Shown here: piece after piece, positions 1 through 64,000 of the stretch
How the letters are laid out: every line of letters begins with the position of its first letter
How positions within the stretch are numbered: position 1 is the first letter of the stretch
NCBI GenBank assembly: GCA_024653215.1
Contig: JANLFU010000004.1
Location: forward strand, 29,574-93,573
Source of the DNA: Candidatus Saccharicenans sp.
Lineage (GTDB): Bacteria; Acidobacteriota; Aminicenantia; Aminicenantales; Saccharicenantaceae
Direction: 5' to 3'
DNA length: 64,000 nucleotides
Notes under the pieces: generated by a model
What the model was told of the DNA's origin: nothing
The model's input: only the letters and a program-made list of their open reading frames with translations
Databases searched by the model: none
Position numbers and translations under genes: made by a program

Positions 1-480
1 GCCCCGGCCATCGAGTACAACTATTTCCCCTACTCGGAATCAACCCGGCGCCAGCTGCGCTTCCTGTACCGGGTGGGCTTCAACCTCAACTACTACCGGG
101 AGGAAACCATATACGATAAGACCCGGGAAGCACTGCTGGGCGAAACGCTCTCGGTCACCCTGGAAGTCAAGGAACCCTGGGGTAACGTCTATGCCTCGCT
201 GGAAGGCTTTCACTATTTTCATGATTTCAGCAAGAACCACCTGGTCTTCAACACCAGCCTCAACCTGAGGCTCTACCGCGGCTTTTCCGTGGGAATTTCC
301 GGCCGGTTTGCCAAGATTAAGGACCAGATTTACCTGGCCAAGGGCGACCTGAGCCTGGAGGACATCCTGCTGCAGAGGAAAGCCCTGGCCACGGCTTACA
401 GCTACGGGATCTATCTTGGTGTAAATTATACTTTTGGTTCCATCTATTCCGGGGTGGTCAACCCCAGGTTCGGCAATTAA
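1..480 (+). CDS. Outer-membrane beta-barrel protein, C-terminal fragment. The ORF is open from the window start in the same frame.
   Basis: Open frame from position 1 to stop at 478-480. Alternating beta-strand pattern with a C-terminal aromatic-rich end (…VNPRFGN). N-terminus lies outside the window. Confidence 0.45.
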   Translation, partial: APAIEYNYFPYSESTRRQLRFLYRVGFNLNYYREETIYDKTREALLGETLSVTLEVKEPWGNVYASLEGFHYFHDFSKNHLVFNTSLNLRLYRGFSVGISGRFAKIKDQIYLAKGDLSLEDILLQRKALATAYSYGIYLGVNYTFGSIYSGVVNPRFGN

Positions 481-803
481 TGGCCTGAAGGGCCTGACCC
501 CTGGCAATTCTAAAGTTGAGGACCGGCCCGGCAGAGGAGTTTCTTTTTGCGACTGATCGACTGTGAGTTTCCCCGGCCCGTGCCTTCAGGGCGAATGATT
601 GATTCGATTATCGGTTTTTTTGCTTCTTTTTACGTTTCCGTTTCTGGTCTCTGCCGTGGACGGCTATCTTTAACCCCGGCTTAGATTAATAGTCTTTAAT
701 TTCCCAGGAGCGGAGTCATCAATTAAGTTTTTAGATTAAATTATTCTTATCCTGCTAAATTAAGTTACGAGGCCCAGCCTCGGGACAAGATTAGTTCCCG
801 CAC

Positions 804-2159
804 CTATCGTGACTTATCCCTGGCCAGGAGCCGGTCGTAGATGGCCAGCCCGGCCATGGAGCACACCCCCAGGAAGGCGATGGTCGCCCAGATGATGATG
901 TAATTCGGCGACTGCCCGGCCTGGAGCGGGCTGGCGATATGTTTCTGGTAGAGGGCCCCGCCCAGCGGTCCACCCAGGATGCTGCCTATGGCCACGGGCA
1001 GGTTGGCGTAACCCAGGTAAAGGCCTTCTTCACCCTTGGGAGCAATCCGGCCGATGTATTCATAGATTCGCGGGGAGGCCATCATTTCGCCCACGGCCAT
1101 GGAGGCAATGCTGATTAGAAGGAAAATTCCGGCAATGGGGATGGCCAGCCCGGCCAGAGAAACCCGGTGGCTGATGTCAGAATAAAGCAGGACTGGCAGG
1201 ATATTAAGCAGCATGCCAACCGTGGTCACTCCCACGCCCAGCAGTATGGATTTCACCGGTGTCCATCTCTTGACCAGCCTGGTAATGAGCAGCTGGAAGC
1301 AGACAATCATCAGCGGGTTGGCCAGGGTATAGAGCTCCACCGGGGCGTTGGGGTCGATATGCCTGAGGAAGAGGGGTATGAGGTTATAGAGCTGGACGTA
1401 GAGAAACCAGAAGAGGGCAATGACCACCAGGAAGAAGACAAACTTCAGGTTGCCCAGCACTATGAAAATTCCCAGGATGGCTTCCTTAAGAGTTTTCTTT
1501 TTAACCTGCTGCCCGTCTTTCAGGCCATCGCTCACATATTCCGGTTCACGGTAAATGAAAAGCACCACCAGCAACCCGATGAAGATAAAAACTGTTGAGG
1601 CGTAGGTGAAGATGGCCGGTATGCCCAGGTTGGTCCTGATGAAATAAGAAACGCCGCGGCCGGTGATGGAGCCGATGTTAATGACCATGTAAAAAATGCC
1701 GAAGCCGAGGGTGGCATAAAGCCCCGAGGTTTTCTGGATGGTGCCGGCGATACAGGGCTTGACGATGGAGCCGCCCAGGCCAATCAGGACAATGGCCACC
1801 ACCACCGGGACGGTGTAATTTATGGCACTGCCCCGGTCGCCGGCCAGGGCCGGCCAGAACTTCTGGACGTTGCCCATTATCAGGTAACCGAAAAAGAGCA
1901 TCAGGAAGGACAGGCTCAGCGAACGCTTGAAGCCGTACTTGTCGGCCAGCGTTCCGGAAACGATCGGCATGAAGTAGATAAGTCCCCAGAGCAGCGAACC
2001 GTTCAGGAAGGTGGCGAAGGTCGGAGACATGCCCAGGACTTCCTTCAGGTAGATGACCATGAAGGAGGCCATGGAGTAGTAGGCCGCCCTTTCAAACAGC
2101 TCGATGGTGTTGGCCGTCCAGAAGGTTTTCGGGAAACGGGCTTTTTCTTTACTGTCCAT
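804..2159 (-). CDS. Proton-dependent oligopeptide transporter (POT/PTR2 family, MFS)
   Basis: 451 aa polytopic membrane protein. N-terminal ELFERAAYYSMASFMVIYL matches the POT signature (ExxERFxYYG). About 12 hydrophobic segments. Confidence 0.7.
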   Translation of the reverse strand: MDSKEKARFPKTFWTANTIELFERAAYYSMASFMVIYLKEVLGMSPTFATFLNGSLLWGLIYFMPIVSGTLADKYGFKRSLSLSFLMLFFGYLIMGNVQKFWPALAGDRGSAINYTVPVVVAIVLIGLGGSIVKPCIAGTIQKTSGLYATLGFGIFYMVINIGSITGRGVSYFIRTNLGIPAIFTYASTVFIFIGLLVVLFIYREPEYVSDGLKDGQQVKKKTLKEAILGIFIVLGNLKFVFFLVVIALFWFLYVQLYNLIPLFLRHIDPNAPVELYTLANPLMIVCFQLLITRLVKRWTPVKSILLGVGVTTVGMLLNILPVLLYSDISHRVSLAGLAIPIAGIFLLISIASMAVGEMMASPRIYEYIGRIAPKGEEGLYLGYANLPVAIGSILGGPLGGALYQKHIASPLQAGQSPNYIIIWATIAFLGVCSMAGLAIYDRLLARDKSR

Positions 2160-2221
2160 GTTTCAAACCTGCCTCTAAAAAAATTTTTTCTATGTTATCA
2201 GGAAAGGAAAAGGCCTGTCCA

Positions 2222-4066
2222 TCAGTTTTTTACCGGCTCCGGCAGACTGAGGTTGATGAGGAGTCTCCAGGAGGTGGGCGTGCTCAGCCCGGCGTAAGAC
2301 CAGGGCCCGAGTTCTCCCACATCGCAGAGTTTGCCCTGCCCATCCAGCACCAGGTAAAGGGGCTTCAGGCCCGAAGTTTCGGCCGGGTAAAGATGAATGG
2401 TTGACAGAGGTGGCTGCCCGCCCGTCGTGGCCAGCCGGAATGAATCAGAAAAATAAAATATAACTCTATCGGCCCGGACCCTGAAAGTCAGCCACTCGTC
2501 CTGGTAATCCAGGTTTATGGCCGAGAACGGGTCGTATAGAGTTATAACCGGTTCGGCCGGGCTTTCCGCTTCCAGGGGCAGGCCGGGCAGACAGTCCTTG
2601 AAGGCCGGAGGGGTGAGCTTGGTCAGCATCAGGAAAGTTTTTTCCCAGAGCCGTTGGTAAAGGCGCCAGACCCGGAGCTCGGCTTCGGTTCTCTTCCTCA
2701 GTCTCTGCTCTTCGGGCAGGTAGCGGACCCAGAAGTAGAAACTGTTGACGAAATTATTGAGTACAGGTTCCGATTGCTGGAAGTAATTCAGAACCGTTTT
2801 CCTGTATCTCTGGTAAAAATATTCGGCCTGTTGCCGGTAGCGCTGGCAGTATTCATCCCTGGCTTTTTGAATGCACCCCAGCCTTTCTTCCCTGTCCAGG
2901 GCCAGGCAGGCCTTTTCTCTTTTCTGGTAATCGCGCCACAGGGAATCAACCTGGCTGTTGGCCTGGGCCAGGAGCTGCGCAAGCTGCATGTCGGCCGGCC
3001 GTTCTATCTCCCTTTCCAGGTAATCCAGCCGTCCCTCGATTTCATTCAGGTGAAAGTAAGCCCGGGCGGAGTTCAGGGCCAGCCCTCCCTGGACCACCGC
3101 TTCTGTTTCCGGGAAGTTAATCCCGGAGGCCAGCAGGCTTTCTAACGTCTTGTGCAGGTCCACTTCTTTACCTTCCATCTGGATGAAGGCCGTCTGGTAA
3201 AAGGGGATAAGGCGGTGGTAGGAGGCAAAATCTTCGGGCAGGTCTGGTCGGGTGAGGTATATTTCCTGCTGAAAGGACAGCGGCAGCGGAACCTCACTCA
3301 GATTCCTGGCCAGGGATTCCCTGTAACCGCCCAGAAGGGAATTCTTCAGGTAAGTTGCCGGTTGGTCACCGGGCGTCGTGACCTGGGCCAGAAGATAAAG
3401 TGCCCGGTTGGCTTCGGGCTGGTATCGATCATAACTTGCGGCCTGCCGGAAATATTTCAGGGCCTCATCTTTCTGCCCCAGGGTGTAACTGAGGACGCCG
3501 AGGTTATTCAAAAGCACCGGGTTGTCCGGGAGTGACAGTCGGGCAGCCCGGGTGGCTTCCTGGGCCAGCCGGTATTCCCCCAGGGCATAGAGGAAGGCGG
3601 CGGCGTTGGAGAGAAGGACGGGGTCGGCCGGGGCCTGTCTTAATTGCAGCCTCGACAGAGCGAGACCTTCGACCGGTTGACCGCTGAGCCAGAAGCTCAG
3701 AAGGTAGAGGTCCAGGGTCGGGGAATTGACCAGCGGTTTTAGCACACTTTCCAGTTCTTCCAGCCTTTCCAGGCCAAGCTTTCTGGCCAGAAATTCCCTG
3801 ATTCTGGTAGGAAGGGGAGTGTCCGAGGTTGTCTGATTGAGCGGTTCGGCCGGGGCCCTTGAAATGAAATTATCAATCGAATCCATGGTGGTTTGTCCAG
3901 GACCTGGAGTGGCCTCTTGTCCGGCGGCCATTGAAAAAACCGCCAGCAAGATTATGTTTAGAAGGAAAATGACTATCTGGCGGGCGAAGCCTGAACGGTG
4001 CCCGAACGGACCAGCGCCGTGGTCTTTGGCTTTTAAGGCCAATCTTTTTATTGTCATTCCATTCAT
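2222..4066 (-). CDS. TPR-repeat protein with N-terminal signal anchor
   Basis: 614 aa. Hydrophobic segment IVIFLLNIILLAVFSMAA near the N-terminus. Multiple 34-aa TPR-like repeats (…AYFHLNE…, LGEYRLAQEA…). GAGGG RBS before the ATG. Confidence 0.55.
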   Translation of the reverse strand: MNGMTIKRLALKAKDHGAGPFGHRSGFARQIVIFLLNIILLAVFSMAAGQEATPGPGQTTMDSIDNFISRAPAEPLNQTTSDTPLPTRIREFLARKLGLERLEELESVLKPLVNSPTLDLYLLSFWLSGQPVEGLALSRLQLRQAPADPVLLSNAAAFLYALGEYRLAQEATRAARLSLPDNPVLLNNLGVLSYTLGQKDEALKYFRQAASYDRYQPEANRALYLLAQVTTPGDQPATYLKNSLLGGYRESLARNLSEVPLPLSFQQEIYLTRPDLPEDFASYHRLIPFYQTAFIQMEGKEVDLHKTLESLLASGINFPETEAVVQGGLALNSARAYFHLNEIEGRLDYLEREIERPADMQLAQLLAQANSQVDSLWRDYQKREKACLALDREERLGCIQKARDEYCQRYRQQAEYFYQRYRKTVLNYFQQSEPVLNNFVNSFYFWVRYLPEEQRLRKRTEAELRVWRLYQRLWEKTFLMLTKLTPPAFKDCLPGLPLEAESPAEPVITLYDPFSAINLDYQDEWLTFRVRADRVIFYFSDSFRLATTGGQPPLSTIHLYPAETSGLKPLYLVLDGQGKLCDVGELGPWSYAGLSTPTSWRLLINLSLPEPVKN

Positions 4067-4194
4067 GATTTTTCCCTCACCACCCGAAGTTTCACAGAAA
4101 TTTCAAAAATTACTACCAGCCCGACCTGATTTCTTATATAAATCTATATCAGGTTGACCCGCGAGGGCAACCGATAAAAATCGTGGAGCGCAAG

Positions 4195-4536
4195 ATGCAG
4201 AAGCCTGACTGGATGGAAGAATTTCCCGGAGCCATCACCGTGACCGATGATGAAGGAAAGATCATCTACATGAATAAGAAGGCGGCTCAAACCTTCGAGG
4301 CCGAAGGCGGCTTGGCCCTCATCGGAAGGAATATAATGGATTGTCACCGGCTGGAGTCGCAGGAAAAAATAAAAAAAATACTGGAAAGCGGGAAACCGAA
4401 CATTTACACCATCGAGAAAAAGGGTCAGAAAAAACTCATCTTTCAAACGGTTTGGACTGAAGCCGGCCGGGTCCGGGGACTGGTTGAGCTCAGCCTGGAA
4501 ATTCCCACGGCCATGCCCCACTTCGTCAGGGATTAA
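4195..4536 (+). CDS. Small PAS-domain protein
   Basis: PAS-like core (ITVTDDEGKIIYMNKKAAQTFE…GRNIMDCH). GGAG RBS 7 nt upstream of the ATG at 4195. The ORF track starts at GTG 4183. Confidence 0.5.
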   Translation: MQKPDWMEEFPGAITVTDDEGKIIYMNKKAAQTFEAEGGLALIGRNIMDCHRLESQEKIKKILESGKPNIYTIEKKGQKKLIFQTVWTEAGRVRGLVELSLEIPTAMPHFVRD

Positions 4537-4594
4537 GCGGTCCATTAATAATCAGGTCGGAGAAACCGACCTCGCGCTTCTAAGACAGCGGGTC

Positions 4595-4984
4595 TCAGCC
4601 AGACTCTTTTAAAAAATCTTTCAGGCGCCGGTATTCTCTCTCCAGGGCCTCCAAAGCCTCCCTGGCCGTTTTCAGGTCCTGGTTCTGTCCGGCCTGTTCC
4701 ATCTTCCAGGCCGCTTCCCTCAGGGCCGGAAGGCTCAGGTTGGCCGAGGCTCCTTTCAGGTAATGTCCGGCTTCCCTGATGACCTGGAAGTCTTTCTCCT
4801 GGACGGCCTTTTCCAGCTCGTCGTATTTCTTTTGGAATTCCTCATCATAGATGCCCAGCAACTCCTGGAGGAAGGCTTCATCTCCGCCGATTCTTTCCAG
4901 CGCTTCCTTGCGGTCGATGGGTGCAGGGGCGCTATTTTTTCCTGCCATCCCTATCCTCCTTCCTTTTTTTATTATCCGAATCAT
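4595..4984 (-). CDS. Histidine phosphotransfer (Hpt) domain protein
   Basis: Hpt signature HYLKGASANLSLPAL (HxxKGxxxxxG). Lies immediately downstream on the same strand of the hybrid kinase. Confidence 0.6.
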   Translation of the reverse strand: MIRIIKKGRRIGMAGKNSAPAPIDRKEALERIGGDEAFLQELLGIYDEEFQKKYDELEKAVQEKDFQVIREAGHYLKGASANLSLPALREAAWKMEQAGQNQDLKTAREALEALEREYRRLKDFLKESG

Positions 4985-5065
4985 TAATTATTACCATCCT
5001 GTCCCGGCCCAGCTTCTTGGCCAGGTACCGAGCCCGTTCAGCCGTCTTAATAAAAACTACAGATA

Positions 5066-7894
5066 TTACCGTTTGCGGGCCAGGGCCCTTTCAATCACCC
5101 GGTACAGCTCTTCGGGGTAAAGCGGCTTGGCCACGTAGTCGTCCATACCGGCTTCCAGGCATTTTTCCCGGTCGCCCTTCATGGCATGGGCAGTCATGGC
5201 CACCACCGGCAGATGCTCACCGCTGGATTGCTCGCGCTGGCGAATCTGCCTGGTGGCCTCGAAGCCGTCCATCTCCGGCATCTGGACATCCATCAGCACC
5301 AGGTCGAATTTTTCTTTTTCGAGAATTTCCAGGGCCTGCCGGCCGTTTTCGGCCACGGTTACCCGGTGTCCCTTTTTCTGCAGGAGGTGAATGGCCACCT
5401 TCTGGTTGACCGGGTTGTCTTCGGCCAGCAGGATGTTCAACTTGCGGCGGAACTCTGGCAGGGTGTGTTCGGTTATCGGAACTTCCAGCCGGTGGGCCAC
5501 TGAAGTCGCCCCCTTGATGGCCATTATGGTATCAAGCAGGTCGGAGGGCCTGACCGGTTTTACCAGGTAGCCCTGCGCTCCCAGTTCTTTGGCCTGCTGC
5601 AGGTCGCCCAGCCGGTCGGCCGAGGTCAGGATGATGATGGGCACCTCTTTGGCCCCGTCGATTTCTTTTATTTTGCGAATGAGTTCAAACCCGTCCATTT
5701 CCGGCATGGACAGGTCCAGGAGGAAGAGCCCGAAGCCTTCCTGCCGGCCCAGCGCTTCCCCGATCAGGGAGATGGCCTGGGGTCCAGAGGAGGCAACTTC
5801 TGGCTTCATCCGCCAGCTCTGGAGCATTTCTTTGAGTATGACCTGATTGGTCTGGTTGTCGTCCACCACCAGAACCCGCAATCCGTGGACCGCGGCCAGG
5901 GTGGCCGGCACAGCCCGGGGCCGGCGCTCTGGAACCAGTCCCAGCCTGACGGTAAAGTGGAAGGTGCTGCCCCGCCCGGGTTGGCTTTCGGCCCAGATTT
6001 TTCCGCCCATCAGGTTTACCAGCTGAGAGGTTATGGCCAGGCCCAGGCCGGTACCCCCGTACTTGCGGCTGAAGGAAGCGTCGGCCTGGACAAATGGCTG
6101 GAAGATGCTTTCCAGTTTATCGCGGGGAATGCCAATACCCGTGTCCCTGACCATGAAATGGAGGGTTATATCCCGGGAGGTTCGGGCCTGTTCTTCGACT
6201 TCAACCTCAACTTCGCCCTTTTCTGTAAACTTGATGGCGTTGCTGACCAGGTTAAGCAGTACCTGGCGGAGGCGGCTGGTGTCGCCGACCACCGTCTCAG
6301 GCAGGGAAGGCGGTACGTGGCAGAGCAATTCCAGCCCCTTCTGGTGAGCCGGCAGGGCCAGGGTGGCCACGATTTCGGTGATGGAGTTATGCAGGTTGAA
6401 TTCAACCGGAACCAGCTCAATCATCCGGGCTTCAATTTTGGAAAAGTCCAGGATGTCGTTGAGAATGGTTAGCAGCGACTCGGCCGAGGTCCTGGCGGCC
6501 TTGAGGAACTGGAGCTGTTCATCGTTGAGCTCGGTCTGCAGGGCCAGCTCAATCATGCCGATGATGCCGTTCATCGGGGTTCTTATCTCGTGGCTCATGT
6601 TGGCCAGGAATTCACTCTTGGCCTTGCTGGCGGCCAGGGCCTCCTCCCTGGACAGCCGCAACTCTTCCTCAATTTGCTTGAGGTTGGAGATATCGGTGAT
6701 AACCGAGACCACGCCGCTGAATTTCTTCTTTTCAAAAATGGAGTGGGCGTGGATGAGCACCGGGATCAACCGGCCGTCCCTGGTCTTAAGCCTGGTTTCG
6801 TACCGTTCCCGGGTCCTCGACTGCCGGGCCCGGGACCTGGTCTTGACCTGTTCCAGCTGGTCTTCCGGGATGAACACGCTCCAGTGCTGGCCCAGGAGTT
6901 CTCCGGGCCTGTAGCCCAGCATCTTCTCCAGGGCCGGGTTGACATAGGTTATATTGCCGTGGGCATTTTCCACCACTACACCTTCGGCCAGGCTGGTCAG
7001 GATTTTTTCCTGGAACTGCTGCAGGTTCTTGAGCTCCGCCTCAACCCTTTGTTTTTCCCGGTCTTTCTTCAAGGAATAGAGGGCAAAGCCCAGGTCGCCG
7101 GCAATTTCTTCCAGGAGCTTTATCTCCGCGGCCTGGTCGAAGATGTCCCTGGCGTAACCGACCTGCATGACCCCGAATATCTCCCGGTTGTGTTCGAGGA
7201 GAAAGCAGGCCACCCAGCCGCCCTTTTTTCGCTGCGGGCATTTTTTGCAGGTCGGGCTCTTGGTCACATCCGGAATGAAAAAGGACCGCCTGTTTTTAAG
7301 GACTCTTTCCAGGCAGGGGGTGAAGCGGTTGAGTATCTTTTTATCCCCCCGGCCGAAAAATTCCCCGGGCCTTAATTCATCATCTACCAGGGCCATTCGG
7401 ACCAGGCCGTATTTTCCGTTCTCCACCAGGCTGCTGGCGGCCTGGTCAAGAAGCCTGGACGGATCCTTGACCTGGATTATCATCTGGTTGATATCGCTGA
7501 TGGCCCGCAGCAGCCTGTTGGTGTGAGCCAGGAGCCGGTCCTTCTGAACCAGCTCGCTTATATCCTTGTAGACAGCCACGCCTCCGATCAGGTAATTCTT
7601 GTAGACCACGGGAGAAGCCGAGATGCTGACGCTGACCGGTTTACCGTCCTTCCGGTAGCGGGTGGCGATGAAGTTGGAAAAGCGCCGCCTGAGGATATTC
7701 CTGGTTATTTTTTTGGCTTCTGATTGCTCGGGTCCGCCGATCAATTCATCAATCTGCCGGCCGATAGCTTCCTTCCTTTTATAGCCGAAGATGAGCTCGG
7801 CCCCGGGATTCCAGATGATGACCTGGCCGCTGGAGTCGACGGCCACCACGGCATCCTTGATGCTGTCAATCAGGGCCTGAAGATGCAGCTCCAT
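5066..7894 (-). CDS. Hybrid sensor histidine kinase (PAS/GAF, HisKA, HATPase, two receiver domains)
   Basis: 942 aa. H-box [21 protein letters not shown]-box region DTGIGIP…GGTGLGL. Two receiver domains with DD…D…K patterns ([11 protein letters not shown]…[10 protein letters not shown] and [11 protein letters not shown]…[10 protein letters not shown]). Confidence 0.85.
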
Positions 7895-7988
7895 TTCCAG
7901 CCTCCTTATTAGTGGTAATTAGATAATTTTAGCCTGAAAAAATCAATCACCGCTGCGGGTGATTTTGGTTTCGGGTTGGGGGTGGAAT

Positions 7989-8621
7989 TCAGACCGAAAG
8001 GGCCATCAGCAGCAGGGCCGAGTAGAAGGTGGAGAGAATTATGGCCTGGGCCCCCTTGAAGGGGCGATAAAAGCGGTCCAGGGCCAGGACCGTGTCGGAC
8101 ACCAGGAAAAGCAGGCTGCCGGCTGCGGCCAGCCAGGGTGCGGTTCCAGGCAGCTGGTGCGGTTGCTCCAGTCCCACCCGGGTCATAGTCAGCAGGACCA
8201 GCAGGTAGAATAAAATCGGGACCCGCTGGCGTTTGGTCCCGGGCCAGATCAGGAAAAGAACTACCCCGGCCAGCAGGACCAGGGGAATAACCGGCCAGCT
8301 AAGGAACTCGCGGTTGACCCGGCTGTAAAAGGCGACCGTAAACACGGCCAGGGCCCCCAGGAAAAAGGCCAGCCCGGTCAGAAAACGTTTCTTCTTCAGC
8401 ATCATCATGGTATCGCCCAGCAGGCAGAGGGCCAGGCCGGCGGCCACGGCATTCCGGTAGAAAGAGTGGGGCCTGGTTTCCAGGAGCAAGCCGACCATCA
8501 GCATTATGGTAAAGGGGCGGAAGAAGTAAGCCAGGAGCTTCTGGTTGCGGGTCTCGGCGATGATGGCCGCGGTGGCTGAAACCACGATGGAGAAGATAAA
8601 AGCGCCGCTCCCGAGGTTCAT
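7989..8621 (-). CDS. YhhN-like (lysoplasmalogenase family) integral membrane protein
   Basis: 210 aa with about 7 TM segments. Conserved GD…L and SD motifs resemble the YhhN/TMEM86 family. Assignment is by motif only. Confidence 0.4.
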   Translation of the reverse strand: MNLGSGAFIFSIVVSATAAIIAETRNQKLLAYFFRPFTIMLMVGLLLETRPHSFYRNAVAAGLALCLLGDTMMMLKKKRFLTGLAFFLGALAVFTVAFYSRVNREFLSWPVIPLVLLAGVVLFLIWPGTKRQRVPILFYLLVLLTMTRVGLEQPHQLPGTAPWLAAAGSLLFLVSDTVLALDRFYRPFKGAQAIILSTFYSALLLMALSV

Positions 8622-8763
8622 GTTCTCACCTTCAATTGCCGTCGGGTCCGGGAGACCTCCCCGGTCCCGCCAATTCTATTTTGATAATTCTACCTCAGAT
8701 ATGCCATAATATAAATGGTGACTTTCGGGTCAACCTTCAACTTTAATATTATCAGGAGCTAAG

Positions 8764-9522
8764 ATGATAGAAAGTTTTACCGATGAAAAGAGCCGCAAGA
8801 TAGCCCTGCTGATAGATGGCGATAACGCCCAGCCTTCCCTGATCGGTGACATCCTGGCCGAGGTCGGCAAGTACGGGTTAATCACCATCAGGCGAATTTA
8901 CGGTGACTGGACCACGGTCAACATGGCCGGCTGGAAAAAGGCCCTGCACGAGAATGCCATTCAGCCGGTGCAGCAGTTCCGCTTCACCGTGGGCAAGAAC
9001 GCCACCGACAGTGCCCTGATCATCGACGCCATGGACATCCTCCACGGCCGGCTGGTGGAAGGCTTCTGCATCGTTTCCAGCGATTCCGACTACACCCGGC
9101 TGGCCACCAGGATAAGGGAAGCGGGCTTCTTTGTCATGGGTATCGGGAAGCGTTCCACGCCCAAGGCCTTTGTCAATGCCTGCAACGTTTTTATCTACAC
9201 CGAGAACCTTGGACCCCGGGAAAAGGAAAGAGAAAGGAAGAGGAAAGGGGCGACGGAGAAGGCTGCCGAGGAGCATAAGCCCCGCGGCTATGACCCGCTG
9301 CCGCTGCTGAAGGCCGCGGTGGACATGGCCACCGACGAGGACGGCTGGGCCAAGCTCAGCACCATCGGTTTCTATCTCCGCCAGCTGGACCCCAGCTTTG
9401 ACCCCAGGACCTACGGTTTCCGCCAGCTGTCCCAGCTCTTCAAGGCCTTCCCCGAGGTTTTTGAACTGCGCTTCGAAAACGAGCGCGGCCTGACCAGGGT
9501 CTGGGTCAAGATAAAAGAATGA
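8764..9522 (+). CDS. NYN (PIN-like nuclease) domain protein with C-terminal OST-HTH/LOTUS domain
   Basis: N-terminal IALLIDGDNAQPS…SDSDYTRLATRIRE is typical of NYN/LabA-like domains. C-terminal GWAKLSTIGFYLRQLDP…YGFRQLSQLFKAFPEVFEL matches OST-HTH. AGGAG RBS. Confidence 0.6.
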   Translation: MIESFTDEKSRKIALLIDGDNAQPSLIGDILAEVGKYGLITIRRIYGDWTTVNMAGWKKALHENAIQPVQQFRFTVGKNATDSALIIDAMDILHGRLVEGFCIVSSDSDYTRLATRIREAGFFVMGIGKRSTPKAFVNACNVFIYTENLGPREKERERKRKGATEKAAEEHKPRGYDPLPLLKAAVDMATDEDGWAKLSTIGFYLRQLDPSFDPRTYGFRQLSQLFKAFPEVFELRFENERGLTRVWVKIKE

Positions 9523-9541
9523 CGGGCGGGCCGGAGGCCGG

Positions 9542-10057
9542 ATGAAAATTTATTACCATTCTCCGATAGGAATAATAGAAATTGAAGGCGGCCCGGCCGG
9601 AGTGCGCTCCTGTTCCTTTGTCGGGGAGAGACTGAAAGCCAGCCCGAAGCCAACCGGGTCCGGGTCCGAGCTGGAAGCGGTTCCAGCCGTCCTTAAAGAA
9701 GCCCGTCGCCAATTGGATGAATATTTTAAGGGCCTAAGGCAGGAGTTTTCTGTCAGGCTCGACCTGAGGGGAACGGAATTCCAGAGAAAGGTCTGGGCCG
9801 AACTGAGAAAAATACCCTTCGGTAAGACCAGGAGCTACGGGGAGGTAGCCAGGGCCTGCGGCCGTGGGGGAGCGGCCCGGGCGGTGGGTGGAGCCAACCA
9901 TATGAACCCGGTGGTGATTCTGGTTCCCTGCCACCGGGTAATCGGTGCCGACGGCAGCCTGACCGGGTTCGGCGGAGGTCTGTGGCGGAAGAAATGGCTT
10001 CTGGAGCACGAGAAAAAAGTGCTGGAAGCCGGCCGGCAAAATAAGTATAAAAAATAA
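9542..10057 (+). CDS. ogt: Methylated-DNA-[protein]-cysteine S-methyltransferase
   Basis: Active-site motif VPCHRVIG and surrounding YGEVA…GGANHMNPVVILVPCHRVIGADGSLTGFGGGL. Confidence 0.8.
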   Translation: MKIYYHSPIGIIEIEGGPAGVRSCSFVGERLKASPKPTGSGSELEAVPAVLKEARRQLDEYFKGLRQEFSVRLDLRGTEFQRKVWAELRKIPFGKTRSYGEVARACGRGGAARAVGGANHMNPVVILVPCHRVIGADGSLTGFGGGLWRKKWLLEHEKKVLEAGRQNKYKK

Positions 10058-10108
10058 CTGTAGATAATAACCCGCCGCGGAGAAGGCAAGGCGAGGAAGG
10101 AGAGGAAA

Positions 10109-11887
10109 ATGATTAACACCCTGTCCAGAGTTTTCCTTAACACCGAGAAAAACTACCGGAAAGAAGCCCTGATGCTGGTCAAGCGCGAGGGCAAGTACTG
10201 CCCGATTTCCACCGACGAATTTTCTCAACGGGTCAGGAATATTTCCGCCGGCTTGAGGGCTTTTGGCCTGAAGAGCGGTGACAAGCTGATCATTCTTTCC
10301 GAAAATCGCCCGGAATGGGTCATGGTTGACCTGGCCGCCATCTGCCTGGGAGCGGTTACCGTTCCGATTTACACCTCGCTGACCCCGCCCCAGATCAAGT
10401 ACATCATCAACGATTCCGAGGCCAGGTTCGTGGTCTGCTCCAACCCGGAAATGTGGTCCAGGCTGGAGGCCATAAAAACAGAATTGCCGCTGGTTGATAA
10501 ATACATCATGATTGAAGACCTGGTCCCGGCCGGGGTGCTGACCCTGCGGGAAGTGGAGAAAGAAGGGGAGAAACTGAACCGGCAGAACCCCGGTGAATTC
10601 GATAAAATCGCCGAGTCCATCGGACCCGATGACCTGGCCACCATCATCTACACTTCGGGCACAACCGGGGTGCCCAAGGGAGCCATGCTCAGCCATTACA
10701 ACCTGGTGAGCAACGTCCAGGCCCTGCGCTCGGTCATTGAATTTACGGATAAGGATACCGCCCTGTCCTTTCTGCCCCTGTCTCACGTCCTGGAAAGGAT
10801 GTGCACCTTCGCCTGGATTTATGTCGGGGCCACCATTGCCTACGCCGAAAGCGTGGACACGGTTGCCCAGAACCTGGTCGAAGCCAGGCCGACCATCATG
10901 GTCAGCGTGCCCCGGCTGTTCGATAAATTTTACGCCCGGGTCATCGATAATGTTCTCAGCTCTTCCAATCTCAAGAAAAAGATTTTCTTCTGGGCCCTGA
11001 AGACCGGCCGGAAGTATGCCCAGAAAAAAATAAACAGGGAAAAAATATCGGGCTGGCTCAAGTTCAGGTACGGTTTGGCCTACAAGCTGGTCTTTTCCAA
11101 GATAGTGGAAAAGACCGGTGGCCGGGTCCGGTTTTTTGTCTCGGGCGGAGCCCCGCTGTCGCGCGACATCGCCGAGTTTTTCTATGCCATGGGCATCCTG
11201 GTGATTGAAGGCTACGGGCTGACCGAGACCTCGCCGGTCATCGCCGTCAACCGCCTGGAAGATTTCCGCTTCGGCTCGGTCGGCAAGATCCTGCCGGAGG
11301 TGGAGGTCAAGATCGCCGCGGACGGAGAAATCTGGGCCCGCGGTCCGAACGTGATGAAAGGCTACTTCAAGAAGGAAGCCGAGACCAGGGAGGCCTTTGA
11401 AGACGGCTGGTTCAAGACCGGGGACATCGGCTATCTGGACAAGGACGGCTACCTGGTGATTACCGACCGAAAAAAAGACATCCTGGTGACTGCCGGGGGC
11501 AAGAACGTGGCCCCGCAGCCGATTGAGAACACCTTAAAGTCCAGCCCCTACATCGCCAACGCCGTGGTGGTAGGGAACCACCGCAAGTTTGTCTCGGCCC
11601 TGATTGTTCCCGATTTTGACAAGCTGGAAATCTGGGCCAGGGAGAATAACGTAGCCTTTGGCGACCGGAAAGAGCTGATAGCCAGGCCAGAAGTTTATGA
11701 ATTTTACATGCAGGAAATTGACCGGTTAACGCCGCACCTGGCTTCTTACGAGAAAATCAAGAAGATTGCCCTGCTGGACAAGGACTTCGAGATAGAAGCC
11801 GGAGAATTGACCCCGACCCTTAAGGTCCGCCGAAAAATAGTGGAAGAAAAATATAAAGACCTGATAGACCATATGTATGCCGAGTAA
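10109..11887 (+). CDS. Long-chain-fatty-acid--CoA ligase (AMP-dependent synthetase family)
   Basis: AMP-binding motif IYTSGTTGVPKGAML, …GYGLTETS…, …WFKTGDIGYLDKDGYLVITDRKKD. AGGAGAGG RBS. Confidence 0.8.
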   Translation: MINTLSRVFLNTEKNYRKEALMLVKREGKYCPISTDEFSQRVRNISAGLRAFGLKSGDKLIILSENRPEWVMVDLAAICLGAVTVPIYTSLTPPQIKYIINDSEARFVVCSNPEMWSRLEAIKTELPLVDKYIMIEDLVPAGVLTLREVEKEGEKLNRQNPGEFDKIAESIGPDDLATIIYTSGTTGVPKGAMLSHYNLVSNVQALRSVIEFTDKDTALSFLPLSHVLERMCTFAWIYVGATIAYAESVDTVAQNLVEARPTIMVSVPRLFDKFYARVIDNVLSSSNLKKKIFFWALKTGRKYAQKKINREKISGWLKFRYGLAYKLVFSKIVEKTGGRVRFFVSGGAPLSRDIAEFFYAMGILVIEGYGLTETSPVIAVNRLEDFRFGSVGKILPEVEVKIAADGEIWARGPNVMKGYFKKEAETREAFEDGWFKTGDIGYLDKDGYLVITDRKKDILVTAGGKNVAPQPIENTLKSSPYIANAVVVGNHRKFVSALIVPDFDKLEIWARENNVAFGDRKELIARPEVYEFYMQEIDRLTPHLASYEKIKKIALLDKDFEIEAGELTPTLKVRRKIVEEKYKDLIDHMYAE

Positions 11888-12008
11888 ACCTTCCGGCCTC
11901 TCGAAATATCAGGCTGCCCCGGTGGGAAAAAATCATTTCCGGCTGCGTCTTTTTCAATAAACACTGACCCGCTCATCGATTTTTTCCATTTCTGACCGGA
12001 GCGTGATC

Positions 12009-12788
12009 ATGTCCGAGCTGGAACAGGCGGTCAAGGCCGCCTACCAAGGACACCGCCAGAGATTAAGAGAAAAATTCCTGAAAGGGGGGCTGGCCGGCTT
12101 CCTGGATTACGAAATCGTGGAATTGCTCCTGACCCTGGGCACCCCGCGCCGGGACTGCCGGGAGGCGGCCCGTCTGGCCCTTAAAGAGTTCCGGACCTTC
12201 CGGGCGGTCATGGAAGCCGACCCGCTTGAGCTCCAGAAAATAAAGGGGATTGGACCAAAAAATATCTTCGGCCTGAAACTGGTCCACGAAGTGGCCAGGC
12301 GCTATCTCAAGGACTGCATTATCAAGCGGCCGGTCTGCAAGTCTTCCCGGGAAGTCTTTGACTATCTCTATTACAGCCTGCGCGACCTCCGGATTGAAGT
12401 CTTCAAGGTGCTGTTCCTGAATACCAAGAACCAGGTCCTGGAGGAGAAAACCCTGTTCGAGGGAACGGTTGATTCCAGCGCCGTCTATCCCCGGGAGGTC
12501 ATCAAGCAGGCCCTGAAATACGAGGCCTCCAGCCTGATATTCGTCCACAACCACCCTTCGGGCGACCCGGAACCTTCAAGCTGCGACCGGGACATCACCC
12601 GCGACCTGGTCTTTGCCTGCGCCGTGATGCAGATCAGGGTGCTGGACCATATCATCATCGGCAACAATTGCTACTACAGCTTTGCCGACGAGGGACTGAT
12701 TGAAAAATACCAGTCTCATTTTTACAGCGTCAACTTCTGCCGCCAGCCGGCGAAAAAGTGGTTGCACAAAAGAAAGAGTTCTGGTTAA
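12009..12788 (+). CDS. radC: RadC-like JAB/MPN domain protein
   Basis: JAMM motif HNHPSGDPEPSSCDRDIT plus an N-terminal helix-hairpin-helix region. GGAG RBS before the ATG at 12009 (track start GTG 12003). Confidence 0.75.
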   Translation: MSELEQAVKAAYQGHRQRLREKFLKGGLAGFLDYEIVELLLTLGTPRRDCREAARLALKEFRTFRAVMEADPLELQKIKGIGPKNIFGLKLVHEVARRYLKDCIIKRPVCKSSREVFDYLYYSLRDLRIEVFKVLFLNTKNQVLEEKTLFEGTVDSSAVYPREVIKQALKYEASSLIFVHNHPSGDPEPSSCDRDITRDLVFACAVMQIRVLDHIIIGNNCYYSFADEGLIEKYQSHFYSVNFCRQPAKKWLHKRKSSG

Positions 12789-12812
12789 ATGCTGGGAAGG
12801 GAGGTTTGCGTC

Positions 12813-14444
12813 ATGAAGCCAATTAATGAAATCGCTGCCAGACTGGGAATACCCGAGGATAAACTGGAACTCTATGGCCGTTACAAGGCCAAGATTGATT
12901 ATCAACCCCTTCTTTCGGATAAAAAGGGCCGGCTGATCATGGTTACGGCCATGACCCCAACCCCGGCCGGGGAGGGCAAGACCACCACGGCCATCGGCCT
13001 GGCCGATGCCCTGAACCGGCTGGGAAAGAAAGTCTGCGTGACCCTGCGCGAGCCGTCGCTGGGGCCGGTCTTTGGAATTAAAGGTGGAGCCACCGGCGGC
13101 GGCAAGGCCATGGTCGTGCCCCGGGAGGAGATCAACCTCCATTTCACGGGAGATATTCATGCGGTCACTTCAGCCCACAACCTGCTGGCGGCCATGGTTG
13201 ATAACCGGGTTCACTTTGACGGGCCGACCGGGTTGCTCGACGGCCGGACCGTGACCTGGAAAAGGGTGCTGGACATGAACGACCGCTCCCTGCGCCAGGT
13301 GATAATCGGGCTGGACGACACCTTCCAGACCTTCGCCCGGGAAACCGGGTTTGACATAACCGCCGCTTCCGAGATCATGGCCATACTCTGCCTGTCGTCC
13401 GACCTCAAGGACCTGAAGAGGAGGGTGGGGAACGTGCTTATCGGGTTTTCCGTTGACGGCAAGCCGGTCTTTGCCCGGGACATCAAGGCCGACGGGGCCA
13501 TGACCGCCCTGCTCAAGGACGCCATCAAGCCCAACCTGGTCCAGACCCTGGAGGGCACCCCGGCCATAATTCATGGCGGCCCGTTTGCCAACATCGCCCA
13601 CGGCACCAACTCGGTGGTGGCCACCGGCCTGGCCCTGAGCCTGGCCGATTACGTGGTGACCGAGACCGGCTTTGCTTCCGACCTCGGGGCGGAAAAGTTC
13701 TTTGACATCGTGGTCCGCACCGGGCAGGTGCCGCCGCCGGCCGTCACCGTCCTGGTTTCAACCCTGAGAGCCCTCAAGTACCATGGCGGGATGAAGCTCG
13801 ACGAGCTGGGCAAGGAGAATCCGCAGGCGGTGGAAGCCGGGTTTGACAACCTCAGGAAACACATCGAGAACATGAAAATATTCGGAACGCCCTTCGTGGT
13901 GGTCCTGAACCTCTTCCCGGCCGACCATGCCACCGAGATCGATACCTGGATCAAGCTGGTCAGGGCGGAAGGCGCCCGCTATGCCCTGAGCGATGTCTAT
14001 AACAAGGGCGGTGAAGGTGGCCTGGAGCTGGCCGAGGCGGTGATGAAGGCCATTGACGAGGACAAGAACAATTTTAATTTCCTGTACCCGCTGGACATTC
14101 CCATCGCCCAGAAAGTGGAAACGATTGCCAGGAAGATTTATGGGGCCGACGGCATAAAGATTGAGCCGGCTGCCAAGAAAAAGATGGAGCTGTACGAAAA
14201 AATCGGTTTCGGGCAGACCCCGGTCTGCGTGGCCAAGACCCAGTCGTCGCTGTCCGACGACTCCAAGAAGCTGGGCCGGCCGCGGGGCTGGACCCTGACC
14301 GTGACCAACGCTTCGCTCAGCGCCGGGGCCGGTTTTGTGGTTCTGCTGTGCGGTGATATAATGACCATGCCCGGTCTGCCCAAGTCCCCCCAGGCCGAGA
14401 AAATTGATGTCGATGACGAGGGCAAAATCACAGGGATGATTTGA
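12813..14444 (+). CDS. fhs: Formate--tetrahydrofolate ligase
   Basis: Strong end-to-end FTHFS similarity (…TPTPAGEGKTTTAIGLADAL…). GGGAAGGGAGG RBS upstream of the ATG at 12813 (track start 12789). Confidence 0.9.
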   Translation: MKPINEIAARLGIPEDKLELYGRYKAKIDYQPLLSDKKGRLIMVTAMTPTPAGEGKTTTAIGLADALNRLGKKVCVTLREPSLGPVFGIKGGATGGGKAMVVPREEINLHFTGDIHAVTSAHNLLAAMVDNRVHFDGPTGLLDGRTVTWKRVLDMNDRSLRQVIIGLDDTFQTFARETGFDITAASEIMAILCLSSDLKDLKRRVGNVLIGFSVDGKPVFARDIKADGAMTALLKDAIKPNLVQTLEGTPAIIHGGPFANIAHGTNSVVATGLALSLADYVVTETGFASDLGAEKFFDIVVRTGQVPPPAVTVLVSTLRALKYHGGMKLDELGKENPQAVEAGFDNLRKHIENMKIFGTPFVVVLNLFPADHATEIDTWIKLVRAEGARYALSDVYNKGGEGGLELAEAVMKAIDEDKNNFNFLYPLDIPIAQKVETIARKIYGADGIKIEPAAKKKMELYEKIGFGQTPVCVAKTQSSLSDDSKKLGRPRGWTLTVTNASLSAGAGFVVLLCGDIMTMPGLPKSPQAEKIDVDDEGKITGMI

Positions 14445-14530
14445 GTCTATAAGAACGGGCTGTTCAGGGCGAGAGATTTTACCGAACGGCTGGAGGTTCG
14501 ATCCAGCGGTTGAATAGATCGGAGGCAAGG

Positions 14531-15577
14531 ATGAAACCGGACGAAACCGAACAGAAACAGGCTTCCCGGGGCAAGGCCCTGGATGCGGCCCTGAGCCAGA
14601 TTGAAAAACAATTCGGCAAGGGCGCGGTCATGAAACTCGGCCAGAAGGAGGCCGCGGTCAAGGCCGAGGTCATTCCCACCGGTTCGATTTCTTTTGACCT
14701 GAGCCTGGGGATAGGCGGGTTCCCGCGGGGACGGGTGGTGGAGATTTTCGGGCCGGAAGCCACCGGCAAGACCACGCTGGCCCTTCATGTCATTGCCGAG
14801 GCCCAGCGGCGGGGCGGGCAGGCGGCTTTCATCGACGCCGAGCATGCCCTTGACCCGCAGTATGCTTCCAAGGTGGGGATAAATGTCGACGAGCTGTTGA
14901 TTTCCCAGCCAGATTACGGCGAACAGGCCCTGGAAATCGCCGAGGTGCTGGTCAGAAGCGGAGCGGTTGATGTCATCGTGGTCGACTCGGTGGCCGCCCT
15001 GGTGCCCAAGGCCGAGCTGGAAGGCGAGATGGGCGATGCCCACATGGGCCTCCAGGCCAGGCTGATGTCGCAGGCCCTGCGCAAGCTCACGGCCATAGTC
15101 AGCAAGTCCAAGACCTGCTTTATTTTTATCAACCAGATCAGGGAAAAAATCGGGGTGTTTGTTGGCTCGCCGGAAACCACCACCGGTGGCCGGGCCCTCA
15201 AGTTTTATGCTTCCATGCGCATCGATGTCCGCAAGCTGGCCACCCTGAAGGAAGGCGAGGAAGTGGTCGGCAGCCGGGTCAAGGTAAAAATCGTCAAGAA
15301 CAAGCTGGCCCCGCCCTTCCGGGAAGCCCAGTTCGATATCATTTTCGGCGAAGGTATATCCCGCGAGGGCGACCTGGTTGACTCCGGGCTCCAGTACGGT
15401 ATCCTGGAAAAGACCGGCACCTGGTATTCATACAAGGGGGAAAGGCTCGGCCAGGGAAGGGAAAACGTCAAGAAGCTGCTGAAAGAAAACAAGGAGCTGG
15501 CCGACCAGATCGACCTGGAAATCAGGAGAAAGGTCGGGCTGCTGCCCGAGGCCGAAGAAGAGGGTAAGAAAAAGTAG
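14531..15577 (+). CDS. recA: Recombinase A
   Basis: Canonical RecA sequence ([20 protein letters not shown]…[22 protein letters not shown]). GGAGG RBS before the ATG at 14531. Confidence 0.95.
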
Positions 15578-15736
15578 GTTGCCGAAGTCCACTGAAAATT
15601 TTGGTGTATAATAAATAAGTAAGTGGGAGGGACCACCCTGAAAAGACGGAGTTTTCTCTATCTGGCTGGAGCCCTGGGCCTTTTTTCCCGGGCTCCGTTT
15701 AAGATTCTGGGAAAAGTAAAAGAAGGAGGCAAGACC

Positions 15737-16315
15737 ATGACTTACCAGGCCAAAGATTATTCCGGGTTGCTGGGCATGCCGGGCTTCAGCGAAACCCTGC
15801 TCAAGAACCATTTCACCCTGTACCAGGGCTATGTCAACAACACCAACAAGCTGCTGGAGACCATAGCCCAGATGGTCAAGGACGGCAAGGCGGGAACGCC
15901 AGAGTTTGCCGAGCTGAAAAGAAGGCTGGGCTGGGAATGGAACGGGATGAGACTGCACGAATACTATTTTGAGAACCTGGGCGGGAAAGAAGCCCTGGCC
16001 CCTGGCAGCAAGCTCTACCAGAAGCTCGTTGAGAATTTTGGGAGCTTCGAACTCTGGGAAAAGGAGTTCAAGGCCACCGGCACCATGAGGGGCATCGGCT
16101 GGGTGGGCCTGTACCAGGACCTGCAGAGCGGTCGCCTGCTCAACTTCTGGATAAACGAGCATGATGTCGGCCATCCGGCTGGCTGCCAGTTGCTGCTCAT
16201 CATGGATGTGTTTGAGCACGCTTTTATCACCGATTACGGGTTGAAGCGGGCCGATTACATCGAGGCTTTCTTCAAGAACCTCAACTGGAAAGCGGTGGAG
16301 AGCCGTCTGAAGTAA
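15737..16315 (+). CDS. Fe/Mn superoxide dismutase family protein. One N-terminal metal-ligand His appears substituted.
   Basis: DVFEHAFITDYG matches DVWEHAYY. LHEYYFENL matches the HxxFWxxL region. AAGGAGG RBS 7 nt upstream of the ATG at 15737. The region aligning to the HHxKHH motif reads KNHFTLYQ. Confidence 0.55.
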   Translation: MTYQAKDYSGLLGMPGFSETLLKNHFTLYQGYVNNTNKLLETIAQMVKDGKAGTPEFAELKRRLGWEWNGMRLHEYYFENLGGKEALAPGSKLYQKLVENFGSFELWEKEFKATGTMRGIGWVGLYQDLQSGRLLNFWINEHDVGHPAGCQLLLIMDVFEHAFITDYGLKRADYIEAFFKNLNWKAVESRLK

Positions 16316-16508
16316 GTTTCCCCTTCGGGCGATCAGGCCGCGGGTTTTTTCTGAAAAAGCGGATTAATATCCGGGCGTCTTACCCTTATGTCCGGTATTT
16401 GCCTTAATCATAATTTCCCTATAGTATTATTCACGGAATTAAGGCCGGTCTATCATTCCTTCATTAACTTTGAGGAAATCTACATATAGCCGGCCGAGGA
16501 GGGTTCGG

Positions 16509-17147
16509 ATGAATCCAGGGAAACTTTTCAAGAATATCAAGCGGCAGATTTTCCGCGGGTTCCTGGCCCTGATCCCGCTTTACCTGAGCTACCTGGTCAT
16601 AAGGTTCCTTTATGTCAATGTTGACCAGAAGTTTGCCTCGCTCATAGAAAGCCGCCTGGGGTTCCGGCTGCCCGGCCTGGGCCTGGCCCTGATCCTGGTC
16701 CTGCTCTACCTTCTGGGGTGGCTGGCTTCCAACTGGGCGGGGCGGCGCCTGCTGGGCCTGGTGGAAAAGGTCATGGAGAAAATCCCGCTGATCAAGACCG
16801 TCTACAGCCTGGGCAAGCAACTGGGACTGGCCCTGGCCCTTCCCGAAAAGCAAGTTTTTCAGCAGGTGGCCCTGGTCGAGCAATTCCGGCCCGGGTTGTG
16901 GTCCATAGGCTTTGTCACCGGTCGCATCAGGGATGGGCGAACCGGCGAGAACCTGGTCAAGCTGTTCATCCCGACTGCTCCCAACGTGACCACCGGCTTT
17001 ACGGTTATCGTCAGTGAAAAAGATATCCGCCTTCTGCCCTGGACAGTGCAGGAAGCCATGAAGATGATTCTCTCCGGGGGAATTGTCGGGGCGGAAGAAC
17101 TCGAATATTCCCTGCCAGGGGAGGCTTCACTTAAAGCGGATCATTAA
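16509..17147 (+). CDS. DUF502 family membrane protein
   Basis: Two N-terminal TM helices and the conserved IPTAPNVTTGF motif typical of DUF502/COG2928. GAGGAGGG RBS. Confidence 0.55.
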   Translation: MNPGKLFKNIKRQIFRGFLALIPLYLSYLVIRFLYVNVDQKFASLIESRLGFRLPGLGLALILVLLYLLGWLASNWAGRRLLGLVEKVMEKIPLIKTVYSLGKQLGLALALPEKQVFQQVALVEQFRPGLWSIGFVTGRIRDGRTGENLVKLFIPTAPNVTTGFTVIVSEKDIRLLPWTVQEAMKMILSGGIVGAEELEYSLPGEASLKADH

Positions 17148-17278
17148 TTTATGGGTAAAAATGCAGTTTGGTAATCCTGTTCTTTACCCGGGAAAACCCC
17201 AACCAATCACGGTCCTTCCAAACCATAACTTTTATTAATATAATTCGTATAAATTAAAAAACCGGAAAGGAGGTCCAG

Positions 17279-17997
<719 letters not shown>

Positions 17998-18001
<4 letters not shown>

Positions 18002-19281
18002 AAAAATTCAGCCATCTTTTGATAAAAGAAATCAAGGAACTGATCAACAAACAGCTGGTCATCTCCCTGGTTTTCATCCTGGTCATCTTTAACTTCATAG
18101 GCAACGTGACCAGGACCGAGATTAAAAAGGCCATGGCCAAGCAGAAAATTGCCGTGCTGGACCAGGATCAGTCAGAAATTTCCAGGAACATCATCGGCGC
18201 CCTGAACATGGCCAATTTCATAATTGAAGAAAAGACCGGGGAGAAGGAAAACGTCGTCCAGGAAATCAGGAACAGCAACCTGGACCTGCTGGTGGTCATA
18301 CCCCAGGGCTTCGGCCAGCTGGCCAGCAGCTTCCAGCCGGCCGAGGTGGAGACCTATTCCTTCCTGCGAGGCGTGTCCATTGCCGGCCGGAGCAAGAGCG
18401 AGGTGGTCAAGGCCCTGCTCAATTCCACCAACGAGTACCTGTCCAACCAGTACCTGAAGAAGAAAATTCCTGATGCCGACCCGAAATTGCTTAAAGCGCC
18501 CATCAAGAACCGGGAATTCGTGGTGGTCCGGGATAGGCAGGCCGAGGGTTCCAGTGGCTTGGTAATTGGTTCTCTTACAGCTCAAGGCTTCATCCTTCCC
18601 ATCATTCTTCTTTATATAGTTATCTGGTCTACTCAAATGGTTATTACCGCTATCGCTATGGAAAAACAGAACAAGACCTTAGAGACTCTGCTCACTGTTC
18701 CTATTTCCCGGGGCTCTATAGTAGCGGCTAAAATGCTATCTGCAGGACTTGTGGGGTTGTTAGCCGCAGGTATCTATATGGTAGGTTTTCGGAATTTTTT
18801 CAGTATTTCAAATATAGATGTTTCCAATGCCCTGGGCGGAGCGACCCCGATCTTAAAGCAGCTTGGCCTGACCATAAACACCCAGGGCTACATCCTGTTC
18901 GGAGTTTCGCTTTTCCTGACCATCCTCTTCGCCCTGGCCCTGGCCACCATCCTGGGTGTCCTGGCCGAGGATTACCGGACGGCCCAGAGCCTGACTATGC
19001 CAATAGTGTTCCTAGTGCTGGTTCCCTATTTCATCAGCCTGTTTGCTGACATCAACACCATGTCCCTTCCGGCCAAGATTTTGGTCCTGGCCATTCCCTT
19101 CTCCCATCCCTTCTTTGCCATGCAGAACATCATGTTCGGACACATGAACATGCTCTGGCTGGGCATTGCCTATAACTTCCTGTTCGTGGCGGTCATGCTG
19201 TGGTGGACGACCAGGATTTTTGCCACCGACCGGGTGCTGACCATGAAGCTCAAGTGGCGCAAGAAAAAGGTGGTGCTATAA
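17998..19281 (+). CDS. ABC-2 type transporter permease with a large extracytoplasmic loop
   Basis: Start overlaps the stop of the ATPase gene. One N-terminal TM, a ~170-aa loop, then 5 TM helices. Confidence 0.65.
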
Positions 19282-19595
19282 GGCCCGGGAACGGCGAAAT
19301 TAATCAGGATAATAGACCCGGCGGAGCCGCACCCTAAATTTTTGAATGATAAAAAGCGAGTGGAGTCTGTTTGTAAGCCAGAAGATTTTTAAATGTTAAG
19401 TAAATCAGCTCTGGAAAAACATGAGCGGGAATCCTTCGCTTCAAGCAACTGACCGCGCCTGACGGATGTCCTTATCGGCTCGCCCGATAAAATTTTGGGA
19501 ATCCATCACCGAAAATAAATAAATAAATTGACGGGAATCAGTCCCGTTGCTGCCGCAATATATGAATGGTCATTCATATATTATGGGTTGAGCTT

Positions 19596-20324
19596 CTAAC
19601 GGGGCCAGCCCACGGCCAGGAGGTAGATGGCCGATTCCCGGGCCGGGTTGACCCCGAGCAGGGAATTAATCTCATCGTCGAAGAAGGCCGCCACCGGGCA
19701 GGACCCGAGTCCCAGCGAGACCGCGGCCAGGGCGGCGTTCTGGGCCACGTGCCCGGCATCCAGGTAGATATAGCGGAAACCGCGGGCCCCGTACTTCCAG
19801 GTGGTCCTTTCAAAGACGGCGGTAAGCACCAGGACGAAGCTGGCCTCGGCCAGGAAATCCTGGTTAAGGGCGGCATCGGCCAGAAGCTCGCTGAAGTTGC
19901 CTTCGTATCGCTGGCGCAGCGACTGGTTGGCCGGCACAAAATGATACAGGCCCGGCGCCAGCCCTACCACCTCCCGGGCGAAAATATAAATATCAACGGG
20001 ATAGAGGGCCCCGGCCGAGGGAGCGGTCCTCAGCAAGAAATCTCCGGCCTTCAAGGTCACTCCGGCCGTGGCCCAGAGTACCTGGGACAGCGCTTCAAGA
20101 GAAACCGGCTTTTTCTGGTATTCGCGGACACTTCTCCTGGTGTTCATGGCCCTGAACAGCGGCCAGCCGTTTTCGCGGTCAGGCGCCGGAAGCGGAATTA
20201 CCCTGTCCACCAGCTTTTCCTTGAGCCTTTCTCTTTTTTTCTGGCGTTCCAGGGCCCCCGGGGAGTAAGGTTCCCTCTGGTATTTAGTTTCCAGCTGGAA
20301 TTGATGCCCGATACCCTCTCGCAT
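19596..20324 (-). CDS. SagB-type dehydrogenase / nitroreductase-family protein
   Basis: RRSVREY…LSQVLWATAG…YPVDIY…YLDAGHVAQN pattern is typical of SagB/ThcOx nitroreductase-fold proteins. Confidence 0.6.
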   Translation of the reverse strand: MREGIGHQFQLETKYQREPYSPGALERQKKRERLKEKLVDRVIPLPAPDRENGWPLFRAMNTRRSVREYQKKPVSLEALSQVLWATAGVTLKAGDFLLRTAPSAGALYPVDIYIFAREVVGLAPGLYHFVPANQSLRQRYEGNFSELLADAALNQDFLAEASFVLVLTAVFERTTWKYGARGFRYIYLDAGHVAQNAALAAVSLGLGSCPVAAFFDDEINSLLGVNPARESAIYLLAVGWPR

Positions 20325-20459
20325 GGTCCTGCTCCTTAAAGCAAGCTATTTATTATCAATTATATAACAAATTCTCCGTCATCCTGACATTTTCTTTCGA
20401 GACTTTTCCCTTATTTATTTTGTCGCCAGGTTCTGAGAAAATAAGAAAAGGAGAGGAAA

Positions 20460-20924
20460 ATGACCCCTTTAACAATGAAGATGGGAAAAATAAAGCGTAT
20501 CGCCCTGGTGGCCCACGACAACAAGAAGCCCGACCTCCTGGAATGGGCCAGGTTCAACCGCGGCCTCCTGGAAAAGCATGAGCTCTGGGCCACCGGCACC
20601 ACCGGCTTGCTGCTGCAGAAAGAACTGGGCCTGGAAGTTAACGTCCTACAGAGCGGGCCGCTCGGCGGCGACCAGCAGGTCGGGGCCAGGATTGCCGAAG
20701 GGTTGATCGATTTCCTGATTTTTTTCTGGGACCCGCTGGAAGCCCAGCCCCACGACCCCGACGTCAAGGCCCTGCTCCGGATTGCCGTGGTCTGGAACAT
20801 ACCGGTGGCCTGCGACCGGGCCTCGGCTGACTTCATCATCTCCTCGCCGCTGATGAAGGAAGAATATGCCCGGCAGGTCCCCGATTACTCGGATTATCGC
20901 TCCCGGCGGCTCAAGCTGGATTAA
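20460..20924 (+). CDS. mgsA: Methylglyoxal synthase
   Basis: [17 protein letters not shown]…ATGTTG…[11 protein letters not shown]… matches MgsA. GGAGAGGAAA RBS. Confidence 0.85.
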
Positions 20925-23639
20925 TTATTTAAGCACGTTTTTAAGATAAGACCCGGTCAGCGAGCCCGCTGTGGCGGCCACTTCTTCCGGGGTGCCATGG
21001 GCCACCAGGTAGCCGCCGCGTTCTCCCCCTTCCGGACCCAGGTCGATGATGTAATCGGCACACTTTATGAATTCCAGGTTGTGTTCAATCACCACCAGGC
21101 TGTGCCCCTGTGCCACCAGCTTCTGGAAACAGGCCAGGAGCACCTTGACATCATCCAGGTGCAGGCCGATGGTTGGCTCATCGAACAGGTAAAGAATCTT
21201 TTTATTCTTCTCGTGCACCAGGTGGAAGGCCAGCTTGATTCGCTGCAGTTCTCCGCCCGAGAGGGTGGTCGTGGGTTGCCCCAGTCGCAAATATCCCAGT
21301 CCCACTTCGGCCAGGGGTTGCAGGCGGTGCGCGATGTCCCGGTGGTCTCGGAAAAACTCCAGGGCCTCGCTGACGCTCATTTGCAAGACTTCGTGGATGT
21401 TCTTGCCCCGGTACCTGATTTCCAGGATGTCCGGAGTGTAGCGGCGGCCGCCGCAGGTCTCGCAGGTCAGGACCACATCGCTCAGGAACTGCATCTCCAC
21501 TTCCTGGAAGCCGGCTCCCTGGCAGTCCGGGCACTGGCCGCGAGCGGTATTGAAGGAAAAATGCCCGGCGGTATATCCCTGGGCCCGGGCCTCCCTGGTT
21601 TCGGCAAAGAGCTCCCTGATGCCGTCCAGGGCCTTGGTGTAGGTGGCCGGGATGGAACGGGGCGAAGTGCTCAGCGGCGACTGGTCGACCCTGACCACCT
21701 TGCTTATCTTTTCGGCTCCCCTGATCCGGTCAAAGCCGTTGCTGCTCTGGCCGGTTAATCCCTTGTATATCACTTCATCCAGCAGGGTGCTCTTGCCCGA
21801 GCCGGAAACCCCGGTCAGGCAGACAAAGACCCCTAACGGGATTTTCAGGTCGAGGTTCTTCAAGTTGTGCTTGCGGGCGCCGTGGATTTCCAGGAATTCC
21901 CTGGGCCGGCGGCGCCGTTCCGGCTTCGGGATGGATATTTCCTGGCGAAGGTACCTGGCCGTGAGCGTTTGCCCTTCTTCCAGGAATTTCTTCATCTCCC
22001 CGGCATAGAGCACCTGTCCGCCGTATTCTCCGGCTCCCGGGCCCAGGTCAACCAGGAAGTCTGCTTCCCGGATGATTTCCGGGTCGTGCTCCACCACCAG
22101 CACCGTGTTGCCTATATCCTGAAGGCGCCTCAGAATGCGCACCAGCCGGCGGTTATCCCGGGGATGAAGCCCGATGGACGGCTCGTCCAGCACGAACAGC
22201 GTTCCCACCAGGGAAGCGCTCAGGGCCGCGGCCAGGTTAATCCGCTGGGCCTCGCCCCCGCTCAGGGTGAAGGTCATGCGGTCAAGGGTCAGGTAATCCA
22301 GGCCCACTTCCAGCAGGAACCTGAGACGCCCCTTTATTTCCTGGATCAGCCGTTCGCCGATTTTCTGCTCGTACGGCGAAAGCTGCAGGTTTTCCAGGAA
22401 ATCGCAGGCTTCCCTGACCGTCATGGCGTTGAAGTCGCCGATGGACTTTCCGGCGATTTTTATGGCCCGGGCTTTTTCGTTCAGCCTGGTGCGTTCGCAG
22501 GCCGGGCAGGGCGCGTATTTCCGGTAGCGGCTCAGCAGCACCCGGACCTGGACCTTGTATTTCTTGGATTCCAGCCACTCGAAGAAGCCCTTGACGCCGT
22601 AATAGCCATCACCGCCTTCCAGGACGAACTGGCGGTGTTCGGGCTTTAATTTGTGAAAGGGGACATCGGTCGGTATGCCCCGCCGCCTGGCTTCCCGGAT
22701 GAGTTCCCGCTGAAGCCCGCGGGAAGCCGGCTTGGTCCAGGGCTCCACCGCGCCCTCTTCTATCGATTTATTTTTATCCGGCACAATCTTATCTTCATCC
22801 AGCACGGCCAGGTCGCCGAAGCCATGGCAGGCCGGGCAGGCTCCCTGGGGGCTGTTGAAGGACAGCAGGTTGGGATAAGGTTCCTCGTAGGTCAGATTAC
22901 AGGTCTTGCATTCCAGGTATTCGCTGAAGCTGAAAATCTGGCCTGTTTCCGAGTGTACCCTGACCCGGCCTTCTCCTTTCTTCAGACCGGTCTCCAGGGA
23001 ATCGACCAGCCGTTCCCGGTCCTGCGGGTCAAGCTGGAAATAGTCCACCAGGACTTCCATTTCCTTTTCCGGTTTCCGCCTTTTTTCGGCTTCTTCGACC
23101 GGAATGACCTTTCCCTTCTGGTAAAACCGCAGGAAGCCCTCCTTCTTCAATTCGGCCAGCTTTTTGCCCTCGGGCCAGGCGAAGGTGATGGCCAGCCGCG
23201 TTCCGGCCGGGAGAGTGCTCAGCGTTTCCACCATGCGGTCGATGGTATCTTTTTTTACCGGCTGGCCGCACTTCAGGCAGTGGATGGTTCCGATCCTGGC
23301 ATAGAGCACCCGCAGGAAGTCGTAGATTTCGGTGACCGTGGCCACCGTGGAGCGGGGATTCTTGGCCGAGGCTTTCTGCTGGATGGCGATGGCCGGCGGA
23401 ATGCCTTCGATCAGGTCGGCTTCCGGCTTGTCCATCCTTTCCAGGAACTGGCGGGCGTAGGAGGACAGTGATTCCAGGTAACGGCGCTGGCCCTCGGCGT
23501 ACAGGGTGTCAAAGGCCAGCGAAGACTTACCGGAGCCGCTGACCCCGGTGATGATTATGAGTTTCCCCACCGGCAGGTCGAGGTCGATGTTTTTCAGGTT
23601 GTGGACCCGGACCCCGCGCAGAATGATTTTGTCTTCCAT
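20925..23639 (-). CDS. uvrA: Excinuclease ABC subunit A
   Basis: Two ABC ATPase modules, zinc-finger cysteines and canonical N-terminus MEDKIILRGVRVHNLKNIDLDLP…GVSGSGKSSLAFDTLYAEGQRRY. Start set at the internal MEDK Met. The track ORF extends 25 codons upstream to 23714. Confidence 0.95.
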   Translation of the reverse strand: MEDKIILRGVRVHNLKNIDLDLPVGKLIIITGVSGSGKSSLAFDTLYAEGQRRYLESLSSYARQFLERMDKPEADLIEGIPPAIAIQQKASAKNPRSTVATVTEIYDFLRVLYARIGTIHCLKCGQPVKKDTIDRMVETLSTLPAGTRLAITFAWPEGKKLAELKKEGFLRFYQKGKVIPVEEAEKRRKPEKEMEVLVDYFQLDPQDRERLVDSLETGLKKGEGRVRVHSETGQIFSFSEYLECKTCNLTYEEPYPNLLSFNSPQGACPACHGFGDLAVLDEDKIVPDKNKSIEEGAVEPWTKPASRGLQRELIREARRRGIPTDVPFHKLKPEHRQFVLEGGDGYYGVKGFFEWLESKKYKVQVRVLLSRYRKYAPCPACERTRLNEKARAIKIAGKSIGDFNAMTVREACDFLENLQLSPYEQKIGERLIQEIKGRLRFLLEVGLDYLTLDRMTFTLSGGEAQRINLAAALSASLVGTLFVLDEPSIGLHPRDNRRLVRILRRLQDIGNTVLVVEHDPEIIREADFLVDLGPGAGEYGGQVLYAGEMKKFLEEGQTLTARYLRQEISIPKPERRRRPREFLEIHGARKHNLKNLDLKIPLGVFVCLTGVSGSGKSTLLDEVIYKGLTGQSSNGFDRIRGAEKISKVVRVDQSPLSTSPRSIPATYTKALDGIRELFAETREARAQGYTAGHFSFNTARGQCPDCQGAGFQEVEMQFLSDVVLTCETCGGRRYTPDILEIRYRGKNIHEVLQMSVSEALEFFRDHRDIAHRLQPLAEVGLGYLRLGQPTTTLSGGELQRIKLAFHLVHEKNKKILYLFDEPTIGLHLDDVKVLLACFQKLVAQGHSLVVIEHNLEFIKCADYIIDLGPEGGERGGYLVAHGTPEEVAATAGSLTGSYLKNVLK

Positions 23640-23910
23640 TGTTAAAAAATTATACTCTCTTAAAGGTCGGATGGTAAGAAGTAGCTCCAGTTCTAAGGGG
23701 TGAAGCCTGGCCAAGCTTGGCGAGGCAGCCAGGCCAATAGAAAATTCAAGAAGTCGCTAATAACCGAATCTGCCTTCTTTGATTTTCCTTGTCATGGCCG
23801 AATTCTTTCCAATTTGGAATTAATCAATCTCTCCTTTATAAGGCAGTTTTAAGGTCCCGTCAGCCCATTCCAGGAAATATATTTCGGGCTCTGCTATAAT
23901 TGAAAACCTT

Positions 23911-24477
23911 ATGAACATACTGATACTTGCCGGAATCGCCCTGGCCCTGGCCGTGGATGCTTTTGCCGTCACCGTGGGTCTGGCCTGCGCGCTTTCCGGG
24001 CTCAGCCGCCGGCAGGTCTTCCGCCTGGCCTTTCATTTCGGGCTTTTCCAGTTCCTGATGCCGGTAGTCGGCTGGTTTATCGGGGAGAACCTGCTCAAGC
24101 TGATTTCCAATTACGACCACTGGGTGGCCTTTGGCCTGCTGCTCTTCGTGGGTTTAAGGATGGTCCGGCAATCCTTCCGGGATGATGACGAAAAATACCG
24201 GGCGGGCGACCCCACCCGCGGCTGGTCTCTCCTGGTGCTGGCCCTGGCCACCAGCCAGGACGCCCTGGCCGCCGGCTTTGGCCTGGTCGTCCTGGGCATT
24301 AACATCTGGGTTTCGGCCCTGGTCATCGGGCTGACCGCGTTCAGCCTGACCTGGGTGGCCAGCCGGGTTGGCCCCCTGATGGGCCGGGTTTTCGGGCGCC
24401 GGGCCGAACTCGTGGGTGGCCTGGTCCTAGTGCTCATCGGAGTCAAGATTCTGCTCGACCATATGGGGAAAGGTTAG
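23911..24477 (+). CDS. mntP: Manganese efflux pump MntP
   Basis: 188 aa, 6 TM. N-terminal ILAGIALALAVDAFAVTVGLA and duplicated half-domains are typical of the MntP/YebN family. TATAAT lies just upstream. Confidence 0.75.
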   Translation: MNILILAGIALALAVDAFAVTVGLACALSGLSRRQVFRLAFHFGLFQFLMPVVGWFIGENLLKLISNYDHWVAFGLLLFVGLRMVRQSFRDDDEKYRAGDPTRGWSLLVLALATSQDALAAGFGLVVLGINIWVSALVIGLTAFSLTWVASRVGPLMGRVFGRRAELVGGLVLVLIGVKILLDHMGKG

Positions 24478-24491
24478 CCGCGGTCGGCTCT

Positions 24492-24519
24492 TTGACATTT
24501 GCAACCTTTTTTCTATAAT
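24492..24519 (+). promoter_or_regulatory. Sigma70-like promoter upstream of the acpS / acyl-CoA synthetase / ACP / kbl gene set
   Basis: TTGACA (24492-24497), 16-nt spacer, TATAAT (24514-24519). Followed by a 7-bp-stem hairpin (TCTGCTC…GAGCAGA) in the leader. Confidence 0.5.
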
Positions 24520-24591
24520 AACTTCTGCTCAAAATGCGAAAGAAGAGCAGATTAAGGGCAATTTTAGGCTGCTAACAGACCAGGAGGCCGA

Positions 24592-24966
24592 TTGATTTTT
24601 GGAGTGGGCGTAGACATCATCGAAGTAGCCAGGGTGGAAGATAAACTCAGCCGGACGCCGGGGCTGAAGGAAAAGCTCTACACCCCCGTTGAAATCGCCT
24701 ACTGCGAAAGCAAGAAATTCCCCTTTCAGCACTATGCGGCCCGCTTTGCGGCCAAGGAAGCTTTCATGAAGGCCCTGGGCACGGGCTGGAGCCGGGGAGT
24801 AAAGTTTTCTGAGATTGAAGTCCGGAACCTGGACAGCGGTCAACCGGTGCTTGAAGTCTACGGGCGAGCCAGGGAGCTCTGCCAGGCAGAGGGAATCACC
24901 AGGTCTTACGTTTCCCTGTCGCATCTTCAGACCAAGGCGGTGGCCACGGTCGTTCTGGAAAAATAG
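24592..24966 (+). CDS. acpS: Holo-[acyl-carrier-protein] synthase (4'-phosphopantetheinyl transferase)
   Basis: IFGVGVDIIEVARV…AARFAAKEAFMKALGTG… is the canonical AcpS fold. 124 aa. Confidence 0.85.
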   Translation: MIFGVGVDIIEVARVEDKLSRTPGLKEKLYTPVEIAYCESKKFPFQHYAARFAAKEAFMKALGTGWSRGVKFSEIEVRNLDSGQPVLEVYGRARELCQAEGITRSYVSLSHLQTKAVATVVLEK

Positions 24967-24984
24967 ATAAACTGTGGAGGGAAT

Positions 24985-26688
24985 ATGACACACTTCGGAA
25001 ACTACGAGGACAGGGCCAGGAATTTCTCCTGGGCCATCAGCGAGCAGGAACTCGGTTACAGGCCCGGGCAGGTCATCAACATCGGCTGGTACTGCTCGGA
25101 CCGCATCTGCCAGCAGGGAAAAGCCGACAAGGTGGCCCTCATCTGGGAGGGTTTTACCGGCGAGAAAAAGATTTTCACCTACAACGACATCCGGCTTTAT
25201 TCCAACACCTTCGCCAAGTTTATTAACGACCTGGGAATAAAGGCCGGCGAGCGGGTCTGCCTGTTCATGGACCGGGTGCCGGAACTTTACATCGGCTTCC
25301 TGGGAATCCTCAAGACCGGCTGCATCGTTCAGCCGCTGTTTTCGGCCTTCGGCGAAGAATCGCTTTTTGTCCGACTGGAGAATGCCGAGACCACGGCCAT
25401 CTTCACCCAGAAAAAGCACGTCTCCAAGGTCAGGAAAATCAGGGATAAATTGCCGCACCTGAAATATATCATCATCGTGGACTATGATGGCAAGACGCCT
25501 CTCCAGGAGAGGGAAGTGGCTTTCTCCATGGAGAAGTCCGAGAAGGTCGAGCACTACGAAATCTATCCGACCTATGCCGAGACGCCCTCGGTGCTTCACT
25601 ATACCTCGGGAACGACCGGCATGCCCAAGGGGGTCCAGCATGTGCATTACTCCCTCATTTCGCAGTACATAACTGCCAAGTGGGTTTTGGACCTTCACGA
25701 CGACGACATCTACTGGTGCACGGCCGACCCCGGCTGGGTGACCGGGACCTCTTACGGCATCATCGGGCCCTTCAGCCTGGGGGTTACCCAGTGCGTCCTG
25801 GACAGCGGCTTTTCGGCCGAGGCCTGGTACCGGTTCATCGAGAAGAACCGGGTAACTGTCTGGTACTCGGCCCCCACGGCCATCCGGTCGCTGATGAAGG
25901 CCGGAGACGAAATCATCAAGAAATTTGACCTGTCGTCACTGCGGCACCTGGCCAGCGTGGGCGAGCCCCTAAACCCGGAAGCCGTCAACTGGTCAATCCG
26001 GGTCTTCGGCAAGCCCTTCCACGACACTTACTGGCAGACCGAGACCGGCTGCATCGTCATCACCAACTTCCCGGGGATGCCGGTTAAGCCCGGTTCCATG
26101 GGGCGTCCTTTCCCCGGCATCACCGCCACCATCCTCAATCCCGGCAACCACGAGCCATACCCGGAGCCGGGGCGCATCGGCTTGATCGGCCTGAAGCCGG
26201 GCTGGCCCTCGATGATGCGGACCTACTGGAACAACGAGGAAGCCTACAAGAACAAGTTCCGCAACGGCTGGTACCTGACCGGCGACCGGGCCAGGATGGA
26301 CAAGGACGGCTACATCTGGTTCGTGGGTCGCGACGACGATGTCATCAACACCGGCGGCCACCTGGTCAGCCCCTTTGAAGTGGAATCGGCCCTGCTGGAG
26401 CACCCGGCTGTGGCCGAGTCGGCGGTGGTCAGCAAGCCCGACCCCATCAACATGGAAGTGGTCAAGGCCTTCGTCACTGTGAAGCCGGGGTTCACCGCTT
26501 CCAAGGACCTGGAGCTCGACATCATGAACTTCATCCGCAAGAAACTCTCGCCGCTGGCCATGCCCCAGGAAATAGAGTTCGTCGACTCCCTGCCCAAGAC
26601 CAGGAGCGGCAAGATCATGCGCCGGATTCTGCACGCCAAGGAATGGGGCGAGGAGATCGGCGACACTTCCACCCTGGAAAACGAATGA
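24985..26688 (+). CDS. AMP-forming acyl-CoA (or acyl-ACP) synthetase, acetyl/propionyl-CoA synthetase-like
   Basis: YTSGTTGMPKGVQHVH, YWQTETG, …TGDRARMDKDGYIWFVGRDDDVIN…, C-terminal …LPKTRSGKIMRR. Confidence 0.8.
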   Translation: MTHFGNYEDRARNFSWAISEQELGYRPGQVINIGWYCSDRICQQGKADKVALIWEGFTGEKKIFTYNDIRLYSNTFAKFINDLGIKAGERVCLFMDRVPELYIGFLGILKTGCIVQPLFSAFGEESLFVRLENAETTAIFTQKKHVSKVRKIRDKLPHLKYIIIVDYDGKTPLQEREVAFSMEKSEKVEHYEIYPTYAETPSVLHYTSGTTGMPKGVQHVHYSLISQYITAKWVLDLHDDDIYWCTADPGWVTGTSYGIIGPFSLGVTQCVLDSGFSAEAWYRFIEKNRVTVWYSAPTAIRSLMKAGDEIIKKFDLSSLRHLASVGEPLNPEAVNWSIRVFGKPFHDTYWQTETGCIVITNFPGMPVKPGSMGRPFPGITATILNPGNHEPYPEPGRIGLIGLKPGWPSMMRTYWNNEEAYKNKFRNGWYLTGDRARMDKDGYIWFVGRDDDVINTGGHLVSPFEVESALLEHPAVAESAVVSKPDPINMEVVKAFVTVKPGFTASKDLELDIMNFIRKKLSPLAMPQEIEFVDSLPKTRSGKIMRRILHAKEWGEEIGDTSTLENE

Positions 26689-26734
26689 CGGGCTTGAAAA
26701 ATTTATTAGAATAAAATAGAAAAAGGAGTAAGCT

Positions 26735-26983
26735 ATGGACGACTTAAAGGAAATCATCAAGAATTACGTCATCAACGAGTACCTGGAGCCGGACAGCGAC
26801 CCCATCGACTACGATACCCCGCTCATTTCAGGCGGCATCGTGGATTCATTCTCCATGGTCTCGCTGAAGAGGTTCCTGGAGAACAGGTACAACATCCAGA
26901 TTCCCGACGACCAGGCCACGCCCGAGGCCTTTGACTCGGTCAACAAGATTGCCGACCTGGTCAGGCGGTTCGTAAAGGCTTGA
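26735..26983 (+). CDS. Acyl carrier protein
   Basis: 82 aa acidic protein. Phosphopantetheine-attachment site GGIVDSFSMVSL (DS motif). Confidence 0.7.
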   Translation: MDDLKEIIKNYVINEYLEPDSDPIDYDTPLISGGIVDSFSMVSLKRFLENRYNIQIPDDQATPEAFDSVNKIADLVRRFVKA

Positions 26984-27039
26984 GTTGCCGTCGGACTTAA
27001 GATAACCGGCGGGTATTCATAGAGCCAAAGGAGGAAACC

Positions 27040-28287
27040 ATGGCTTTTCCAGATAGCGTGCGGGAATTATACCAGGCCCAGCTCAAGGCCCTGCAGGAGG
27101 GCGGGCTGTTCAAGGAAGAAAGGTTCATTCATTCGCCACAAGCGGCCGACATCGAGGTGGAATTTCCGGTCGGTTCTTCGCTGAAGAAGGTCATAAACAT
27201 GTGCGCCAACAATTACCTCGGCCTGTCCAGCCATCCCGAGGTGATCAAGGCTGCCCACGAGGGGCTGGAAACCCGGGGCTTCGGAATGTCCTCGGTGCGC
27301 TTTATCTGCGGCACCCAGGACATCCACAAGGAGCTGGAAAGGAAGATGACCGAGTTCCTGGGTACTGAGGATACCATCCTCTTCCCGTCCTGCATGGATG
27401 CCAACGCCGGGGTATTTGAGGCCATCCTGACCAAGGATGATGTCATCATCTCCGACCGGCTGGTTCATGCCTCGCTGATCGACGGCATCAGGCTGTGCAG
27501 CGCCATGCACGATACCTTCAAGCATTCCGACATGGCCCACCTCGAGGAAAAGCTCAAGATGTACCAGGACAAGAGGCTGCGGCTGGTGGTGACCGACGGC
27601 GTTTTCTCGATGGACGGTGATACGGCCAAGCTGGACCAGATGGTCGAGCTCTGCGAAAAGTACAACGCCATGCTGCTGGTTGACGATTCCCATGCCTCTG
27701 GTTTCATCGGGAAAACGGGGCGGGGGACCCACGAGAAGTACGGGGTCATGGGCAAGATTGACATCATCACCACCACCTTCGGTAAGGCCCTCGGCGGGGC
27801 CACCGGCGGCTGCGTGTCCGGAAGGCGGGAAATCGTGGAGATGTGCCGGCAGCGGGCCCGGCCGTACCTGTTCTCCAACACCATCGCCCCGGTCATAATC
27901 GTGGGCATCCTCAAGGTGCTGGAGATTCTCTCGGCCACCACCGAGCGCCGCGACAAGCTGGAGAAGAACACCGAGTACTGGAGAAAGGGCCTGAAGGAAG
28001 CCGGCTTCATCCTGAAGGAAGGCGATACCCCGATTGTCCCGGTCATGCTGTTCAACGCCAGGCTGGCCCAGGAATTCTCCAAGGCTCTCTACGAGGAAGG
28101 CATTTATGCCATCGGCTTCTTCTTCCCGGTTGTTCCTCAGGGCCAGGCCAGGATCAGAACCCAGATTTCCGCAGCCCACGAAATCCACCACCTGGACAGG
28201 GCCCTGGAGGCCTTCATCAAGGTCGGGAAGAAGTTCGACATCCTCCACAAGACCAAGCAGGAAATCGTAGAAAAATACGGGATGTAA
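27040..28287 (+). CDS. kbl: Alpha-oxoamine synthase, closest to 2-amino-3-ketobutyrate CoA ligase (glycine C-acetyltransferase)
   Basis: Extended identity with Kbl-type sequences: GLFKEER…CANNYLGL…VRFICGTQDIHKELE…DGVFSMDGD…RPYLFSN…FFFPVVPQGQARIRTQISAAH. The PLP lysine lies in TFGKALGG. Confidence 0.8.
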   Translation: MAFPDSVRELYQAQLKALQEGGLFKEERFIHSPQAADIEVEFPVGSSLKKVINMCANNYLGLSSHPEVIKAAHEGLETRGFGMSSVRFICGTQDIHKELERKMTEFLGTEDTILFPSCMDANAGVFEAILTKDDVIISDRLVHASLIDGIRLCSAMHDTFKHSDMAHLEEKLKMYQDKRLRLVVTDGVFSMDGDTAKLDQMVELCEKYNAMLLVDDSHASGFIGKTGRGTHEKYGVMGKIDIITTTFGKALGGATGGCVSGRREIVEMCRQRARPYLFSNTIAPVIIVGILKVLEILSATTERRDKLEKNTEYWRKGLKEAGFILKEGDTPIVPVMLFNARLAQEFSKALYEEGIYAIGFFFPVVPQGQARIRTQISAAHEIHHLDRALEAFIKVGKKFDILHKTKQEIVEKYGM

Positions 28288-28310
28288 TAGGTCCCGACAG
28301 ATCGCCATTA

Positions 28311-28338
28311 AAAGGGGACACCTTAGAGTGTCCCCTTT
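28311..28338 (+). terminator. Perfect 11-bp-arm inverted repeat 24 nt after the kbl stop. Likely an intrinsic terminator.
   Basis: AAAGGGGACAC-CTTAGA-GTGTCCCCTTT, followed by TAAG. Confidence 0.5.
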
Positions 28339-28387
28339 AAGTCCTTTCTTGGGCTGCTTTTTAAGGCAAAGCCTATGAAAGAAATAG

Positions 28388-28414
28388 GGAGACACTCTAA
28401 GGTGTCCCCTTTTG
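28388..28414. repeat. Second copy of the same palindromic element in inverted orientation
   Basis: GGGAGACACTCTAAGGTGTCCCCTTTT is the reverse complement of the 28311-28338 element with 1-2 mismatches. The pair brackets the junction between the kbl operon and the RHS cassette array. Confidence 0.5.
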
Positions 28415-28445
28415 CTCCCTTAATACCATTCCCTGATTAAAATGA

Positions 28446-28901
28446 AAAAATTATGCCTTTGACGGGAGGCTTCTGGCTGAGTATGATGGATATGGGAATT
28501 GCCTGCGTGAGTATATCTACATAGGGGCGAAGATGGTGGCTGAGTACCAGCCGGCTACGGGCAAGTATTACTACTACACCACCGACCAGATTAACTCCAC
28601 CCGGGTGGTGACGGATGATGAGGGTAACGTGGTGTATTCCGCGGTCCATGACCCCTATGGCGGGGTGCAGCAGACCTGGGTCAACACCTTCAACCCCGGG
28701 TGGAAATTTTCCGGCAAGGAGCAGGATGCCGAGTCAGGTCTCTACTACTTCGGGGCCCGCTACTACGACCAGAGCCTCTACCGCTTCCTCAGCCCCGACC
28801 CGGTGATTCCCACCGACCGGGCCCTTTACAACCCGCAGCGGTGGAATCTGTATGGGTATTGCGGAAATAATCCGATAAATTTTGTCGATCTAGATGGCCG
28901 T
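28446..28901 (+). repeat. RHS core-tip repeat copy A. It encodes …YAFDGRLLAEYDGYGNCLREYIYIGAKMVAEYQP…YYYYTTDQINSTRVVTDDEGNVVYSA…LYYFGARYYD…LYRFLSPDP…NNPINFVDLDGR.
   Basis: The frame opens directly after a stop at 28443-28445, with no start codon at the homology boundary. Nearly identical nucleotide and protein sequence recurs at the head of each downstream toxin ORF. Confidence 0.8.
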
Positions 28902-29441
28902 ATTTTAGTTCCGGTAAACAATATTGCAGACGCTACTATTGCTGCGAGATATAAGTACCTTGATAATAGGTTTTTGAGCAAACTTTCTGATGTCTTCTTC
29001 TGGCTTAGCGAAAGCGGTATCGATATCATAATTACCAGTATGTATAGACCGGCGGCTTTTCAGGCCGAGTTGAGAAAGCAAAACCCGGCCAACACCGCGA
29101 AAGGCATAAGTTATCATCAGACAGGCTGGGCGATAGATATATCCTGGGCAAATTTTTCAGAAGAAAAATTCAAGGAATTCGTTGATTATTGTAAATCCAG
29201 AGGTTTTATAGTCATTAAAGAGACGCGCGTTAACAGTGACGGTACCACCTCAGTATGGATACACATAAGCATAGATGACCCTAAGAAAAAATCTTCGAAG
29301 GCCGCAAGTTCAGCGGAACGACTTTTCCACTTATATAACAGTGCCATTTTTAATATGATAAATAGTTTTTTTGAGTTGATGATGTCACAGGATCCTTGGT
29401 TTGGAATGGTGACTGCACCGTATGAGCAATACATGATTTGA
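28533..29441 (+). CDS. Orphan RHS C-terminal module A: RHS core tip fused to an M15/LAS-type (VanY-like) peptidoglycan peptidase toxin domain
   Basis: After the …NNPINFVDLDGR junction, the C-terminal 180 aa contain SYHQTGWAIDIS (SxHxxGxAxD) and VWIHISID (WxH). These are hallmarks of M15 D-Ala-D-Ala / L-Ala-D-Glu peptidases. The toxin domain is AT-rich, unlike the repeat. Confidence 0.6.
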   Translation: MVAEYQPATGKYYYYTTDQINSTRVVTDDEGNVVYSAVHDPYGGVQQTWVNTFNPGWKFSGKEQDAESGLYYFGARYYDQSLYRFLSPDPVIPTDRALYNPQRWNLYGYCGNNPINFVDLDGRILVPVNNIADATIAARYKYLDNRFLSKLSDVFFWLSESGIDIIITSMYRPAAFQAELRKQNPANTAKGISYHQTGWAIDISWANFSEEKFKEFVDYCKSRGFIVIKETRVNSDGTTSVWIHISIDDPKKKSSKAASSAERLFHLYNSAIFNMINSFFELMMSQDPWFGMVTAPYEQYMI

Positions 29442-29462
29442 ATCACAAATTAGGAGAAATGG

Positions 29463-30800
29463 ATGAAAACGCGAGCAATTATTTTTTTGGCATCGATGCT
29501 AACATTAAATTCTTTAACTCTTTCGGCGTCGTCGCCAACCTCTTTTGATGATTTAATCCAGTGGGCAATCTTAAGGGCAGAAACAAATATCAAATATAAG
29601 ATCGGGAGCTATACAGATTATATTCAAGTCTGGTACGACTTAACCTCATTGATTCCAAGAATAGAAAATGCAGAGCTGCGAGCCAGAGCTGAATTCTTGC
29701 GGTTAAAAGCTATTGAACAGGGATTGTGGCTATTACAGGGGAGTGGTCTCGAAGGACAAGAGATCAGGCCTGAGGGGGAGGCCTGGCTTAAGGCTATCGG
29801 CGAATATATTTATTTAGCTGGTCCAGATTGGCCATGGAATAGATGGTCAATACGGCCTGATATATGGTGGAAATACTGCGACCTTTATTCGGCAACTTCT
29901 TTTTCCGATGATTTTGCCTGGGAGGCGGCCAGCGAAGACCTGCCTTATGAATGCGAGGGCGATTTGGTTTGCGAGGTAGAAAAGATTAATAGGACTTACG
30001 GACGTTATCTGAATAAATTTCCTCAGGGGAAATATTATCGTCTGGCACTGGAGAGAATTTATAATTTCCTTGTTGTCAGGGTTCCTGAATTAGGATTCGA
30101 GAGCATAAAAAAGGAGGATTTCAGCCCAGAGGTATGGGATGAATTAGATGGAAATCTAAGATCGCTATACGGGGTTATTGTAAAGACGGATACTGAGAGT
30201 AAAGACGAGTATAGCTATTCTGTTTTGTCAAACTTCGAGCGGGTGTTTGGAGATGTGGTTAAAGATAAGAAGTCAAGCCTCCCTGCTATTGATAAAAAGA
30301 GCGAAGATTCGAACTTATATTCTGGATTGTCGAGGACCAATTTTAATATTTTGGATCAGCCGCCAGAAATAGCCATGGCCCTTTGGAAGAAACTTAAAAA
30401 CGAGCAAGCCGAGACGAAGAATCAAAACCAACTGGGCTTAATCGAGTTAGAGGAATTGATATGCCTTGAGAAAATGTTGTCAAGCCGCACAGTTGAGGAT
30501 CTCCTATCTGGTAAGGTTCTTGAAGCGGCGGATGTTTCACTAATTGAAGGAAAACATGTCAAGCATGAAGCTTTATTGGACCTGCATAAGAAGTTCAAAA
30601 ATCAGGCCGTATCCGATGACATTGCTTTTTACTTAACGCAAAACACATTCAGCCGACCAGGTACCAGTTCTTATACAGGCATTAGTGCTTCCATGATAAT
30701 GAGGGAAATAAATGAGAAAGAAGGGCTTTACCTGAGGCTTCATCCAAGGGGTAAATATGTTCCTATATGCCTTTTAATATTATCGAATCGATGGGGATGA
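29463..30800 (+). CDS. Secreted (signal-peptide) protein, candidate periplasmic immunity protein for module A
   Basis: 445 aa. N-terminal signal peptide MKTRAIIFLASMLTLNSLTLSAS. Low GC. Lies immediately downstream of toxin A. Confidence 0.45.
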   Translation: MKTRAIIFLASMLTLNSLTLSASSPTSFDDLIQWAILRAETNIKYKIGSYTDYIQVWYDLTSLIPRIENAELRARAEFLRLKAIEQGLWLLQGSGLEGQEIRPEGEAWLKAIGEYIYLAGPDWPWNRWSIRPDIWWKYCDLYSATSFSDDFAWEAASEDLPYECEGDLVCEVEKINRTYGRYLNKFPQGKYYRLALERIYNFLVVRVPELGFESIKKEDFSPEVWDELDGNLRSLYGVIVKTDTESKDEYSYSVLSNFERVFGDVVKDKKSSLPAIDKKSEDSNLYSGLSRTNFNILDQPPEIAMALWKKLKNEQAETKNQNQLGLIELEELICLEKMLSSRTVEDLLSGKVLEAADVSLIEGKHVKHEALLDLHKKFKNQAVSDDIAFYLTQNTFSRPGTSSYTGISASMIMREINEKEGLYLRLHPRGKYVPICLLILSNRWG

Positions 30801-30997
30801 TAAGCGGCAAAAACCCGCTCGGAATTAAGGCCTCATTTGAACCCGGGGATCAGTCATATGAAGTTGAGCTAGCTAAGCTTGGCGAGGAATTGAAAACTTG
30901 TCAAAAGGAAAACGAGAATCTTAAAATCGCGAAGCAGGCCCTAGATGAGTATCAGGGGCTGAAAACTTATAGTAAACCCGATGAATTTTTAAGATGA
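30767..30997 (+). CDS. Small hypothetical ORF (76 aa) between cassettes A and B
   Basis: ORF overlaps the end of the previous gene by 34 nt. No recognisable motif. May be a cassette remnant. Confidence 0.15.
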   Translation: MPFNIIESMGMISGKNPLGIKASFEPGDQSYEVELAKLGEELKTCQKENENLKIAKQALDEYQGLKTYSKPDEFLR

Positions 30998-31038
30998 ATA
31001 AGGGAGAGTTCATAATTGGAAGGTTAAATGATGTAAGA

Positions 31039-31425
31039 TAAAACTTAGGGGCGAAGATGGTGGCTGAGTACCAGCCGGCTTCGGGCAAATATTACTACTA
31101 CACCACCGACCAGATTAACTCCACCCGGGTGGTGACGGATGATGAGGGTAACGTGGTATATTCCGCGGTCCATGATCCCTATGGCGGGTTGCAGCAGACC
31201 TGGGTCAACACCTTCAACCCCGGGTGGAAATTTTCCGGTCATGAGCAGGACCCTGAATCCTCCCTTTACTACTTCGGGGCCCGCTACTACGACTCTACTC
31301 TCTACCGCTTCCTCTGCCCCGACCCGGCATTTAATGTCTCTCTAATGAAAAGCGATATGCAACATTGGAACCTTTATTCTTATTGCAGAGATAATCCCTT
31401 AAACTTCATAGATTTTACCGGTTTA
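31039..31425 (+). repeat. RHS core-tip repeat copy B. Homology begins at …GAKMVAEYQPASGKYYYY…
   Basis: About 90% identical at protein level to copies A, E, F and G over YYYYTTDQINSTRVVTDDEGNVVYSAVHDPYGG…WKFSG.EQD…LYYFGARYYD. Confidence 0.8.
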
Positions 31426-31974
31426 TATTCATTTACTGTTCATGTAAATATTATAAGGCTCAGCTATGGGGCATTAGTTCCTGATAGCAGACCAGATCAT
31501 ATGATATGGATGAGGGGTGTGGGCCTTACCCTGTATCCATCCGGCAAAATTACCCCAACAATTGGAGATAATGGCAAAGCTGAATTAAAATTTGAACTCG
31601 ACTGCCATATTTATATTTTGCCTGACGAGCAATTGAAAAATTTTGGAACAGATTATGCTTCGGTAATAAAGCACGAAATGACTTATCATAAGGAGTTCGT
31701 TGAATTATGGGTTAGCATGTCGCTAAGTCGCATAGAAAAAAAGTGGAGAGAAGAGATGAAAAAAGATCCCCAAGAGGCCCTAAAAAATGCTTATAAAAGA
31801 TTTGAAAAAACAACGAAAACAGCCGAATGGATAAGCAACATACTCCACTTCGCATCTTTAAATCTATATATGGAAGTGGTGGCATCTTATTGGGATGAAA
31901 TAGATCGTGATTGGCTCGCATGGAAATACGATCCATATATGGCCTGGCTTTTAATGGTTCCTTATGCAAATTAA
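31057..31974 (+). CDS. Orphan RHS C-terminal module B: RHS core tip fused to an HExxH putative zinc-metallopeptidase toxin domain
   Basis: Junction …DNPLNFIDFTGL. The C-terminal domain contains VIKHEMTYH (HExxH). It shares architecture with the module D toxin domain. Confidence 0.55.
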   Translation: MVAEYQPASGKYYYYTTDQINSTRVVTDDEGNVVYSAVHDPYGGLQQTWVNTFNPGWKFSGHEQDPESSLYYFGARYYDSTLYRFLCPDPAFNVSLMKSDMQHWNLYSYCRDNPLNFIDFTGLYSFTVHVNIIRLSYGALVPDSRPDHMIWMRGVGLTLYPSGKITPTIGDNGKAELKFELDCHIYILPDEQLKNFGTDYASVIKHEMTYHKEFVELWVSMSLSRIEKKWREEMKKDPQEALKNAYKRFEKTTKTAEWISNILHFASLNLYMEVVASYWDEIDRDWLAWKYDPYMAWLLMVPYAN

Positions 31975-32013
31975 CCCGTTTCGAATGGGGTTGTGTATGA
32001 TGGAGAGCAAATT

Positions 32014-32424
32014 ATGAAAAAAGTTTTATCTATTCCCCTTATTACAATTATCATCCTTATTATTATCATTTTAGTTTATTGGATTTATGTATGGATCCAA
32101 GAAGATAGGTTAATGAAGAAGATAACCTCGATTGAAGAGGGGATGGATGAAGACGAAGTAATCCGGTTATTAGGGGAACCGAAGAGAGAAGTCCAGGTAA
32201 AAACTGATGAGATAACGAAGGGATGGTCAATACCCGGACAGGGGGATCTTGAAAGAGTGAAGAAAGAATATAAAGAGCTTGTAAGCTATGTGTATTATAT
32301 TAAAAGATACAACCTTATGAAATTGCGGGAACGGTTACCTGGGTCCATACACTCTATCTACATTGATCCGGCCTCAAGAAAGGTGGTATATGTGAAGAGC
32401 ATATTTATTATGTCTTATTGGTAA
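32014..32424 (+). CDS. Membrane-anchored BamE/SmpA_OmlA-like protein, candidate immunity protein for module B
   Basis: N-terminal TM (IPLITIIILIIIILVYWIYVWI). Then GMDEDEVIRLLGEPKRE, resembling the SmpA/OmlA GMT..V...LG.P signature. GGAGAG RBS before the ATG at 32014 (track start 31993). Paralogous to 34521-34985. Confidence 0.5.
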   Translation: MKKVLSIPLITIIILIIIILVYWIYVWIQEDRLMKKITSIEEGMDEDEVIRLLGEPKREVQVKTDEITKGWSIPGQGDLERVKKEYKELVSYVYYIKRYNLMKLRERLPGSIHSIYIDPASRKVVYVKSIFIMSYW

Positions 32425-33098
32425 ATATGTTTATTAAAGATATATCTGAATCCTCCCTTTATTACTTCGGGGCCCGCTACTACGACCCCGCGCTCTACCG
32501 CTTCCTTAGCCCCGACCCGGTGATCCCAACTGACCGGGCCCTCTACAACCCGCAGCGGTGGAATCTGTATGGGTATTGTTTAAATAATCCTCTGAACCTT
32601 TGTGATCCCGACGGCAGGGCGAGTGATTATGTACATTATGACCTTACCTATAAATTAGCCTTGGAAGCTGGTATTCCTGAGGATGAAGCCCGAATTATTG
32701 CTGAGGCCAACCGTAATGTTGACAAGGATTGGCGGACAAGTTCATTTAATCCTCTGGGACGCAGATTTCATTACCCTGATGCTTTTACTCTAAATTGGGC
32801 TTTGGATATTGCGTATAACACGAAAGACCCAGTTATGCTTGGATTTGCGTTGCACGTAATTCAGGATGCAATCTGGCATTTTAATTGGTTATTTAATCCG
32901 CTGGGGCATTTAATAGAATCTGTAGGAGATAAGGTTTTTGATTGGATCTGTTCTAGGTTAGGCGTATATCCAGACATCGAATTTGATCCAGATAGCCCAT
33001 ACTCAGCTTTTATTTCGTTGGATATACTCTGGTGGGTGAGATATGTGACATTTGATATATTGCAGGATTATAAAGCAAGAAAAGAGGCTTGTCGTTAA
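32418..33098 (+). CDS. Orphan RHS C-terminal module C: truncated core tip fused to a toxin domain of unknown type (H-x3-D-x3-H motif)
   Basis: Junction …CDPDGR. The C-terminal domain has conserved His/Asp clusters (DYVHYDL…, ALHVIQDAIWHFNW) loosely reminiscent of Zn-dependent phospholipase C / P1-nuclease metal sites. Start codon uncertain. Confidence 0.45.
   Translation: MVNMFIKDISESSLYYFGARYYDPALYRFLSPDPVIPTDRALYNPQRWNLYGYCLNNPLNLCDPDGRASDYVHYDLTYKLALEAGIPEDEARIIAEANRNVDKDWRTSSFNPLGRRFHYPDAFTLNWALDIAYNTKDPVMLGFALHVIQDAIWHFNWLFNPLGHLIESVGDKVFDWICSRLGVYPDIEFDPDSPYSAFISLDILWWVRYVTFDILQDYKARKEACR
32448..32618 (+). repeat. RHS core-tip repeat copy C, 5'-truncated. Begins at …ESSLYYFGARYYDPALYRFLSPDP…
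   Basis: Only the distal half of the repeat (LYYFGARYYD…NNPLNLCDPDGR) is present. Confidence 0.75.
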
Positions 33099-33117
33099 TG
33101 GATAAGAAGGTTGTGAA

Positions 33118-33684
33118 ATGAAACCGAGACTTAATTTAACAAACAGAAGGGTATTGTTATTCTTGTTATATTGGGGGTTTGGAATTAGCTTTTCTATCTT
33201 TGATGCAGCCTATGGGGTATTACTGATATTTTTCCCATGGGCTGCGTTGGTATTAGGGCTTTTAGTTCTACCGTCGATATTAATATCTAATAAGCTTGGT
33301 TTTCCAGACACCACTCTTCTTTTTGGTCGCATTGGTTTAGTAATGTCGTTATATTTCGTTGCCGTCCTATTCGTTGTGCTTAGTGTGCTTTATGTTTTTA
33401 TATTAAATCAACTAAATTTGAGCACAGGGAAGAACTCAAGGTATAAATTTCCTTGGCTGACTTTTTTATTCCATTTATCCGGGATTTTCTGTTCGATACC
33501 TCTATATATAGGTTTTATCAATTCAGATAAAGTAAATCTTTTACCTTTTGCCAAATATTATCAGATGTTTGCCTACCCGATCTTAGCGATGGCAACATTT
33601 TTATTTATTTATATTGACTGGCGGCTGGCAAGGGAAATAGCCGAAGATGAGAAACAAGAAGCGGAGAATAGGTCTCAGTTTTAG
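33118..33684 (+). CDS. Polytopic membrane protein (5-6 TM), candidate immunity protein for module C
   Basis: 188 aa, almost entirely hydrophobic helices. AT-rich. Lies directly downstream of toxin C. Confidence 0.45.
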   Translation: MKPRLNLTNRRVLLFLLYWGFGISFSIFDAAYGVLLIFFPWAALVLGLLVLPSILISNKLGFPDTTLLFGRIGLVMSLYFVAVLFVVLSVLYVFILNQLNLSTGKNSRYKFPWLTFLFHLSGIFCSIPLYIGFINSDKVNLLPFAKYYQMFAYPILAMATFLFIYIDWRLAREIAEDEKQEAENRSQF

Positions 33685-34516
33685 GAATCAAAAAATGATG
33701 ACTATTCTATTTCCTGAAAATGGGATTCGACAGACCTGGATGGGGGGCAAAGAGGCCGGAGCGAGTAATTCCGGAAAGGAGCAGGACCCTGAATCCTCCC
33801 TCTATTACTTCGGTGCCCGCTACTATGACCCCACGCTCTACCGCTTCCTCAGCCCCGACCCTCAACAGATACCTGCAATCGCTCGTTTTGAAATTAATCG
33901 ATTTAATAAATATTTTTTTGCTAATAATAATCCCATATCCTATTTTGAATTTAGTGGATTGTGGGCGATTATTCACAAAGAAACTAAGATTATTAACGCC
34001 AGCTATATGAGCTATCTGGGAAAAAGTATTGAAGGCAAGGATGTTTATATGAAAGGGTTTGGGATGACAAACGTCCTGCCCGAAGATTTGAAGATAGATC
34101 TATCTAAAGAAACAGGTATCACAGTTAGTGTGACCTTTACAATATTCATTTTAGCGAAAGAAGATATTCAGTGGAAGCAAGAAGACGCAATAGTAGGTCA
34201 TAATAACTACGAAAATGTACTCAGGCATGAGCTAACACATGTTTATGACATTCTTCTAATGGTGTCTTTAGCCCTGAACAAAATTGAGGCCCAGTGGAAG
34301 GCAGGAAAGATTTCTGATGAGGAGGCCAGAAAATTAGTTAATAAAGCCTTCATAAGGGCATCTAAAGCTTCAAGCAGCCTCAGAGATGACTGGGGAGTAG
34401 AATGGTTTAAGTGGCTCATCAATTGGTTTGAAGAACTGAAACCAGAACATAATTATTCAGCTTTTTGGGAATGGCTACTAACACCATATATTTATTTTCT
34501 TATGAAATGCAATTAA
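33647..34516 (+). CDS. Orphan RHS C-terminal module D: truncated core tip fused to an HExxH toxin domain (paralog of module B)
   Basis: The C-terminal domain contains LRHELTHVYD (HExxH) in a context alignable to module B (…FILAKEDIQ… vs …YILPDEQLK…). The track start at 33647 overlaps the previous gene. The true start is uncertain. Confidence 0.5.
   Translation: MRNKKRRIGLSFRNQKMMTILFPENGIRQTWMGGKEAGASNSGKEQDPESSLYYFGARYYDPTLYRFLSPDPQQIPAIARFEINRFNKYFFANNNPISYFEFSGLWAIIHKETKIINASYMSYLGKSIEGKDVYMKGFGMTNVLPEDLKIDLSKETGITVSVTFTIFILAKEDIQWKQEDAIVGHNNYENVLRHELTHVYDILLMVSLALNKIEAQWKAGKISDEEARKLVNKAFIRASKASSSLRDDWGVEWFKWLINWFEELKPEHNYSAFWEWLLTPYIYFLMKCN
33770..33961 (+). repeat. RHS core-tip repeat copy D, 5'-truncated. 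Begins at …SGKEQDPESSLYYFGARYYD…
   Basis: Distal half of the repeat, ending …NNPISYFEFSGL. Confidence 0.75.
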
Positions 34517-34520
34517 TCCA

Positions 34521-34985
34521 ATGACTATAAAAATAAAGAAAAAAACGTTCATATTTATAATAGCGTTAGCGTTAGTTATTGGTGCTTTTGCATATTTGGG
34601 CATATTGGAAATGCTGGATAAAACTCTTGTCAGGCGAGCAGAGTTATTGAAAGCGGGGATGACAGAAAGTGACGTGGTAAATATCTTGGGAAAACCCCGG
34701 GAGTTCGAGCTTATAGACTTAAGAGTGGCAGAAAATAGAGGTCTGCCTAAGGCTATTTTGAGTCGGATTGAAAAATACAACCAGGCAATAAAATGGTGGG
34801 CATATTATGTGCCGGGATATCTAGTCAATCCACCGTTTCTTTTCCATCCAGGGCCTTACAGGACAATTGTTGTTGTCTTTATTGATCATAATGGACATGT
34901 GGTTCACTCAAGTATTGGTATAACAATTAGAAGAATAAAGCCTTTTGAATTACTAATGAAAGATCGCGATACAAATCAGAATTAG
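34521..34985 (+). CDS. Membrane-anchored BamE/SmpA_OmlA-like protein, candidate immunity protein for module D (paralog of 32014-32424)
   Basis: N-terminal TM (FIFIIALALVIGAFAYLGIL). Then GMTESDVVNILGKPRE, the same motif and position as in the module B partner. Confidence 0.5.
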   Translation: MTIKIKKKTFIFIIALALVIGAFAYLGILEMLDKTLVRRAELLKAGMTESDVVNILGKPREFELIDLRVAENRGLPKAILSRIEKYNQAIKWWAYYVPGYLVNPPFLFHPGPYRTIVVVFIDHNGHVVHSSIGITIRRIKPFELLMKDRDTNQN

Positions 34986-35075
34986 TAATAAAGGGTCTAA
35001 AAATAGGGAAAACGTTTGCTTTGTAACTTTATCTAGGCTGTTTGAGTTCCAAGAATTTTGAAACAGAGATTGTGG

Positions 35076-35500
35076 ATTGATATGATGGCTATGGGAATTG
35101 CCTGCGTGAGTATGTCTACATGGTGGCGAAGATGGTGGCTGAGTACCAGCCGGCTACGGGCAAGTATTACTACTACACCACCGACCAGGTTAATTCCACC
35201 CGGGTGGTGACGGATGATGAGGGTAACGTGGTGTATTCCGCGGCCCATGATCCCTATGGTGGAGTGCAGCAGACCTGGGTCAACACCTTCAACGCCGGGT
35301 GGAAATTTTCCGGCAAGGAGCAGGATGCCGAGTCAGGTCTCTACTACTTCGGTGCCCGCTACTATGACCCCACGCTCTACCGCTTCCTCAGCCCCGACCC
35401 GGCGATCCCCTCCGACCGGGCCATCTACAACCCGCAGAGGTGGAATTTATACGGGTATTGCCTGGGCAACCCGATAAATTATGTTGATATGGCCGGTGAG
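35076..35500 (+). repeat. RHS core-tip repeat copy E. Begins at …YDGYGNCLREYVYMVAKMVAEYQP…
   Basis: Full-length copy of the repeat, ending …GNPINYVDMAGE. Confidence 0.8.
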
Positions 35501-36034
35501 CAAGCAGAAAGCTCTCGAAAGCTGATAATAACCAGGACTATTTCTGGACCTACAGGAACGTTCGGTCGTTTTAAATTTGAGGGTAAATACATCACCATAG
35601 AAGGGGAGACGCTTGAACTTCCCTGGAGAAACAACATAAATTATATAAGCCGTATTCCTGAAGGGGAATACGAGGCGATATTACATTATTGGGATGATAG
35701 GGATATATGGGCCTTGTTGCTCCAAGACACTGGATCTCGTAAAGGGATTTACATCCACGAAGGGAACACGACAAAAAACACCAAGGGGTGTCCGCTTATT
35801 GGCCAGCGGTTTGATAACCAGGGGAGGCTATCAGGAGGCAGGGCACTTAGAGAGGCCATTACTGCTGATTATTTAATTGACCAGGTCTTAAGCGCCTGGT
35901 TTAATCTTGACAGGCTGAGCCGCACTGTTCAAAAGGCAACTGCTAAGATTGAAAGAGGGGAAGTGTATTCTGAGTGGGCATGGATTGGATTTACTCTAGT
36001 CATTAACGGCGTGCAATATTATTTTTATTTTTAA
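35120..36034 (+). CDS. Orphan RHS C-terminal module E: core tip fused to a YkuD-like (L,D-transpeptidase-fold) candidate peptidoglycan-targeting toxin domain
   Basis: C-terminal domain motif IYIHEGNTTKNTKGCPLIG (H-x9-T-x-G-C) resembles the His…(S/T)xGC catalytic motif of L,D-transpeptidase-like effectors. Homologous to the module F toxin domain. Confidence 0.45.
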   Translation: MVAKMVAEYQPATGKYYYYTTDQVNSTRVVTDDEGNVVYSAAHDPYGGVQQTWVNTFNAGWKFSGKEQDAESGLYYFGARYYDPTLYRFLSPDPAIPSDRAIYNPQRWNLYGYCLGNPINYVDMAGEQAESSRKLIITRTISGPTGTFGRFKFEGKYITIEGETLELPWRNNINYISRIPEGEYEAILHYWDDRDIWALLLQDTGSRKGIYIHEGNTTKNTKGCPLIGQRFDNQGRLSGGRALREAITADYLIDQVLSAWFNLDRLSRTVQKATAKIERGEVYSEWAWIGFTLVINGVQYYFYF

Positions 36035-36048
36035 TAAGGGGAACAAGA

Positions 36049-36726
36049 ATGAAATGGCCAGGCCTAAAATATCTTAATTTTCTGATTGCGTTTCCAATAC
36101 TAATGATGTCGTTGACTTACCCTCTGGAGAATACGTCGGTCGCTTATCCAAACCAGGTTAATAAGATGCTAACCTTAGAAGAAGCAAAAGAAATTATAGA
36201 TATTTTCTTAAACGACCCAACTGAGGCAAACTTTAAGATTGTACAAGAGACGATATATCCTTTTCTGAGTGTAGTCGATCAGGAATCAACACCGTTTCAA
36301 GACAAATTGTTTTCTTATGTACTTACTCGGGAGCCGTTCTGGATTTTTGAGTATGAAATATTTGCGGGTAATAGGTTAATGGCCTTGTTTGCCAGGAGGC
36401 TCTTGGATGTTTCAGACGGGGCTTATGCGAGCATGTTGTTTAAACTGTTCGGAAAGTTGAGTCGCCTTAATCCCGAGTTATTCCTGACCATGTTTAAGGA
36501 TGACATAAAAAAGCCGGTTTTAGAATTGGCAGTTACAGAATCAATTTTTCTCGAGGGAACAGAAAAATATCAAAGATATGACAGGTATGATCTAATCCAG
36601 AGGATAAAAGCATTAAGGACGGTAACCAATCCGGAACTAAGAAATATAAGAGATTATTGCATCTTATTATTGGAAAGAGAATTGAAGGAAAACGGGCTAT
36701 ATCAGATGGGATATTCTCGTAAGTAG
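36049..36726 (+). CDS. Secreted protein (signal peptide), candidate periplasmic immunity protein for module E
   Basis: Signal peptide MKWPGLKYLNFLIAFPILMMSL. C-terminal region …RIKALRTVTNPELRNIRDYCILLLEREL aligns with the module F partner (…RIKALETVDCPIYLDLRNECIKILEKEI). Confidence 0.5.
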   Translation: MKWPGLKYLNFLIAFPILMMSLTYPLENTSVAYPNQVNKMLTLEEAKEIIDIFLNDPTEANFKIVQETIYPFLSVVDQESTPFQDKLFSYVLTREPFWIFEYEIFAGNRLMALFARRLLDVSDGAYASMLFKLFGKLSRLNPELFLTMFKDDIKKPVLELAVTESIFLEGTEKYQRYDRYDLIQRIKALRTVTNPELRNIRDYCILLLERELKENGLYQMGYSRK

Positions 36727-36737
36727 AGTTTAGCCTA

Positions 36738-37592
36738 ATGATCTTAAGAGATTTTCCTTACACCGCCGACCAGGTTAACTCCACCCGGGTGGTGACGGAT
36801 GATGAGGGTAACGTGGTATATTCCGCGGTCCATGATCCCTATGGCGGGTTGCAGCAGACCTGGGTCAACACCTTCAACCCCGGGTGGAAATTTTCCGGTC
36901 ATGAGCAGGACCCTGAATCCTCCCTTTACTACTTCGGGGCCCGCTACTACGACCCCGGCCTCTACCGCTTCCTCAGCCCCGACCCGGTGATTCCCACCGA
37001 CCGGGCCCTTTACAACCCGCAGAGGTGGAATCTGTATGGGTATTGCCTCGGCAACCCGATAAATTTCGTAGATCCCTTCGGGGATATTACGATTAGAATA
37101 TGGCGGACACTTTATAACAATTATGCCACATATGGGGTTTATGAAATCGAGCTTGGAGACACGAGAATCTGGGGTTTTACAATGGAGCCGGCGAAGGGCA
37201 AGGGAAAAGGACCGATACCGGCAGGGATATATGAGGCTGACTGGTTCTATTCAGAAGAAAATAAAGAACTCAGGATTAAAATTAATGACATCCCGAACTT
37301 CAAAAACATAAGAATTCACAAAGGAAATTACCCTGGCGATACGACCGGATGCATTTTAGTAGGGAAAGATGTTAATACAGGAGGCGATCTGTTAGGCTCG
37401 GGAAAAGCGATGGCAGAAATAAGAGGGGGAATTATGGATTATCAGATGGGTGCTCTGAAAGAATATATAGCTGATGGCGAATTAGATCTTGAACTTTTGC
37501 ATCGGATTTTTGATATGCAAGTTATCATATATGATATTCCGAAGGGTAGCGTAACGGTAGAAGTTACATCTATACGCTATCTTATGTATTAA
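36738..37592 (+). CDS. Orphan RHS C-terminal module F: core tip fused to a YkuD-like candidate toxin domain (paralog of module E)
   Basis: IRIHKGNYPGDTTGCILVG (H-x9-T-x-G-C). Alignable with module E across …IPEGEYEA… / …IPAGIYEA… and the HxGN…TxGC core. Confidence 0.45.
   Translation: MILRDFPYTADQVNSTRVVTDDEGNVVYSAVHDPYGGLQQTWVNTFNPGWKFSGHEQDPESSLYYFGARYYDPGLYRFLSPDPVIPTDRALYNPQRWNLYGYCLGNPINFVDPFGDITIRIWRTLYNNYATYGVYEIELGDTRIWGFTMEPAKGKGKGPIPAGIYEADWFYSEENKELRIKINDIPNFKNIRIHKGNYPGDTTGCILVGKDVNTGGDLLGSGKAMAEIRGGIMDYQMGALKEYIADGELDLELLHRIFDMQVIIYDIPKGSVTVEVTSIRYLMY
36759..37085 (+). repeat. RHS core-tip repeat copy F. Begins at …YTADQVNSTRVVTDDEGNVVYSAV…
   Basis: Copy truncated within the YYYTTDQ segment, ending …GNPINFVDPFGD. 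Confidence 0.8.
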
Positions 37593-37610
37593 AGAGAGGG
37601 GGACGTCAAG

Positions 37611-38294
37611 ATGATGCTGGATTTTATAAAAGCCTTATCAAAGCTCTTATTAACTTCATTTTTTCTTCTTTTAATATCCGATTTAATGATTGCTCAGGCA
37701 GGAGCGGGGGGCGCACAAGATGCAATCATTCTTGATTGGGATAAGTTAAGGTCAGCGGTACAGAGATACAATTTAAAGCCGAACGAGGATAATGCGAGGG
37801 CGATATTAGAATCGATTCCTGAAAAAATGCCTGATAAGCAGGTTGGGGATGATGAACGTGCTTTAGATTATATGCTTGATAAGAGTCCAATAATTAAGAA
37901 GCAGATTGAGTCGGGGAATGAGTATCTGGCTGAAGCTGCATTCAGAATGTATTTTATTGTGCTTCCTGGTGATGCTCTGGAAGAGCTTACCTTAATGCTC
38001 TGCAAGATGCTGGAAAAGAAGCCCGAGCTATATCTTAGCTTGTTAAAAAAATATAAACCTCAATTTCCATGGTATCTCGAGTACCCATTGCTGATGACCG
38101 AGTTTGATGAAAAATTTGATGCAGAGCCCGATGGCCGGATTAGGCGTGACATTAAGATATATCGGCGGCGGATAAAGGCCTTAGAGACAGTGGACTGTCC
38201 TATATATTTAGATTTAAGGAATGAATGCATAAAGATTTTGGAAAAAGAGATTAGTCTGTTTGAATCGAAACTAAAAATTGAGTTGACTTCTTAA
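37611..38294 (+). CDS. Secreted protein (signal peptide), candidate immunity protein for module F (paralog of 36049-36726)
   Basis: Signal peptide LLLTSFFLLLISDLMIAQA. C-terminal similarity to the module E partner. GAGAGGGGGA RBS. Confidence 0.5.
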   Translation: MMLDFIKALSKLLLTSFFLLLISDLMIAQAGAGGAQDAIILDWDKLRSAVQRYNLKPNEDNARAILESIPEKMPDKQVGDDERALDYMLDKSPIIKKQIESGNEYLAEAAFRMYFIVLPGDALEELTLMLCKMLEKKPELYLSLLKKYKPQFPWYLEYPLLMTEFDEKFDAEPDGRIRRDIKIYRRRIKALETVDCPIYLDLRNECIKILEKEISLFESKLKIELTS

Positions 38295-38295
38295 T

Positions 38296-38715
38296 ATGCC
38301 AGAGGGAATTCCGTTCGCAATAAGCCAGAATAAATTCAAGATCGTGGAGAGGCTGGGTGCTTTTGAGAGGGTAAGGGAAAGGTTAAGAATCAGGTGGGAA
38401 GAAGCCGGGGTAGATGGGTCTATTTCAGGCTACAGGCCTTCAAGTGGGGCGGCCATTGACAGGCTGAAGAGGATGGATGGCTCAAAGGTAGGCTCGGGCG
38501 GGGACTTACGGACGATGTCTGTGGGGACCGTCGGGATATATTACATCTATGCCTTTGACGGGAGGCTTCTGGCTGAGTATGATGGATATGGGGATTGCCT
38601 GCGTGAGTACATCTACATAGGGGCGAAGATGGTGGCTGAGTACCAGCCAGCTACTGAAAAGTATTACTACTATACCACCGACCAGATTAACTCCAGCGGG
38701 GGTGGTTCTATGTAA
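38296..38715 (+). pseudogene. RHS stub G: retains a longer upstream YD-repeat-like segment (…GIYYIYAFDGRLLAEYDGYGDCLREYIYIGAKMVAEYQPATEKYYYYTTDQINS) then terminates with SGGGSM*. No toxin domain.
   Basis: Homology to the shared repeat stops exactly at TTDQINS, where copies A/B/E continue with TRVVTDDEG. Followed by a stop. Interpreted as a recombination or deletion scar. Confidence 0.5.
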
Positions 38716-38830
38716 AACAACGCAATATTCTTGCTGGCGCTTTTTATCGCCGTCAGTGGCCCTGAAAGATGTACAGGAAGGGCCGGTAAATTTAAGCCAG
38801 AATAAATAGGCCAGAACAATATAATCGTGC

Positions 38831-38884
38831 TTGACAAATTGCGTAAATAGGCATAGTATGTCGATAAATAGTCGACATACTATG
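38831..38884 (+). promoter_or_regulatory. Promoter with overlapping perfect inverted-repeat operator for the abiEi-abiEii operon
   Basis: TTGACA (38831-38836), 17-nt spacer, TAGTAT (38854-38859). Perfect 13-bp inverted repeat CATAGTATGTCGA-N7-TCGACATACTATG (38852-38884) spanning the -10 to just before the ATG at 38892. Confidence 0.6.
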
Positions 38885-38891
38885 CAGAAAA

Positions 38892-39545
38892 ATGAACGCG
38901 CTTGAGCTTCGAAGCCGAATTCAGACTGAAATATTTGACTACCAGACTCTAACCAGTGCGCTCGGCAGCCTGTCATCTCCAAGGGATAAGATTACAGAAC
39001 TGCTGAGGAGCGGGATAATTATAAGGGTTAAGAAGGGGCTTTACGTATTTGGCGAAAAGTATCGTAAGCATGCCTATTCCAGGGAACTGCTGGCCAACCT
39101 TATATATGGCCCATCCTATCTCTCTCTTGATTATGCCCTGGCCTATTACGGCCTCATACCGGAAAAGGTTGAAGTCCTGACCTCGGTTACCCCCAATCGA
39201 TCTCGCCGATTTGCCACGCCGGTTGGTCTTTTCACTTACAGGCAGATACCGCATGGTGCTTACATAAATGGCCTGACCAGGGTTGAGGCCGATAATGACC
39301 AGGCCTATCTAATTGCCATTCCCGAGAAGGCCCTGGCTGATAAGGTCGCTTCCCTGCGCGGGCTCGCTTTCAATTCAACCAGGGAAGTCGCTCGTTTTCT
39401 CGAGGAAGATTTGAGAATAGATCTGGAGGCGCTGCGTTCTTTCTCAGTGGCCAAACTTGAAGAATTTGCCGCCGGGTATCGTTCCCGCAAGCTTAGGTAC
39501 CTGGCTGCCATGGTAAAAAAACTGGCCGCGAACCGGGAGAAATAA
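38892..39545 (+). CDS. abiEi: AbiEi-family antitoxin / transcriptional regulator (type IV TA, abortive-infection type)
   Basis: N-terminal wHTH-like region with …IIIRVKKGLYVF… …LANLIYGPSYLSLDYALAYYGLIPE…, typical of AbiEi_4/COG5340 proteins. Precedes the nucleotidyltransferase gene with a 1-nt gap. Confidence 0.65.
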   Translation: MNALELRSRIQTEIFDYQTLTSALGSLSSPRDKITELLRSGIIIRVKKGLYVFGEKYRKHAYSRELLANLIYGPSYLSLDYALAYYGLIPEKVEVLTSVTPNRSRRFATPVGLFTYRQIPHGAYINGLTRVEADNDQAYLIAIPEKALADKVASLRGLAFNSTREVARFLEEDLRIDLEALRSFSVAKLEEFAAGYRSRKLRYLAAMVKKLAANREK

Positions 39546-39546
39546 A

Positions 39547-40413
39547 ATGAATGAAGCCGTCAGGCAAATGCTGGGGGGATATGAAATTAAATCCCCGGGC
39601 GATTCGCTCTGGGCCTTGCGCGAAATAATTCAACAGGTGGCCCTTCTCGGGCTGTGGAGAAGCAAGTTTTTTGAAAGGGCCGCGTTTTATGGGGGGTCGG
39701 CCCTGAGGATAATTTATGGGATCGACCGGTTTTCCGAGGACCTGGATTTCTCCCTCCTCGAGGCGGACCCGGCTTTCTGCCTGGCCGATTATGGCCAGGC
39801 CCTGAAGCGGGAGCTGCTTTCCTTTGGGTTTTCTGTTGAAGTTGAAAGCAAAACAAAAAAGGAGAAAACAACCGTTCAGTCGGCCTTTCTTAAAACCGAT
39901 ACCCGTGAGCAGATGATCTCAGTGGGAATTAAGCCTGAACTTGTTAAGCAGATCCCGCCTAACCAGGTGCTAAAAATTAAGCTCGAGGTCGACGTGACCC
40001 CGCCACCCGGATTCTCAACTGAGATGCGTTATCTTCTAAAACCGATTCCGTTTTCCGTAAGGACCTTTACCCTGCCGGACATGTTCGCGGGCAAGATGCA
40101 CGCGGTTCTCTGCCGTCAATGGAAAAGCCGGCTCAAGGGCCGGGACTGGTATGACCTGGTCTGGTTTACCGCTCATCACCCAGAGTTGAGATTATCGCAT
40201 TTAGAGCAGAGGATGCGCCAGACCGGTCACTGGAAGGGATCAAGTCCCCTGGACGAGAGCACTTTTCGAGAATTGCTGATTGGCAGGGTAAAATCGGTGG
40301 ATGTGGAGCAAATAAAGAGGGAGGTGGAGCCCTTCGTCAGCAATCCGGCTGTCCTGGAAGTCTGGTCGCGAGAATTTTTTCTGGATATCATAAAGCGTAT
40401 TAAAGTTATCTGA
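39547..40413 (+). CDS. abiEii: AbiEii/AbiGii-family nucleotidyltransferase toxin (DUF1814)
   Basis: GGSALRIIYGIDRFSEDLDFS matches the conserved N-terminal nucleotidyltransferase motif of AbiEii. 288 aa. Confidence 0.7.
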   Translation: MNEAVRQMLGGYEIKSPGDSLWALREIIQQVALLGLWRSKFFERAAFYGGSALRIIYGIDRFSEDLDFSLLEADPAFCLADYGQALKRELLSFGFSVEVESKTKKEKTTVQSAFLKTDTREQMISVGIKPELVKQIPPNQVLKIKLEVDVTPPPGFSTEMRYLLKPIPFSVRTFTLPDMFAGKMHAVLCRQWKSRLKGRDWYDLVWFTAHHPELRLSHLEQRMRQTGHWKGSSPLDESTFRELLIGRVKSVDVEQIKREVEPFVSNPAVLEVWSREFFLDIIKRIKVI

Positions 40414-40514
40414 CGGCCTTCGACAGTGACATCGTATTCTGCAGGGAAGGGCCCGGGTCTTTAATTGGCTATCAGGACTACCTGCGCGGGGAAATAACAG
40501 GGAAAGGCTACACT

Positions 40515-41780
40515 TCAGAAAAAGTAATAGGCGGCCAGGAGCAGGCGCAGGTTAGTGACGGTTCGCTCGGGACTGACCCGTCCCCGCAGGTCGCGCGGGC
40601 CGTAAGCGGCCGAGGTCAGCTCGATCTCCTGGGCCAGGCGCACCTTCCCGGCATTAAAGATAAGTCGCGGGGCGAGGCGGAAGAGATGATCTATGGTATC
40701 GCCGCGGCTGTAAATTGAGCCGACGATGTCCTTGCGGGCGCCGTAGTTCTTGCTGTAGCCGCCGAAAATTCCAGCCTGCCACTTACTCCCGTTGGTCTGA
40801 AGCTCTATCCAGGCCGAGCCGGTGTTGACCGGAGTGTATTGCCATCTGAGTGCTGGAGGCTCTCCGATTTCCGTGACGGCATAGCCGCCGAGCATGGTCA
40901 GGTGATGGAGATTTCCGCCGTAGACGGCCTGGGCCTTGATTGTCAGCGGCCGGGTCTTATATCGCCCGAAAACGTAAGCCGCGCTTGAGGTCACGGACTC
41001 GCCGGCTTCGTATCCGGTGGCGGTGGCCAGGCGCGGGACAAGCCTGAGTGAGTTTACACCGGCACCCACCAGGAAATCCCTGCCGGCGCAGGCGGCCTTG
41101 AAGTCCAGTTCGGGAAAAGCGGCGTTGCGGAAATAGACGGTGCTCACTCCGTCCGGGCCGGTTGAGGCAAAATCCCGCTGGGAAAGCGCGGTTAAAGATA
41201 ACGAAAGCTTCTTTTCCGTCCAGGTGAAGCGAACCTGGGGGGCCCGCGAGAAAGGTTCGAAGGGAGCGCCGGTGTTGAAGGACACGACTTCGGGGAAGCT
41301 CTCGGTTATGAACATCGGGTGCCAGAACTGCCCCACCATCAGCTCGGCTTTTTCCCAGTTCAGCTTCAGGTAGGCATGCCTCAGCCGGAAGCCGTTGATG
41401 TCCGCCTCGGAATGGCCGAAGAATTCTCCCTCAATATACCCGGTGGGCCTGGCGCCGAGGGCCTTCGGTCCGGTTATCTTCAGGGCCAGCCTGGTCTGGA
41501 TGGACAGGATGTGAAAGGTGTCCTGGGCATTAAGGTCGTTTCCCTCGGGATCCAGGGCCCGGTCCTTGGGGTAAAGGAGGAAATGCCCCTCCCTGATGCT
41601 CGTGGTCTGGCGGGTATCATACAGGACATCGGTCTTGATGAAACCGCTGAGGCTCAGGGTAATCTTATCATCATCTCTGCCCTGGGCCCGCAGGTCTGAA
41701 GCGGCCAGCATGAAAAAAAAGAGGCATAGAGTTACCGCGACTTTCGAACTAATTGATTTATTCGAATTTGTCTTACCCAT
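40515..41780 (-). CDS. Outer-membrane beta-barrel (porin-like) protein
   Basis: Signal peptide MGKTNSNKSISSKVAVTLCLFFFMLAASDLRAQG. Amphipathic beta-strand periodicity. C-terminal …LLLAAYYFF. Start placed at the internal Met with the signal peptide. The track ORF extends 49 codons upstream. Confidence 0.55.
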   Translation of the reverse strand: MGKTNSNKSISSKVAVTLCLFFFMLAASDLRAQGRDDDKITLSLSGFIKTDVLYDTRQTTSIREGHFLLYPKDRALDPEGNDLNAQDTFHILSIQTRLALKITGPKALGARPTGYIEGEFFGHSEADINGFRLRHAYLKLNWEKAELMVGQFWHPMFITESFPEVVSFNTGAPFEPFSRAPQVRFTWTEKKLSLSLTALSQRDFASTGPDGVSTVYFRNAAFPELDFKAACAGRDFLVGAGVNSLRLVPRLATATGYEAGESVTSSAAYVFGRYKTRPLTIKAQAVYGGNLHHLTMLGGYAVTEIGEPPALRWQYTPVNTGSAWIELQTNGSKWQAGIFGGYSKNYGARKDIVGSIYSRGDTIDHLFRLAPRLIFNAGKVRLAQEIELTSAAYGPRDLRGRVSPERTVTNLRLLLAAYYFF

Positions 41781-41847
41781 AATGCTTGTATTTATAGCAA
41801 ATTGCCGTGGCCTAGTCCATGCTCTTTGGCCGGGGGAATGGCATTTC

Positions 41848-44535
41848 CTAAAGGGCTTTCTGGATTTCCACCAGGGTGGATTGCGGGTCCTGGCGGATTT
41901 CGAAATCGCGCTTCTTGAAAACGGCAATCATCCGGGGATTATCGGTCGTGGTGTAGGCGATGATCTTTTTGACCCCCCAGGCCCGGGCGATTTCGGTGCA
42001 GTAATCGGTGAGGATTCCGCCCAGTCCCCGGTTCTGCCAGTCGTCCTGGACCAGGACCGCGTACTCGGCCACCGTCCTGGTCGGGTCGGCGGTCAGGCGG
42101 CCGACACCCAGGATGCGGCGTTTCTGGCCGTCCTGGAGCTCGGCCACGATGGCCATCTCCCGGTCGTAATCGATGTAGCAATAGCGAGAGGCCACCTCGT
42201 GCGACTGCCAGAAGAAGAAGTAGCGGAAGCGTGAATAGATGGTTTCCCTGGAACAGCTCCCGAGAAGCTCAAACCAGAGTGGCTCGTCTTCGGGGCGGAT
42301 GGGCCGGAGAGTGATTTCGGTGCCGTCGCGCATCCTGGCCTTCCTGATGAACTCCTCCGGGTAAGGCCGCAGCACCAGGTGCTGGTAGGGCTGAACCAGT
42401 TCCGGCGCCACGGCCCGGTCGGCGATTATCCGGGCATCCAGGGCCACCACCTCTTCCGGGCTGACCAGGAGCGGGTTGATGTCGATTTCCTTGATTTCCG
42501 GGTAATCGGCCACCAGGTAAGAAAACCTGATGATGATTTCAATCAGCCGGTCGATGTTGGCCGGAGGCCTCCCGCGGTAACCCCTGAGCAGCGGCCAGCT
42601 CTTGAGCTGCTCCAGGGCCCTCCTGGCCAGGCGCTCGTTGAGCGGGGGAAAGCAGATGGACCGGTCCTTGAGGACCTCGGCCGCCGTTCCGCCCAGCCCG
42701 ACCATGATCACCGCGCCGAAGGTCGGATCCTTCTTGCTGCCGATGATCATTTCCAGGGCATCCCGGGCCTTGACCATCTTCTGGACGACCACGCCTTCAA
42801 TCCGGGCCTTCGGCATCCTTTCTCTGACCGTGTGCATCATCCGGTCGTAGGCGGCTTCCACCATGTGGTCGTCTTCGAGGTCCAGGACCACGCCGCAGAC
42901 ATCGGTCTTGTGGGTGATGTCTGGAGAATGGATTTTAAGAACCACGGGATAACCGATTTCCCGGCTGAGTTTGACCGCCTCTTCCCTGGTTTTGGCCAGG
43001 CGGGGCAGGGTAGTGGGAATGCCGTAGGTATCGATGATTTTCTTGGAAGTTTCTTCGCTCAGGACTTCGGGCCCCTCGGTCAGCCAGGGAAGCACCTTCT
43101 CGCGGATTTTCTCCCTTTCCACCGGAAATTCTACCGAAATCTCCCGCGGCGTTTCGTAAAGGTTTTCCAGGTTTCGGGCATAGTTAACCAGGATCATGAA
43201 GGCCCGGACCGCCTGTTCCGGCGTGCTGTAGGTGGGAATTCCGGCCTCGTTGAGAAGGCGGTTGCCCTCGCGCATGCTGGGCCCGCCCAGGAAGGCGGCC
43301 AGGACGGGTTTTTTAGCTTCGGCGGCGATGGGTATGAGTTCCTTGGCGATTCCGGGCGGGTTGGTCATGGCCTGGGGAGTTATGATCAGCAGAACCGCAT
43401 CCACGCCCTCGTCCTGGAGCACGGCGTTGACCGCCTTGGCCACGGTCTTGCTCTTGGCATCTCCCAGGACATCGACCGGGTTGCGGTGCGACCAGGCCGG
43501 GGGCAAATTCTGGTCAAGGAATTCAACGGTCTGCGGGCTGAGCTCGGCCAGCCGGCCGCCGGCCTCGATCAGGGCGTCGGAGGCCATGACCCCGGGGCCA
43601 CCGGCGTTGGTGACGATGGCCAGCCGCGGGCCCTTCGGTATCTTGTGGCGACCGATCAGCTCGGCCACGTCGAACATCTCGCCGATTTCAAACACCCTGG
43701 CCATACCGGCCCGCTGGAAGGCAGCCTCGTAGATGGAGTCTTCGGCGGCCATGGCCCCGGTGTGGGAAGAGGCGGCCTCGGCCGATTCCGGGAAACGGCC
43801 GGCCTTGTAGGCGATGATGGGCTTGGTCCGGGCGTAGGCCCGGGCCGCCGACATGAAGCGCCTGGGGTTGGAGATGGATTCTATGTACATCAGGATGGAC
43901 TTGGTGTTTTCATCCTCGCCGAAGTAATCGATGAGGTCGCCGAAATCTATATCCAGGGCATTGCCGATGGACACAAAATAGGAAAAGCCGATTTTTTCTT
44001 CGAGCGACCAGTCAAGAATGGAGGTGCACAGGGCTCCCGACTGGGAAATAAAAGCAATGTGCCCGTTGAGCGGCATGTCAGCGGCAAAGCTGGCGTTGAG
44101 GTTGAGACCGGGCGAGATGACACCCAGGCAGTTGGGCCCCAGGATGCGCATTCCCGGGTATTTTTTCTTCTCGGCCAGGATCTGCTCTTCCAGGGCCCGG
44201 CCTTCCGGCCCGGTTTCACGGAAGCCGGCCGAAATGATGATTATGCCCGTGATTCCGGCCTGGCCGCATTCGGCCACGATTCTTGGCACCTGGGGAGCAG
44301 GAGTGCAGATGACTGCCAGGTCGGGGGTGCGGGGCAGGCTGGCCACGCCGGTAAAACAGGGAATGCCCATGACCGCTTCCACCGTGGGGTTCACCGGGTA
44401 GACCACGCCGCGGTAGCCTCCGGTAATCAGGTTGGACAGGATCTTGCCGCCGACGCTCTTGGGGTTGGGGGTGACCCCGACCAGGGCGATTCGCTGTGGC
44501 TTGAATATCTTATCCAGGGTTTCCAGTTCTTCCAT
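41848..44535 (-). CDS. Pat/YfiQ-like protein: NDP-forming acyl-CoA synthetase domains fused to a C-terminal GNAT acetyltransferase
   Basis: 895 aa. N-terminal CoA-binding (RIALVGVTPNPKSVGGKIL) plus succinyl-CoA-synthetase-like and ATP-grasp regions. C-terminal GNAT (…QNRGLGGILTDYCTEIA…). Architecture matches protein lysine acetyltransferase Pat. Confidence 0.7.
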   Translation of the reverse strand: MEELETLDKIFKPQRIALVGVTPNPKSVGGKILSNLITGGYRGVVYPVNPTVEAVMGIPCFTGVASLPRTPDLAVICTPAPQVPRIVAECGQAGITGIIIISAGFRETGPEGRALEEQILAEKKKYPGMRILGPNCLGVISPGLNLNASFAADMPLNGHIAFISQSGALCTSILDWSLEEKIGFSYFVSIGNALDIDFGDLIDYFGEDENTKSILMYIESISNPRRFMSAARAYARTKPIIAYKAGRFPESAEAASSHTGAMAAEDSIYEAAFQRAGMARVFEIGEMFDVAELIGRHKIPKGPRLAIVTNAGGPGVMASDALIEAGGRLAELSPQTVEFLDQNLPPAWSHRNPVDVLGDAKSKTVAKAVNAVLQDEGVDAVLLIITPQAMTNPPGIAKELIPIAAEAKKPVLAAFLGGPSMREGNRLLNEAGIPTYSTPEQAVRAFMILVNYARNLENLYETPREISVEFPVEREKIREKVLPWLTEGPEVLSEETSKKIIDTYGIPTTLPRLAKTREEAVKLSREIGYPVVLKIHSPDITHKTDVCGVVLDLEDDHMVEAAYDRMMHTVRERMPKARIEGVVVQKMVKARDALEMIIGSKKDPTFGAVIMVGLGGTAAEVLKDRSICFPPLNERLARRALEQLKSWPLLRGYRGRPPANIDRLIEIIIRFSYLVADYPEIKEIDINPLLVSPEEVVALDARIIADRAVAPELVQPYQHLVLRPYPEEFIRKARMRDGTEITLRPIRPEDEPLWFELLGSCSRETIYSRFRYFFFWQSHEVASRYCYIDYDREMAIVAELQDGQKRRILGVGRLTADPTRTVAEYAVLVQDDWQNRGLGGILTDYCTEIARAWGVKKIIAYTTTDNPRMIAVFKKRDFEIRQDPQSTLVEIQKAL

Positions 44536-44620
44536 CTCGGGACTCCGGAATCATTCACTCAGCTAAAAGATTAAAAGTTCCCTCGCGGGCTGCTTCGGGG
44601 CAGAAAACCGTAAAGGGCAA

Positions 44621-46573
44621 TCACAATTTTAATTTAAATCCGGTGGAAATTGTAGTGCCCGGCGAACCGTAGCCATAAACGAGCTCGTAGCGGGTATTAA
44701 AAAGATTCTGGACGTGGAGGAAAAGGGTCAGGGGTTCTTTGAGGTCATAGCTTAAAAGCAGGTTGGCGATGGTGGCCGCTTTGAGCTTTACAGTCTGCGG
44801 CGGATAGGAAGAATAGTCCACGTCCAGCCGGGAACCGATATAGTTCAGCTCGGCCGCCAGGCTTGTTGATTTATGGGATAGGTTAAAGCTAACGTTGAAG
44901 CTGTCCTCCGGCCGGCGAAGGAGCGGGCTGCCGGTGTCCAGGTCCCGGGAGCTAAGATGAGTCCAGCCGGCGCTGATGTTTACATTCTTAAATAACCTGG
45001 CTTCCAGTGAGGCTTCCAGGCCGCGGCTTATAGCCCGGCCGACATTCTGGTAGCCAGAGCCAAAGTAGAACTGGATCAGGTTGCGGTAACGGGTTTCAAA
45101 ATAGGTGAGAGAGAGGGCCAGGCTGTCGCTGAATTCCTTCTCAATTCCGGCATCCCAGCCCAGGTTTCTTTCCGGGTGAAGCTCCGGGTTGCCGACCGGT
45201 CCATAATAATCCGCCGGGGCGAAGAGCTGGTAGAGAGAAGGGGCCTTGAAGCCGCTGCCCATGGTGCTTTTCAGCCGGGCCCCGATTTCAGGCAGGTCCA
45301 GGCAGGCTGCCGCCCTGAAGGTCAGGGCGCGGCCGAAGCGCCGGTGATGGTCAGAGCGAAGGCCCGCGGTCAGCGATAGCCTCTTCCAGGGTTTCCACTG
45401 GTCCTGGAGATAAAGGCCGAGCAGGGAGGCGGTTTTCTGCGGGAAGCTGCTTTCGTAGTTTCCCCAGGGACTGAAATAGAGATAAGAGGAGCTGCCCTGT
45501 TCCTGGCGGAAATCGACCCCGAAAACGAGGGTATGGTTCGGGGCCAGGAAGAAATTGTTCTGCCAGTCAATCTTGAAGAGCCGGCTCCGGTAAAGGGCTG
45601 AATCTCCTTCGTCCGGGTGGGCCGTATCGGCCGGGTTGTCATTTTCCCGGCGCCCGGCTTCCAGGCCGAAGACCAGTTTTTGCTGCCAGCGATGGCCGAG
45701 AAAAAAACCGTCGAGCTCCAGGCGGTTAAAGAGGAAGCGGGATTTCTGGAGAGAGTTGGGGTCATCTCCGTAGGGCCCGCCGAAGGTGTCCAGTTCGGCC
45801 CGGCCGAGCAGGCCGCGGGTCTGCCAGTTAAGACGAAAGTCCGGCGAGAAGCGGTAGCTTAGCTTGAGGGCCAGGCTCTGCTGGCTGTAGCCGTCGGCCT
45901 CGTTATTTCCCGGATAGCTGCTCCCGGCCTGGGAAATGCCGGCCGTGGTGAAGGTGTTGAATTCAGCCTGAAGAAAGAAGTTTGGCCAGACCCGGGCCAG
46001 ACTGAAATTTCCCTGGCCAGTCCGGAAAGTTCCGAAAAGGCCGGAAAGGCTGGCTTCGTTCTTTTCGGGGTCGGCGGTGACCATGTTCACCACCCCGGCC
46101 AGGGCGTCGGAGCCGTAAAGGGTGCTCTGGGGTCCGCGCAGGACTTCCACCCGTTCGATAAGAGCCAGGTTAAACAGGTTGAAGTTGAAAGAGCGGGAAG
46201 GGGAGACCGGGTCGTTGAGCTCCAGTCCATCAATCATGAAGACCGCATGTTCCGAATTGGCGCCGCGGATAAAAAGTGAACCAGACCCACCGGCCAGTCC
46301 GGTCTGGATGAAAAAGATGCCCGGGACGCCCGCAAAAACGCTCTCGGGCCTGACGGTGGCACCCGGTGGCAGCTTTTCTGCCTGGACCAGGCTGATGGCC
46401 GAGGCGGTTTCTTTGACCGGGGTTTCCAGGCGGGTAGCCGTGACCACTATCTCGTGCTGGATTTTTGGCGGCTGGGTTTCGTCATCAGCCAGCGCCGCTG
46501 CTGGAAGGCTGCTGAGAAGCCAGAGGCAAAGAGAAAGCAGGATGGGTAACCGGGCAGAAAGGTTTCGTTTCAT
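44621..46573 (-). CDS. TonB-dependent outer-membrane receptor (BtuB-sized)
   Basis: Signal peptide. TonB box/plug (DETQPPKIQHEIVVTATRLETP). 22-strand barrel-like C-terminal region ending …TGFKLKL. Preceded by a cobalamin riboswitch. Confidence 0.8.
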   Translation of the reverse strand: MKRNLSARLPILLSLCLWLLSSLPAAALADDETQPPKIQHEIVVTATRLETPVKETASAISLVQAEKLPPGATVRPESVFAGVPGIFFIQTGLAGGSGSLFIRGANSEHAVFMIDGLELNDPVSPSRSFNFNLFNLALIERVEVLRGPQSTLYGSDALAGVVNMVTADPEKNEASLSGLFGTFRTGQGNFSLARVWPNFFLQAEFNTFTTAGISQAGSSYPGNNEADGYSQQSLALKLSYRFSPDFRLNWQTRGLLGRAELDTFGGPYGDDPNSLQKSRFLFNRLELDGFFLGHRWQQKLVFGLEAGRRENDNPADTAHPDEGDSALYRSRLFKIDWQNNFFLAPNHTLVFGVDFRQEQGSSSYLYFSPWGNYESSFPQKTASLLGLYLQDQWKPWKRLSLTAGLRSDHHRRFGRALTFRAAACLDLPEIGARLKSTMGSGFKAPSLYQLFAPADYYGPVGNPELHPERNLGWDAGIEKEFSDSLALSLTYFETRYRNLIQFYFGSGYQNVGRAISRGLEASLEARLFKNVNISAGWTHLSSRDLDTGSPLLRRPEDSFNVSFNLSHKSTSLAAELNYIGSRLDVDYSSYPPQTVKLKAATIANLLLSYDLKEPLTLFLHVQNLFNTRYELVYGYGSPGTTISTGFKLKL

Positions 46574-46639
46574 TCATTTTCCTTTCCCCCCGCTTGAAAA
46601 AATTTCTGAGCCGCTCCTCTTTTCTTCCGCCCGAAGAAA

Positions 46640-46810
46640 AGAGAGGCTGCCGGGTTGAGGGCAGGTATCCTGACTCCCGGGTCCTCCTCCTCCCTGGCCT
46701 TCCCACCCCGGAGGGCAGTGGCTGCATCAGGGATTCGTCGCCGGTTACAGTAGCGGGGGCTGTGTCCGCCTCTCACGGACTTCCCTGCTTCTTAAACCCG
46801 AATCATAATT
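46640..46810 (-). ncRNA. Cobalamin (B12) riboswitch in the 5' leader of the TonB-dependent receptor gene
   Basis: Minus-strand sequence …AAGAAGCAGGGAAGUCCGUGAGAGGCGGACACAGCCCCCGCUACUGUAACCGG…GAUGCAGCCACUGCCC…GGGAAGGCC… carries the conserved B12-element core, including the GCCACUG B12 box. A hairpin CUCUUUUCUUC-GGGCG-GAAGAAAAGAG sits downstream (46625-46651). A short U-run lies further downstream (46588-46593), about 30 nt 3' of the hairpin and immediately before the RBS. Confidence 0.7.
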
Positions 46811-46868
46811 TATCAAATTCCGTTTCCGTGTCAATTATGGAAGTAGAATTGTGGCTGGCAAGGCCAGT

Positions 46869-47966
46869 TTAATTTTTCTGAATCCCGGTCGGCCTTCTTG
46901 AAAAAATCTCATGGTAATTCTTTATCTTGATCCTTTTTATCACCGGCCAACCTTCCCGATCTTCCGAGATGAAATACAAAAATCCATTATTTATCAATTT
47001 CGGTTTGGCCTGGCACTTAGCGGATAGTAAATAGTTGCCTTCTTCACTATAAATGTCTGCTATGTAGATTTTTTGTTTGCGCCTTTTCCGAGATGTGGTT
47101 ATCACATATAACCTATTCGATTCATCCAAAATCAATGCACTGAAAAGAGGCGCTGGGTTTCTACGATGGACATCATTTCTTGTCCTTTGACTTGAAATAT
47201 CCGGGGTTGTCTCCCTCGAAAAGGGAGGCCCCTCAATTGTTCTGACCAGGTTTCCAGAATAATCGTAAAACCTGATAAAGTACTGCGAGTTGTGAGCTAA
47301 CCACACTCCATTTCCGGCAGGGCATATGATAAAAGCCGGGAGGTTCTCGGGGTTAATAATCCCACCCGCCACTCCCCCTTCTTTACTGAACCTCAAAGTC
47401 CAGAGGCCGTGATCCTTAGGTTCCTGAAGAAAATATTTTATTCTTCCCTTTGCATCTAATCCGGTGATTTGACCAATCTTGCCTGATTCAGTGCTTGATA
47501 AGGTTACACCTATTATTTCATCATCATTGCTGGCGGCAAAATTGCCCGCGAGAAATGTGTCCAGTGGGAATTGTCTCAAGAACTCTCCTTTTCTTGAGTA
47601 TATTATTATTTTCCTTCCCTGGTCGTTGATGAATATCTTTTCTTCATTAACCCCCATGCCAATTATCCCTGTAAACTCGCCCGGCCCTTGGCCGGTTGAT
47701 CCAATTTCTCCGCATAAATTTCCACTGGCGTCCCATTCGGTAATTTTATCCTGTTCCAGCACATAATATTTTCCCCATCGGCTTAGATAAAATTCCTGGA
47801 TGAGTTTGGCTCCCGATTTTCTCGTATCTATAAAGATCTCCTCCTCGCCTTCCTTTATAAATTCTAGTTCTTCAAACCGCATAGATTGGTGCAATTTAAA
47901 AAATCCAATGCCTATGAGCATGGCAACGAAAATGATCGCAATAAGTACCGCTCCCCTCTGCTGCAT
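46869..47966 (-). CDS. Membrane-anchored NHL / 6-bladed beta-propeller-like protein
   Basis: N-terminal TM (AVLIAIIFVAMLIGIGFF). Repeated …G.IGSTGQGPGEF…I.V…DDEI… blade-like units. AT-rich. Own TTGACA-N15-TAGAAT promoter-like sequence immediately upstream of the ATG (possibly leaderless). Confidence 0.45.
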   Translation of the reverse strand: MQQRGAVLIAIIFVAMLIGIGFFKLHQSMRFEELEFIKEGEEEIFIDTRKSGAKLIQEFYLSRWGKYYVLEQDKITEWDASGNLCGEIGSTGQGPGEFTGIIGMGVNEEKIFINDQGRKIIIYSRKGEFLRQFPLDTFLAGNFAASNDDEIIGVTLSSTESGKIGQITGLDAKGRIKYFLQEPKDHGLWTLRFSKEGGVAGGIINPENLPAFIICPAGNGVWLAHNSQYFIRFYDYSGNLVRTIEGPPFSRETTPDISSQRTRNDVHRRNPAPLFSALILDESNRLYVITTSRKRRKQKIYIADIYSEEGNYLLSAKCQAKPKLINNGFLYFISEDREGWPVIKRIKIKNYHEIFSRRPTGIQKN

Positions 47967-48009
47967 CTCAAATTCTATTCTGAGTTAGTTAATGTCAAGA
48001 TAAAGTGTC

Positions 48010-48288
48010 TTACACCATCGGAGGCACGGCCTCACAATATGAGCCCCACCAGGCTCCGCCGCACTCACAGAAAATACCTCTTATGGGCCCTCCCGAATAA
48101 TACCTGTAATAACCACAGACCTCATGTCCGCCGCAATTTCCAAAAGTTTCGCAGAAAAGCAAGGTCCCATCCCCGCATAAGAAATTAATGCCGCAGCTAA
48201 GAGCGGGCCGACTGACTGTGAAGAAAAAGCCAGCAATGAGTGAGCTGACGATGAGAATTGGTATCGCCAGCCGCTTAAATTTTGGCAT
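48010..48288 (-). CDS. Secreted cysteine-rich small peptide precursor (92 aa, 8 Cys in the mature ~60 aa)
   Basis: Strong AAGGAGGG RBS 5 nt before the ATG. N-terminal signal/TM MPKFKRLAIPILIVSSLIAGFFFTVSRPALS. Then CGINFLCGDGTLLFCETFGNCGGHEVCGYYRYYSGGPIRGIFCECGGAWWGSYCEA, rich in Cys, Gly, Tyr and Trp. Confidence 0.55.
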   Translation of the reverse strand: MPKFKRLAIPILIVSSLIAGFFFTVSRPALSCGINFLCGDGTLLFCETFGNCGGHEVCGYYRYYSGGPIRGIFCECGGAWWGSYCEAVPPMV

Positions 48289-48316
48289 GTTAACCCTCCT
48301 TGATAAAATTATGAGT

Positions 48317-49411
48317 TCATAAATCAGCCTCGAAGATTATGGGCTGCCGGTTTTCCGGCCTTGTCGCCAGGCCAAACATCCTTCCGGCCGGCAAAATGAC
48401 AAAGCAATCTATATAAGAGGTTATATCTTGGTCATTCAGAGTTATCTTGAGCGTTCCGAGGAACTCGGCCTGCGGGCCGAACAGTAGAAATTTCTCATAC
48501 CCAAGGTAGTAGATGGACCCCTTATAAACTCCAATCCCTCTGTTCATTCTGACCAGCCGGATCTGGTTTGGTTTATTCTGTTTTTCCGGCGTGTCAGCCA
48601 TGATCTCCCTTTCTCGTTCCAGGGCGCGGTTAATCTCAGGAATATCTGATAGGCGCAGGTCCCTTTTGAATAGCTCCTTTCCAGTATGCCGGTCAAAGGC
48701 GAATAGTATCGGCAGGCAGGCATAAGCACCGTAGATGATCTGCCCATCAGCAAACAGCTCAACCAGGTTAAAGTGAAGATGAGCTATGTGGGAGGAACAT
48801 TTTATGGCTTTACCAAAAGCGCGGATTTGGTTGAAATTGAAATCAAATATGGAGAAAATGGGTTCCTCATTCATCTCGGCGATAGACCGGGTGACCTTTC
48901 TCGCTGGCGCAATCAATTCATTTTCCTGGCCGATGATGAGTGAGGGAAGGAAATAGGTTTCTTTCCTGGATATCACCCTTATCTTTGGGGCAAACCGATC
49001 GAATATTTTTATCTCTCCACCGGAGTTGTTTATGACGGCCAACATCTTATCGTTTGCGGTGACCGCCACGGGATAGTACAAATCTATCTCTCTCTGACCT
49101 ATACCCCCAATTACTCTTCTTAGCCTCCCCTCCCTATCAATTTCCAGGATCCTGTGCCTGTTAGAATCAATCAGGTATGCGGTTAAATCTTCGGTCATGT
49201 GGAATAGCTTGGTCTGAAAAAAAGTCCGGGAAATTTCGAAGTCTGTACCCAGGGTCTGCAGATCCAAAAATATCCGGGCCGCGATGACCATTTCTGGTAA
49301 GTTGCGGCCCCCCGGCACAGGGTTTTCCTGGTGGCAGGACGTGGAAAGACAGAGAAATAACATGATGAATGGAAAGGGTATATAAAAGCTTGGTCTTCTA
49401 CGTATTATCAT
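48317..49411 (-). CDS. Lipoprotein, NHL / beta-propeller-like (paralog of 46869-47966)
   Basis: Lipoprotein signal (…IMLFLCLSTSC). …IGGIGQREIDLYYPVAVTANDKMLAVINNSGGEIKIF… blade-like repeats. Start ATG overlaps the stop of the upstream redoxin gene (ATGA), indicating translational coupling. Confidence 0.45.
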   Translation of the reverse strand: MIIRRRPSFYIPFPFIMLFLCLSTSCHQENPVPGGRNLPEMVIAARIFLDLQTLGTDFEISRTFFQTKLFHMTEDLTAYLIDSNRHRILEIDREGRLRRVIGGIGQREIDLYYPVAVTANDKMLAVINNSGGEIKIFDRFAPKIRVISRKETYFLPSLIIGQENELIAPARKVTRSIAEMNEEPIFSIFDFNFNQIRAFGKAIKCSSHIAHLHFNLVELFADGQIIYGAYACLPILFAFDRHTGKELFKRDLRLSDIPEINRALEREREIMADTPEKQNKPNQIRLVRMNRGIGVYKGSIYYLGYEKFLLFGPQAEFLGTLKITLNDQDITSYIDCFVILPAGRMFGLATRPENRQPIIFEADL

Positions 49412-50367
49412 TTCAGCTTCGTTTTTAATTTACTAATTCTCTGGTTTATTTCTTTAATTATCCTTTCTTCTGAGAATCCCGGATATTCAGACCAGATAAC
49501 CACCCTATTATTATCGATAAGAACAGACCAGGGATCACACTTTAATCTTTCCTCTGTTATAAAAATGTTCTCTTCTGACATGAAATTTTGAATCAAATAT
49601 GTAGGGAAATTCCACCCCTGGGAGGTTCTAATCATCTTGACATCATCAACAGAAAAAGGCTCCATGAAAAAAACACCGAGGAAGGGGCCATCACCCGCAT
49701 TCGTGGAAATTTTCCGGAGCGTCTCAAGCCGGCTCACATGTTTGCAGGAAAGGCAGGAAGAATATGAAGAAAAAAATGTGAGAATGTTTAATTTTTTTAA
49801 CTCTTCAGATAGGGTCCTTCTTTGCCCATCTATTTCATAAATCATAAAGTCTGGAATAATTTCCCGTTCAATAAAAGGAGGTGACCAGACCGGGGGCTCC
49901 GCTCGCATTTCAACCATGTTCAGGTGTCTTTCTATTAGTTGTCTCAACAGCTCAGGCGGGAGAAGCTCGCTTTCCTTGAAAAGTATTTCTTGGTCAGGAC
50001 TGACAAGCATGGTAGCGCCACAGCACCCATTCAGGTTATGCTTTTCGATAAATTTGATTCCTCCGTCCTGTATTACGGGAAAAGATACCCGGCATAGCTG
50101 CTTGGCTTCTTCGGTGTCTTGGCGATTTCCGGTTGAAATTCCGAATACGGATAAGTTGAACATCTTAAATCTTTTCCATAGAGCCTGGGCATACATAATC
50201 GAAAATCTGTGAGAGAGGTTTTTGGGATCAAAAACTAAGAATAGTTCATGCTGGCGATGTAACCTATCACTAACCACCTGTTGGGGGTTGATGACTCCAG
50301 GAACCAGGCTGCGTAGGCAAGAAAAGGACAGGGTTAGAAAAATCAGGGTTTTCCCAACCCTATGCAT
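49408..50367 (-). CDS. Lipoprotein thiol-disulfide oxidoreductase (thioredoxin/TlpA-like fold, CxxC)
   Basis: Lipoprotein-like signal MHRVGKTLIFLTLSFSC. Redoxin-like segments (…VFGISTGNRQDTEEAKQ…, …LTFFSSYSSCLSCKHV…) with a C-L-S-C motif. First gene of the AT-rich operon. Confidence 0.4.
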   Translation of the reverse strand: MHRVGKTLIFLTLSFSCLRSLVPGVINPQQVVSDRLHRQHELFLVFDPKNLSHRFSIMYAQALWKRFKMFNLSVFGISTGNRQDTEEAKQLCRVSFPVIQDGGIKFIEKHNLNGCCGATMLVSPDQEILFKESELLPPELLRQLIERHLNMVEMRAEPPVWSPPFIEREIIPDFMIYEIDGQRRTLSEELKKLNILTFFSSYSSCLSCKHVSRLETLRKISTNAGDGPFLGVFFMEPFSVDDVKMIRTSQGWNFPTYLIQNFMSEENIFITEERLKCDPWSVLIDNNRVVIWSEYPGFSEERIIKEINQRISKLKTKLK

Positions 50368-50389
50368 TTTTTTCCCTTTTACAAAACCA

Positions 50390-50415
50390 TTTTAGCAAAA
50401 AAAAAAATATGTCAA
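50390..50415 (-). promoter_or_regulatory. Candidate sigma70 promoter for the redoxin / propeller / Cys-peptide operon
   Basis: Minus strand: TTGACA (50415-50410), 18-nt T-rich spacer, TAAAAT (50395-50390). About 22 nt upstream of the AAGGGA RBS and the ATG at 50367. Confidence 0.4.
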
Positions 50416-51239
50416 GTCCCTTGTTCTTTCCGGTAAAGACATAGTATCCAGTCTAATGGGCCTGTTTGGAAGTGGCACGGTGGTTAGGGCTAAAGGCCCT
50501 CAGGGCAGGAGAAAAGAGGAAACGCAGCCAGAGAAAAGAATCCATCGTTAGAACGTGTAACGAGATTATTATGAAAGAAAACGGCCGACCTCTTTTGGGC
50601 ATGCCTGTCATAGTGACATGAGGTTATGAACCAGATTTTCGCGCTCTCTGGTCATTTAGGTAATGAAAATACAGCCCTGCTCGGTTGGAAGCAGGGCCTG
50701 GGTGAAGGGCAAGGAAAGGAGGGGATTAAGAGAAGGAGGCGTTGAGGTTTAACTCCTGATTAAACCTGAATATTCCTCTTATTCTCATCTTTGCTCAATT
50801 GGATAAACAAACGGGGAGCCGTTTTGGTTGCAGGGAAATGAAGGATATTTTGAAGGGGAAGGCAATAAAAATTAAAGAATCATATAAGGGAAATAAGGGA
50901 AAAAGGGATCGAAAGGAAGCAAGGGTTAGAAAAATTAAAGAGAATGAAATAAAAAGCTGCTTTTTCTAATAATTATCTTTTTCCCCTTGCTAACAACAAA
51001 ACAATTATACCATAAATAAAAAAATTTTGCAAGAAAAATTTCACAGTTTTTAAAATTTTCCTGAAAGTTTCTGACGGATGCTGCTATATGGGGAAAAAAC
51101 AGGTCCTGGATGCAAAATTTTGGGGTCAAGGCTTTAATTTTGAGCCCTTCCGGGGTTAAAATACCGATGTCTGGCGGAATAATTGCCTTTTTGTGCCTGA
51201 AAACCCCGGCCAGAGGCCCGTTTTGGAGGAGAAAGCCTC

Positions 51240-52652
51240 ATGAACAAGGAAAAATTCAGGAAATATGGCCATGAACTGGTGGACTGGGTGGCCGATTACC
51301 TGGAAAATGCGGAAAAGTACCCGGTAAAATCCACCGTCCAGCCCGGAGAAATAAAAGCCCAGTTACCGCCTTCACCCCCGGCCCACCCCGAGGAAATGGA
51401 CAGGATCTTAGAAGATTTTAACAGGATTATCATGCCCGGGATTACCCACTGGCAGCATCCGGGCTGGTTTGCCTACTTTCCGTCAAATAACAGTCCGGCC
51501 TCCATCCTGGGGGAGCTGCTGGCGGCCGGACTGGGTACCCAGGGCATGGTCTGGCAGACCTCCCCGGCGGCCACCGAGCTGGAGGAGGTGGTCATGGACT
51601 GGTTGCGGCAAATGATCGGACTGCCCGAGGGCTATGCCGGGGTCATCCAGGATACCGCTTCCACCGCTACCCTGTGCGCCCTGCTCGCGGCCCGGGAAAA
51701 AATAACCGGTTTCAGGGTGAATGACGAAGGCTTCAGGGAAATCCTTCGCGTTTATGCCTCCCGGGAAGCCCATTCCAGCGTGGACAAAGGGGTAAAGATT
51801 GCCGGCTATGGTAAAAAGAATCTGGTTCACATACCGGTAGATGACGAGTTTGCCATGATTCCGGGCGAGCTGGAAAGGGCCATTGAAAATGACCTCAAGG
51901 CCGGGCTCAAGCCGGCCTGCGTGGTGGCCACGGTCGGCACCACTTCTTCCGGGGCGGTTGACCCCTTAAAACCAATCGGTGAAATCTGCCAGAAATACGG
52001 CCTCTGGCTGCACGTGGATGCCGCCTATGCCGGCACGGCGGCCATCCTGCCCGAGAAACGCTGGGTCCTGGAAGGAGCGGAGCTGGCCGATTCCCTGGTC
52101 TTTAACCCGCACAAGTGGATGCTGACCAACTTTGACTGCTCGGCCTTCTTTATCAAAAACCCGGAAGTCCTGACCCGGACCTTTGAAATTCATCCTGAAT
52201 ACCTCAAGACCGGGGTTGATGCCGTGGTCAAGAATTACCGGGACTGGGGCATTCAACTCGGGCGCCGCTTCCGGGCCTTGAAGCTGTGGTTTGTGCTGCG
52301 TAGCTACGGGGTGGAAGGGATCAAGAAAATTATCCGCCGCCACATTCACCTGGCCGAGCTCTTCCGCGATGAACTGCAGCAGGACCGTCGGTTTGAAATC
52401 CTGGCCCCGGTGTACTTCAGCCTGGTTTGCTTCAGGCTGAATGACGGGCGCCCGGAAGATGGCCTCAACGAACTCAACCGGAAGCTGCTGGAGGCGGTCA
52501 ATTCCACCGGAAAGCTGTTCATGACCCATACCACGCTTAACGGAAAGTACACCATTCGGCTGGTCGTAGGGCAGAGAACTACCGAGGAGCGCCATGTGCG
52601 CCAGGCCCTGGAAATAATCCGGCAGAAGGCCGACGAACTGCTGCAAATTTAA
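51240..52652 (+). CDS. Pyridoxal-dependent aromatic-L-amino-acid (group II) decarboxylase
   Basis: 470 aa. …HWQHPGWFAYFPS…, PLP-lysine motif NPHKWMLTNFDCSAFF, typical DDC/TyrDC family signature. Confidence 0.8.
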   Translation: MNKEKFRKYGHELVDWVADYLENAEKYPVKSTVQPGEIKAQLPPSPPAHPEEMDRILEDFNRIIMPGITHWQHPGWFAYFPSNNSPASILGELLAAGLGTQGMVWQTSPAATELEEVVMDWLRQMIGLPEGYAGVIQDTASTATLCALLAAREKITGFRVNDEGFREILRVYASREAHSSVDKGVKIAGYGKKNLVHIPVDDEFAMIPGELERAIENDLKAGLKPACVVATVGTTSSGAVDPLKPIGEICQKYGLWLHVDAAYAGTAAILPEKRWVLEGAELADSLVFNPHKWMLTNFDCSAFFIKNPEVLTRTFEIHPEYLKTGVDAVVKNYRDWGIQLGRRFRALKLWFVLRSYGVEGIKKIIRRHIHLAELFRDELQQDRRFEILAPVYFSLVCFRLNDGRPEDGLNELNRKLLEAVNSTGKLFMTHTTLNGKYTIRLVVGQRTTEERHVRQALEIIRQKADELLQI

Positions 52653-53082
52653 TAAATTTTGAAATCGCCGCTTCTTGGGTTGCGGGAAGAGCGATCTTTT
52701 GTCTAATGTCTGAATCTTAAAATTTTTAGGAAATTTCTTTTCATAGAAATTTCACCTGTGCCATTTTTTTTCCCTCACTTTTTTGGAACAAATTTGTCCA
52801 CAGCCCGCCTTTCTTAGTTAAACTGCAAGTTATCAGGGGCGATGGTGACCTCTCCCGTTCAAGGATAGAAAATTCAGGGAAAGAACCCGGCTTCAATTAT
52901 TAATTTCAAAATTTTCAAAAATCTGGCGTGCTTTTAATTAAGGATATTACGAATAATGAATTCTCAGGGAAAGGGAGCCTTAACAATGGAAGTCACCCGC
53001 GTGGATTGCCACTTAAGAATTCTCTGCCTCTGCGCCGGCAATGGTCTTCTTGCTTAGGCAGAGAGCGGATTATCCTGGCTCG

Positions 53083-55260
53083 TCACTTGTCAGTCGGGCG
53101 GGCGCTCCAGCGGTACTCGCCCTTCGGGTCGGGGATCCTCAGGTAATAACCCCAGCCCCCGGCACCCTGCAGCACCTTTATCAGCACCTTGTTCCAGCCG
53201 GCCTGCAACCTGACTTTGACCCTGTCCTGGTCGGGATAAGCGCCGCGGTATGAAGGGTTGGTGTGGACCAGGTTATCGTTTACCCACAGCCTGACCCCGT
53301 CATCGCTCCCCAGCAGAAGAACCACTTCACGGTCTTCGGGCGAATACAGGTAGGTCAGGCCGTAGGCGATGGCCTGCTCGTTGGGCTGGACCAGCTGGCT
53401 CAGGGCCACGTAGCCGCTGGCCGGGGCTTTAACCTGCTTCCAGGCCACCGGCAAGCCACCTTTACCCTGGTAGGACCTGTTAAGCTTTATATCCTGCTCC
53501 GGCGGATAGACGGTGGTCAGGTTGTTCATGTCGGGCGCGTCAAAGGGTCCTATCAGGTACCAGTCCAGGGCGAAGTTTTGCCTGGCCGGGATGAGATTAA
53601 CCCCGACGATGGCCAGGTCGGAGGCCGTGGACCTGACGTCCTTTCCGGCTACTTCCAGCCAGAAAACATTTTCTCCCATCACGAGTTCCTGGGCCTTGAT
53701 GGTCAGGGTTTCGATCGTAGTGTCCGGCCCATAGCCATTGACCCTGGCCAGGGTCTGGTATTCGGGCTCGGGTGGGGTTACGGGCTCCACCTGTTCCTGC
53801 TTTTCCAGGACTTCTTTCTTTTCCTCTTCTTTTATCTTTTCCTGCGTTTCGTCGATTTTCTTTTCTTCTTCTGAACTGGCCTTTTCTTCCGTCTTTGGAA
53901 TTTCTTTCAGGATGGACCAGTTGCCGATTCCCGGCCCTTTCAGGTAATAAACCTGGATATCATAAATGTCGTGCAGGCTGGCTTTGAGAGTGAGTTTCGC
54001 CCGGTAGCCGGTGCTGGCTCCTTCTGTGCCGACTGCCTGGTAACGCTGTCCGCCCTGGTCATAATAGGAAGTAAGAATAGTGGCCAGGGTCGGCGCGGTT
54101 ATCCTGGTTCCGCTGACATTGTCCTGGTAGGTCGTTTCGGGGCCTTCAACGTTATTGATTTTCACCCAGAGCGGCTGGGTGAAATTGTCACTGGTCTCCA
54201 GGGCAAAGGGCAACCGCCGGTCGACCGGCGGGAAGGGTGGGAATGGCTTGTGCGGCTCGGCCTGGTACCAGTAAGCCACCGAGCTGTAGAAATCCGAGCG
54301 ATCGTTGGCGTGGCCGTGCTCTATGGTGACCCTTATCGACCGGGAGAAGGGGATGGGGTCGGGCAGGTGAAATCTATAGACCGTGGCCTTGGCCCCCACC
54401 TGGAAGTCTTCTTCCTGGAGCGAGCAGCCGTAATAAAGATTATTGCCCTCTCTCATTCCCCAGGCGTCGGAGAAGTAATCCTCGCTGCCCGTGCCGTGAA
54501 GGGACGGCGACTCTTCCCCGTCCACGTAAATCATGTCATCCCCCTCTCCCCACCAGCCCATGGACCTCTGCAGGACGCTCAGGTTGCAGCCCACGTAGTG
54601 GCCACGGCCGACGGCGTCCAGGATGAGGTAGTTTTTCCCGGGCTCGCAGGGAAATTCCTGCCGGTACTGGGCATGGAAGTAGGGGACTTCAGGCTTGAGG
54701 TCGTCGACTTCCCGGTAATCTATGTAGTAATAGAAGGAGCCTACGGGGCGGCTGCCTTCGTTGGTCACGGTGATACGGGCAGACCAGCGGAAGGGCATGA
54801 ACCAGTAACAGTTGAGGGCCCGGCCCTCTGAGGAACGGACGATGGGCACCGAGACCAGGTTGCGGTTCAGACCGTGACCGACGGCGAAAAAGTCGCCGAC
54901 TGGAACTTCGACCGAGGGGGTATCCTCCCCGTCCCAGTACATCCGCAGTACCAGCTTGCGGCCATAAAAAGCTTCGGCCGAGATGGTAAACCAGATATGG
55001 TGGATGGCCGCCGGCCCCTTGATCTCGGCCAGGACCGCGGTCTGGCCGGGGGCGATGCTGATGGCGTCGCGGTTGCCGCCGGTCGGGTCAAAGGATGAAA
55101 TCCTCTTGCTGCGGTAATTCTGTTTTTCGCCCAGCGAGGACAGAATATTCTGGCCATAAGTTAGGCTGAATAAAAGAAGGAGTATGAAAGATAAGCAGAA
55201 CCAATGCGCTTTTTTCATTTTCCTGATAGGGTCTTTTCTTCCCGGCCTTGAAGTTTTCAT
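53083..55260 (-). CDS. Secreted DUF2961 (GH172-like) family protein with C-terminal extension
   Basis: Signal peptide after the MKTSRPG… start (AAGAGG RBS). Conserved MGWWGEGDDMIYVDGEE…HGTGSEDYF block is characteristic of DUF2961. ~725 aa. Confidence 0.5.
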   Translation of the reverse strand: MKTSRPGRKDPIRKMKKAHWFCLSFILLLLFSLTYGQNILSSLGEKQNYRSKRISSFDPTGGNRDAISIAPGQTAVLAEIKGPAAIHHIWFTISAEAFYGRKLVLRMYWDGEDTPSVEVPVGDFFAVGHGLNRNLVSVPIVRSSEGRALNCYWFMPFRWSARITVTNEGSRPVGSFYYYIDYREVDDLKPEVPYFHAQYRQEFPCEPGKNYLILDAVGRGHYVGCNLSVLQRSMGWWGEGDDMIYVDGEESPSLHGTGSEDYFSDAWGMREGNNLYYGCSLQEEDFQVGAKATVYRFHLPDPIPFSRSIRVTIEHGHANDRSDFYSSVAYWYQAEPHKPFPPFPPVDRRLPFALETSDNFTQPLWVKINNVEGPETTYQDNVSGTRITAPTLATILTSYYDQGGQRYQAVGTEGASTGYRAKLTLKASLHDIYDIQVYYLKGPGIGNWSILKEIPKTEEKASSEEEKKIDETQEKIKEEEKKEVLEKQEQVEPVTPPEPEYQTLARVNGYGPDTTIETLTIKAQELVMGENVFWLEVAGKDVRSTASDLAIVGVNLIPARQNFALDWYLIGPFDAPDMNNLTTVYPPEQDIKLNRSYQGKGGLPVAWKQVKAPASGYVALSQLVQPNEQAIAYGLTYLYSPEDREVVLLLGSDDGVRLWVNDNLVHTNPSYRGAYPDQDRVKVRLQAGWNKVLIKVLQGAGGWGYYLRIPDPKGEYRWSARPTDK

Positions 55261-55439
55261 TGGGTAGCCTCTTTTTGAGAAATTATAAGCTATCAAATTA
55301 TAACTTTTTTCCTCCCGCTAAATCCATAAGTGGCAAGTCACAGGCTGTCCGGGTGGCCTGGTAAATTAAGGTGTTTTTGACAGGGCGCAAGCCGGGAAAG
55401 ACAGAGAACTTAACTGTCAGGAGCTAAGCCGCCGACCGG

Positions 55440-56405
55440 TTAATCCCTGACGTAGGTCAGCCACTTTTCGAACTTCGGGTTCTGGCCGGTGACTACCTTC
55501 TTGTACTCTTCGGCAATCCTGGTGGTAATCGGTCCGGGACTCCCACTGCCAAGGATATACACCGGGCCATCAACCGGGTTTTCTGAGAAATCGGCCACTT
55601 TAACCACCGAGGTTACTTCCACGGCCGTCCCGCAGAAGAAGGCCTCGTCAGCCTGGAATAGGTCGCCCTTGGTAATCGGAGCGACTTTAGTCCCGTAGCC
55701 CAGGTCGGCCGCGATCTCCAGCAGGCTGGTCCTGGTGATACCTTCCAGGATCGATTCCGAGCGGTCGTTGGTGTGGAGTACTCCGTCCTTTATCACGAAC
55801 AGGTTCTCACCCGGGCCCTCGGCCACCCGGCCTTCCAGGTTGAGGAAGATGGCTTCATCGTAGCCCCTTTCCCGGGCCTCGGTGCCGTTGATCATCGACT
55901 GGACATAGACTCCGCCCAGCTTGGCCGACAGGTCGAGCTGCGAGTTATGAATCCGGCGCTTGGGGACGATGCAGGCATTAACCCCCAGCCTGGCTTTTTC
56001 GCCGAGGTAGGCGCCCCATTCCCAGGCTCCGACCAGCAATTCCACCGGCGAGAACTTGGGCACCAGGCCAAGGTTGCCGTAAGAATAAAACAGCAGCGGC
56101 CTGATGTAGGCGCTATCCAGCTGGTTTTCCCGCACGATCAGCCGGCAGGCTTCTATGACCTCTTCTTTGGTATAGGGGACCTTCATCTTGATGACCTGGG
56201 CCGAGTGGAAAAAGCGGTCGATGTGTTCCTTGAGCCGGAAAATGGCCGGGCCCCTGGAGGTGGGATAGGCCCTGATACCCTCAAAGGTGCAGGTTCCATA
56301 ATGCAGGGCGTGCATCATGGGGTGGAAGATGCCTTCTGACCAGTCGTAAAGCTTGCCCATGTACCAGTATTTCTTGGCATTCTTGAAGTGGGTATTAGGA
56401 AACAT
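55440..56405 (-). CDS. ilvE: Branched-chain-amino-acid aminotransferase
   Basis: …HALHYGTCTFEGIRAY… …EAFFCGTAVEVTSV… are fold-type IV PLP aminotransferase hallmarks. 321 aa. Confidence 0.85.
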   Translation of the reverse strand: MFPNTHFKNAKKYWYMGKLYDWSEGIFHPMMHALHYGTCTFEGIRAYPTSRGPAIFRLKEHIDRFFHSAQVIKMKVPYTKEEVIEACRLIVRENQLDSAYIRPLLFYSYGNLGLVPKFSPVELLVGAWEWGAYLGEKARLGVNACIVPKRRIHNSQLDLSAKLGGVYVQSMINGTEARERGYDEAIFLNLEGRVAEGPGENLFVIKDGVLHTNDRSESILEGITRTSLLEIAADLGYGTKVAPITKGDLFQADEAFFCGTAVEVTSVVKVADFSENPVDGPVYILGSGSPGPITTRIAEEYKKVVTGQNPKFEKWLTYVRD

Positions 56406-56729
56406 GAAAGACTCCTTGTGCCGAATTGTTTATCGTTAAAAACCGTGCCGGACTGGCACTAAAAAAGGGATCAACCGCCGGTTCTTTTATTTCGGTTATC
56501 ACTTATAAGACCTTAAGCTTTGAGAATTACTAATAACATAAAAGCAAAAAAAAGAAAAGTAAAATTTTGCCGGCAGAGCCCGGGTAGATAACAAATAAAA
56601 GCATGGAAGGCTGCTGTCAGAAGGTAGTTTCTTCTGCCAGCCAGTCCCAGGTCCGGGTCTAGTCTAATTGAGGACAGAAGAAATGCCGGGCCCGGGAAAG
56701 CAAAATCTGGTAAACTGGAGTGGTGAAAT

Positions 56730-57488
56730 ATGAAGATTGATGGCGATGGAGTGAAAAATCTGGAACAAATGAAAATGACAGCGAAAGCTAAACCTAGTAT
56801 TATCAACAGGATGGCTGCGTTTTTGCTTCTGCTGGCCTTCATCTTGCTAGGAGCCGTCACCCTATCCTCGGGTATCGGCAAGGTGCAGAGCGAGGAAACG
56901 GCCCTTGACCGGCGGGTAAAAAAATTCCTGGAAAGCCGGCGTTATACCTGGCACGACATGAATGTCCCGGAAAGCGACGGGCAGATCCTTTATGACCTGG
57001 TTATCAAGCATGGCTACAGGCGGGCACTGGAAATCGGCACCTCAACCGGCCATTCGGGCATCTGGATTGCCTGGGCCCTGAGCAAGACCGGCGGTCGGCT
57101 GGTGACCATAGAAATTGACGAGGACCGCTACCGCCAGGCGCTGGCCAACTTCAAGGAAGCCGGCCTGGACCACCTGATTGAAGCCAGGCTGGGTGATGCC
57201 CATGAAATTGTGCCGGCTCTACCCGGGCCCTTTGATTTTGTTTTCTGCGATGCCGACAAGGAATGGTACAGGAATTACCTGGAGGCGGTGCTGCCCAGGC
57301 TCGAAGCGGGTGGCTGTTTTGCCGCCCACAATGTCGGGCAGGGCCGGGGCAGCCGCTGGCTTCAGCCCGGCATCAGGGAGTTTCTGGATTACGCTTACTC
57401 TCATCCCGAACTGGAGACTATTATTGACTCCCGGAGCCGGTCGGGAATCTCATTGAGCTTTAAGAAAAAAGGCTCTTCAGGGCTTTAA
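56730..57488 (+). CDS. Class I SAM-dependent O-methyltransferase (family 3, caffeoyl-CoA OMT-like) with N-terminal signal/TM
   Basis: …ALEIGTSTGHSGIWIAWAL…GRLVTIEIDED…FDFVFCDADKEWY… is the OMT family 3 pattern. Start uncertain (alternative Met at 56772). Confidence 0.65.
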   Translation: MKIDGDGVKNLEQMKMTAKAKPSIINRMAAFLLLLAFILLGAVTLSSGIGKVQSEETALDRRVKKFLESRRYTWHDMNVPESDGQILYDLVIKHGYRRALEIGTSTGHSGIWIAWALSKTGGRLVTIEIDEDRYRQALANFKEAGLDHLIEARLGDAHEIVPALPGPFDFVFCDADKEWYRNYLEAVLPRLEAGGCFAAHNVGQGRGSRWLQPGIREFLDYAYSHPELETIIDSRSRSGISLSFKKKGSSGL

Positions 57489-57575
57489 ACCTGCTTGATA
57501 AGACTCAACACCGGCTCATAAAATCCAGGAGACTAAAAATCCTCAGGACTATTAAACCCCTGAGTTTTAAAGCTA

Positions 57576-58463
57576 TCAGCGCTCTATCGGGGTGGCTGTC
57601 CCAGGACGGCGGGTTGCTTTCCAGGTCTGCCGGGCATTCTTTTTGCCCTGGACCAGGGTGGCCGTGCCGTTCAGCTGATCGCCTTCGGCCTGGCCGTTGA
57701 AGACAAGCTCGGTGTCGGCCGTGCCGGGCAGAATTACCGAAAATTCCACCTTCGGCCCTTCTACCTTGGTTTCGGGAATGTGAAGGACCTGTTCTCCCAG
57801 GTAGAGCTTTCCCGAGAAGTACTGGTAGGCCTGGTTTACTTCCAGGCGGCAGTCCGTTTTCTTCTGGTTCAGGTTCAGACTCCAGTCCCAGGTGCCGGAA
57901 ATGTTGGCCGGGACAATCCACAGGAAAACGGTATGGACGTAAAGGTCTATGGGCACGTAGGTCATGCGGTCGGCCTGCCACTCGTCCATGTCAAACTGGT
58001 GGGAGATGATCCGGGTTCCGGGCTTGAGGTTAAGGATGGTGGGCCGCAGGCGGATGTTGACGTCAGGAAGGAGATACATGGTGACGACGGTGGCCTCGCT
58101 GAAGTCGGCCTCGAAGATATTGGCCCTGCGGAATTCCACCAGGTTCTCCACGCCGGCTATCCTGGCGTTCTCCCGGCTTTCGCGGATTCTTTCCGGGTCG
58201 ATGTCAATCCCCACGGCCCTGATTCCAGCCCGGCGGGCAGCCTCGATGACAATACGCCCGTCGCCGCAGCCCAGGTCGTAGAGAATGTCACCTTTCTTGA
58301 GCTCGGCAAACCTCAGCATGTCTTCAATGACCTCGTAGGGTGTTGGAACGAAGGGCACGTCCAGGCGGACCTCCTGGGCCAGTAGGCCCTGGCCGGGAGG
58401 CAAACTGGATGAAATCAATATGAAGCAAAACAATACCAGAACTATCTTTCTTGTTTTCCCCAT
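57576..58463 (-). CDS. Secreted class I SAM-dependent methyltransferase
   Basis: Signal peptide (IVLVLFCFILISSSL). Motif I ILYDLGCGDGRIVIEAA. Confidence 0.6.
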   Translation of the reverse strand: MGKTRKIVLVLFCFILISSSLPPGQGLLAQEVRLDVPFVPTPYEVIEDMLRFAELKKGDILYDLGCGDGRIVIEAARRAGIRAVGIDIDPERIRESRENARIAGVENLVEFRRANIFEADFSEATVVTMYLLPDVNIRLRPTILNLKPGTRIISHQFDMDEWQADRMTYVPIDLYVHTVFLWIVPANISGTWDWSLNLNQKKTDCRLEVNQAYQYFSGKLYLGEQVLHIPETKVEGPKVEFSVILPGTADTELVFNGQAEGDQLNGTATLVQGKKNARQTWKATRRPGTATPIER

Positions 58464-58715
58464 GGTATCTCCTTCGGAGGACTTTGCGACCCGAGGTCAT
58501 TTATTCAAGTACCACAAAAGCCCGTTTCCTGTCAAAAGTATCAATCTTAAAAGAGACGTATCAAGCTTCTGATTTTTCTTCGCCACGCTCCAGGCAGGAG
58601 AGCCGGATATCGCCTGGCCAGGGTGTGGCCTGCGGGCGGGGCCACGCAAAAAAATCCTTGACCACCCGCCGCCCATAAAGTAGATTTTGCTCATCTGAAA
58701 AAAGGCAGGCTGAAG

Positions 58716-60083
58716 ATGGATGTTGCCGGCAGGAATGAACCGGAACTGAAGAAGACCCTGGGGCCGGTGTCGCTCAGTAACATCGTGGTGGCCAACATGA
58801 TCGGGGCCGGAATTTTCACCACTTCCGGGCTGCTGCTTCGCGACCTGGGCCATCCGCTGTTGATGCTGGCGCTCTGGGTGATGGGGGGACTCATTGCCCT
58901 GTGCGGGGCCCTGAGCTACGGCGAGCTGGGGGCGGCCTTTCCCCGGGCCGGGGGAGAGTATTATTTTCTGTCGCGTCTCTTCCATCCACTGGCCGGGTTC
59001 CTGAGCGGCTGGGTTTCCTTCTTCGTGGGCTTTTCGGCGCCGATTGCCGCCTCGGCCGTGGGTTTCAGCGAATACCTGGCCAGGGCTTTCCCGGTTCTGG
59101 ATGAGCCCCTGAAACTGGGGGTGACTGTCTTGCCAGTGGTCACCAAGAAAGCCATAGCCATCCTGGTGATTCTCGCCTTCACCCTGGTTCACGTCCAGGG
59201 ATTGAAGCCCGGGGCCCGGGTCCAGAATGTTCTGACCACTGGCAAGGTCGGACTGATTCTCTTCCTGGTGGCCATCGGTTTTGCCAGCAGCCGGGGGAGC
59301 TGGAGTCATTTCACGAGCGGCGACTGGCTTCCGGCCGATTTTTCCTCGCTAAAGGTAATTGGCCTGTCGCTGATGTGGATTATGTTCGCCTACAGCGGCT
59401 GGAACGCCTCGGCCTACCTGGGGTCGGAGATAAAAAATCCACGCCGGGACCTGCCGCTGTCGCTGCTCCTGGGCACGGGAGTGGTCATCCTGCTGTACCT
59501 GGGACTGAACCTGCTGTATGTCTATGCCGTTCCACCGGCGGAGATGAAGGGCGTGATTTCGGTGGGCGGGCTGGCCGCTGGTAAGCTCCTGGGGGCTGGC
59601 TGGGAAAAGTTTCTGTCCATAATGATTGCCTTTGCCCTTTTCTCCTCGTTGAGCGCTTTTATCATCATTGGCCCGAGGGTCTATTACGCCATGGCCTCGG
59701 ACCGACTATTTTTTCCGTTCGCGTCCCGGGTTCACCCGGTCAGCCGGGTGCCGGCCCTGTCCATCTGGCTTCAGGGGGCGATTGCCGCGGCTATCGTCGT
59801 TTCCGGGACTTTTGAGCATATCCTGACTTACATGGGCTTTTCGTTGGGAATTTTCCCCATCCTGGCCGTGGTGGGAGTTTTCAAGCTGAGAAAAAATCAT
59901 CCGGATAACCTTAAGCTACCGGGCTTTCCGCTGGTCCAGGTGGTCTATTTGCTGGCCGGGGTAAGTATCCTGGTGCTGGGGTTGCTGCAGAGCCCCGGGC
60001 CGTCGGGCGTGGCCATTCTGACCGTCCTGGCCGGGCTCCCGGCCTATTACTTTTTCAGAAATAAATACAATAAGGGGCGGTAG
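58716..60083 (+). CDS. Amino-acid permease (APC superfamily)
   Basis: 455 aa, 12 TM. N-terminal …SLSNIVVANMIGAGIFTTSG… is the APC consensus. Confidence 0.75.
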   Translation: MDVAGRNEPELKKTLGPVSLSNIVVANMIGAGIFTTSGLLLRDLGHPLLMLALWVMGGLIALCGALSYGELGAAFPRAGGEYYFLSRLFHPLAGFLSGWVSFFVGFSAPIAASAVGFSEYLARAFPVLDEPLKLGVTVLPVVTKKAIAILVILAFTLVHVQGLKPGARVQNVLTTGKVGLILFLVAIGFASSRGSWSHFTSGDWLPADFSSLKVIGLSLMWIMFAYSGWNASAYLGSEIKNPRRDLPLSLLLGTGVVILLYLGLNLLYVYAVPPAEMKGVISVGGLAAGKLLGAGWEKFLSIMIAFALFSSLSAFIIIGPRVYYAMASDRLFFPFASRVHPVSRVPALSIWLQGAIAAAIVVSGTFEHILTYMGFSLGIFPILAVVGVFKLRKNHPDNLKLPGFPLVQVVYLLAGVSILVLGLLQSPGPSGVAILTVLAGLPAYYFFRNKYNKGR

Positions 60084-60495
60084 AGGCTTTTTTCGGTCCG
60101 GAGTAATTCGAGGCAGAGTCTCCACATCTGAAAAGTCGGCGGCCAGGTCCATGATCAAAAAGTTTAGTCCCCTGACATATGAATAACCATTCATATGTTA
60201 GGGTTTTCCGCCGGCAGCCGGAGGCTGGTTGTCGGGCCCCGGTTATAACCGCAGCAGAGCAAAAATGACTTCTTGACAACTTCCTGATGCTCGCTTTCAT
60301 CCCCGGGCGGGAAGACCTTGAACACAGGGAGCTTTATCATGTGAAGAATTGGGGCGTAGAAGAATCAATACCCGCGGGCTGGAGTAAGGCAGCTTGGGGC
60401 TCTAAGAAAATATGAAAAATTAAAAATGTAAGAGAGGGTCCTGCGCTTAAGGATCCTGGCAGGATGCCTGAAAATGAATCGGGTCCGGCGGCGGC

Positions 60496-60900
60496 TCAGT
60501 AGGTTACAATTCTCGGGAGCTTTTTCGCCCTTTCTATCCAGTAACGCACCATCTTGAGGGCCGGAACACGGCGCACCAGCTTTTTCTCCTCGTTGATTTC
60601 CAGGAGTTTCTGGTGGAGGTTCTGGGCATTTCTCTGGGCCAGCTCCACCACGGTGTCCACCCCGGCCATTTCCAGCAGGTCGCTGTACTCTTCTCCTATG
60701 CCGCGAATCCGCATCAGGTCAGCCCGGTTAACCCACTTCAGGATCTGGGCTTCGCTGAGGCCGGTCTTCTCGGCCAGTTCCTTGCGGCCGGCTGGAGTGG
60801 CTCCCGCCCTGAGCAGTTGCTTGACATTGTAAACCCCGGCTTCTTTCAGCTTTTCCATAAAAACATCGCCGATTCCTTCAATGGCCTTAAGCAAAGTCAT
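60496..60900 (-). CDS. DUF4332 domain protein (tandem helix-hairpin-helix)
   Basis: LKAIEGIGDVFMEKLKEAGVYNVKQLL and RIRGIGEEYSDLLEMAGVDTVVELA repeats. AGGAG RBS before the ATG at 60900 (track ORF starts 60933). Confidence 0.5.
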   Translation of the reverse strand: MTLLKAIEGIGDVFMEKLKEAGVYNVKQLLRAGATPAGRKELAEKTGLSEAQILKWVNRADLMRIRGIGEEYSDLLEMAGVDTVVELAQRNAQNLHQKLLEINEEKKLVRRVPALKMVRYWIERAKKLPRIVTY

Positions 60901-61208
60901 GGGCATACTCCTTAGTTGGATTTTGCTGAGCATGAATATTTTATAAAAATTCCTTTAGAAAATTCAAATTTTTTATCTTAAAAATTTTGGGCTGAGCTTC
61001 AGTTCCCGGAACCCCTGGCCTGTCCTCCGGGAAATAAAATCCAGTGGCCCAACCGGCTGTAAAATCGGAACTAAATAGGAATGGAACTCCAGGCCCCCCG
61101 TTAGAGAAGTAAGCTTGAATGCCTGATTTTGGGAGTGGGGGAATGGAAGCTGGAAACAGGTAAACAGGGAAAGAAGCTTGTTTTCATTCGGATGGGGCTC
61201 AAAAGGTA

Positions 61209-62144
61209 TCAGGCCGGTTCAAAGTAATCACGGTCAAGATGCCTGACCATCCTGACCCTTTTTTGTTCCATGAGGCGCTGGAGATGAAGGCTCAGCTCTT
61301 CCCTGGTAAGCCCCAGGGAGTGCTCCAGGTCTTCCAGGCTAACCGGGCGCCGGCGGACGATGGATAGTATGGCCTGGACTATGTTCTCCGGGACCTTCTC
61401 CTGCTCTTTCTTCCTGAAGCTGGCCACCACCTCCGCCTTCTCTCCAAAAAACTCCTTGATCTTCTCCATCTCTTCAGGCGAAAGGGGGCGGGACTGGCTT
61501 TCGGCCGGGGGCCTGACCACTGTGTTGAGGTGAATCTTATCGGGCTTTATTTTCTCAACCGCGGCTTTGAGCTTCTTAAGATGGGCGGGGGAGTCGTTGA
61601 TTCCTTTAACCAGCAGAATTTCCAGCCAGATCTTTCCCTTGAATTGCCGGCGAAATTTAACCAGACCTTCGATAATTTTTTCGGCCCGGAGCGAGGGATG
61701 CGGCCTGTTAACTTTTTCAAAGACTTCCTGGCTGGCGGCGTCGAGCGAGGGCACAACCACGTCGGCCGCGGCCAGTTCTTTTCTTACTTCCGGGCGGGAA
61801 AGAAGGGTGCTGTTGGTAAGAACGGCCACCGGAACACCGGACATCTTTTTGATTTTTCTGATCAGCCAGCCGATCGATTTATTCAGGGTTGGTTCGCCAG
61901 AGCCAGAGAAGGTGATGAAATCAACCCGGGCTCCACTCTTTAAAAATTCTTGCACTTCTTGCAGGATTTGTTTGGCTGAAAAGAATTGACCGCGCCTGAT
62001 GGTGGTTTTCCTGGTACGTCCCAGCTGGCAATAAACACAGCTCAGGCTGCAGGTTTTGAAGGGTAGGAGGTCAACCCCGAGCGAATACCCCAGGCGCCTC
62101 GACGGCACCGGCCCATACAGGTGGGGGAATCTCTTGTCGTTCAT
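61209..62144 (-). CDS. Radical SAM protein
   Basis: N-terminal GPVPSRRLGYSLGVDLLPFKTCSLSCVYCQ carries the CxxxCxxC cluster. 311 aa with a C-terminal winged-helix-like tail. Confidence 0.7.
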   Translation of the reverse strand: MNDKRFPHLYGPVPSRRLGYSLGVDLLPFKTCSLSCVYCQLGRTRKTTIRRGQFFSAKQILQEVQEFLKSGARVDFITFSGSGEPTLNKSIGWLIRKIKKMSGVPVAVLTNSTLLSRPEVRKELAAADVVVPSLDAASQEVFEKVNRPHPSLRAEKIIEGLVKFRRQFKGKIWLEILLVKGINDSPAHLKKLKAAVEKIKPDKIHLNTVVRPPAESQSRPLSPEEMEKIKEFFGEKAEVVASFRKKEQEKVPENIVQAILSIVRRRPVSLEDLEHSLGLTREELSLHLQRLMEQKRVRMVRHLDRDYFEPA

Positions 62145-62159
62145 ATCTTTTCCCAGCTA

Positions 62160-62546
62160 TTATATAACTTCTTCGACCTGCCAGTCTTCGTTTACCCAGA
62201 GCAGGTGAACCTTGAGTCCCGGAAAGTTTTCCCTGATTTTCTCGGCGGCCAGGTACAGCTGACTGAGCTGTTCTTCTTTTGGCAGGGGATTACCGGCGCA
62301 GTCGTGGTGGGCGACGATGGCCACGGCCGGGGAGCGGTGCTTTTCGGTCGAGACGGCCAGGCAGCGCTTGATTGAGTTCATCATGAACTCCGGCTCTCCG
62401 GCGGCCAGGATTTTTACCGGACCGGGGGCGGTGATGACGTCAACGTAGTCGGCCCGGTAGAGATTCTTAAGCCAGCGGTTGACACAGTCCTGTACCCTTC
62501 CGTCCATGCAGTTGATGGCGGTGACAAATCTTTTCTCGGACAGCAT
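62160..62546 (-). CDS. Small protein with beta-carbonic-anhydrase-like Cys/His motifs
   Basis: INCMDGRV (CxDxR) and HHDCAG (HxxC.G) resemble the zinc-site motifs of beta-class carbonic anhydrases. Assignment is by motif only. Confidence 0.3.
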   Translation of the reverse strand: MLSEKRFVTAINCMDGRVQDCVNRWLKNLYRADYVDVITAPGPVKILAAGEPEFMMNSIKRCLAVSTEKHRSPAVAIVAHHDCAGNPLPKEEQLSQLYLAAEKIRENFPGLKVHLLWVNEDWQVEEVI

Positions 62547-62779
62547 GTTTATCCAGCCTTCCTATGAACATCCTAATTTAATTTATTAAAAATCGTATCT
62601 GAAGCCTACCGGCCCGCTCAGGATGAACGAATATATATCACGGTGCCCCTGCGGTCAATTTATTTGTGGAGGCAGTGCTGTCTCCGGCCGGAAGATCCCT
62701 GCTGCTTCCTTCCAATTTGTTTCAAGAGCAAACTTCTGCCCGGCTTCAGGCCGGTTAACCGGATGAATAACCGGAATTC

Positions 62780-64000
62780 TCAGAAGCCCACCCTGACTCC
62801 CAGCGACCATTCGGCCGTTGGAGCCGGCTGGTAGGAGTTCCCATCCGGGTCTGGCTCGGTGAACCCGTAATACAGAACATTGAAGATGTTTCTCCCGGCC
62901 AGCCTGATTTCGAAGGGAGTCCCTCCGAATTCAAACCGGTATGAGGCCCGAACATGAACCAGGGTGTACGGGTCGGTCTTTCCGTAACCGTTTTCCAGAA
63001 TCCGGTTGGTCGAATCTATGTACCAGGAACTGACATGCTCCAGGGCCGCTCCCAGGCTGAGCCTTCTGGTCAGTCTGTATTCGCCATCTATGTAGAGTTG
63101 ATGCTGCGGGATGTTGGGCACCCAGGTTCCACTCAGGGTCTCGCCGGCGAGCGTGTCAACGGTCCGGTACTTAAAATGATAATAGGTATAGGCTGCCTGG
63201 ATGGTCAGGTTTTCAACCGGCACCCAGGCCAGCGAGCTTTCCAGGCCATATCTTCTGGTCGAACCGACATTTCCATAGAAAGTTTCCAGCGGCCGGTCAG
63301 GCCTGCGGTATCGTCCGAAGTCATTCCTGGTGTTAAGGTGGAAGATGGCCAAATCATAGCTAATTTTCTGACCGATGGTTCCCTTGGCGCCGATCTCTTC
63401 GCCGCTTGAAGTGGCGGGCACCAGTTGAGTGTTATAGCCGCCATAGGCATAGGGGTTATTAACCAACTCCTCGGTTCCCGGGGGCAGGAATCCCGTTCCC
63501 CAGCTGGCATAGAGTCCGAAGTTGCTTAAAGGATTCCAGGTCAAGCCGAGCCTGCCCGTAACTCTCTGGAAGGAGACCTGGCCTGACAGGTCAACCCCAC
63601 CGGCCTGGAGATGGTCTTCAAGCCGGTTGCTGAGGCGGTCAAACCGCACTATTCCCGACACTCCCCAGAATGGCCCCAGCTCCACTCTGTCCAACAAGAA
63701 TATTCCTATGGCGTTCTGGTACATATTCTGGTCGGACAGAAACTCCGGTCCTTCCACCGCCTCGCCCAGGTTGGGGTGTTTGAATTCATCAATGGCCTGG
63801 TGGGCATAGTCCAGGCCCAGGCTGAAATAATTCCTGAATTTTCCCTGCCCGGCCCGATGGTTTAGCTGCAAAGTCAAGCCGGGAGTATCAAGCCCGCGAT
63901 GGATGACTGATGAGGGAACCGCTTCCTTATACTGGGTCCGGCGGTAATAAGCTGAAGCGTAGAAGTCCAGGCTATCGGAGAATTTCACGCTAGTGGTGAC
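62780..64000 (-). CDS. TonB-dependent receptor, C-terminal barrel portion. The N-terminus lies beyond the window end.
   Basis: Barrel-strand periodicity. C-terminal …LGVRVGF with terminal Phe. ORF still open at position 64000. Confidence 0.65.
   Translation of the reverse strand, partial: VTTSVKFSDSLDFYASAYYRRTQYKEAVPSSVIHRGLDTPGLTLQLNHRAGQGKFRNYFSLGLDYAHQAIDEFKHPNLGEAVEGPEFLSDQNMYQNAIGIFLLDRVELGPFWGVSGIVRFDRLSNRLEDHLQAGGVDLSGQVSFQRVTGRLGLTWNPLSNFGLYASWGTGFLPPGTEELVNNPYAYGGYNTQLVPATSSGEEIGAKGTIGQKISYDLAIFHLNTRNDFGRYRRPDRPLETFYGNVGSTRRYGLESSLAWVPVENLTIQAAYTYYHFKYRTVDTLAGETLSGTWVPNIPQHQLYIDGEYRLTRRLSLGAALEHVSSWYIDSTNRILENGYGKTDPYTLVHVRASYRFEFGGTPFEIRLAGRNIFNVLYYGFTEPDPDGNSYQPAPTAEWSLGVRVGF

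Follow-up and report, generated by a model that had tools for sequence, protein, structure and literature searches.

A probable remnant of a beheaded rhs locus carries six orphan toxin/immunity cassettes in Candidatus Saccharicenans

Introduction

In Salmonella Typhimurium, a main rhs gene is accompanied by an orphan rhs-CT/rhsI module (Koskiniemi et al. 2014, PMC3967940; Starsta et al. 2020, PMC7043789). [quoted passage not shown] 2011, PMC3150448), and arrays of orphan immunity genes persist after effector displacement in the T6SS clusters of Vibrio cholerae (PMC5361080) and in Serratia Rhs (PMC10539506). A full-text search of one paper library for Aminicenantes together with Rhs gave no relevant paper. 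Here we describe a 64-kb stretch of DNA (the window) from Candidatus Saccharicenans, which extends the biology of orphan rhs cassettes to the Aminicenantes, an uncultured, widespread and anaerobic lineage. The window was compared with a near-clonal sister contig and with related loci (numbered with the prefix L; one allele is that of genome BY38).

Results

Seven copies of an Rhs core tip follow kbl

The gene directly upstream of the array is kbl (581 bits with TIGR01822, whose cut-off is 493), as the preliminary description had it. Its stop codon (28287) is followed by a pair of hairpins and by the following features:

28310-28413, no strand: terminator-like hairpins, a 26-nt G+C-rich sequence in two copies of opposite orientation (inverted repeat)
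28452-29441, plus strand: cassette 1 (c1); full tip, 28452-28889 (438 nt; TIGR03696 6.5e-22), ATG at 28533; toxin domain T1, 28890-29441, a VanY/DUF5715-like peptidase (DUF5715 4.8e-8, VanY 2.8e-4)
29463-30800, plus strand: I1, 445 aa, N-terminal signal peptide; putative immunity protein of cassette 1
30767-30997: 76-aa ORF after I1
31043-31974, plus strand: cassette 2 (c2); tip from nt 68, 31043-31422 (380 nt; TIGR03696 2.6e-19); ORF 31057-31974
31993-32424, plus strand: I2, 143 aa, single N-terminal transmembrane segment; family shared with I4 and with IB of the sister strain
32427-33098, plus strand: cassette 3 (c3); tip from nt 278, 32445-32615 (171 nt), fused to a DUF6765 domain
33118-33684, plus strand: I3, multi-pass membrane protein of 188 aa; family shared with IC1 and IC2 of the sister strain
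33695-34516, plus strand: cassette 4 (c4); degenerate tip, 33735-33958 (about 224 nt, strongly conserved only in 33769-33861; TIGR03696 2.7e-15); HExxH domain
34521-34985, plus strand: I4, 154 aa, single N-terminal transmembrane segment
35081-36034, plus strand: cassette 5 (c5); tip from nt 31, 35081-35497 (417 nt; TIGR03696 3.6e-22); ORF 35120-36034; DUF5675 (1e-22)
36049-36726, plus strand: I5, 225 aa, signal peptide; family shared with I6 and with IA of the sister strain
36738-37592, plus strand: cassette 6 (c6); tip from nt 124, 36759-37082 (324 nt; TIGR03696 1.3e-21); DUF5675 (9e-20)
37611-38294, plus strand: I6, 227 aa, signal peptide or N-terminal transmembrane segment
38296-38715, plus strand: stub (c7); end of the parental Ig/LamG region, pre-tip linker 38297-38547 (251 nt), tip residues 1-50 (38548-38706, 159 nt), then cut

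The tip is present in seven direct copies between 28452 and 38706: direct-repeat families cover all of them, and a MAFFT alignment holds them in register. Identity to c1 is far above chance (c7, 94%; c5, 91%; c6, 90%; c2, 82%; c3, 81%). The Rhs_assc_core profile TIGR03696 matches c1-c6, always over its curated cut-off (E = 3e-15 to 4e-22), and the motif YYFGARYYDP..YRF..DP with a terminal D/E-x-x-G is legible in each copy. Both the seven copies and their assignment to the tip of an RHS core, as first proposed, are thus confirmed. Six of the seven tips run in frame into an AT-rich toxin domain with an exported or membrane protein on its 3' side, and the fall in GC noted at first sight is real, from 0.46-0.59 in the tips to 0.36-0.44 in the toxin and immunity parts (flanks, 0.54-0.56).

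Using shell, Ig/LamG, pre-tip and tip queries, we recovered only tip residues in c1-c6, starting from positions 1, 24, 93, 66, 11 and 40, respectively. The cassettes have six distinct 5' cut points, not the five initially counted, c5 beginning at YDGYG. The seventh copy is a stub, as had been described, but of a different kind from the other copies: it is truncated at its 3' end and extends 250 nt further 5'. The stub is 97% identical to a 588-aa ORF of the sister contig, and relatives keep stubs of this type at the 3' end of the locus (orthologs in L012, L015, L021 and L035). No recombinase or tRNA was found near the array in the window. The 64-kb window holds no full-length rhs, as previously claimed, and no rhs shell, PAAR, VgrG or T6SS gene was detected there or in the Pfam annotations of the sister contig.

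Toxin domains and putative immunity proteins

Six different toxin domains had been proposed. The six AT-rich fusions are indeed present, but the domains are not all unrelated: they form four families. The cassette 2 domain, to which no Pfam family corresponds, is of the HExxH type, with H, E, H and E invariant in the family alignment, and that of cassette 4, 92% identical to an ortholog in L021, is its distant relative (27% identity between T2 and T4). The DUF6765 domain of cassette 3 (T3) has a fold resembling zinc phospholipase C and P1 nuclease. All four families also terminate full-length RHS proteins elsewhere: VanY-like in P0136, P0131 and P0125, HExxH in P0112, DUF6765 in P0122-P0124 and P0126, and DUF5675 in P0139. 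No hydrophobic N-terminus, i.e. no export signal, was found in T1-T6.

A signal peptide or transmembrane segment is found in all the putative immunity proteins and in none of the toxins. The small membrane or secreted protein announced after each tip is therefore exported or membrane-bound as predicted, except that the first one (I1, without a match to any Pfam family) is not small. Toxin families co-vary with the downstream putative immunity families, and the pairs remain adjacent in L015, L016, L021 and L011; syntenic orthologs of I5 (L015) and of I6 (L016 and L010) were identified, and behind the T4 ortholog of L021 lies a 91% identical ortholog of I4. Together with the Rhs core and the toxin domains that end full-length RHS proteins, this co-variation bears out the initial reading of the cassettes as displaced tips of polymorphic toxins. 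We infer that the downstream proteins confer immunity, that the C-terminal domains are toxic and that the array is transcribed. All twelve toxin and immunity ORFs are open in the window, each immunity gene being preceded by an intact toxin ORF. Orthologous pairs are 45-92% identical with dN/dS of 0.15-0.48, the value for T5 against a distant ortholog being 0.15.

Related loci with a parent gene after kbl

In L018, L088 and L089, three related assemblies where synteny upstream and through kbl is that of the window, a Sec-signal-bearing rhs gene of about 2,100 aa lies directly after kbl at the same locus. Aligned to L088, the window matches up to 28414 and resumes at 28451, skipping L088 9469-15030; junction alignments place the deletion junction at 28415-28451, the final 37 nt ahead of c1. 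The window lacks the parent stretch of about 5.5 kb present in relatives, and c1 therefore sits where the beheaded parent was, at the position of its 3' end in the L088 comparison. The relatives would account for the absent parent: the kbl-proximal end appears to be its usual place, and here it was probably deleted. Alternatively, cassette 1 could descend from an orphan cut at tip nt 1 and not from the 3' end of the parent itself; one orphan of L089 is cut at tip nt 7. At another locus, this genome may carry a further full-length rhs whose tip matches.

The kbl-adjacent parents of these three assemblies are all degenerate, the damage in L018 being possibly an assembly artefact, while the lesions of L088 and L089 were found in two independent samples. 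L013, within the genus, has an intact parent ORF (2,105 aa) that lies away from kbl and encodes YD repeats, two choice-of-anchor D/HYDIN Ig-like domains and Rhs_assc_core; the same Pfam pattern was found in thirteen database clusters of 2,042-2,244 aa. Sec-type signal peptides are legible in the parents of L009 and L018, and no PAAR, VgrG or T6SS cluster was found around the parents of L009, L013 and L088. Judging from these gene contents, the parent system appears Sec-dependent and free of any T6SS link. We thus rejected a T6SS-delivered Rhs effector, because PAAR, VgrG and T6SS genes are missing from the window and from beside the parents, which begin with Sec-type signal peptides.

Other alleles are further reduced. 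BY38, with flanks 96-98% identical to those of the window, has only two orphan immunity genes and the stub, and an immunity gene of BY38 is frameshifted; in L020 and L024 the locus is eroded to a lone stub. Across relatives, the locus shows at least three distinct deletion junctions, and two of its parents are pseudogenised. This series of alleles, which begins with a full parent and ends with a lone stub, suggests that lineages repeatedly lose the weapon and keep the immunity genes. An immunity-only island was rejected for the window itself, where the toxin ORFs are intact and there is no recombinase; the BY38 allele approaches that state.

Recombination and horizontal exchange at the tips

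The sister contig (L001 and L003) is near-clonal to the window, with 99.94% identity over an 11.8-kb left-flank match and 7 mismatches in 20,867 bp on the right side. Only two differences separate the two arrays, and both fall within tips. One is a 6.6-kb indel of three cassettes, extra in the sister, with a crossover in 28557-28807: c1 of the window is a recombinant of sister copies A (to at least 28556) and D (from 28808). The other is a gene-conversion tract of 7 SNPs in the c5 tip (35189-35294), which contains all the right-hand mismatches. Repeated independent recombination, proposed earlier from the cut positions, is directly visible in this comparison; a near-clonal pair that differs by a tip-to-tip crossover and a conversion tract alone shows micro-evolution in progress. 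A horizontal origin had also been suggested, and it is supported for the cassettes, because dS for cassette 4 (0.08-0.13) is below that of kbl (0.41) in the same genome pair.

Discussion

We propose, with a probability of about 0.72, that the region is the remnant of a beheaded chromosomal rhs locus that recombines through its tips and survives as an immunity island and reservoir. The ancestral order, still seen in relatives, would have been kbl, a promoter, an rhs gene of about 2,100 aa, its immunity gene, displaced cassettes and a terminal stub, and the rhs product would have run from a Sec signal peptide through a YD shell, an Ig-like/LamG-like insert and the last YD repeats to the core tip and a toxin. 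The deletion of about 5.5 kb would have removed the promoter and signal peptide together with the shell, the insert and the pre-tip; cassette 1 now starts at tip residue 1, right behind the kbl terminators. Cassettes 2-6 would be older displaced tips and c7 the oldest remnant. The G+C-rich conserved tips provide the homology arms for recombination of the RecA type, cassettes being gained and lost by unequal crossover and tips homogenised by gene conversion, and new AT-rich toxin/immunity payloads enter horizontally. Since they have neither shell nor export signal, the toxins are presumably undeliverable, and the array is therefore most likely kept for protection and as a reservoir. The six exported or membrane immunity proteins would protect against neighbours still deploying such envelope-targeting toxins; indeed, in BY38 immunity was kept after toxin loss. 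The array might also re-arm an incoming or resident parent. The six intact toxin ORFs and the low dN/dS of T5 fit a still-used reservoir better than a pure immunity island.

A variant that we put forward tentatively is that the orphans are not silent: selection would keep a promoter and a ribosome-binding site with start codon in the tip, and a self-sufficient, translated multi-immunity operon would outlive the delivery gene, which was lost or decayed repeatedly and independently. Cassette junctions would then pile up 5' of these signals because selection preserves them; that of cassette 2 lies immediately 5' of AGGGGCGAAG-ATG.

The same signals could make each cassette autonomous, which we consider doubtful: the tip promoter TTGACG-17-TATGAT and the Shine-Dalgarno/ATG (AGGGGCGAAG-ATG) would express tip-plus-toxin proteins of about 300 aa, either keeping downstream immunity genes on or acting as a toxin-antitoxin-like module. 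The promoter-like element occupies 28459-28487 and 38555-38583, and a variant of it 35058-35086, yet promoter-like sites show no excess over shuffled sequence (31 versus 24.7 +/- 5). Among tips of diverse relatives, TTGACG is found in 13 of 15 and TATGAT in 11 of 15, and all 14 tips with Phe at that site use TTT; however, these signals lie within coding sequence that recombination homogenises and that is under constraint as protein. The 5' junctions of orphans gather immediately before the signals, with at least four independent contexts for tip nt 1-7 and six for nt 68-74, although BLAST alignment ends are approximate and the sample of loci is biased to long tips. Foreign DNA gives c3, c4 and c6 an in-frame ATG (non-homologous upstream DNA in the case of c6), and internal rhs promoters are known from Salmonella (PMC7043789). 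Against a cytoplasmic type II toxin-antitoxin pair argue the signal peptides and transmembrane segments of the immunity proteins, which fit it poorly, as do toxins that look periplasm-acting.

An unlikely reading is that the cassettes form a silent arsenal for a remote, full-length rhs gene with a near-identical tip, their tips being swapped by ectopic recombination. Such recombination from orphan to main gene is documented in Salmonella (PMC3967940), the toxin ORFs are unbroken and evolve under purifying selection, and the genus does have intact parents away from kbl (L013). Yet a collection of 5.8 billion proteins, which includes the sister strain's sample, contains none more than 73% identical to the closest parent (L018), and the BY38 genome is represented by its stub only among the best 80 tip-bearing loci. 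Moreover, if direct repeats far apart recombined ectopically, the chromosome between them would be lost or rearranged. Finally, the lost parent, the erosion to a lone stub and the frameshifted BY38 gene might evoke non-functional debris, a graveyard of decaying pseudogenes that no longer has a role, which is very improbable given twelve open ORFs, their identity to those of the sister strain except in one tip tract and the conservation of orthologous pairs.

The beheaded, recombining remnant adds a new lineage to a system of known kind, with no new mechanism, and it leaves the model of polymorphic toxin loci unchanged. The delivery type differs, being apparently Sec-dependent with an Ig-like insert and the cell envelope as apparent target. 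In this it recalls Bacillus subtilis WapA, which Koskiniemi and co-workers reportedly described in 2013 as a Sec-dependent, T6SS-independent Rhs-family toxin. WapA combines signal-peptide export, a polymorphic C-terminal toxin and a downstream immunity gene, but it is a Gram-positive wall-associated protein. WapA is not known to have an Ig-like/LamG-like insert or long orphan arrays.

As in the CDI arrays, truncated tips stand in tandem with variable upstream homology and an immunity gene each, modules are common to several strains, and the proposed roles are those of an immunity repertoire and a diversity reservoir. CDI arrays, however, use CdiA/CdiB two-partner secretion with VENN demarcation and sit behind an intact cdiBAI cluster, whereas the window array has an Rhs core tip with a DPxG-like end and no delivery gene. 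Like the orphan immunity genes of Vibrio and Serratia, those at this locus can outlast their cognate effector, BY38 being exactly in that state, and protection against non-kin is the shared presumed role; the window differs in retaining intact toxin parts and in its lack of T6SS context. A further parallel is with the rhs locus of Salmonella, where a 5'-truncated core fragment, a distinct toxin domain and an immunity gene also follow each other, where the locus is reshaped by homologous recombination within the shared core, and where the conserved core holds possible internal expression signals. In Salmonella, one orphan lies right behind an intact, T6SS-linked main gene, whereas here six cassettes and a stub stand with no main gene, the parent type is equipped with a Sec signal peptide, the toxins appear to target the envelope, and the putative immunity proteins are exported.

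Core tips and cassettes in the window

Direct-repeat analysis of 26000-41000 yielded repeat families that jointly span seven copies of the Rhs core tip (c1-c7), and MAFFT aligned all seven in register, bearing out the tandem array of the preliminary description.

Rhs core tips of the window
c1: 28452-28889, 438 nt
c2: 31043-31422, 380 nt
c3: 32445-32615, 171 nt
c4: about 33735-33958, conserved core 33769-33861
c5: 35081-35497, 417 nt
c6: 36759-37082, 324 nt
c7: 38548-38706, with 251 nt of extra homology on its 5' side (38297-38547)

Nucleotide identity to c1 is 94% for c7, 91% for c5, 90% for c6, 82% for c2 and 81% for c3. Tips c1-c6 each continue in frame into an ORF of 226-305 aa, and all six matched the NCBIfam RHS repeat-associated core, TIGR03696, above its curated cut-off (E = 2.7e-15 to 3.6e-22), so the conserved segment is indeed an RHS core. 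The seventh copy, previously called a stub, is a fragment but of a different kind: it is 3'-truncated and extends farther 5' than all other copies. We counted six distinct 5' cut points, rather than the five listed before. The reported GC drop from repeat to toxin is real (tips 0.46-0.59 vs 0.36-0.44 in toxin and immunity parts; flanks 0.54-0.56; whole island 0.436). A shufflon or inversion switch was rejected because the tips all run in one direction on a single strand, as direct repeats, and only trivial inverted matches occur.

The toxin domains of the six cassettes (T1-T6), first described as all different, belong to only four families, which are listed with their putative immunity partners (I1-I6) and with the toxins (TA-TC) and partners (IA, IB, IC1, IC2) of a near-clonal sister strain. 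The first downstream protein, described as small, is 445 aa long.

Toxin families and partners
T1: DUF5715/VanY-like; partner I1, 445 aa, signal peptide
T2, T4, TB: HExxH motif, no Pfam family; partners I2, I4, IB, single transmembrane segment
T3, TC: DUF6765; partners I3, IC1, IC2, multi-pass membrane
T5, T6, TA: DUF5675; partners I5, I6, IA, signal peptide

Partner families vary together with toxin families, and the same pairs remain adjacent in four loci of relatives (L015, L016, L021 and L011). A preprint (10.64898/2026.04.11.717860) has compared DUF5675 with C82 (L,D-transpeptidase-type) peptidases; three toxin domains searched against PDB sequences returned nothing below E = 0.3. Together, the exported putative immunity proteins and the peptidoglycan- or lipid-type toxins suggest that the envelope is the target. 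The space between I1 and cassette 2 is taken up by a 76-aa ORF (30767-30997) that overlaps the last part of I1 and had no family match; its gene call in the sister contig is 68 aa long.

Recombination between tips in a sister strain

Homologs carry the annotation Candidatus Saccharicenans or Candidatus Aminicenantes. An identical kbl protein is encoded on the sister strain's 129-kb JGI contig (sample 3300038743; fetched as L001 and L003), the left flank of which is 99.94% identical to window 17040-28862. Three additional cassettes come next, after which the match to the window resumes at 28481.

Additional cassettes of the sister strain
DUF5675 toxin with a 409-aa partner
588-aa long orphan with a 142-aa partner
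DUF6765 toxin with two membrane partners

A column-by-column comparison equates c1 of the window with sister copy A as far as 28556 at least, and with copy D from 28808 onwards. Copies A and D are mutually identical over the intervening 251-bp tract (28557-28807), which the window matches except for a patch at 28771-28773; the crossover is thus located in that tract. On the right side, the two strains differ at 7 positions in 20,867 bp, all in the c5 tip (35189-35294), where the sister sequence has been homogenised to the c1/A/C/D type by gene conversion. Given where all differences lie, tip-to-tip unequal crossover and gene conversion are all that separates two otherwise clonal genomes. The tips are recombination substrates through which cassettes are gained, lost and homogenised.

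The 3-base patch (AGA; CCG in both sister copies) turns the c1 core motif YYDP into YYDQ, and no donor for it was found among the copies of either strain.

A beheaded rhs locus

The array had been placed directly after kbl, with no parental rhs, PAAR, VgrG or T6SS gene in the window, and both statements hold. TIGR01822 identifies the upstream gene as kbl (581 bits; cut-off 493). Shell, Ig/LamG insert, pre-tip and tip queries from relatives, mapped over all 64 kb with phmmer, matched only the seven tip-bearing ORFs, and Pfam scans identified the other large ORFs as housekeeping genes (RecA, FTHFS, histidine kinase, TonB-dependent receptors, MFS and methyltransferases among them), with no PAAR, VgrG, T6SS or Rhs shell; precomputed Pfam matches of the sister contig, covering window 17040-50413, agree. 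The absence of PAAR, VgrG and T6SS genes led us to reject a T6SS effector island, and an integrative island was rejected because the window has no tRNA gene, integrase or recombinase.

The 588-aa sister ORF served as a lead to longer relatives, and the full parent gene is visible in loci L009 and L013. The L013 parent is an intact 2,105-aa ORF with YD repeats (RHS_repeat, RHS_core), two choice-of-anchor D / HYDIN Ig-like domains, a LamG-like stretch, a pre-tip linker, Rhs_assc_core and a toxin. Sec signal peptides are readable at the N-termini in L009 and L018, and 13 database protein clusters of 2,042-2,244 aa share the Pfam pattern of L013. All four toxin families of the window also occur as C-termini of such full-length proteins. 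Pre-tip queries against genome contigs gave no matches, a metagenome search returned only L087, an unrelated contig end, and exact look-ups of T5 and of the database protein P0001 found no contig.

In this clade's parent proteins, an insert of ~650 aa, made of two or three choice-of-anchor D / HYDIN-type Ig-like domains and a LamG-like stretch, separates the main YD shell from the last YD repeats, a layout common to the 13 database clusters.

Parents with the insert and a Sec signal peptide
L013: 4715-11032
L009: 6588-12862
L088: 9671-16041

Two distant genomes contain long orphans of 588 aa (L001 13676-15442; L009 13287-15053), and several database proteins of 581-588 aa, P0014, P0019 and P0040 among them, start at the same conserved Met in the LamG-like stretch (YDMT.YTGSVW), which suggests either another favoured region for cuts or a gene-calling start that recurs.

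The upstream synteny of the window (UvrA, MntP, ACPS, acyl-CoA ligase, ACP, kbl) is common to three assemblies, and in all three an rhs parent lies directly after kbl and is damaged.

Damaged parents after kbl
L018 (MAG R1_Bin_MAXBIN_085_1): frameshifted, 1.4 kb of shell missing
L088 (ENA ERZ27247260): in-frame TAA and a frameshifting ~10-nt deletion in the tip
L089 (JGI 3300032058): same two lesions as L088

The window matches L088 to 28414 and again from 28451, skipping L088 9469-15030, which holds promoter, signal peptide, shell, insert and pre-tip. Cassette 1 therefore sits at the place expected for the parent's own 3' end. In the BY38 and Ch100 alleles, the flanks of which are 96-98% identical, only the stub, AbiE and two orphan immunity genes, one of which is frameshifted, are found; L020 and L024 carry a lone tip fragment between kbl and an outer-membrane gene, and L012 has at least five cassettes plus the stub, without AbiE. 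A single parent-less junction common to L020, L024 and the window was rejected, as nucleotide comparison revealed three different kbl-side junctions, at tip nt 7, 17 and 1, respectively (counted from the first nt of the tip); the parent was thus lost more than once. The delivery gene is absent from the window and degenerate or absent in its nearest relatives. The overall reading as a displaced-tip polymorphic-toxin array is thus supported, and the missing parent, its apparent oddity, is accounted for: the rhs locus has been beheaded.

Downstream of kbl, a 26-nt hairpin occurs twice in opposite orientation, with 52 nt between the copies (28310-28335 and 28388-28413); the first is kept in L020, both in L088 and L089. 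The conserved kbl cluster (23911-28287) encodes a phosphopantetheinyl transferase, an acetate/acyl-CoA ligase-like enzyme and a small acyl carrier protein with a weak match to the ornithine-lipid ACP family, a hint that the cluster serves a lipid or amino-lipid pathway and not threonine catabolism. Downstream of the stub, before the outer-membrane gene, lies an AbiEi/AbiEii type IV toxin-antitoxin pair (38892-40413); from its presence in the sister strain, BY38, Ch100 and L021 and absence from L012, L020 and L024, it is a lineage-specific insertion of its own at this hot spot. In BY38 (Candidatus Saccharicenans subterraneus; L035 8823-9775), the two orphan membrane immunity genes have no toxin part, and the second shows a frameshift when compared with the 167-aa gene of the sister strain.

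Selection, exchange and candidate expression signals

Against the L015 orthologs, dN/dS is 0.15 for T5 and 0.17 for I5; against L021, it is 0.48 for T4 and 0.33 for I4. The corresponding dS values for T4 and I4, 0.08 and 0.13, are far below the 0.41 of kbl (window vs L018, another contig of L021's MAG), so that the AT-rich payloads are younger than the genomes carrying them. Such divergence values support horizontal exchange of these payloads, as proposed earlier for the origin of the tips.

Within the first 36 nt of the tip, c1 and c7 carry a candidate sigma-70-like promoter, TTGACG-17-TATGAT, and c5 a variant of it. Of 15 tips from a range of relatives, 13 retain TTGACG and 11 retain TATGAT, both motifs, like the ATG below, falling within coding sequence; a promoter and terminator consensus scan showed no enrichment relative to shuffled sequence, the region-wide promoter-like count included. 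Orphan 5' junctions with independent upstream contexts cluster at tip nt 1-7, just 5' of the -35-like TTGACG, and a second cluster, of six contexts, lies at tip nt 68-74, just 5' of AGGGGCGAAG-ATG (both clusters: window 28452, 31043; L010 7185; L011 3680, 5700; L012 4411; L014 4753; L015 906; L016 1594; L089 9237). Six of 29 junctions in a 7-nt window corresponds to ~7e-5 by a rough Poisson estimate before scanning correction, the positions being approximate BLAST alignment ends and the locus sample biased to long tips. The in-frame ATG of c3, c4 and c6 is supplied by foreign DNA. Internal promoters have been described in the conserved core of Salmonella rhs (PMC7043789).

Lacking shell and signal peptide, the toxins would be confined to the cell. 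The present value of the array then probably lies in the immunity genes that it holds, the toxin parts being retained as a reservoir. The system is of a known kind and brings no new principle; its lineage and delivery context were not previously described, and the evidence on its micro-evolution is unusually clear. Roles matching those suggested here have been proposed for CDI and Rhs orphans (PMC3150448; PMC3967940).

Follow-up and report, generated by a model that had tools for sequence, protein, structure and literature searches.

The locus lies in the genome of Candidatus Saccharicenans, a diderm, and comprises a six-module array at around 28.45–38.7 kb of the 64-kb window (the whole stretch of DNA analysed here). 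An Rhs_assc_core domain was found in every cassette of the array, and Rhs-core DNA recurs at seven places within it with 64–94% identity. The genes of cassettes B and D are orphan Rhs C-terminal cassettes, each ending in a toxin tip and followed by a candidate immunity gene (ImmB or ImmD). The features are as follows.

28452–38715, plus strand: the whole orphan-cassette array, low in GC and containing cassettes B and D (ORFs, composition and domain hits)
28533–29441 and 29463–30800, plus strand: cassette A, a gene with an M15/VanY-like tip, then a second gene (ORF and domain hits)
31057–31974, plus strand: cassette B, an orphan Rhs fragment (TIGR03696, E = 2.6e-19; C-terminal region homologous to that of D)
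31057–31425, plus strand: Rhs-associated core remnant of B, last residues NPLNFIDFTGL
31426–31971, plus strand: toxin tip of B, 182 aa
31672–31689, plus strand: HEMTYH of B (aa 206–211), an HExxxH motif
31729–31746, plus strand: RIEKKW of B, containing the invariant Glu
31930–31947, plus strand: DPYMAW of B, containing the invariant Trp
32014–32424, plus strand: ImmB, candidate immunity protein, 136 aa, transmembrane anchor at aa 7–28 (homology, hydrophobicity)
32140–32181, plus strand: BamE-like domain motif of ImmB, GMDEDEVIRLLGEP
32418–33098 and 33118–33684, plus strand: cassette C, a gene with a DUF6765/PLC-like tip, then a gene with multiple transmembrane segments (ORF and domain hits)
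33647–34516, plus strand: cassette D, an orphan Rhs fragment (TIGR03696, E = 2.7e-15)
34226–34240, plus strand: HELTH of D (aa 194–198), an HExxH motif
34280–34297, plus strand: KIEAQW of D, containing the invariant Glu
34521–34985, plus strand: ImmD, candidate immunity protein, 154 aa, transmembrane anchor at aa 10–29
34656–34697, plus strand: BamE/BLIP-like domain motif of ImmD, GMTESDVVNILGKP
35120–36034 and 36049–36726, plus strand: cassette E, a gene with a DUF5675 tip, then a second gene (ORF and domain hits)
36738–37592 and 37611–38294, plus strand: cassette F, a gene with a DUF5675 tip, then a second gene (ORF and domain hits)
38296–38715, plus strand: G, a truncated N-terminal fragment

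Both B and D exceed the TIGR03696 cut-off of 32.5 bits. Only the last ~60 residues of the core remain in D, with their end at 33950–33961, and a 184-aa toxin tip follows; the start of D is uncertain, the NCBI product having 273 aa and beginning MMTILF. The apparent start of B (MVAEYQP) corresponds to an internal core Met of a longer gene in a sister strain (locus L002). In Rhs and TcC proteins, the motif PxxxxDPxGL is a conserved boundary motif and the site of autoproteolysis. At the core–tip boundary of B and D the spacing and the GL are retained, with Asp-Pro replaced by Asp-Phe in B (NPLNFIDFTGL) and by Glu-Phe in D (NPISYFEFSGL). The toxin and immunity genes are separated by 39 nt in cassette B and by 4 nt in cassette D.

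This organization resembles that of orphan Rhs/CdiA arrays such as the Salmonella rhs orphan (PMC3967940; reviewed in PMC4436062), which share tandem same-strand cassettes, a core fragment with a variable tip, a small immunity gene immediately 3′ of each toxin gene, repeated core DNA that provides homology for recombination, GC content below that of the flanks, and strain-variable content. The array differs from them in that no full-length, shell-forming YD-repeat Rhs gene occurs within the 64-kb window, the longest related gene being that of L002, which encodes 588 aa with an uncharacterised N-terminal region and few YD repeats. It also differs in its degenerate PxxxxDPxGL motif (IDFTGL, FEFSGL) and in its host, an uncultured Aminicenantia-type bacterium. 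No N-terminal delivery region is attached to any cassette in the window. We identified no delivery domain or secretion system there, and Pfam scans covering neighbouring genes and the N-terminal parts of the longer relatives likewise turned up no domain for trafficking or secretion.

Aligned over their whole lengths, the B and D proteins match with an E value of 4e-37, a score that derives mostly from the common Rhs core. With the C-terminal domains alone, the identity is 27% over 133 aa (E = 2e-8) and the His-Glu motifs are in register. A first-pass annotation of this DNA, whose ORF coordinates are correct, had proposed that the two toxin domains are paralogs, which this alignment bears out, and that both carry HExxH, which holds for D (HELTH) but not for B, where one inserted residue gives HExxxH (HEMTYH). 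The insertion is not a sequencing error, as HExx[C/G/Y]H also occurs in an independent homologue at 76% identity (P0003) and in six other relatives.

The tips of B and D represent a new and rare toxin family, undescribed in databases, within a well-known kind of system. Among 1.84 billion representative proteins, an exhaustive profile search retrieved no more than 21 relatives (E ≤ 1e-3), and all those long enough to reveal their N-terminal side have Rhs core sequence there. Across members that are 16–38% identical to D, the invariant residues are H, E and H of the motif, a Glu that follows the second His by 16 residues, and a Trp on the C-terminal side; HExxH occurs in D and 12 others, and HExxxH in B and seven others (8 of 21). 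The domain has no matching entry in Pfam, NCBIfam or the PDB, and PDB sequence searches with 3- and 21-member profiles returned nothing relevant. Among peptidase families, none scored above threshold, with weak matches to M76 (E = 0.12–0.25) and to DUF922 (E = 0.06–0.08, two of the 21 members). With the toxin and immunity alignments as queries, word-index searches for homologues gave self hits and near relatives only. Scanning GTDB genomes with one family alignment (A8) yielded no relatives, and scanning them with the D tip alone yielded one locus (L009).

The downstream proteins are paralogs as well, as the first-pass annotation had also claimed: ImmB and ImmD are 23% identical over 94 aa (E = 4e-7), and the match persists when the transmembrane segment is removed (E = 1e-6). 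Each has one strongly hydrophobic N-terminal segment, with Kyte–Doolittle 19-mer peaks of 3.1 for ImmB and 2.8 for ImmD, and each contains the motif GM[DT]E.[ED]V...LG.P, so the proposed combination of a transmembrane helix with this motif is present in both. The Lys-rich N termini (MKK.., MTIKIKKK) suggest, by the positive-inside rule, an N-in topology. The candidate immunity proteins have the BamE fold, in which a three-stranded sheet comes after helices. A class of BamE-like immunity proteins anchored in the membrane has been described, with partner toxins whose proposed site of action is the periplasm or the membrane (Burroughs et al. 2025, PMC12419801). ImmB and ImmD share with this class a single N-terminal transmembrane anchor, a fast-evolving BamE-like α/β domain, a gene directly 3′ of the toxin and predicted neutralisation in the periplasm. 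The same small α/β fold is found in BLIP and BLIP-like proteins (1jtg, 3gmx and 3d4e), in which it serves as a protein inhibitor of periplasmic or extracellular hydrolases. BLIP itself is secreted and contains the fold as a tandem repeat, whereas ImmB and ImmD are single copies tethered by a transmembrane helix, and no sequence relationship between BLIP and ImmB or ImmD is detectable.

Pairing of the toxins with these proteins is well supported. The first-pass annotation had argued for it from the parallel divergence of the two adjacent genes; the pairing stands, but the argument is weaker than claimed, as any duplicated two-gene block diverges in parallel, with or without interaction of the products. 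Stronger support comes from loci outside the window, through conserved adjacency and correlated similarity matrices. A protein with the transmembrane segment and the GM..EV..LG.P motif is encoded 3′ of a toxin-family member at L001, L004, L005, L006, L007 and L008 and after the 588-aa gene of L002, which has a same-family tip; at L009, too, the toxin is followed by the same immunity family. This adjacency is kept even where the neighbouring cassettes differ (L001, L004–L008 and L002). The similarity matrices of eight toxin–immunity pairs correlate with r = 0.88 (exact Mantel p = 1.7e-4), and the mirror-tree subclades agree, one grouping B with L001 and L006 and the other D with L004 and L005. 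Both genes are under purifying selection: relative to L001, dN/dS is 0.16 for the toxin tip of B and 0.31 (0.169/0.55) for ImmB. The D module is ~91–92% identical in a different species-level genome with an otherwise different array. Given the 23–27% identity between B and D, ImmB and ImmD probably each protect against their own toxin only.

An envelope site of action is likely. The host encodes a TonB-dependent receptor in the window, which indicates an outer membrane. All six downstream proteins of the array have a signal peptide or transmembrane segments, making periplasmic action a reasonable inference, and the remaining tips look like cell-envelope enzymes (M15/VanY-like, YkuD-related DUF5675 and PLC-like).

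The AlphaFold2 model of the D tip (pLDDT 86.9) shows a domain of ~180 aa with a β-sheet followed by a helical bundle. By DSSP, HExxH (residues 89–93) and Glu109 lie inside one unbroken helix, 83–113, and comparison of the model with the zincin fold gave no match. If the model is right, Glu109 could not be the third ligand, since it shares a helix with HExxH. The extra residue between Glu and the second His in 8 of the 21 members, including B, is incompatible with an i/i+4 helical zinc site that has no bulge. Like gluzincins and Tox-MPTase tips, the family has His-Glu-x-x-His with a downstream Glu, a β-sheet ahead of it and a position at the tip of a polymorphic toxin. Unlike them, it gave no profile or structural match here, its Glu is predicted to lie in the HExxH helix, and one subclade, including B, has HExxxH. 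The metallopeptidase activity proposed in the first-pass annotation is unproven, as B has no canonical HExxH and no peptidase family was matched above threshold. Assignments to Lipocone, colicin-M-like and BteO-like families were rejected on residue pattern and for want of fold hits; in particular, the Lipocone signature comprises three residues, each on a core helix of its own, with His on H2, Glu on H3 and Asp on H4 (PMC12419801), and the invariant polar residues of the tip all lie in one helix, with no invariant Asp. A ferritin- or hemerythrin-like di-metal bundle was rejected because it needs ligands on several helices. We infer metal-dependent hydrolysis by the tip, which would most likely be a peptidase or an amidase. 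More speculatively, and with considerable doubt, the tip may be the founding example of a non-zincin fold of metal-dependent envelope hydrolases, with a bulge-tolerant HE(x)xxH...E site, carried on unusually short mini-Rhs proteins (~420–620 aa) without a YD shell and with an N-terminal region that is conserved but uncharacterised. If so, the delivery route would be unlike that of the encapsulating Rhs/T6SS model.

Together, our results make it probable that B with ImmB and D with ImmD are diverged copies of one envelope-acting toxin–immunity module in an orphan Rhs array. The site of toxin action would be either the periplasm or the outer face of the inner membrane. A single N-terminal helix would anchor the immunity protein in the inner membrane, N-in and C-out, and the protein's BamE/BLIP-like periplasmic domain would bind and block the cognate toxin. 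Because the cassettes in the window lack an attached N-terminal delivery region, the toxins probably form a silent reserve, and the immunity genes could still protect against neighbours that deploy B or D toxins. The Rhs-core remnant may serve as a homology arm for recombination of a cassette onto a longer gene fit for delivery: recombination is able to activate orphan Rhs cassettes (PMC3967940), and the sister strain has its 588-aa gene tipped with a third member of the toxin family.

We think it rather unlikely, though worth weighing, that these are toxin–immunity pairs in which the tip is no peptidase but hydrolyses a lipid head group or a lipid-linked precursor of the envelope (lipid II or undecaprenyl carriers, for instance) on the periplasmic side of the membrane, with the His and Glu residues serving phosphoester or other hydrolysis. 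The C-terminal helical bundle is rich in Trp, Phe and Tyr, which, with the invariant Trp, would suit interfacial membrane binding, and the zincin fold was not found in the AlphaFold2 comparison. Against this, the residues that Lipocone distributes over three helices would here have to come from one that has no invariant Asp. The immunity fold does not discriminate, as the same class is also linked to VanY-like peptidase tips (PMC12419801).

It is improbable that the tip is non-enzymatic, either attaching to an envelope protein, as BteO does to OmpA, or inserting amphipathic helices into the membrane, with His and Glu in contact or structural roles. The H, E, H and E residues are invariant down to 16% identity to D while the rest drifts, a pattern that marks a catalytic or metal site rather than an interface, and the family profile retrieves no PDB chain resembling BteO (9UU0). 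Pore-forming toxins, furthermore, are usually paired with integral-membrane immunity proteins. Finally, it is very improbable that B and D are decaying, functionless relics of recombination whose similarity merely records a block duplication, as the missing delivery regions, the shortened core of D and apparent start codons that were internal codons of an ancestral gene might suggest, given that the ORFs are all intact, dN/dS is well below 1 for the toxin tip and the immunity gene alike, a second species-level genome retains the D module, and a same-family tip sits on the longer sister-strain gene.

Co-diversification of toxin and immunity protein is the pattern expected for such systems and so changes no concept. 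The region does add to the polymorphic-toxin catalogue an unannotated toxin domain family with a matched immunity family, and it gives the BamE-like immunity class, itself described only recently, a new partner. The sharp set of invariant residues (H, E, H, E and W) makes the chemistry of the tip readily testable, in a host lineage, Aminicenantia, that is uncultured and in which little is known of interbacterial antagonism.

The B and D toxins and their candidate immunity partners lie in a 10-kb block (~28.45–38.7 kb) with a GC content of 0.37–0.45, compared with 0.55–0.60 in the flanks, and all four open reading frames (ORFs) are present as the first-pass annotation described them. An NCBIfam scan of the large plus-strand ORFs of cassettes A to F placed an Rhs-associated core (TIGR03696) at the N terminus of each (E values of 1e-15 to 1e-22). 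Behind each core lies a differing C-terminal toxin domain, or tip, and behind each tip gene a small ORF, the immunity candidate; core DNA recurs at seven places with 64–94% identity. The block is an array of orphan Rhs toxin–immunity cassettes:

Cassette A: M15/VanY-like tip
31057–31974, cassette B toxin; 32014–32424, its partner ImmB
32418–33684, cassette C (toxin and partner): DUF6765/zinc-PLC-like tip (HVIQDAIWH), multi-transmembrane partner (ImmC)
33647–34516, cassette D toxin; 34521–34985, its partner ImmD
35120–38294, cassettes E and F: DUF5675 tips in both (E values of 1e-22 and 9e-20)
38296–38715, truncated fragment G, at the 3′ end of the array: an N-terminal region and the first YD/core residues, where the sequence is cut short
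38892–40413, directly 3′ of the array: AbiEi-like antitoxin (E value of 4.8e-5, narrowly short of the Pfam cut-off), then AbiEii toxin (E value of 1e-31)

The E tip also has a weak YkuD match (E value of 0.1). The array opens abruptly at ~28446–28452, partway through a YD repeat (...YAFDGRLLAEY). Between it and the 2-amino-3-ketobutyrate-CoA-ligase-like gene immediately upstream, a GC-rich hairpin element occurs in two nearly identical copies that face opposite ways (GGGGACACCTTAGAGTGTCCCC at ~28313–28334, inverted copy at ~28389–28411). They may act as terminators or represent a small repeat element. Elsewhere, a second low-GC stretch (0.42–0.48; 46869–50367, minus strand) holds three ORFs of 319–365 amino acids, one with a weak DUF5128 beta-propeller match and two with no Pfam match, and may be another acquired island.

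Taken without the core they share, the B and D tips are 27% identical over 133 aligned residues (E value of 2e-8), confirming that they are paralogous. The HExxH motif ascribed to both holds for D (HELTH), but B reads HEMTYH, that is, HExxxH. HMMER, run exhaustively against 1.84 billion representative proteins, recovered only 21 members of this tip family at E ≤ 1e-3, 16–38% identical to D in the 21-sequence alignment and each preceded by an Rhs core wherever the protein is long enough to show that side. HExxH occurs in 13 of the 21 and HExx[C/Y/G]H in the other 8, among them B and P0003, a relative that shares 76% identity with it. Just five columns are invariant: the His, the Glu, the second His, a Glu 16 residues past it and a Trp near the C terminus. 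These residues are strong grounds for a catalytic or metal site but fall short of demonstrating membership of the zincin peptidases. Pfam, NCBIfam and PDB sequence searches for the tip returned no match, and the sole hints, both sub-threshold, lay across the motif region (Peptidase_M76 in D, DUF922 in two relatives). At the core–tip boundary, where autoproteolysis by the core normally frees the tip of an Rhs protein, B (31414–31425) carries DFTGL and D (33950–33961) EFSGL, departing from the DPxGL usual in Rhs proteins; A (VDLDGR), C (CDPDGR) and E and F (VDPFGD) are nearer the canonical form.

The downstream ORFs are likewise paralogous, ImmB and ImmD being 23% identical over 94 residues (E value of 4e-7, or 1e-6 after removal of the transmembrane segment), and both have the transmembrane helix and GM[DT]E.[ED]V...LG.P motif attributed to them. 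Contig look-ups recovered the gene 3′ of distant toxin relatives at six loci (L001, L004, L005, L006, L007, where it is cut off, and L008); all encode an N-terminal transmembrane helix followed by a GM..EV..LG.P domain, although the gene as called at L006 comprises the domain only. The AF2 model of ImmD has a pLDDT of 70.7. Section 30 of PMC12419801 describes membrane-anchored BamE-like proteins as the immunity protein found most widely with several polymorphic toxins whose predicted action is periplasmic or at the membrane, so on the immunity side the finding is of a known kind.

From 28481 on, the window has a 99.8%-identical counterpart in a sister-strain contig, L002, which has ~4.4 kb extra at its 5′ end, including a 588-amino-acid gene. 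Features of L002 are:

L002 385–2151: complete 588-amino-acid gene
L002 2675–4685: additional C-type cassette
L002 3574–4110: second multi-transmembrane ORF of that cassette
L002 4182–4685: multi-transmembrane partner of the C-type cassette

The N-terminal region of the 588-amino-acid gene matches fragment G (97% nucleotide identity), and its tip is a third B/D-family member (HELSH), followed by a 142-amino-acid partner with a transmembrane helix and GMSDIEV. The window lacks this gene and its array begins abruptly, so no cassette is joined to an N-terminal region in this genome segment. Shell-forming Rhs proteins are far longer than this gene. Three relatives of 421–619 amino acids (P0007, P0011 and P0024) share its layout, with a common motif resembling (I/V)PF(A/G)(I/V)S(E/Q)xxFxIV; a Pfam scan of the N-terminal part of the longer relatives matched no family. 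No secretion system was found within the window.

Parallel divergence of adjacent genes had been offered as strong evidence of pairing. Inside one array it is weak evidence of interaction by itself, because any duplicated two-gene block would show the same, but the wider multi-locus data are stronger. Across eight toxin–immunity pairs the similarity matrices correlate (Pearson r of 0.88, exact Mantel p of 1.7e-4), with matching subclades {B, L001, L006}, the HExxxH group, and {D, L004, L005}. The B/D-type module travels as a unit while neighbouring cassettes change. At L001 a B-type module follows an F-type cassette; at L009, from a different species-level genome, the D module lies immediately 5′ of the AbiE genes, E, F and G are absent, and the tip is 92% and the immunity protein about 91% (manual count) identical to those of D. 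Measured against the L001 orthologues, the B tip has a dN/dS of 0.16 and its immunity gene one of 0.31, indicating that selection maintains both.

Matched divergence is not peculiar to B and D. E and F are a second co-diversified pair, their whole toxins, core included, being 50% identical and their signal-peptide partners 29% (E value of 7e-9). C-type cassettes are a third such family: C and the extra L002 cassette have toxins 41% identical, and one multi-transmembrane L002 partner (4182–4685) matches ImmC (E value of 2e-7).

B/ImmB and D/ImmD are very probably toxin–immunity modules. We propose that B and D serve as a store of alternative tips for a polymorphic toxin; if recombination placed it on a deliverable gene, a tip would reach the envelope of a neighbouring cell and work there as a metal-dependent hydrolase, with peptidase or amidase the likeliest chemistry, while ImmB or ImmD, held in the inner membrane with its BamE-like domain in the periplasm, would block the cognate tip. 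As a TonB-dependent receptor encoded in the window shows, the cell has an outer membrane. Action in the envelope is likely, given that all six array partners are predicted to be exported or membrane-located and that the array's other tips look like enzymes of the cell wall or membrane. Peptidase chemistry is a more tentative assignment. Published work on this class of immunity protein suggests its main rival, a hydrolase acting on a lipid carrier or head group, but the residues of the tip family do not follow the Lipocone pattern.

The first-pass annotation was largely correct, apart from the HExxH assigned to B, and its metallopeptidase label is best kept as a working proposal. As a system, this array of orphan Rhs cassettes whose toxin–immunity modules co-diversify is of an ordinary type; inside it lies a rare toxin domain, previously without annotation.

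What the first reader, a model, noticed from the sequence alone, without database searches (positions are those of the whole stretch)
46869..51239. AT-rich operon: CxxC redoxin lipoprotein, two paralogous beta-propeller proteins and a secreted 8-cysteine peptide, with an ~820-bp noncoding leader. Candidate undescribed system
Four co-directional minus-strand genes with sharply lower GC than their flanks. The first is a lipoprotein with a C-L-S-C thioredoxin-like motif. The second is a lipoprotein with NHL/6-bladed-propeller-like GxGxG…E blade repeats, translationally coupled to the redoxin via ATGA. The third is a 92-aa precursor with a strong RBS and signal peptide, and a mature region with 8 Cys plus abundant Gly, Tyr and Trp (CGINFLCGDG…CGGHEVCGYYRYY…CECGGAWWGSYC). 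The fourth is a propeller paralog with its own promoter-like sequence. A dedicated disulfide oxidoreductase beside a disulfide-rich secreted peptide, plus two propeller proteins as possible binding, processing or receptor components, suggests a self-contained peptide maturation or recognition module. The module could be a bacteriocin-like, signalling or adhesion system. The upstream 820-bp AT-rich noncoding region, with a promoter and a strong hairpin, suggests complex regulation or foreign origin.
Basis: partly seen in the sequence, partly recalled or inferred. Interest (0 to 1): 0.75.

Follow-up and report, generated by a model that had tools for sequence, protein, structure and literature searches.

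The report
Cysteine-rich peptide, redoxin, two propellers operon
An uncultured anaerobe (Candidatus Saccharicenans) carries a real, mobile four-gene operon for exported proteins: a thiol-disulfide enzyme, two propeller-shaped proteins and a small eight-cysteine protein. Gut Bacteroidales carry unstudied gene clusters with the same components, so this may be a widespread, uncharacterised way of making or handling disulfide-rich peptides.

Summary
Window 46869-50367 (minus strand) encodes four exported proteins:
- a tandem thioredoxin-fold redoxin with a conserved CxxC;
- an NHL-type propeller lipoprotein, coupled to the redoxin by ATGA;
- a 92-aa precursor of a 61-aa acidic, all-beta protein with eight cysteines;
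- a membrane-anchored DUF5128 propeller.

The window comes from Candidatus Saccharicenans (Aminicenantes). The block keeps its content and order in five lineages and three genomic contexts. It is AT-rich everywhere and under purifying selection (peptide dN/dS about 0.1).

The peptide has no relative outside this genus among 1.84 billion representative proteins. It has no Pfam family, no sequence match in the PDB and no matching solved fold.

A Phocaeicola plasmid carries several clusters with the same cast: a small Cys-rich NVEALA protein, DUF5128/BF3164 propeller(s) and a CxxC redoxin. These are annotated but absent from the searched literature.

Most likely mechanism (inferred): the redoxin performs thiol-disulfide exchange on the peptide, and a propeller acts as docking partner or receptor.

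The "820-bp leader" is really three things: the decarboxylase promoter side, a conserved promoter-to-terminator unit (candidate small RNA), and the operon's own promoter-like site.

Verdict: a new variant of a known but uncharacterised kind; function untested.

The parts
50389..50415 (-). Promoter-like site of the operon: TTGACA (50415-50410), a 15-nt T-rich spacer, then TAAAAT (50394-50389), about 20 nt before the redoxin ATG.
   Evidence: Read from the sequence. The TTGACA plus T-run is kept upstream of the redoxin in L022 and in L026, where the module sits in a different context. The scan did not list it because the spacer is shorter than 16 nt. Function is inferred.
49408..50367 (-). Exported tandem thioredoxin-fold redoxin (319 aa). 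The N-terminal domain has lost the CxxC but keeps C92 and a vicinal C115-C116. The C-terminal domain has C205-L-S-C208 (codons 49744-49755) and C277-D-P279.
   Evidence: Weak match to Pfam AhpC-TSA, E 2.8e-4. A PDB profile search hits ResA at E 0.014. The AF2 model (pLDDT 68) shows two beta-alpha-beta thioredoxin folds, with the CxxC just before helix 209-223. Top Foldseek hits in the PDB are ResA, Etrx1/2 and TlpA (E 3e-8, target TM 0.6-0.73). The CxxC, CC and C-D-P are conserved in all orthologues. The N-terminus is a signal or lipobox sequence (LSFSC).
48317..49411 (-). Propeller 1 (364 aa): an NHL-type beta-propeller lipoprotein (lipobox LSTSC). Its start codon overlaps the redoxin stop (ATGA).
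   Evidence: No Pfam or NCBIfam family. A profile search of the PDB hits the NHL propellers of Thin and Brat at 1.8e-11 to 8e-10. It is the most conserved of the three large proteins (49-78% identity). The 4-nt overlap with the redoxin gene is kept in L017 and L026.
48010..48288 (-). 92-aa precursor of the eight-Cys mini-protein. Shine-Dalgarno AAGGAGGG at 48294-48301; signal peptide residues 1-31; predicted mature part 48013-48195 (61 aa, about 6.6 kDa, pI 4.6).
   Evidence: Distinct homologues from the other lineages, all with invariant Cys spacing except the L017 copy, which has lost one Cys. dN/dS 0.09-0.16. The AF2 model is all-beta, pLDDT 67. No relatives outside the genus among 1.84 billion representative proteins. 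No sequence match in the PDB and no matching solved fold.
46869..47966 (-). Propeller 2 (365 aa): a membrane-anchored NHL-type propeller of the DUF5128 (BF3164-like) family.
   Evidence: Pfam PF17170 scores 33.6 bits against a cut-off of 22.9, and all four orthologues match (best 3.4e-11). The PDB profile search hits the NHL propellers of Thin and TRIM2/3/71 at 1e-13 to 1e-8. hhalign against six Phocaeicola DUF5128/BF3164 proteins gives 97% probability, E 7.6e-11. The N-terminus is a hydrophobic anchor.
50665..51032 (-). A separate conserved unit inside the 'leader'. It has a sigma-70-type promoter (51032-51004, TTGCAA-17-TATAAT with TG), about 300 nt of transcript, an exactly conserved 42-nt C/U-rich block (50699-50740) and an intrinsic terminator (50698-50673 plus a T-run). 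It is probably not part of the module.
   Evidence: Conserved between genomes whose synonymous sites are saturated or nearly so. Absent upstream of the module in L026. No Rfam family. Folding is no more stable than shuffled sequence (z = -1.2).

Best explanation
This is a self-contained, horizontally mobile, extracytoplasmic operon of Candidatus Saccharicenans. Its purpose is to make or handle one small disulfide-rich protein.

Shown:
- Four co-oriented genes with short or overlapping junctions.
- All four products carry Sec-type export signals.
- The first product is a ResA/TlpA-type thioredoxin-fold protein with a conserved CxxC.
- The second and fourth products are NHL-type propellers.
- The third product is a conserved, purifying-selected precursor of a 61-aa, eight-Cys, all-beta acidic protein with the strongest ribosome-binding site in the operon.

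Inferred:
- After signal-peptide cleavage before Cys32, the CxxC domain of the redoxin carries out thiol-disulfide exchange on the peptide, forming or reshuffling up to four disulfides.
- This would parallel the dedicated thiol oxidoreductase of bacteroidetocin clusters in Bacteroides, which are reported to lack general disulfide-forming machinery.
- Propeller 1, translationally coupled to the redoxin, serves as the docking platform. This parallels the NHL domain that sits against the Trx-like active site in NHLRC2 and SOQ1.
- Propeller 2, anchored in the membrane, binds the finished peptide as holder, receptor or self-protection partner.
- The folded peptide then acts outside the cytoplasm, most likely in cell-cell interaction or competition. 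That end use is the weakest step.
For: - Unit character. Content and order are the same in five lineages and three contexts: decarboxylase to btuB riboswitch; next to a WD40 gene in L018; and between two 5S rRNA copies after 23S in L026.
- Foreign composition everywhere. Module GC3 is 0.30-0.56 against 0.50-0.80 for its neighbours.
- Redoxin fold and CxxC placement.
- Conserved coupling of the redoxin and propeller-1 genes.
- The peptide is real: dN/dS about 0.1, invariant Cys framework, strong Shine-Dalgarno.
- Joint decay in one MAG. In L017 the redoxin lacks about 105 N-terminal codons and its promoter, propeller 2 is split, and the peptide has Cys45 (mature numbering) changed to Tyr. A close relative, L024, keeps an intact redoxin and eight Cys.
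- Independent analogue. Phocaeicola vulgatus plasmid NZ_CP096966.1 has at least four clusters pairing an NVEALA small protein (4-6 Cys in the C-terminal part) with a DUF5128/BF3164 propeller. Three of them also have a CxxC protein (FSQLNCSSC, FSPQNCYPC, NPPCTSC). One of these is annotated as redoxin and overlaps the propeller gene.
- Propeller 2 is homologous to those Phocaeicola propellers.
- Literature precedents. A dedicated thiol oxidoreductase is needed for full activity of a four-Cys peptide toxin (PMC6671954). The Trx-like active site faces the NHL propeller in NHLRC2 and SOQ1 (PMC6107167 and bioRxiv 10.1101/2021.03.16.435614).
Against: - No experiment or expression data exist, and no interaction was modelled.
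- TlpA/ResA-type proteins are usually reductants, so the direction of the reaction is unknown.
- The xx of the CxxC varies between lineages (LS, RT, PE, ST, SN), so the redox properties are not obviously tuned.
- The mature peptide is acidic and is the slowest-evolving component (63-93% identity against 40-50% for the most divergent orthologues of the three large proteins). Neither feature is typical of cationic bacteriocins or of diversifying toxins.
- There is no transporter, peptidase or obvious small immunity gene.
- The peptide and the redoxin show no significant sequence similarity to their Phocaeicola counterparts. The CxxC regions align in register, but only at E 0.0036 and 9% probability.
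- DUF5128 propellers also occur alone (L026 7910-9034).
- The frameshifts and the decayed copy come from MAGs or metagenome contigs and could be assembly errors.
Confidence: 0.4

Rival explanations
1. A stable surface or periplasmic protein complex with no antagonistic or signalling role. The eight-Cys protein is a small structural subunit or lid bound to one or both propellers, for example in ligand or nutrient capture or in adhesion. The redoxin only helps it fold.
For: The mature peptide is the most conserved part and is acidic and aromatic-rich, as expected for a fixed protein-protein interface. The propellers are lipoproteins or membrane-anchored. NHL propellers are usually binding platforms. 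Neighbouring genes in the different contexts are often for glycan or nutrient uptake, such as the TonB-dependent receptor, GH172 and fucosidase.
Against: The neighbours differ between contexts, so no nutrient link is conserved. The strong peptide ribosome-binding site suggests an excess of peptide over the propellers. The module is AT-rich, mobile and fast-evolving, like accessory interaction genes.
Confidence: 0.2
2. A split SOQ1/NHLRC2-like redox relay. The Trx-like protein, the NHL scaffold and a small Cys-bearing beta protein pass reducing or oxidising equivalents to other envelope proteins. On this reading the peptide is a redox carrier, not an end product.
For: The order of elements matches the SOQ1 lumenal domains: Trx-like, NHL, then a small beta domain with a Cys pair proposed to be redox-coupled. 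The redoxin has six conserved Cys in two domains, including a vicinal CC at the position of the cis-Pro loop. The peptide is predicted to be all-beta.
Against: The defining CC(I/V)NC motif is absent. No NHLRC2 or SOQ1 chain appeared in the PDB profile searches with any of the three proteins at E up to 10. Eight Cys in 61 residues is more typical of structural disulfides. A second propeller has no counterpart in SOQ1.
Confidence: 0.13
3. A thiol-based metal handling module. The Cys-rich peptide binds a metal, and the TlpA-like redoxin keeps its thiols reduced, as TlpA does for ScoI and CoxB.
For: TlpA-ScoI complexes are among the structural neighbours of the redoxin (4txo). The peptide has eight invariant Cys. 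In three lineages the module lies beside a cobalamin-riboswitch-controlled TonB-dependent receptor.
Against: The receptor has its own riboswitch leader and is not adjacent in L018 or L026. His is not conserved in the peptide. No metal-site motif or known metallochaperone family was matched. This idea does not explain the propellers.
Confidence: 0.07
4. A quinoprotein-like enzyme. The Cys/Trp/Tyr-rich small subunit would carry a protein-derived cofactor and sit on a propeller subunit, as in methylamine dehydrogenase or quinohemoprotein amine dehydrogenase. A MauD-like redoxin would assist, and the divergent aromatic amino-acid decarboxylase would supply amines.
For: The cast is analogous, from general knowledge of the mau and qhp clusters: a propeller subunit, a small disulfide or thioether-rich subunit, and a thioredoxin-like accessory protein. 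A pyridoxal-dependent decarboxylase lies next to the module in three lineages. W50 and the YYRYY motif are invariant.
Against: The peptide matches no PDB chain at E up to 10, so it does not resemble MauA or QhpC. No MauG, radical-SAM enzyme or cytochrome is present. The propellers are NHL-type, not the seven-bladed dehydrogenase type. The decarboxylase is not linked in L026. The organism is an anaerobe.
Confidence: 0.03
5. Not a functional system: four unrelated accessory genes that merely travel together, with the small ORF of no consequence.
For: No functional data exist. All three large proteins belong to broad fold classes. Several copies carry frameshifts.
Against: Order, content and gene overlaps are conserved across saturated synonymous divergence and three contexts. 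The peptide is under purifying selection with an invariant Cys framework. The same cast recurs in another phylum.
Confidence: 0.05

Closest known systems
Bacteroidales clusters of an NVEALA small protein (PF14055), a six-bladed beta-propeller (DUF5128, PF17170; also named BF3164-family lipoprotein) and a redoxin. Example: Phocaeicola vulgatus plasmid NZ_CP096966.1. They are annotated in RefSeq, and no paper in the searched library mentions them.
   Same: The cast is the same: a small exported Cys-rich protein, one or two six-bladed propeller lipoproteins, and a CxxC thioredoxin-fold protein whose gene overlaps or abuts a propeller gene. Propeller 2 here is a true DUF5128 member, homologous to the Phocaeicola propellers. 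Both hosts are anaerobic diderm bacteria, and both modules sit on mobile or foreign-looking DNA.
   Different: The peptide here has a plain Sec signal peptide and no NVEALA segment, and it shows no similarity to NVEALA proteins. The redoxin here is a tandem two-domain protein not significantly similar in sequence. Propeller 1 is outside DUF5128. The gene order differs. One Phocaeicola cluster adds a signal peptidase I, an O-antigen-ligase-like protein and a transglutaminase-like protein that are absent here.
Bacteroidetocin (class IIf bacteriocin) gene clusters of Bacteroidetes (Coyne et al. 2019, PMC6671954)
   Same: A secreted Cys-containing peptide is encoded beside a dedicated thiol oxidoreductase that is needed for full activity. 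The host is reported to lack general disulfide-forming machinery.
   Different: Bacteroidetocins have a double-glycine leader, a peptidase-domain ABC exporter and a five-helix membrane protein. None of these is in this module. They have no propellers, and the peptides are unrelated.
NHLRC2 / SOQ1 (Trx-like domain, NHL propeller and C-terminal beta domain)
   Same: A TlpA-like thioredoxin fold is functionally joined to an NHL propeller, with the active site facing the propeller's top face. In SOQ1, a small beta domain with a Cys pair is proposed as redox partner. Here the redoxin and NHL propeller genes are translationally coupled and are followed by a small all-beta Cys-rich protein.
   Different: Here the parts are separate polypeptides. 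The motif is S-C-x-x-C rather than CC(I/V)NC. No sequence similarity was detectable in the PDB searches. The redoxin has two Trx domains, and there is a second propeller.
ResA / TlpA / Etrx family of extracytoplasmic thiol-disulfide oxidoreductases
   Same: Fold, membrane or lipid anchoring, and a CxxC at the start of helix alpha-1.
   Different: The protein is a tandem duplication whose N-terminal domain has lost the CxxC. There is no Trp before the CxxC. Extra conserved Cys are present (a CC pair and C-D-P). It lies below Pfam's curated cut-off (21.2 against 26 bits).

Membership tests
ResA/TlpA-like thioredoxin-fold oxidoreductase | Thioredoxin fold of the TlpA/ResA type | tested here: met
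   The AF2 model (pLDDT 68) has two beta-alpha-beta thioredoxin folds. Top Foldseek hits in the PDB are ResA, Etrx1/2 and TlpA (E 3e-8, target TM 0.6-0.73). Sequence evidence is weak: Pfam AhpC-TSA at 21.2 bits, below the 26-bit cut-off, and the ResA profile hit at E 0.014.
ResA/TlpA-like thioredoxin-fold oxidoreductase | CxxC at the N-terminus of helix alpha-1, conserved | tested here: met
   C205 and C208 lie immediately before model helix 209-223. They are invariant in all orthologues.
ResA/TlpA-like thioredoxin-fold oxidoreductase | Conserved cis-proline loop opposite the active site | tested here: inconclusive
   P279, within L-K-C-D-P-W, is invariant. By inspection it lies where ResA has its P-T-T loop. 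The cis conformation cannot be judged here. The N-terminal domain has C-C-G-A-T instead.
ResA/TlpA-like thioredoxin-fold oxidoreductase | Thiol-disulfide exchange activity and its direction | not testable with these tools
   This needs biochemistry.
NHL-repeat beta-propeller | Significant match to NHL repeat propellers | tested here: met
   Propeller 1 profile against the PDB: Thin 1.8e-11, Brat 7e-10. Propeller 2: Thin 1.4e-13, TRIM3/2/71 3e-10 to 1e-8.
NHL-repeat beta-propeller | Six blades closing a propeller | not tested
A mature length of about 330 aa and two to four matched stretches are compatible with six blades.
DUF5128 (PF17170) / BF3164-type six-bladed propeller | Score above Pfam's gathering cut-off | tested here: met
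   Propeller 2 scores 33.6 bits against a cut-off of 22.9, and all four orthologues match. hhalign to the Phocaeicola members gives 97% probability, E 7.6e-11. Propeller 1 does not meet this test: it has no Pfam hit, and hhalign gives 36% probability, E 3.7e-4.
NVEALA (PF14055) small proteins | NVEALA segment between an N-terminal hydrophobic helix and a Cys-rich tail | tested here: not met
   No Pfam hit at E up to 1. hhalign of the peptide family against a Phocaeicola NVEALA protein gives 0.6% probability. The motif is not present in the sequence.
NHLRC2 / SOQ1 | CC(I/V)NC active-site motif in a Trx-like domain fused to the NHL propeller | tested here: not met
   The motif here is S-C-[LRPS]-[STEN]-C, and the proteins are separate. 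No NHLRC2 or SOQ1 chain appeared among the PDB profile hits at E up to 10. The family definition comes from PMC6107167.
Bacteroidetocin-type bacteriocin cluster | Double-glycine leader plus a peptidase-domain ABC exporter and a five-helix membrane protein | tested here: not met
   The peptide has a Sec-type signal peptide. The module and its immediate flanks hold no such genes. The family definition comes from PMC6671954.
Bacteroidetocin-type bacteriocin cluster | Dedicated thiol oxidoreductase beside a Cys-containing secreted peptide | tested here: met
   The redoxin gene lies two genes upstream of the peptide gene, on the same strand, in every copy.
Quinoprotein amine dehydrogenase small subunit (MauA / QhpC) | Sequence relationship to the small subunit, with MauG or radical-SAM maturation genes nearby | tested here: not met
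   The peptide profile matches no PDB chain at E up to 10. No such genes lie in or beside the module.
Known anti-phage defence or phage gene families | Match to PADLOC or PHROGs models | tested here: not met
   No hits at E up to 0.1 for any of the four proteins. No relatives were found in IMG/VR contigs.

The most novel reading that the evidence does not exclude
The Saccharicenans operon and the Bacteroidales NVEALA/DUF5128/redoxin clusters are two branches of one widespread, never-studied class of Sec-dependent systems in anaerobic diderm bacteria. In this class a six-bladed propeller lipoprotein is the dedicated partner of a disulfide-rich secreted peptide, acting in folding, maturation or self-protection, and a private redoxin supplies the disulfides. 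This would be a new kind of peptide effector system. The arrays of divergent peptide-propeller pairs on a gut Phocaeicola plasmid look like polymorphic effector-immunity cassettes.
Probability: 0.25. Interest if true: 0.75.

Novelty: new variant of a known kind. Interest (0 to 1): 0.55.

Why it matters
If the inferred link holds, three things follow.
- It would assign a first working role to DUF5128/BF3164 and to NVEALA, which no paper in the searched library mentions. At least one gut Phocaeicola plasmid carries several such clusters.
- It would show that anaerobes said to lack general disulfide machinery equip individual secreted peptides with private redoxins and propeller partners.
- It would give a natural 'split' counterpart of the Trx-like plus NHL pairing of NHLRC2 and SOQ1, whose substrates are still debated, with an obvious candidate client encoded next door.

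The eight-Cys peptide itself is an orphan: it has no detectable relatives outside this genus and no matching solved fold. The Bacteroidales version is genetically tractable, so the idea is directly testable.

Tried and rejected
- Word-indexed homologue searches with the peptide, propeller 2 and the redoxin profile returned only Saccharicenans-type sequences.
- An exhaustive profile search with the mature peptide found only its own family. The four other hits were 'PDGTLxW' beta-propeller repeats, which are chance matches.
- Scans of GTDB genomes (propeller 1) and JGI metagenomes (propeller 2) found only the same genus-level group. Two viral scans found nothing.
- PADLOC and PHROGs gave no hits.
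- NCBIfam gave only an NHL-repeat cross-match to ScyF, far below its cut-off.
- The AFDB50 fold library was unavailable.
- The MauA/QhpC idea was rejected for lack of any sequence match.
- NHLRC2/SOQ1 membership was rejected on motif and on lack of similarity.
- The leader was tested as a known RNA (Rfam) and for unusual stability. Both tests were negative.
- No flanking direct or inverted repeats mark the module in the window.
- The Phocaeicola 176-aa CxxC protein could not be confirmed as a thioredoxin fold by Pfam, NCBIfam or PDB sequence search. Its assignment rests on motif position and on its similarity (32% identity) to the paralogue annotated as a redoxin, which gives a weak AhpC-TSA hit.
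- A lipoprotein fate for the peptide was considered. Most variants fail the usual lipobox pattern at positions -3 and -4, so signal peptidase I cleavage before Cys32 is preferred, though not proven.

Full report
**Source and anatomy**

The window matches Candidatus Saccharicenans subterraneus (Aminicenantes) at 99% identity over propeller 1 (L019). On the minus strand lie four ORFs:
- 49408-50367, 319 aa
- 48317-49411, 364 aa
- 48010-48288, 92 aa
- 46869-47966, 365 aa

The first two overlap by ATGA. The next two junctions are 28 and 43 nt. Module GC is 0.42-0.51 against 0.57-0.61 for the flanking genes. GC3 is 0.44-0.56 against 0.71-0.80.

A cobalamin riboswitch (46643-46816, 105.6 bits) separates propeller 2 from the downstream TonB-dependent receptor. 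That receptor is therefore a separate B12-regulated unit.

**The four products**

The redoxin gives only weak sequence hits: AhpC-TSA at E 2.8e-4, below Pfam's cut-off, and ResA at E 0.014. Its AF2 model (pLDDT 68) nevertheless shows two consecutive thioredoxin folds. Foldseek places it with ResA, Etrx1/2 and TlpA at E 3e-8 and target TM 0.6-0.73.

The C-terminal domain carries the conserved CxxC (C205, C208) just before helix 209-223. It also has an invariant C-D-P at the expected cis-proline loop. The N-terminal domain has lost the CxxC. It keeps C92 and a vicinal C115-C116 at the equivalent loop.

Propeller 1 has no Pfam or NCBIfam family. Its profile hits the NHL propellers of Thin and Brat at about 1e-11 to 1e-9. 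Propeller 2 passes the DUF5128 cut-off in all four orthologues and hits TRIM-type NHL propellers. The two propellers resemble each other only over about 85 columns (BLASTP not significant).

The peptide has a perfect Shine-Dalgarno sequence and a signal peptide. Its 61-aa mature part has eight Cys, 13 Gly, 5 Tyr and 2 Trp, with pI 4.6. All four N-termini are signal peptides, lipoboxes or signal anchors, and the type varies between lineages. The system therefore acts outside the cytoplasm.

**Is the small ORF real, and is this a unit?**

The identical peptide occurs on 19 contigs from many metagenomes. The distinct homologues from the other lineages share the invariant framework C-x5-C-x7-C-x5-C-x5-C-x15-C-x-C-x8-C and the motifs CGYYRYY, GPIRG and WG(S/A)YCE; the one exception is the L017 copy described below, which has lost one Cys. 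dN/dS is 0.09-0.16.

The four genes occur together, in the same order, in five lineages and three chromosomal contexts:
- between the aromatic amino-acid decarboxylase and the btuB riboswitch in three lineages;
- beside a WD40 gene in L018;
- directly after 23S-5S, flanked by a second 5S copy, in L026 and L023.

In L026 a 4080-bp unit (one 5S copy, about 220 nt of its downstream sequence and the module) is bracketed by repeats of 90% and 76% identity. This looks like insertion by recombination at the 5S locus (inference). The module is AT-rich relative to its neighbours in every lineage.

The module's large proteins evolve several times faster than the flanking genes. Between the window and L022, dN is 0.43-0.56 for the module and 0.07-0.21 for the flanks.

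One MAG (L017/L020) shows joint decay:
- a deletion runs from the leader terminator into codon ~105 of the redoxin;
- propeller 2 is split;
- one peptide Cys is replaced by Tyr.

A close relative (L024) has an intact redoxin and an eight-Cys peptide. Because these are metagenomic assemblies, I treat this evidence as suggestive only.

**Distribution**

The peptide family is confined to this genus-level group. The word-indexed search found four relatives. The exhaustive profile search of 1.84 billion representatives found one family cluster plus chance repeat matches. There is no sequence match in the PDB and no convincing fold match.

The redoxin and propeller 1 are equally restricted, within the sensitivity of the searches used. 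Nothing was found in viral contigs, PADLOC or PHROGs.

**The informative relative**

A tblastn search with propeller 2 against plasmids hit 'six-bladed beta-propeller' genes in Phocaeicola. The annotated plasmid NZ_CP096966.1 carries at least four clusters. In each, an NVEALA protein is followed by a DUF5128/BF3164 propeller. The NVEALA proteins (PF14055) have an N-terminal hydrophobic helix, then the NVEALA segment, then a tail with 4-6 Cys.

Three of the clusters also have a small CxxC protein:
- one is annotated as a redoxin, gives a weak AhpC-TSA hit and overlaps the propeller gene;
- it even has a vicinal CC right after the loop proline, reminiscent of the CC in the Saccharicenans N-terminal domain;
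- the cluster containing it continues with a signal peptidase I, an O-antigen-ligase-like protein, a transglutaminase-like protein and a further propeller.

Propeller 2 aligns to these propellers at 97% probability and E 7.6e-11. Propeller 1 aligns only weakly. The redoxins align with CxxC in register but not significantly. The peptides are unrelated.

No paper in the searched library mentions NVEALA or DUF5128. So the cast of this operon recurs in another phylum of anaerobic diderm bacteria, is named in databases, and is functionally unexplored.

**Mechanism**

The most economical reading has three steps.
- The redoxin acts on the eight-Cys peptide. An experimentally supported precedent is the bacteroidetocin cluster. 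Its dedicated thiol oxidoreductase is required for full toxin activity, and the authors note that Bacteroides lack general disulfide-forming machinery (PMC6671954).
- The translationally coupled NHL propeller provides the docking surface. A precedent is NHLRC2/SOQ1, where the Trx-like active site sits against the NHL top face and, in SOQ1, a small Cys-bearing beta domain is the proposed redox partner.
- Propeller 2 would hold or receive the product.

Shown: folds, motifs, export signals, linkage, selection. Inferred: the client relationship, the direction of the redox reaction, the propeller roles and the end use.

Against a classic bacteriocin: the peptide is acidic, it is the slowest-evolving component, and no exporter or small immunity gene is present. 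Rival readings are scored separately: structural complex, SOQ1-like relay, metal handling, quinoprotein-like enzyme and mere co-travelling genes.

**The 'leader'**

The 872-bp interval holds four elements:
- the decarboxylase promoter side;
- a conserved sigma-70-type promoter (51032-51004), followed by about 300 nt ending in an exactly conserved 42-nt C/U-rich block (50699-50740) and an intrinsic terminator (50698-50673);
- a poorly conserved spacer;
- a conserved TTGACA/T-run promoter-like site just before the redoxin.

The promoter-terminator unit has no Rfam match and no unusual stability. It is missing where the module sits elsewhere. It is therefore a candidate small RNA of the chromosomal site rather than a regulator belonging to the module. 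Its CCCUCCUU stretch is complementary to the peptide's AAGGAGGG, but any C/U-rich RNA would share that property.

**Verdict**

This is a real, mobile, genus-restricted operon whose component set matches unstudied Bacteroidales clusters. I classify it as a new variant of a known but uncharacterised kind, with an orphan eight-Cys protein at its centre. Interest is moderate to fairly high, because it links two phyla, points to a testable function for large unannotated families, and is unproven at every functional step.

Noticed in passing
window 46643-46816 (-): Cobalamin riboswitch (RF00174, 105.6 bits) directly upstream of the TonB-dependent receptor ORF 44621-46573. The receptor is probably a BtuB-like B12 importer with its own leader. 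Spurious ORFs overlap the riboswitch.
   Followed up: partly
window 50665-51032 (-): A conserved promoter, about 300 nt of transcript, an exactly conserved 42-nt C/U-rich block and an intrinsic terminator. The unit is conserved in three Saccharicenans lineages despite saturated synonymous divergence. It has no Rfam family and is a candidate small RNA. It contains CCCUCCUU, complementary to Shine-Dalgarno sequences.
   Followed up: partly
window about 28500-38700 (+): A second AT-rich island (GC 0.37-0.45) holds a row of ORFs. Several begin with an RHS-core end motif (PF03527) followed by different C-terminal domains (DUF5715/VanY-like, DUF5675), interleaved with small unknown ORFs. This looks like an array of orphan Rhs toxin/immunity cassettes. 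No large Rhs gene lies directly upstream.
   Followed up: partly
window 39547-40413 (+), with 38892-39545: An AbiEii-type toxin gene (PF08843 in the precomputed annotation of the matching contig) with a likely partner gene. It lies between the Rhs-like island and the acetyl-CoA synthetase gene.
   Followed up: no
L026 1-6112 (Ga0308419_1000259): Here the module lies immediately after 23S-5S and is followed by a second 5S copy. The 5S genes are at 1702-1818 and 5782-5898, and direct repeats of 180 nt (90%) and 131 nt (76%) are spaced about 4080 nt apart. This suggests insertion by recombination at the 5S locus. L023 shows the same 5S after propeller 2.
   Followed up: partly
L026 157-624: A 155-aa ORF sits inside the 23S rRNA gene. 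Its motif (GLCEGEASF) is typical of LAGLIDADG homing endonucleases, so this is probably an rRNA intron. It was not checked against Pfam.
   Followed up: no
L017/L020 7699-11415 (CALEUG010000015.1): A decayed copy of the module: the redoxin lacks its promoter and about 105 codons, propeller 2 is split into two ORFs, and the peptide has Cys changed to Tyr. Propeller 1 is split in L023 and L024 but intact in L026. These may be real pseudogenes or assembly errors in AT-rich homopolymer runs.
   Followed up: partly
L026 7910-9034: A stand-alone DUF5128/SGL-like propeller lipoprotein (374 aa, lipobox LMAVGC) with no Cys-rich small ORF or redoxin beside it. This propeller family is therefore not always tied to a peptide.
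   Followed up: yes
L028 14697-24168 (Phocaeicola vulgatus plasmid NZ_CP096966.1, 41696-51167): One NVEALA-propeller-redoxin cluster continues with a dedicated signal peptidase I (lepB), a Wzy_C/O-antigen-ligase-like TPR membrane protein, a transglutaminase-like protein and another propeller. This may be a fuller version of the system. The plasmid carries at least four divergent NVEALA-propeller pairs (17-27% identity among the propellers compared).
   Followed up: partly
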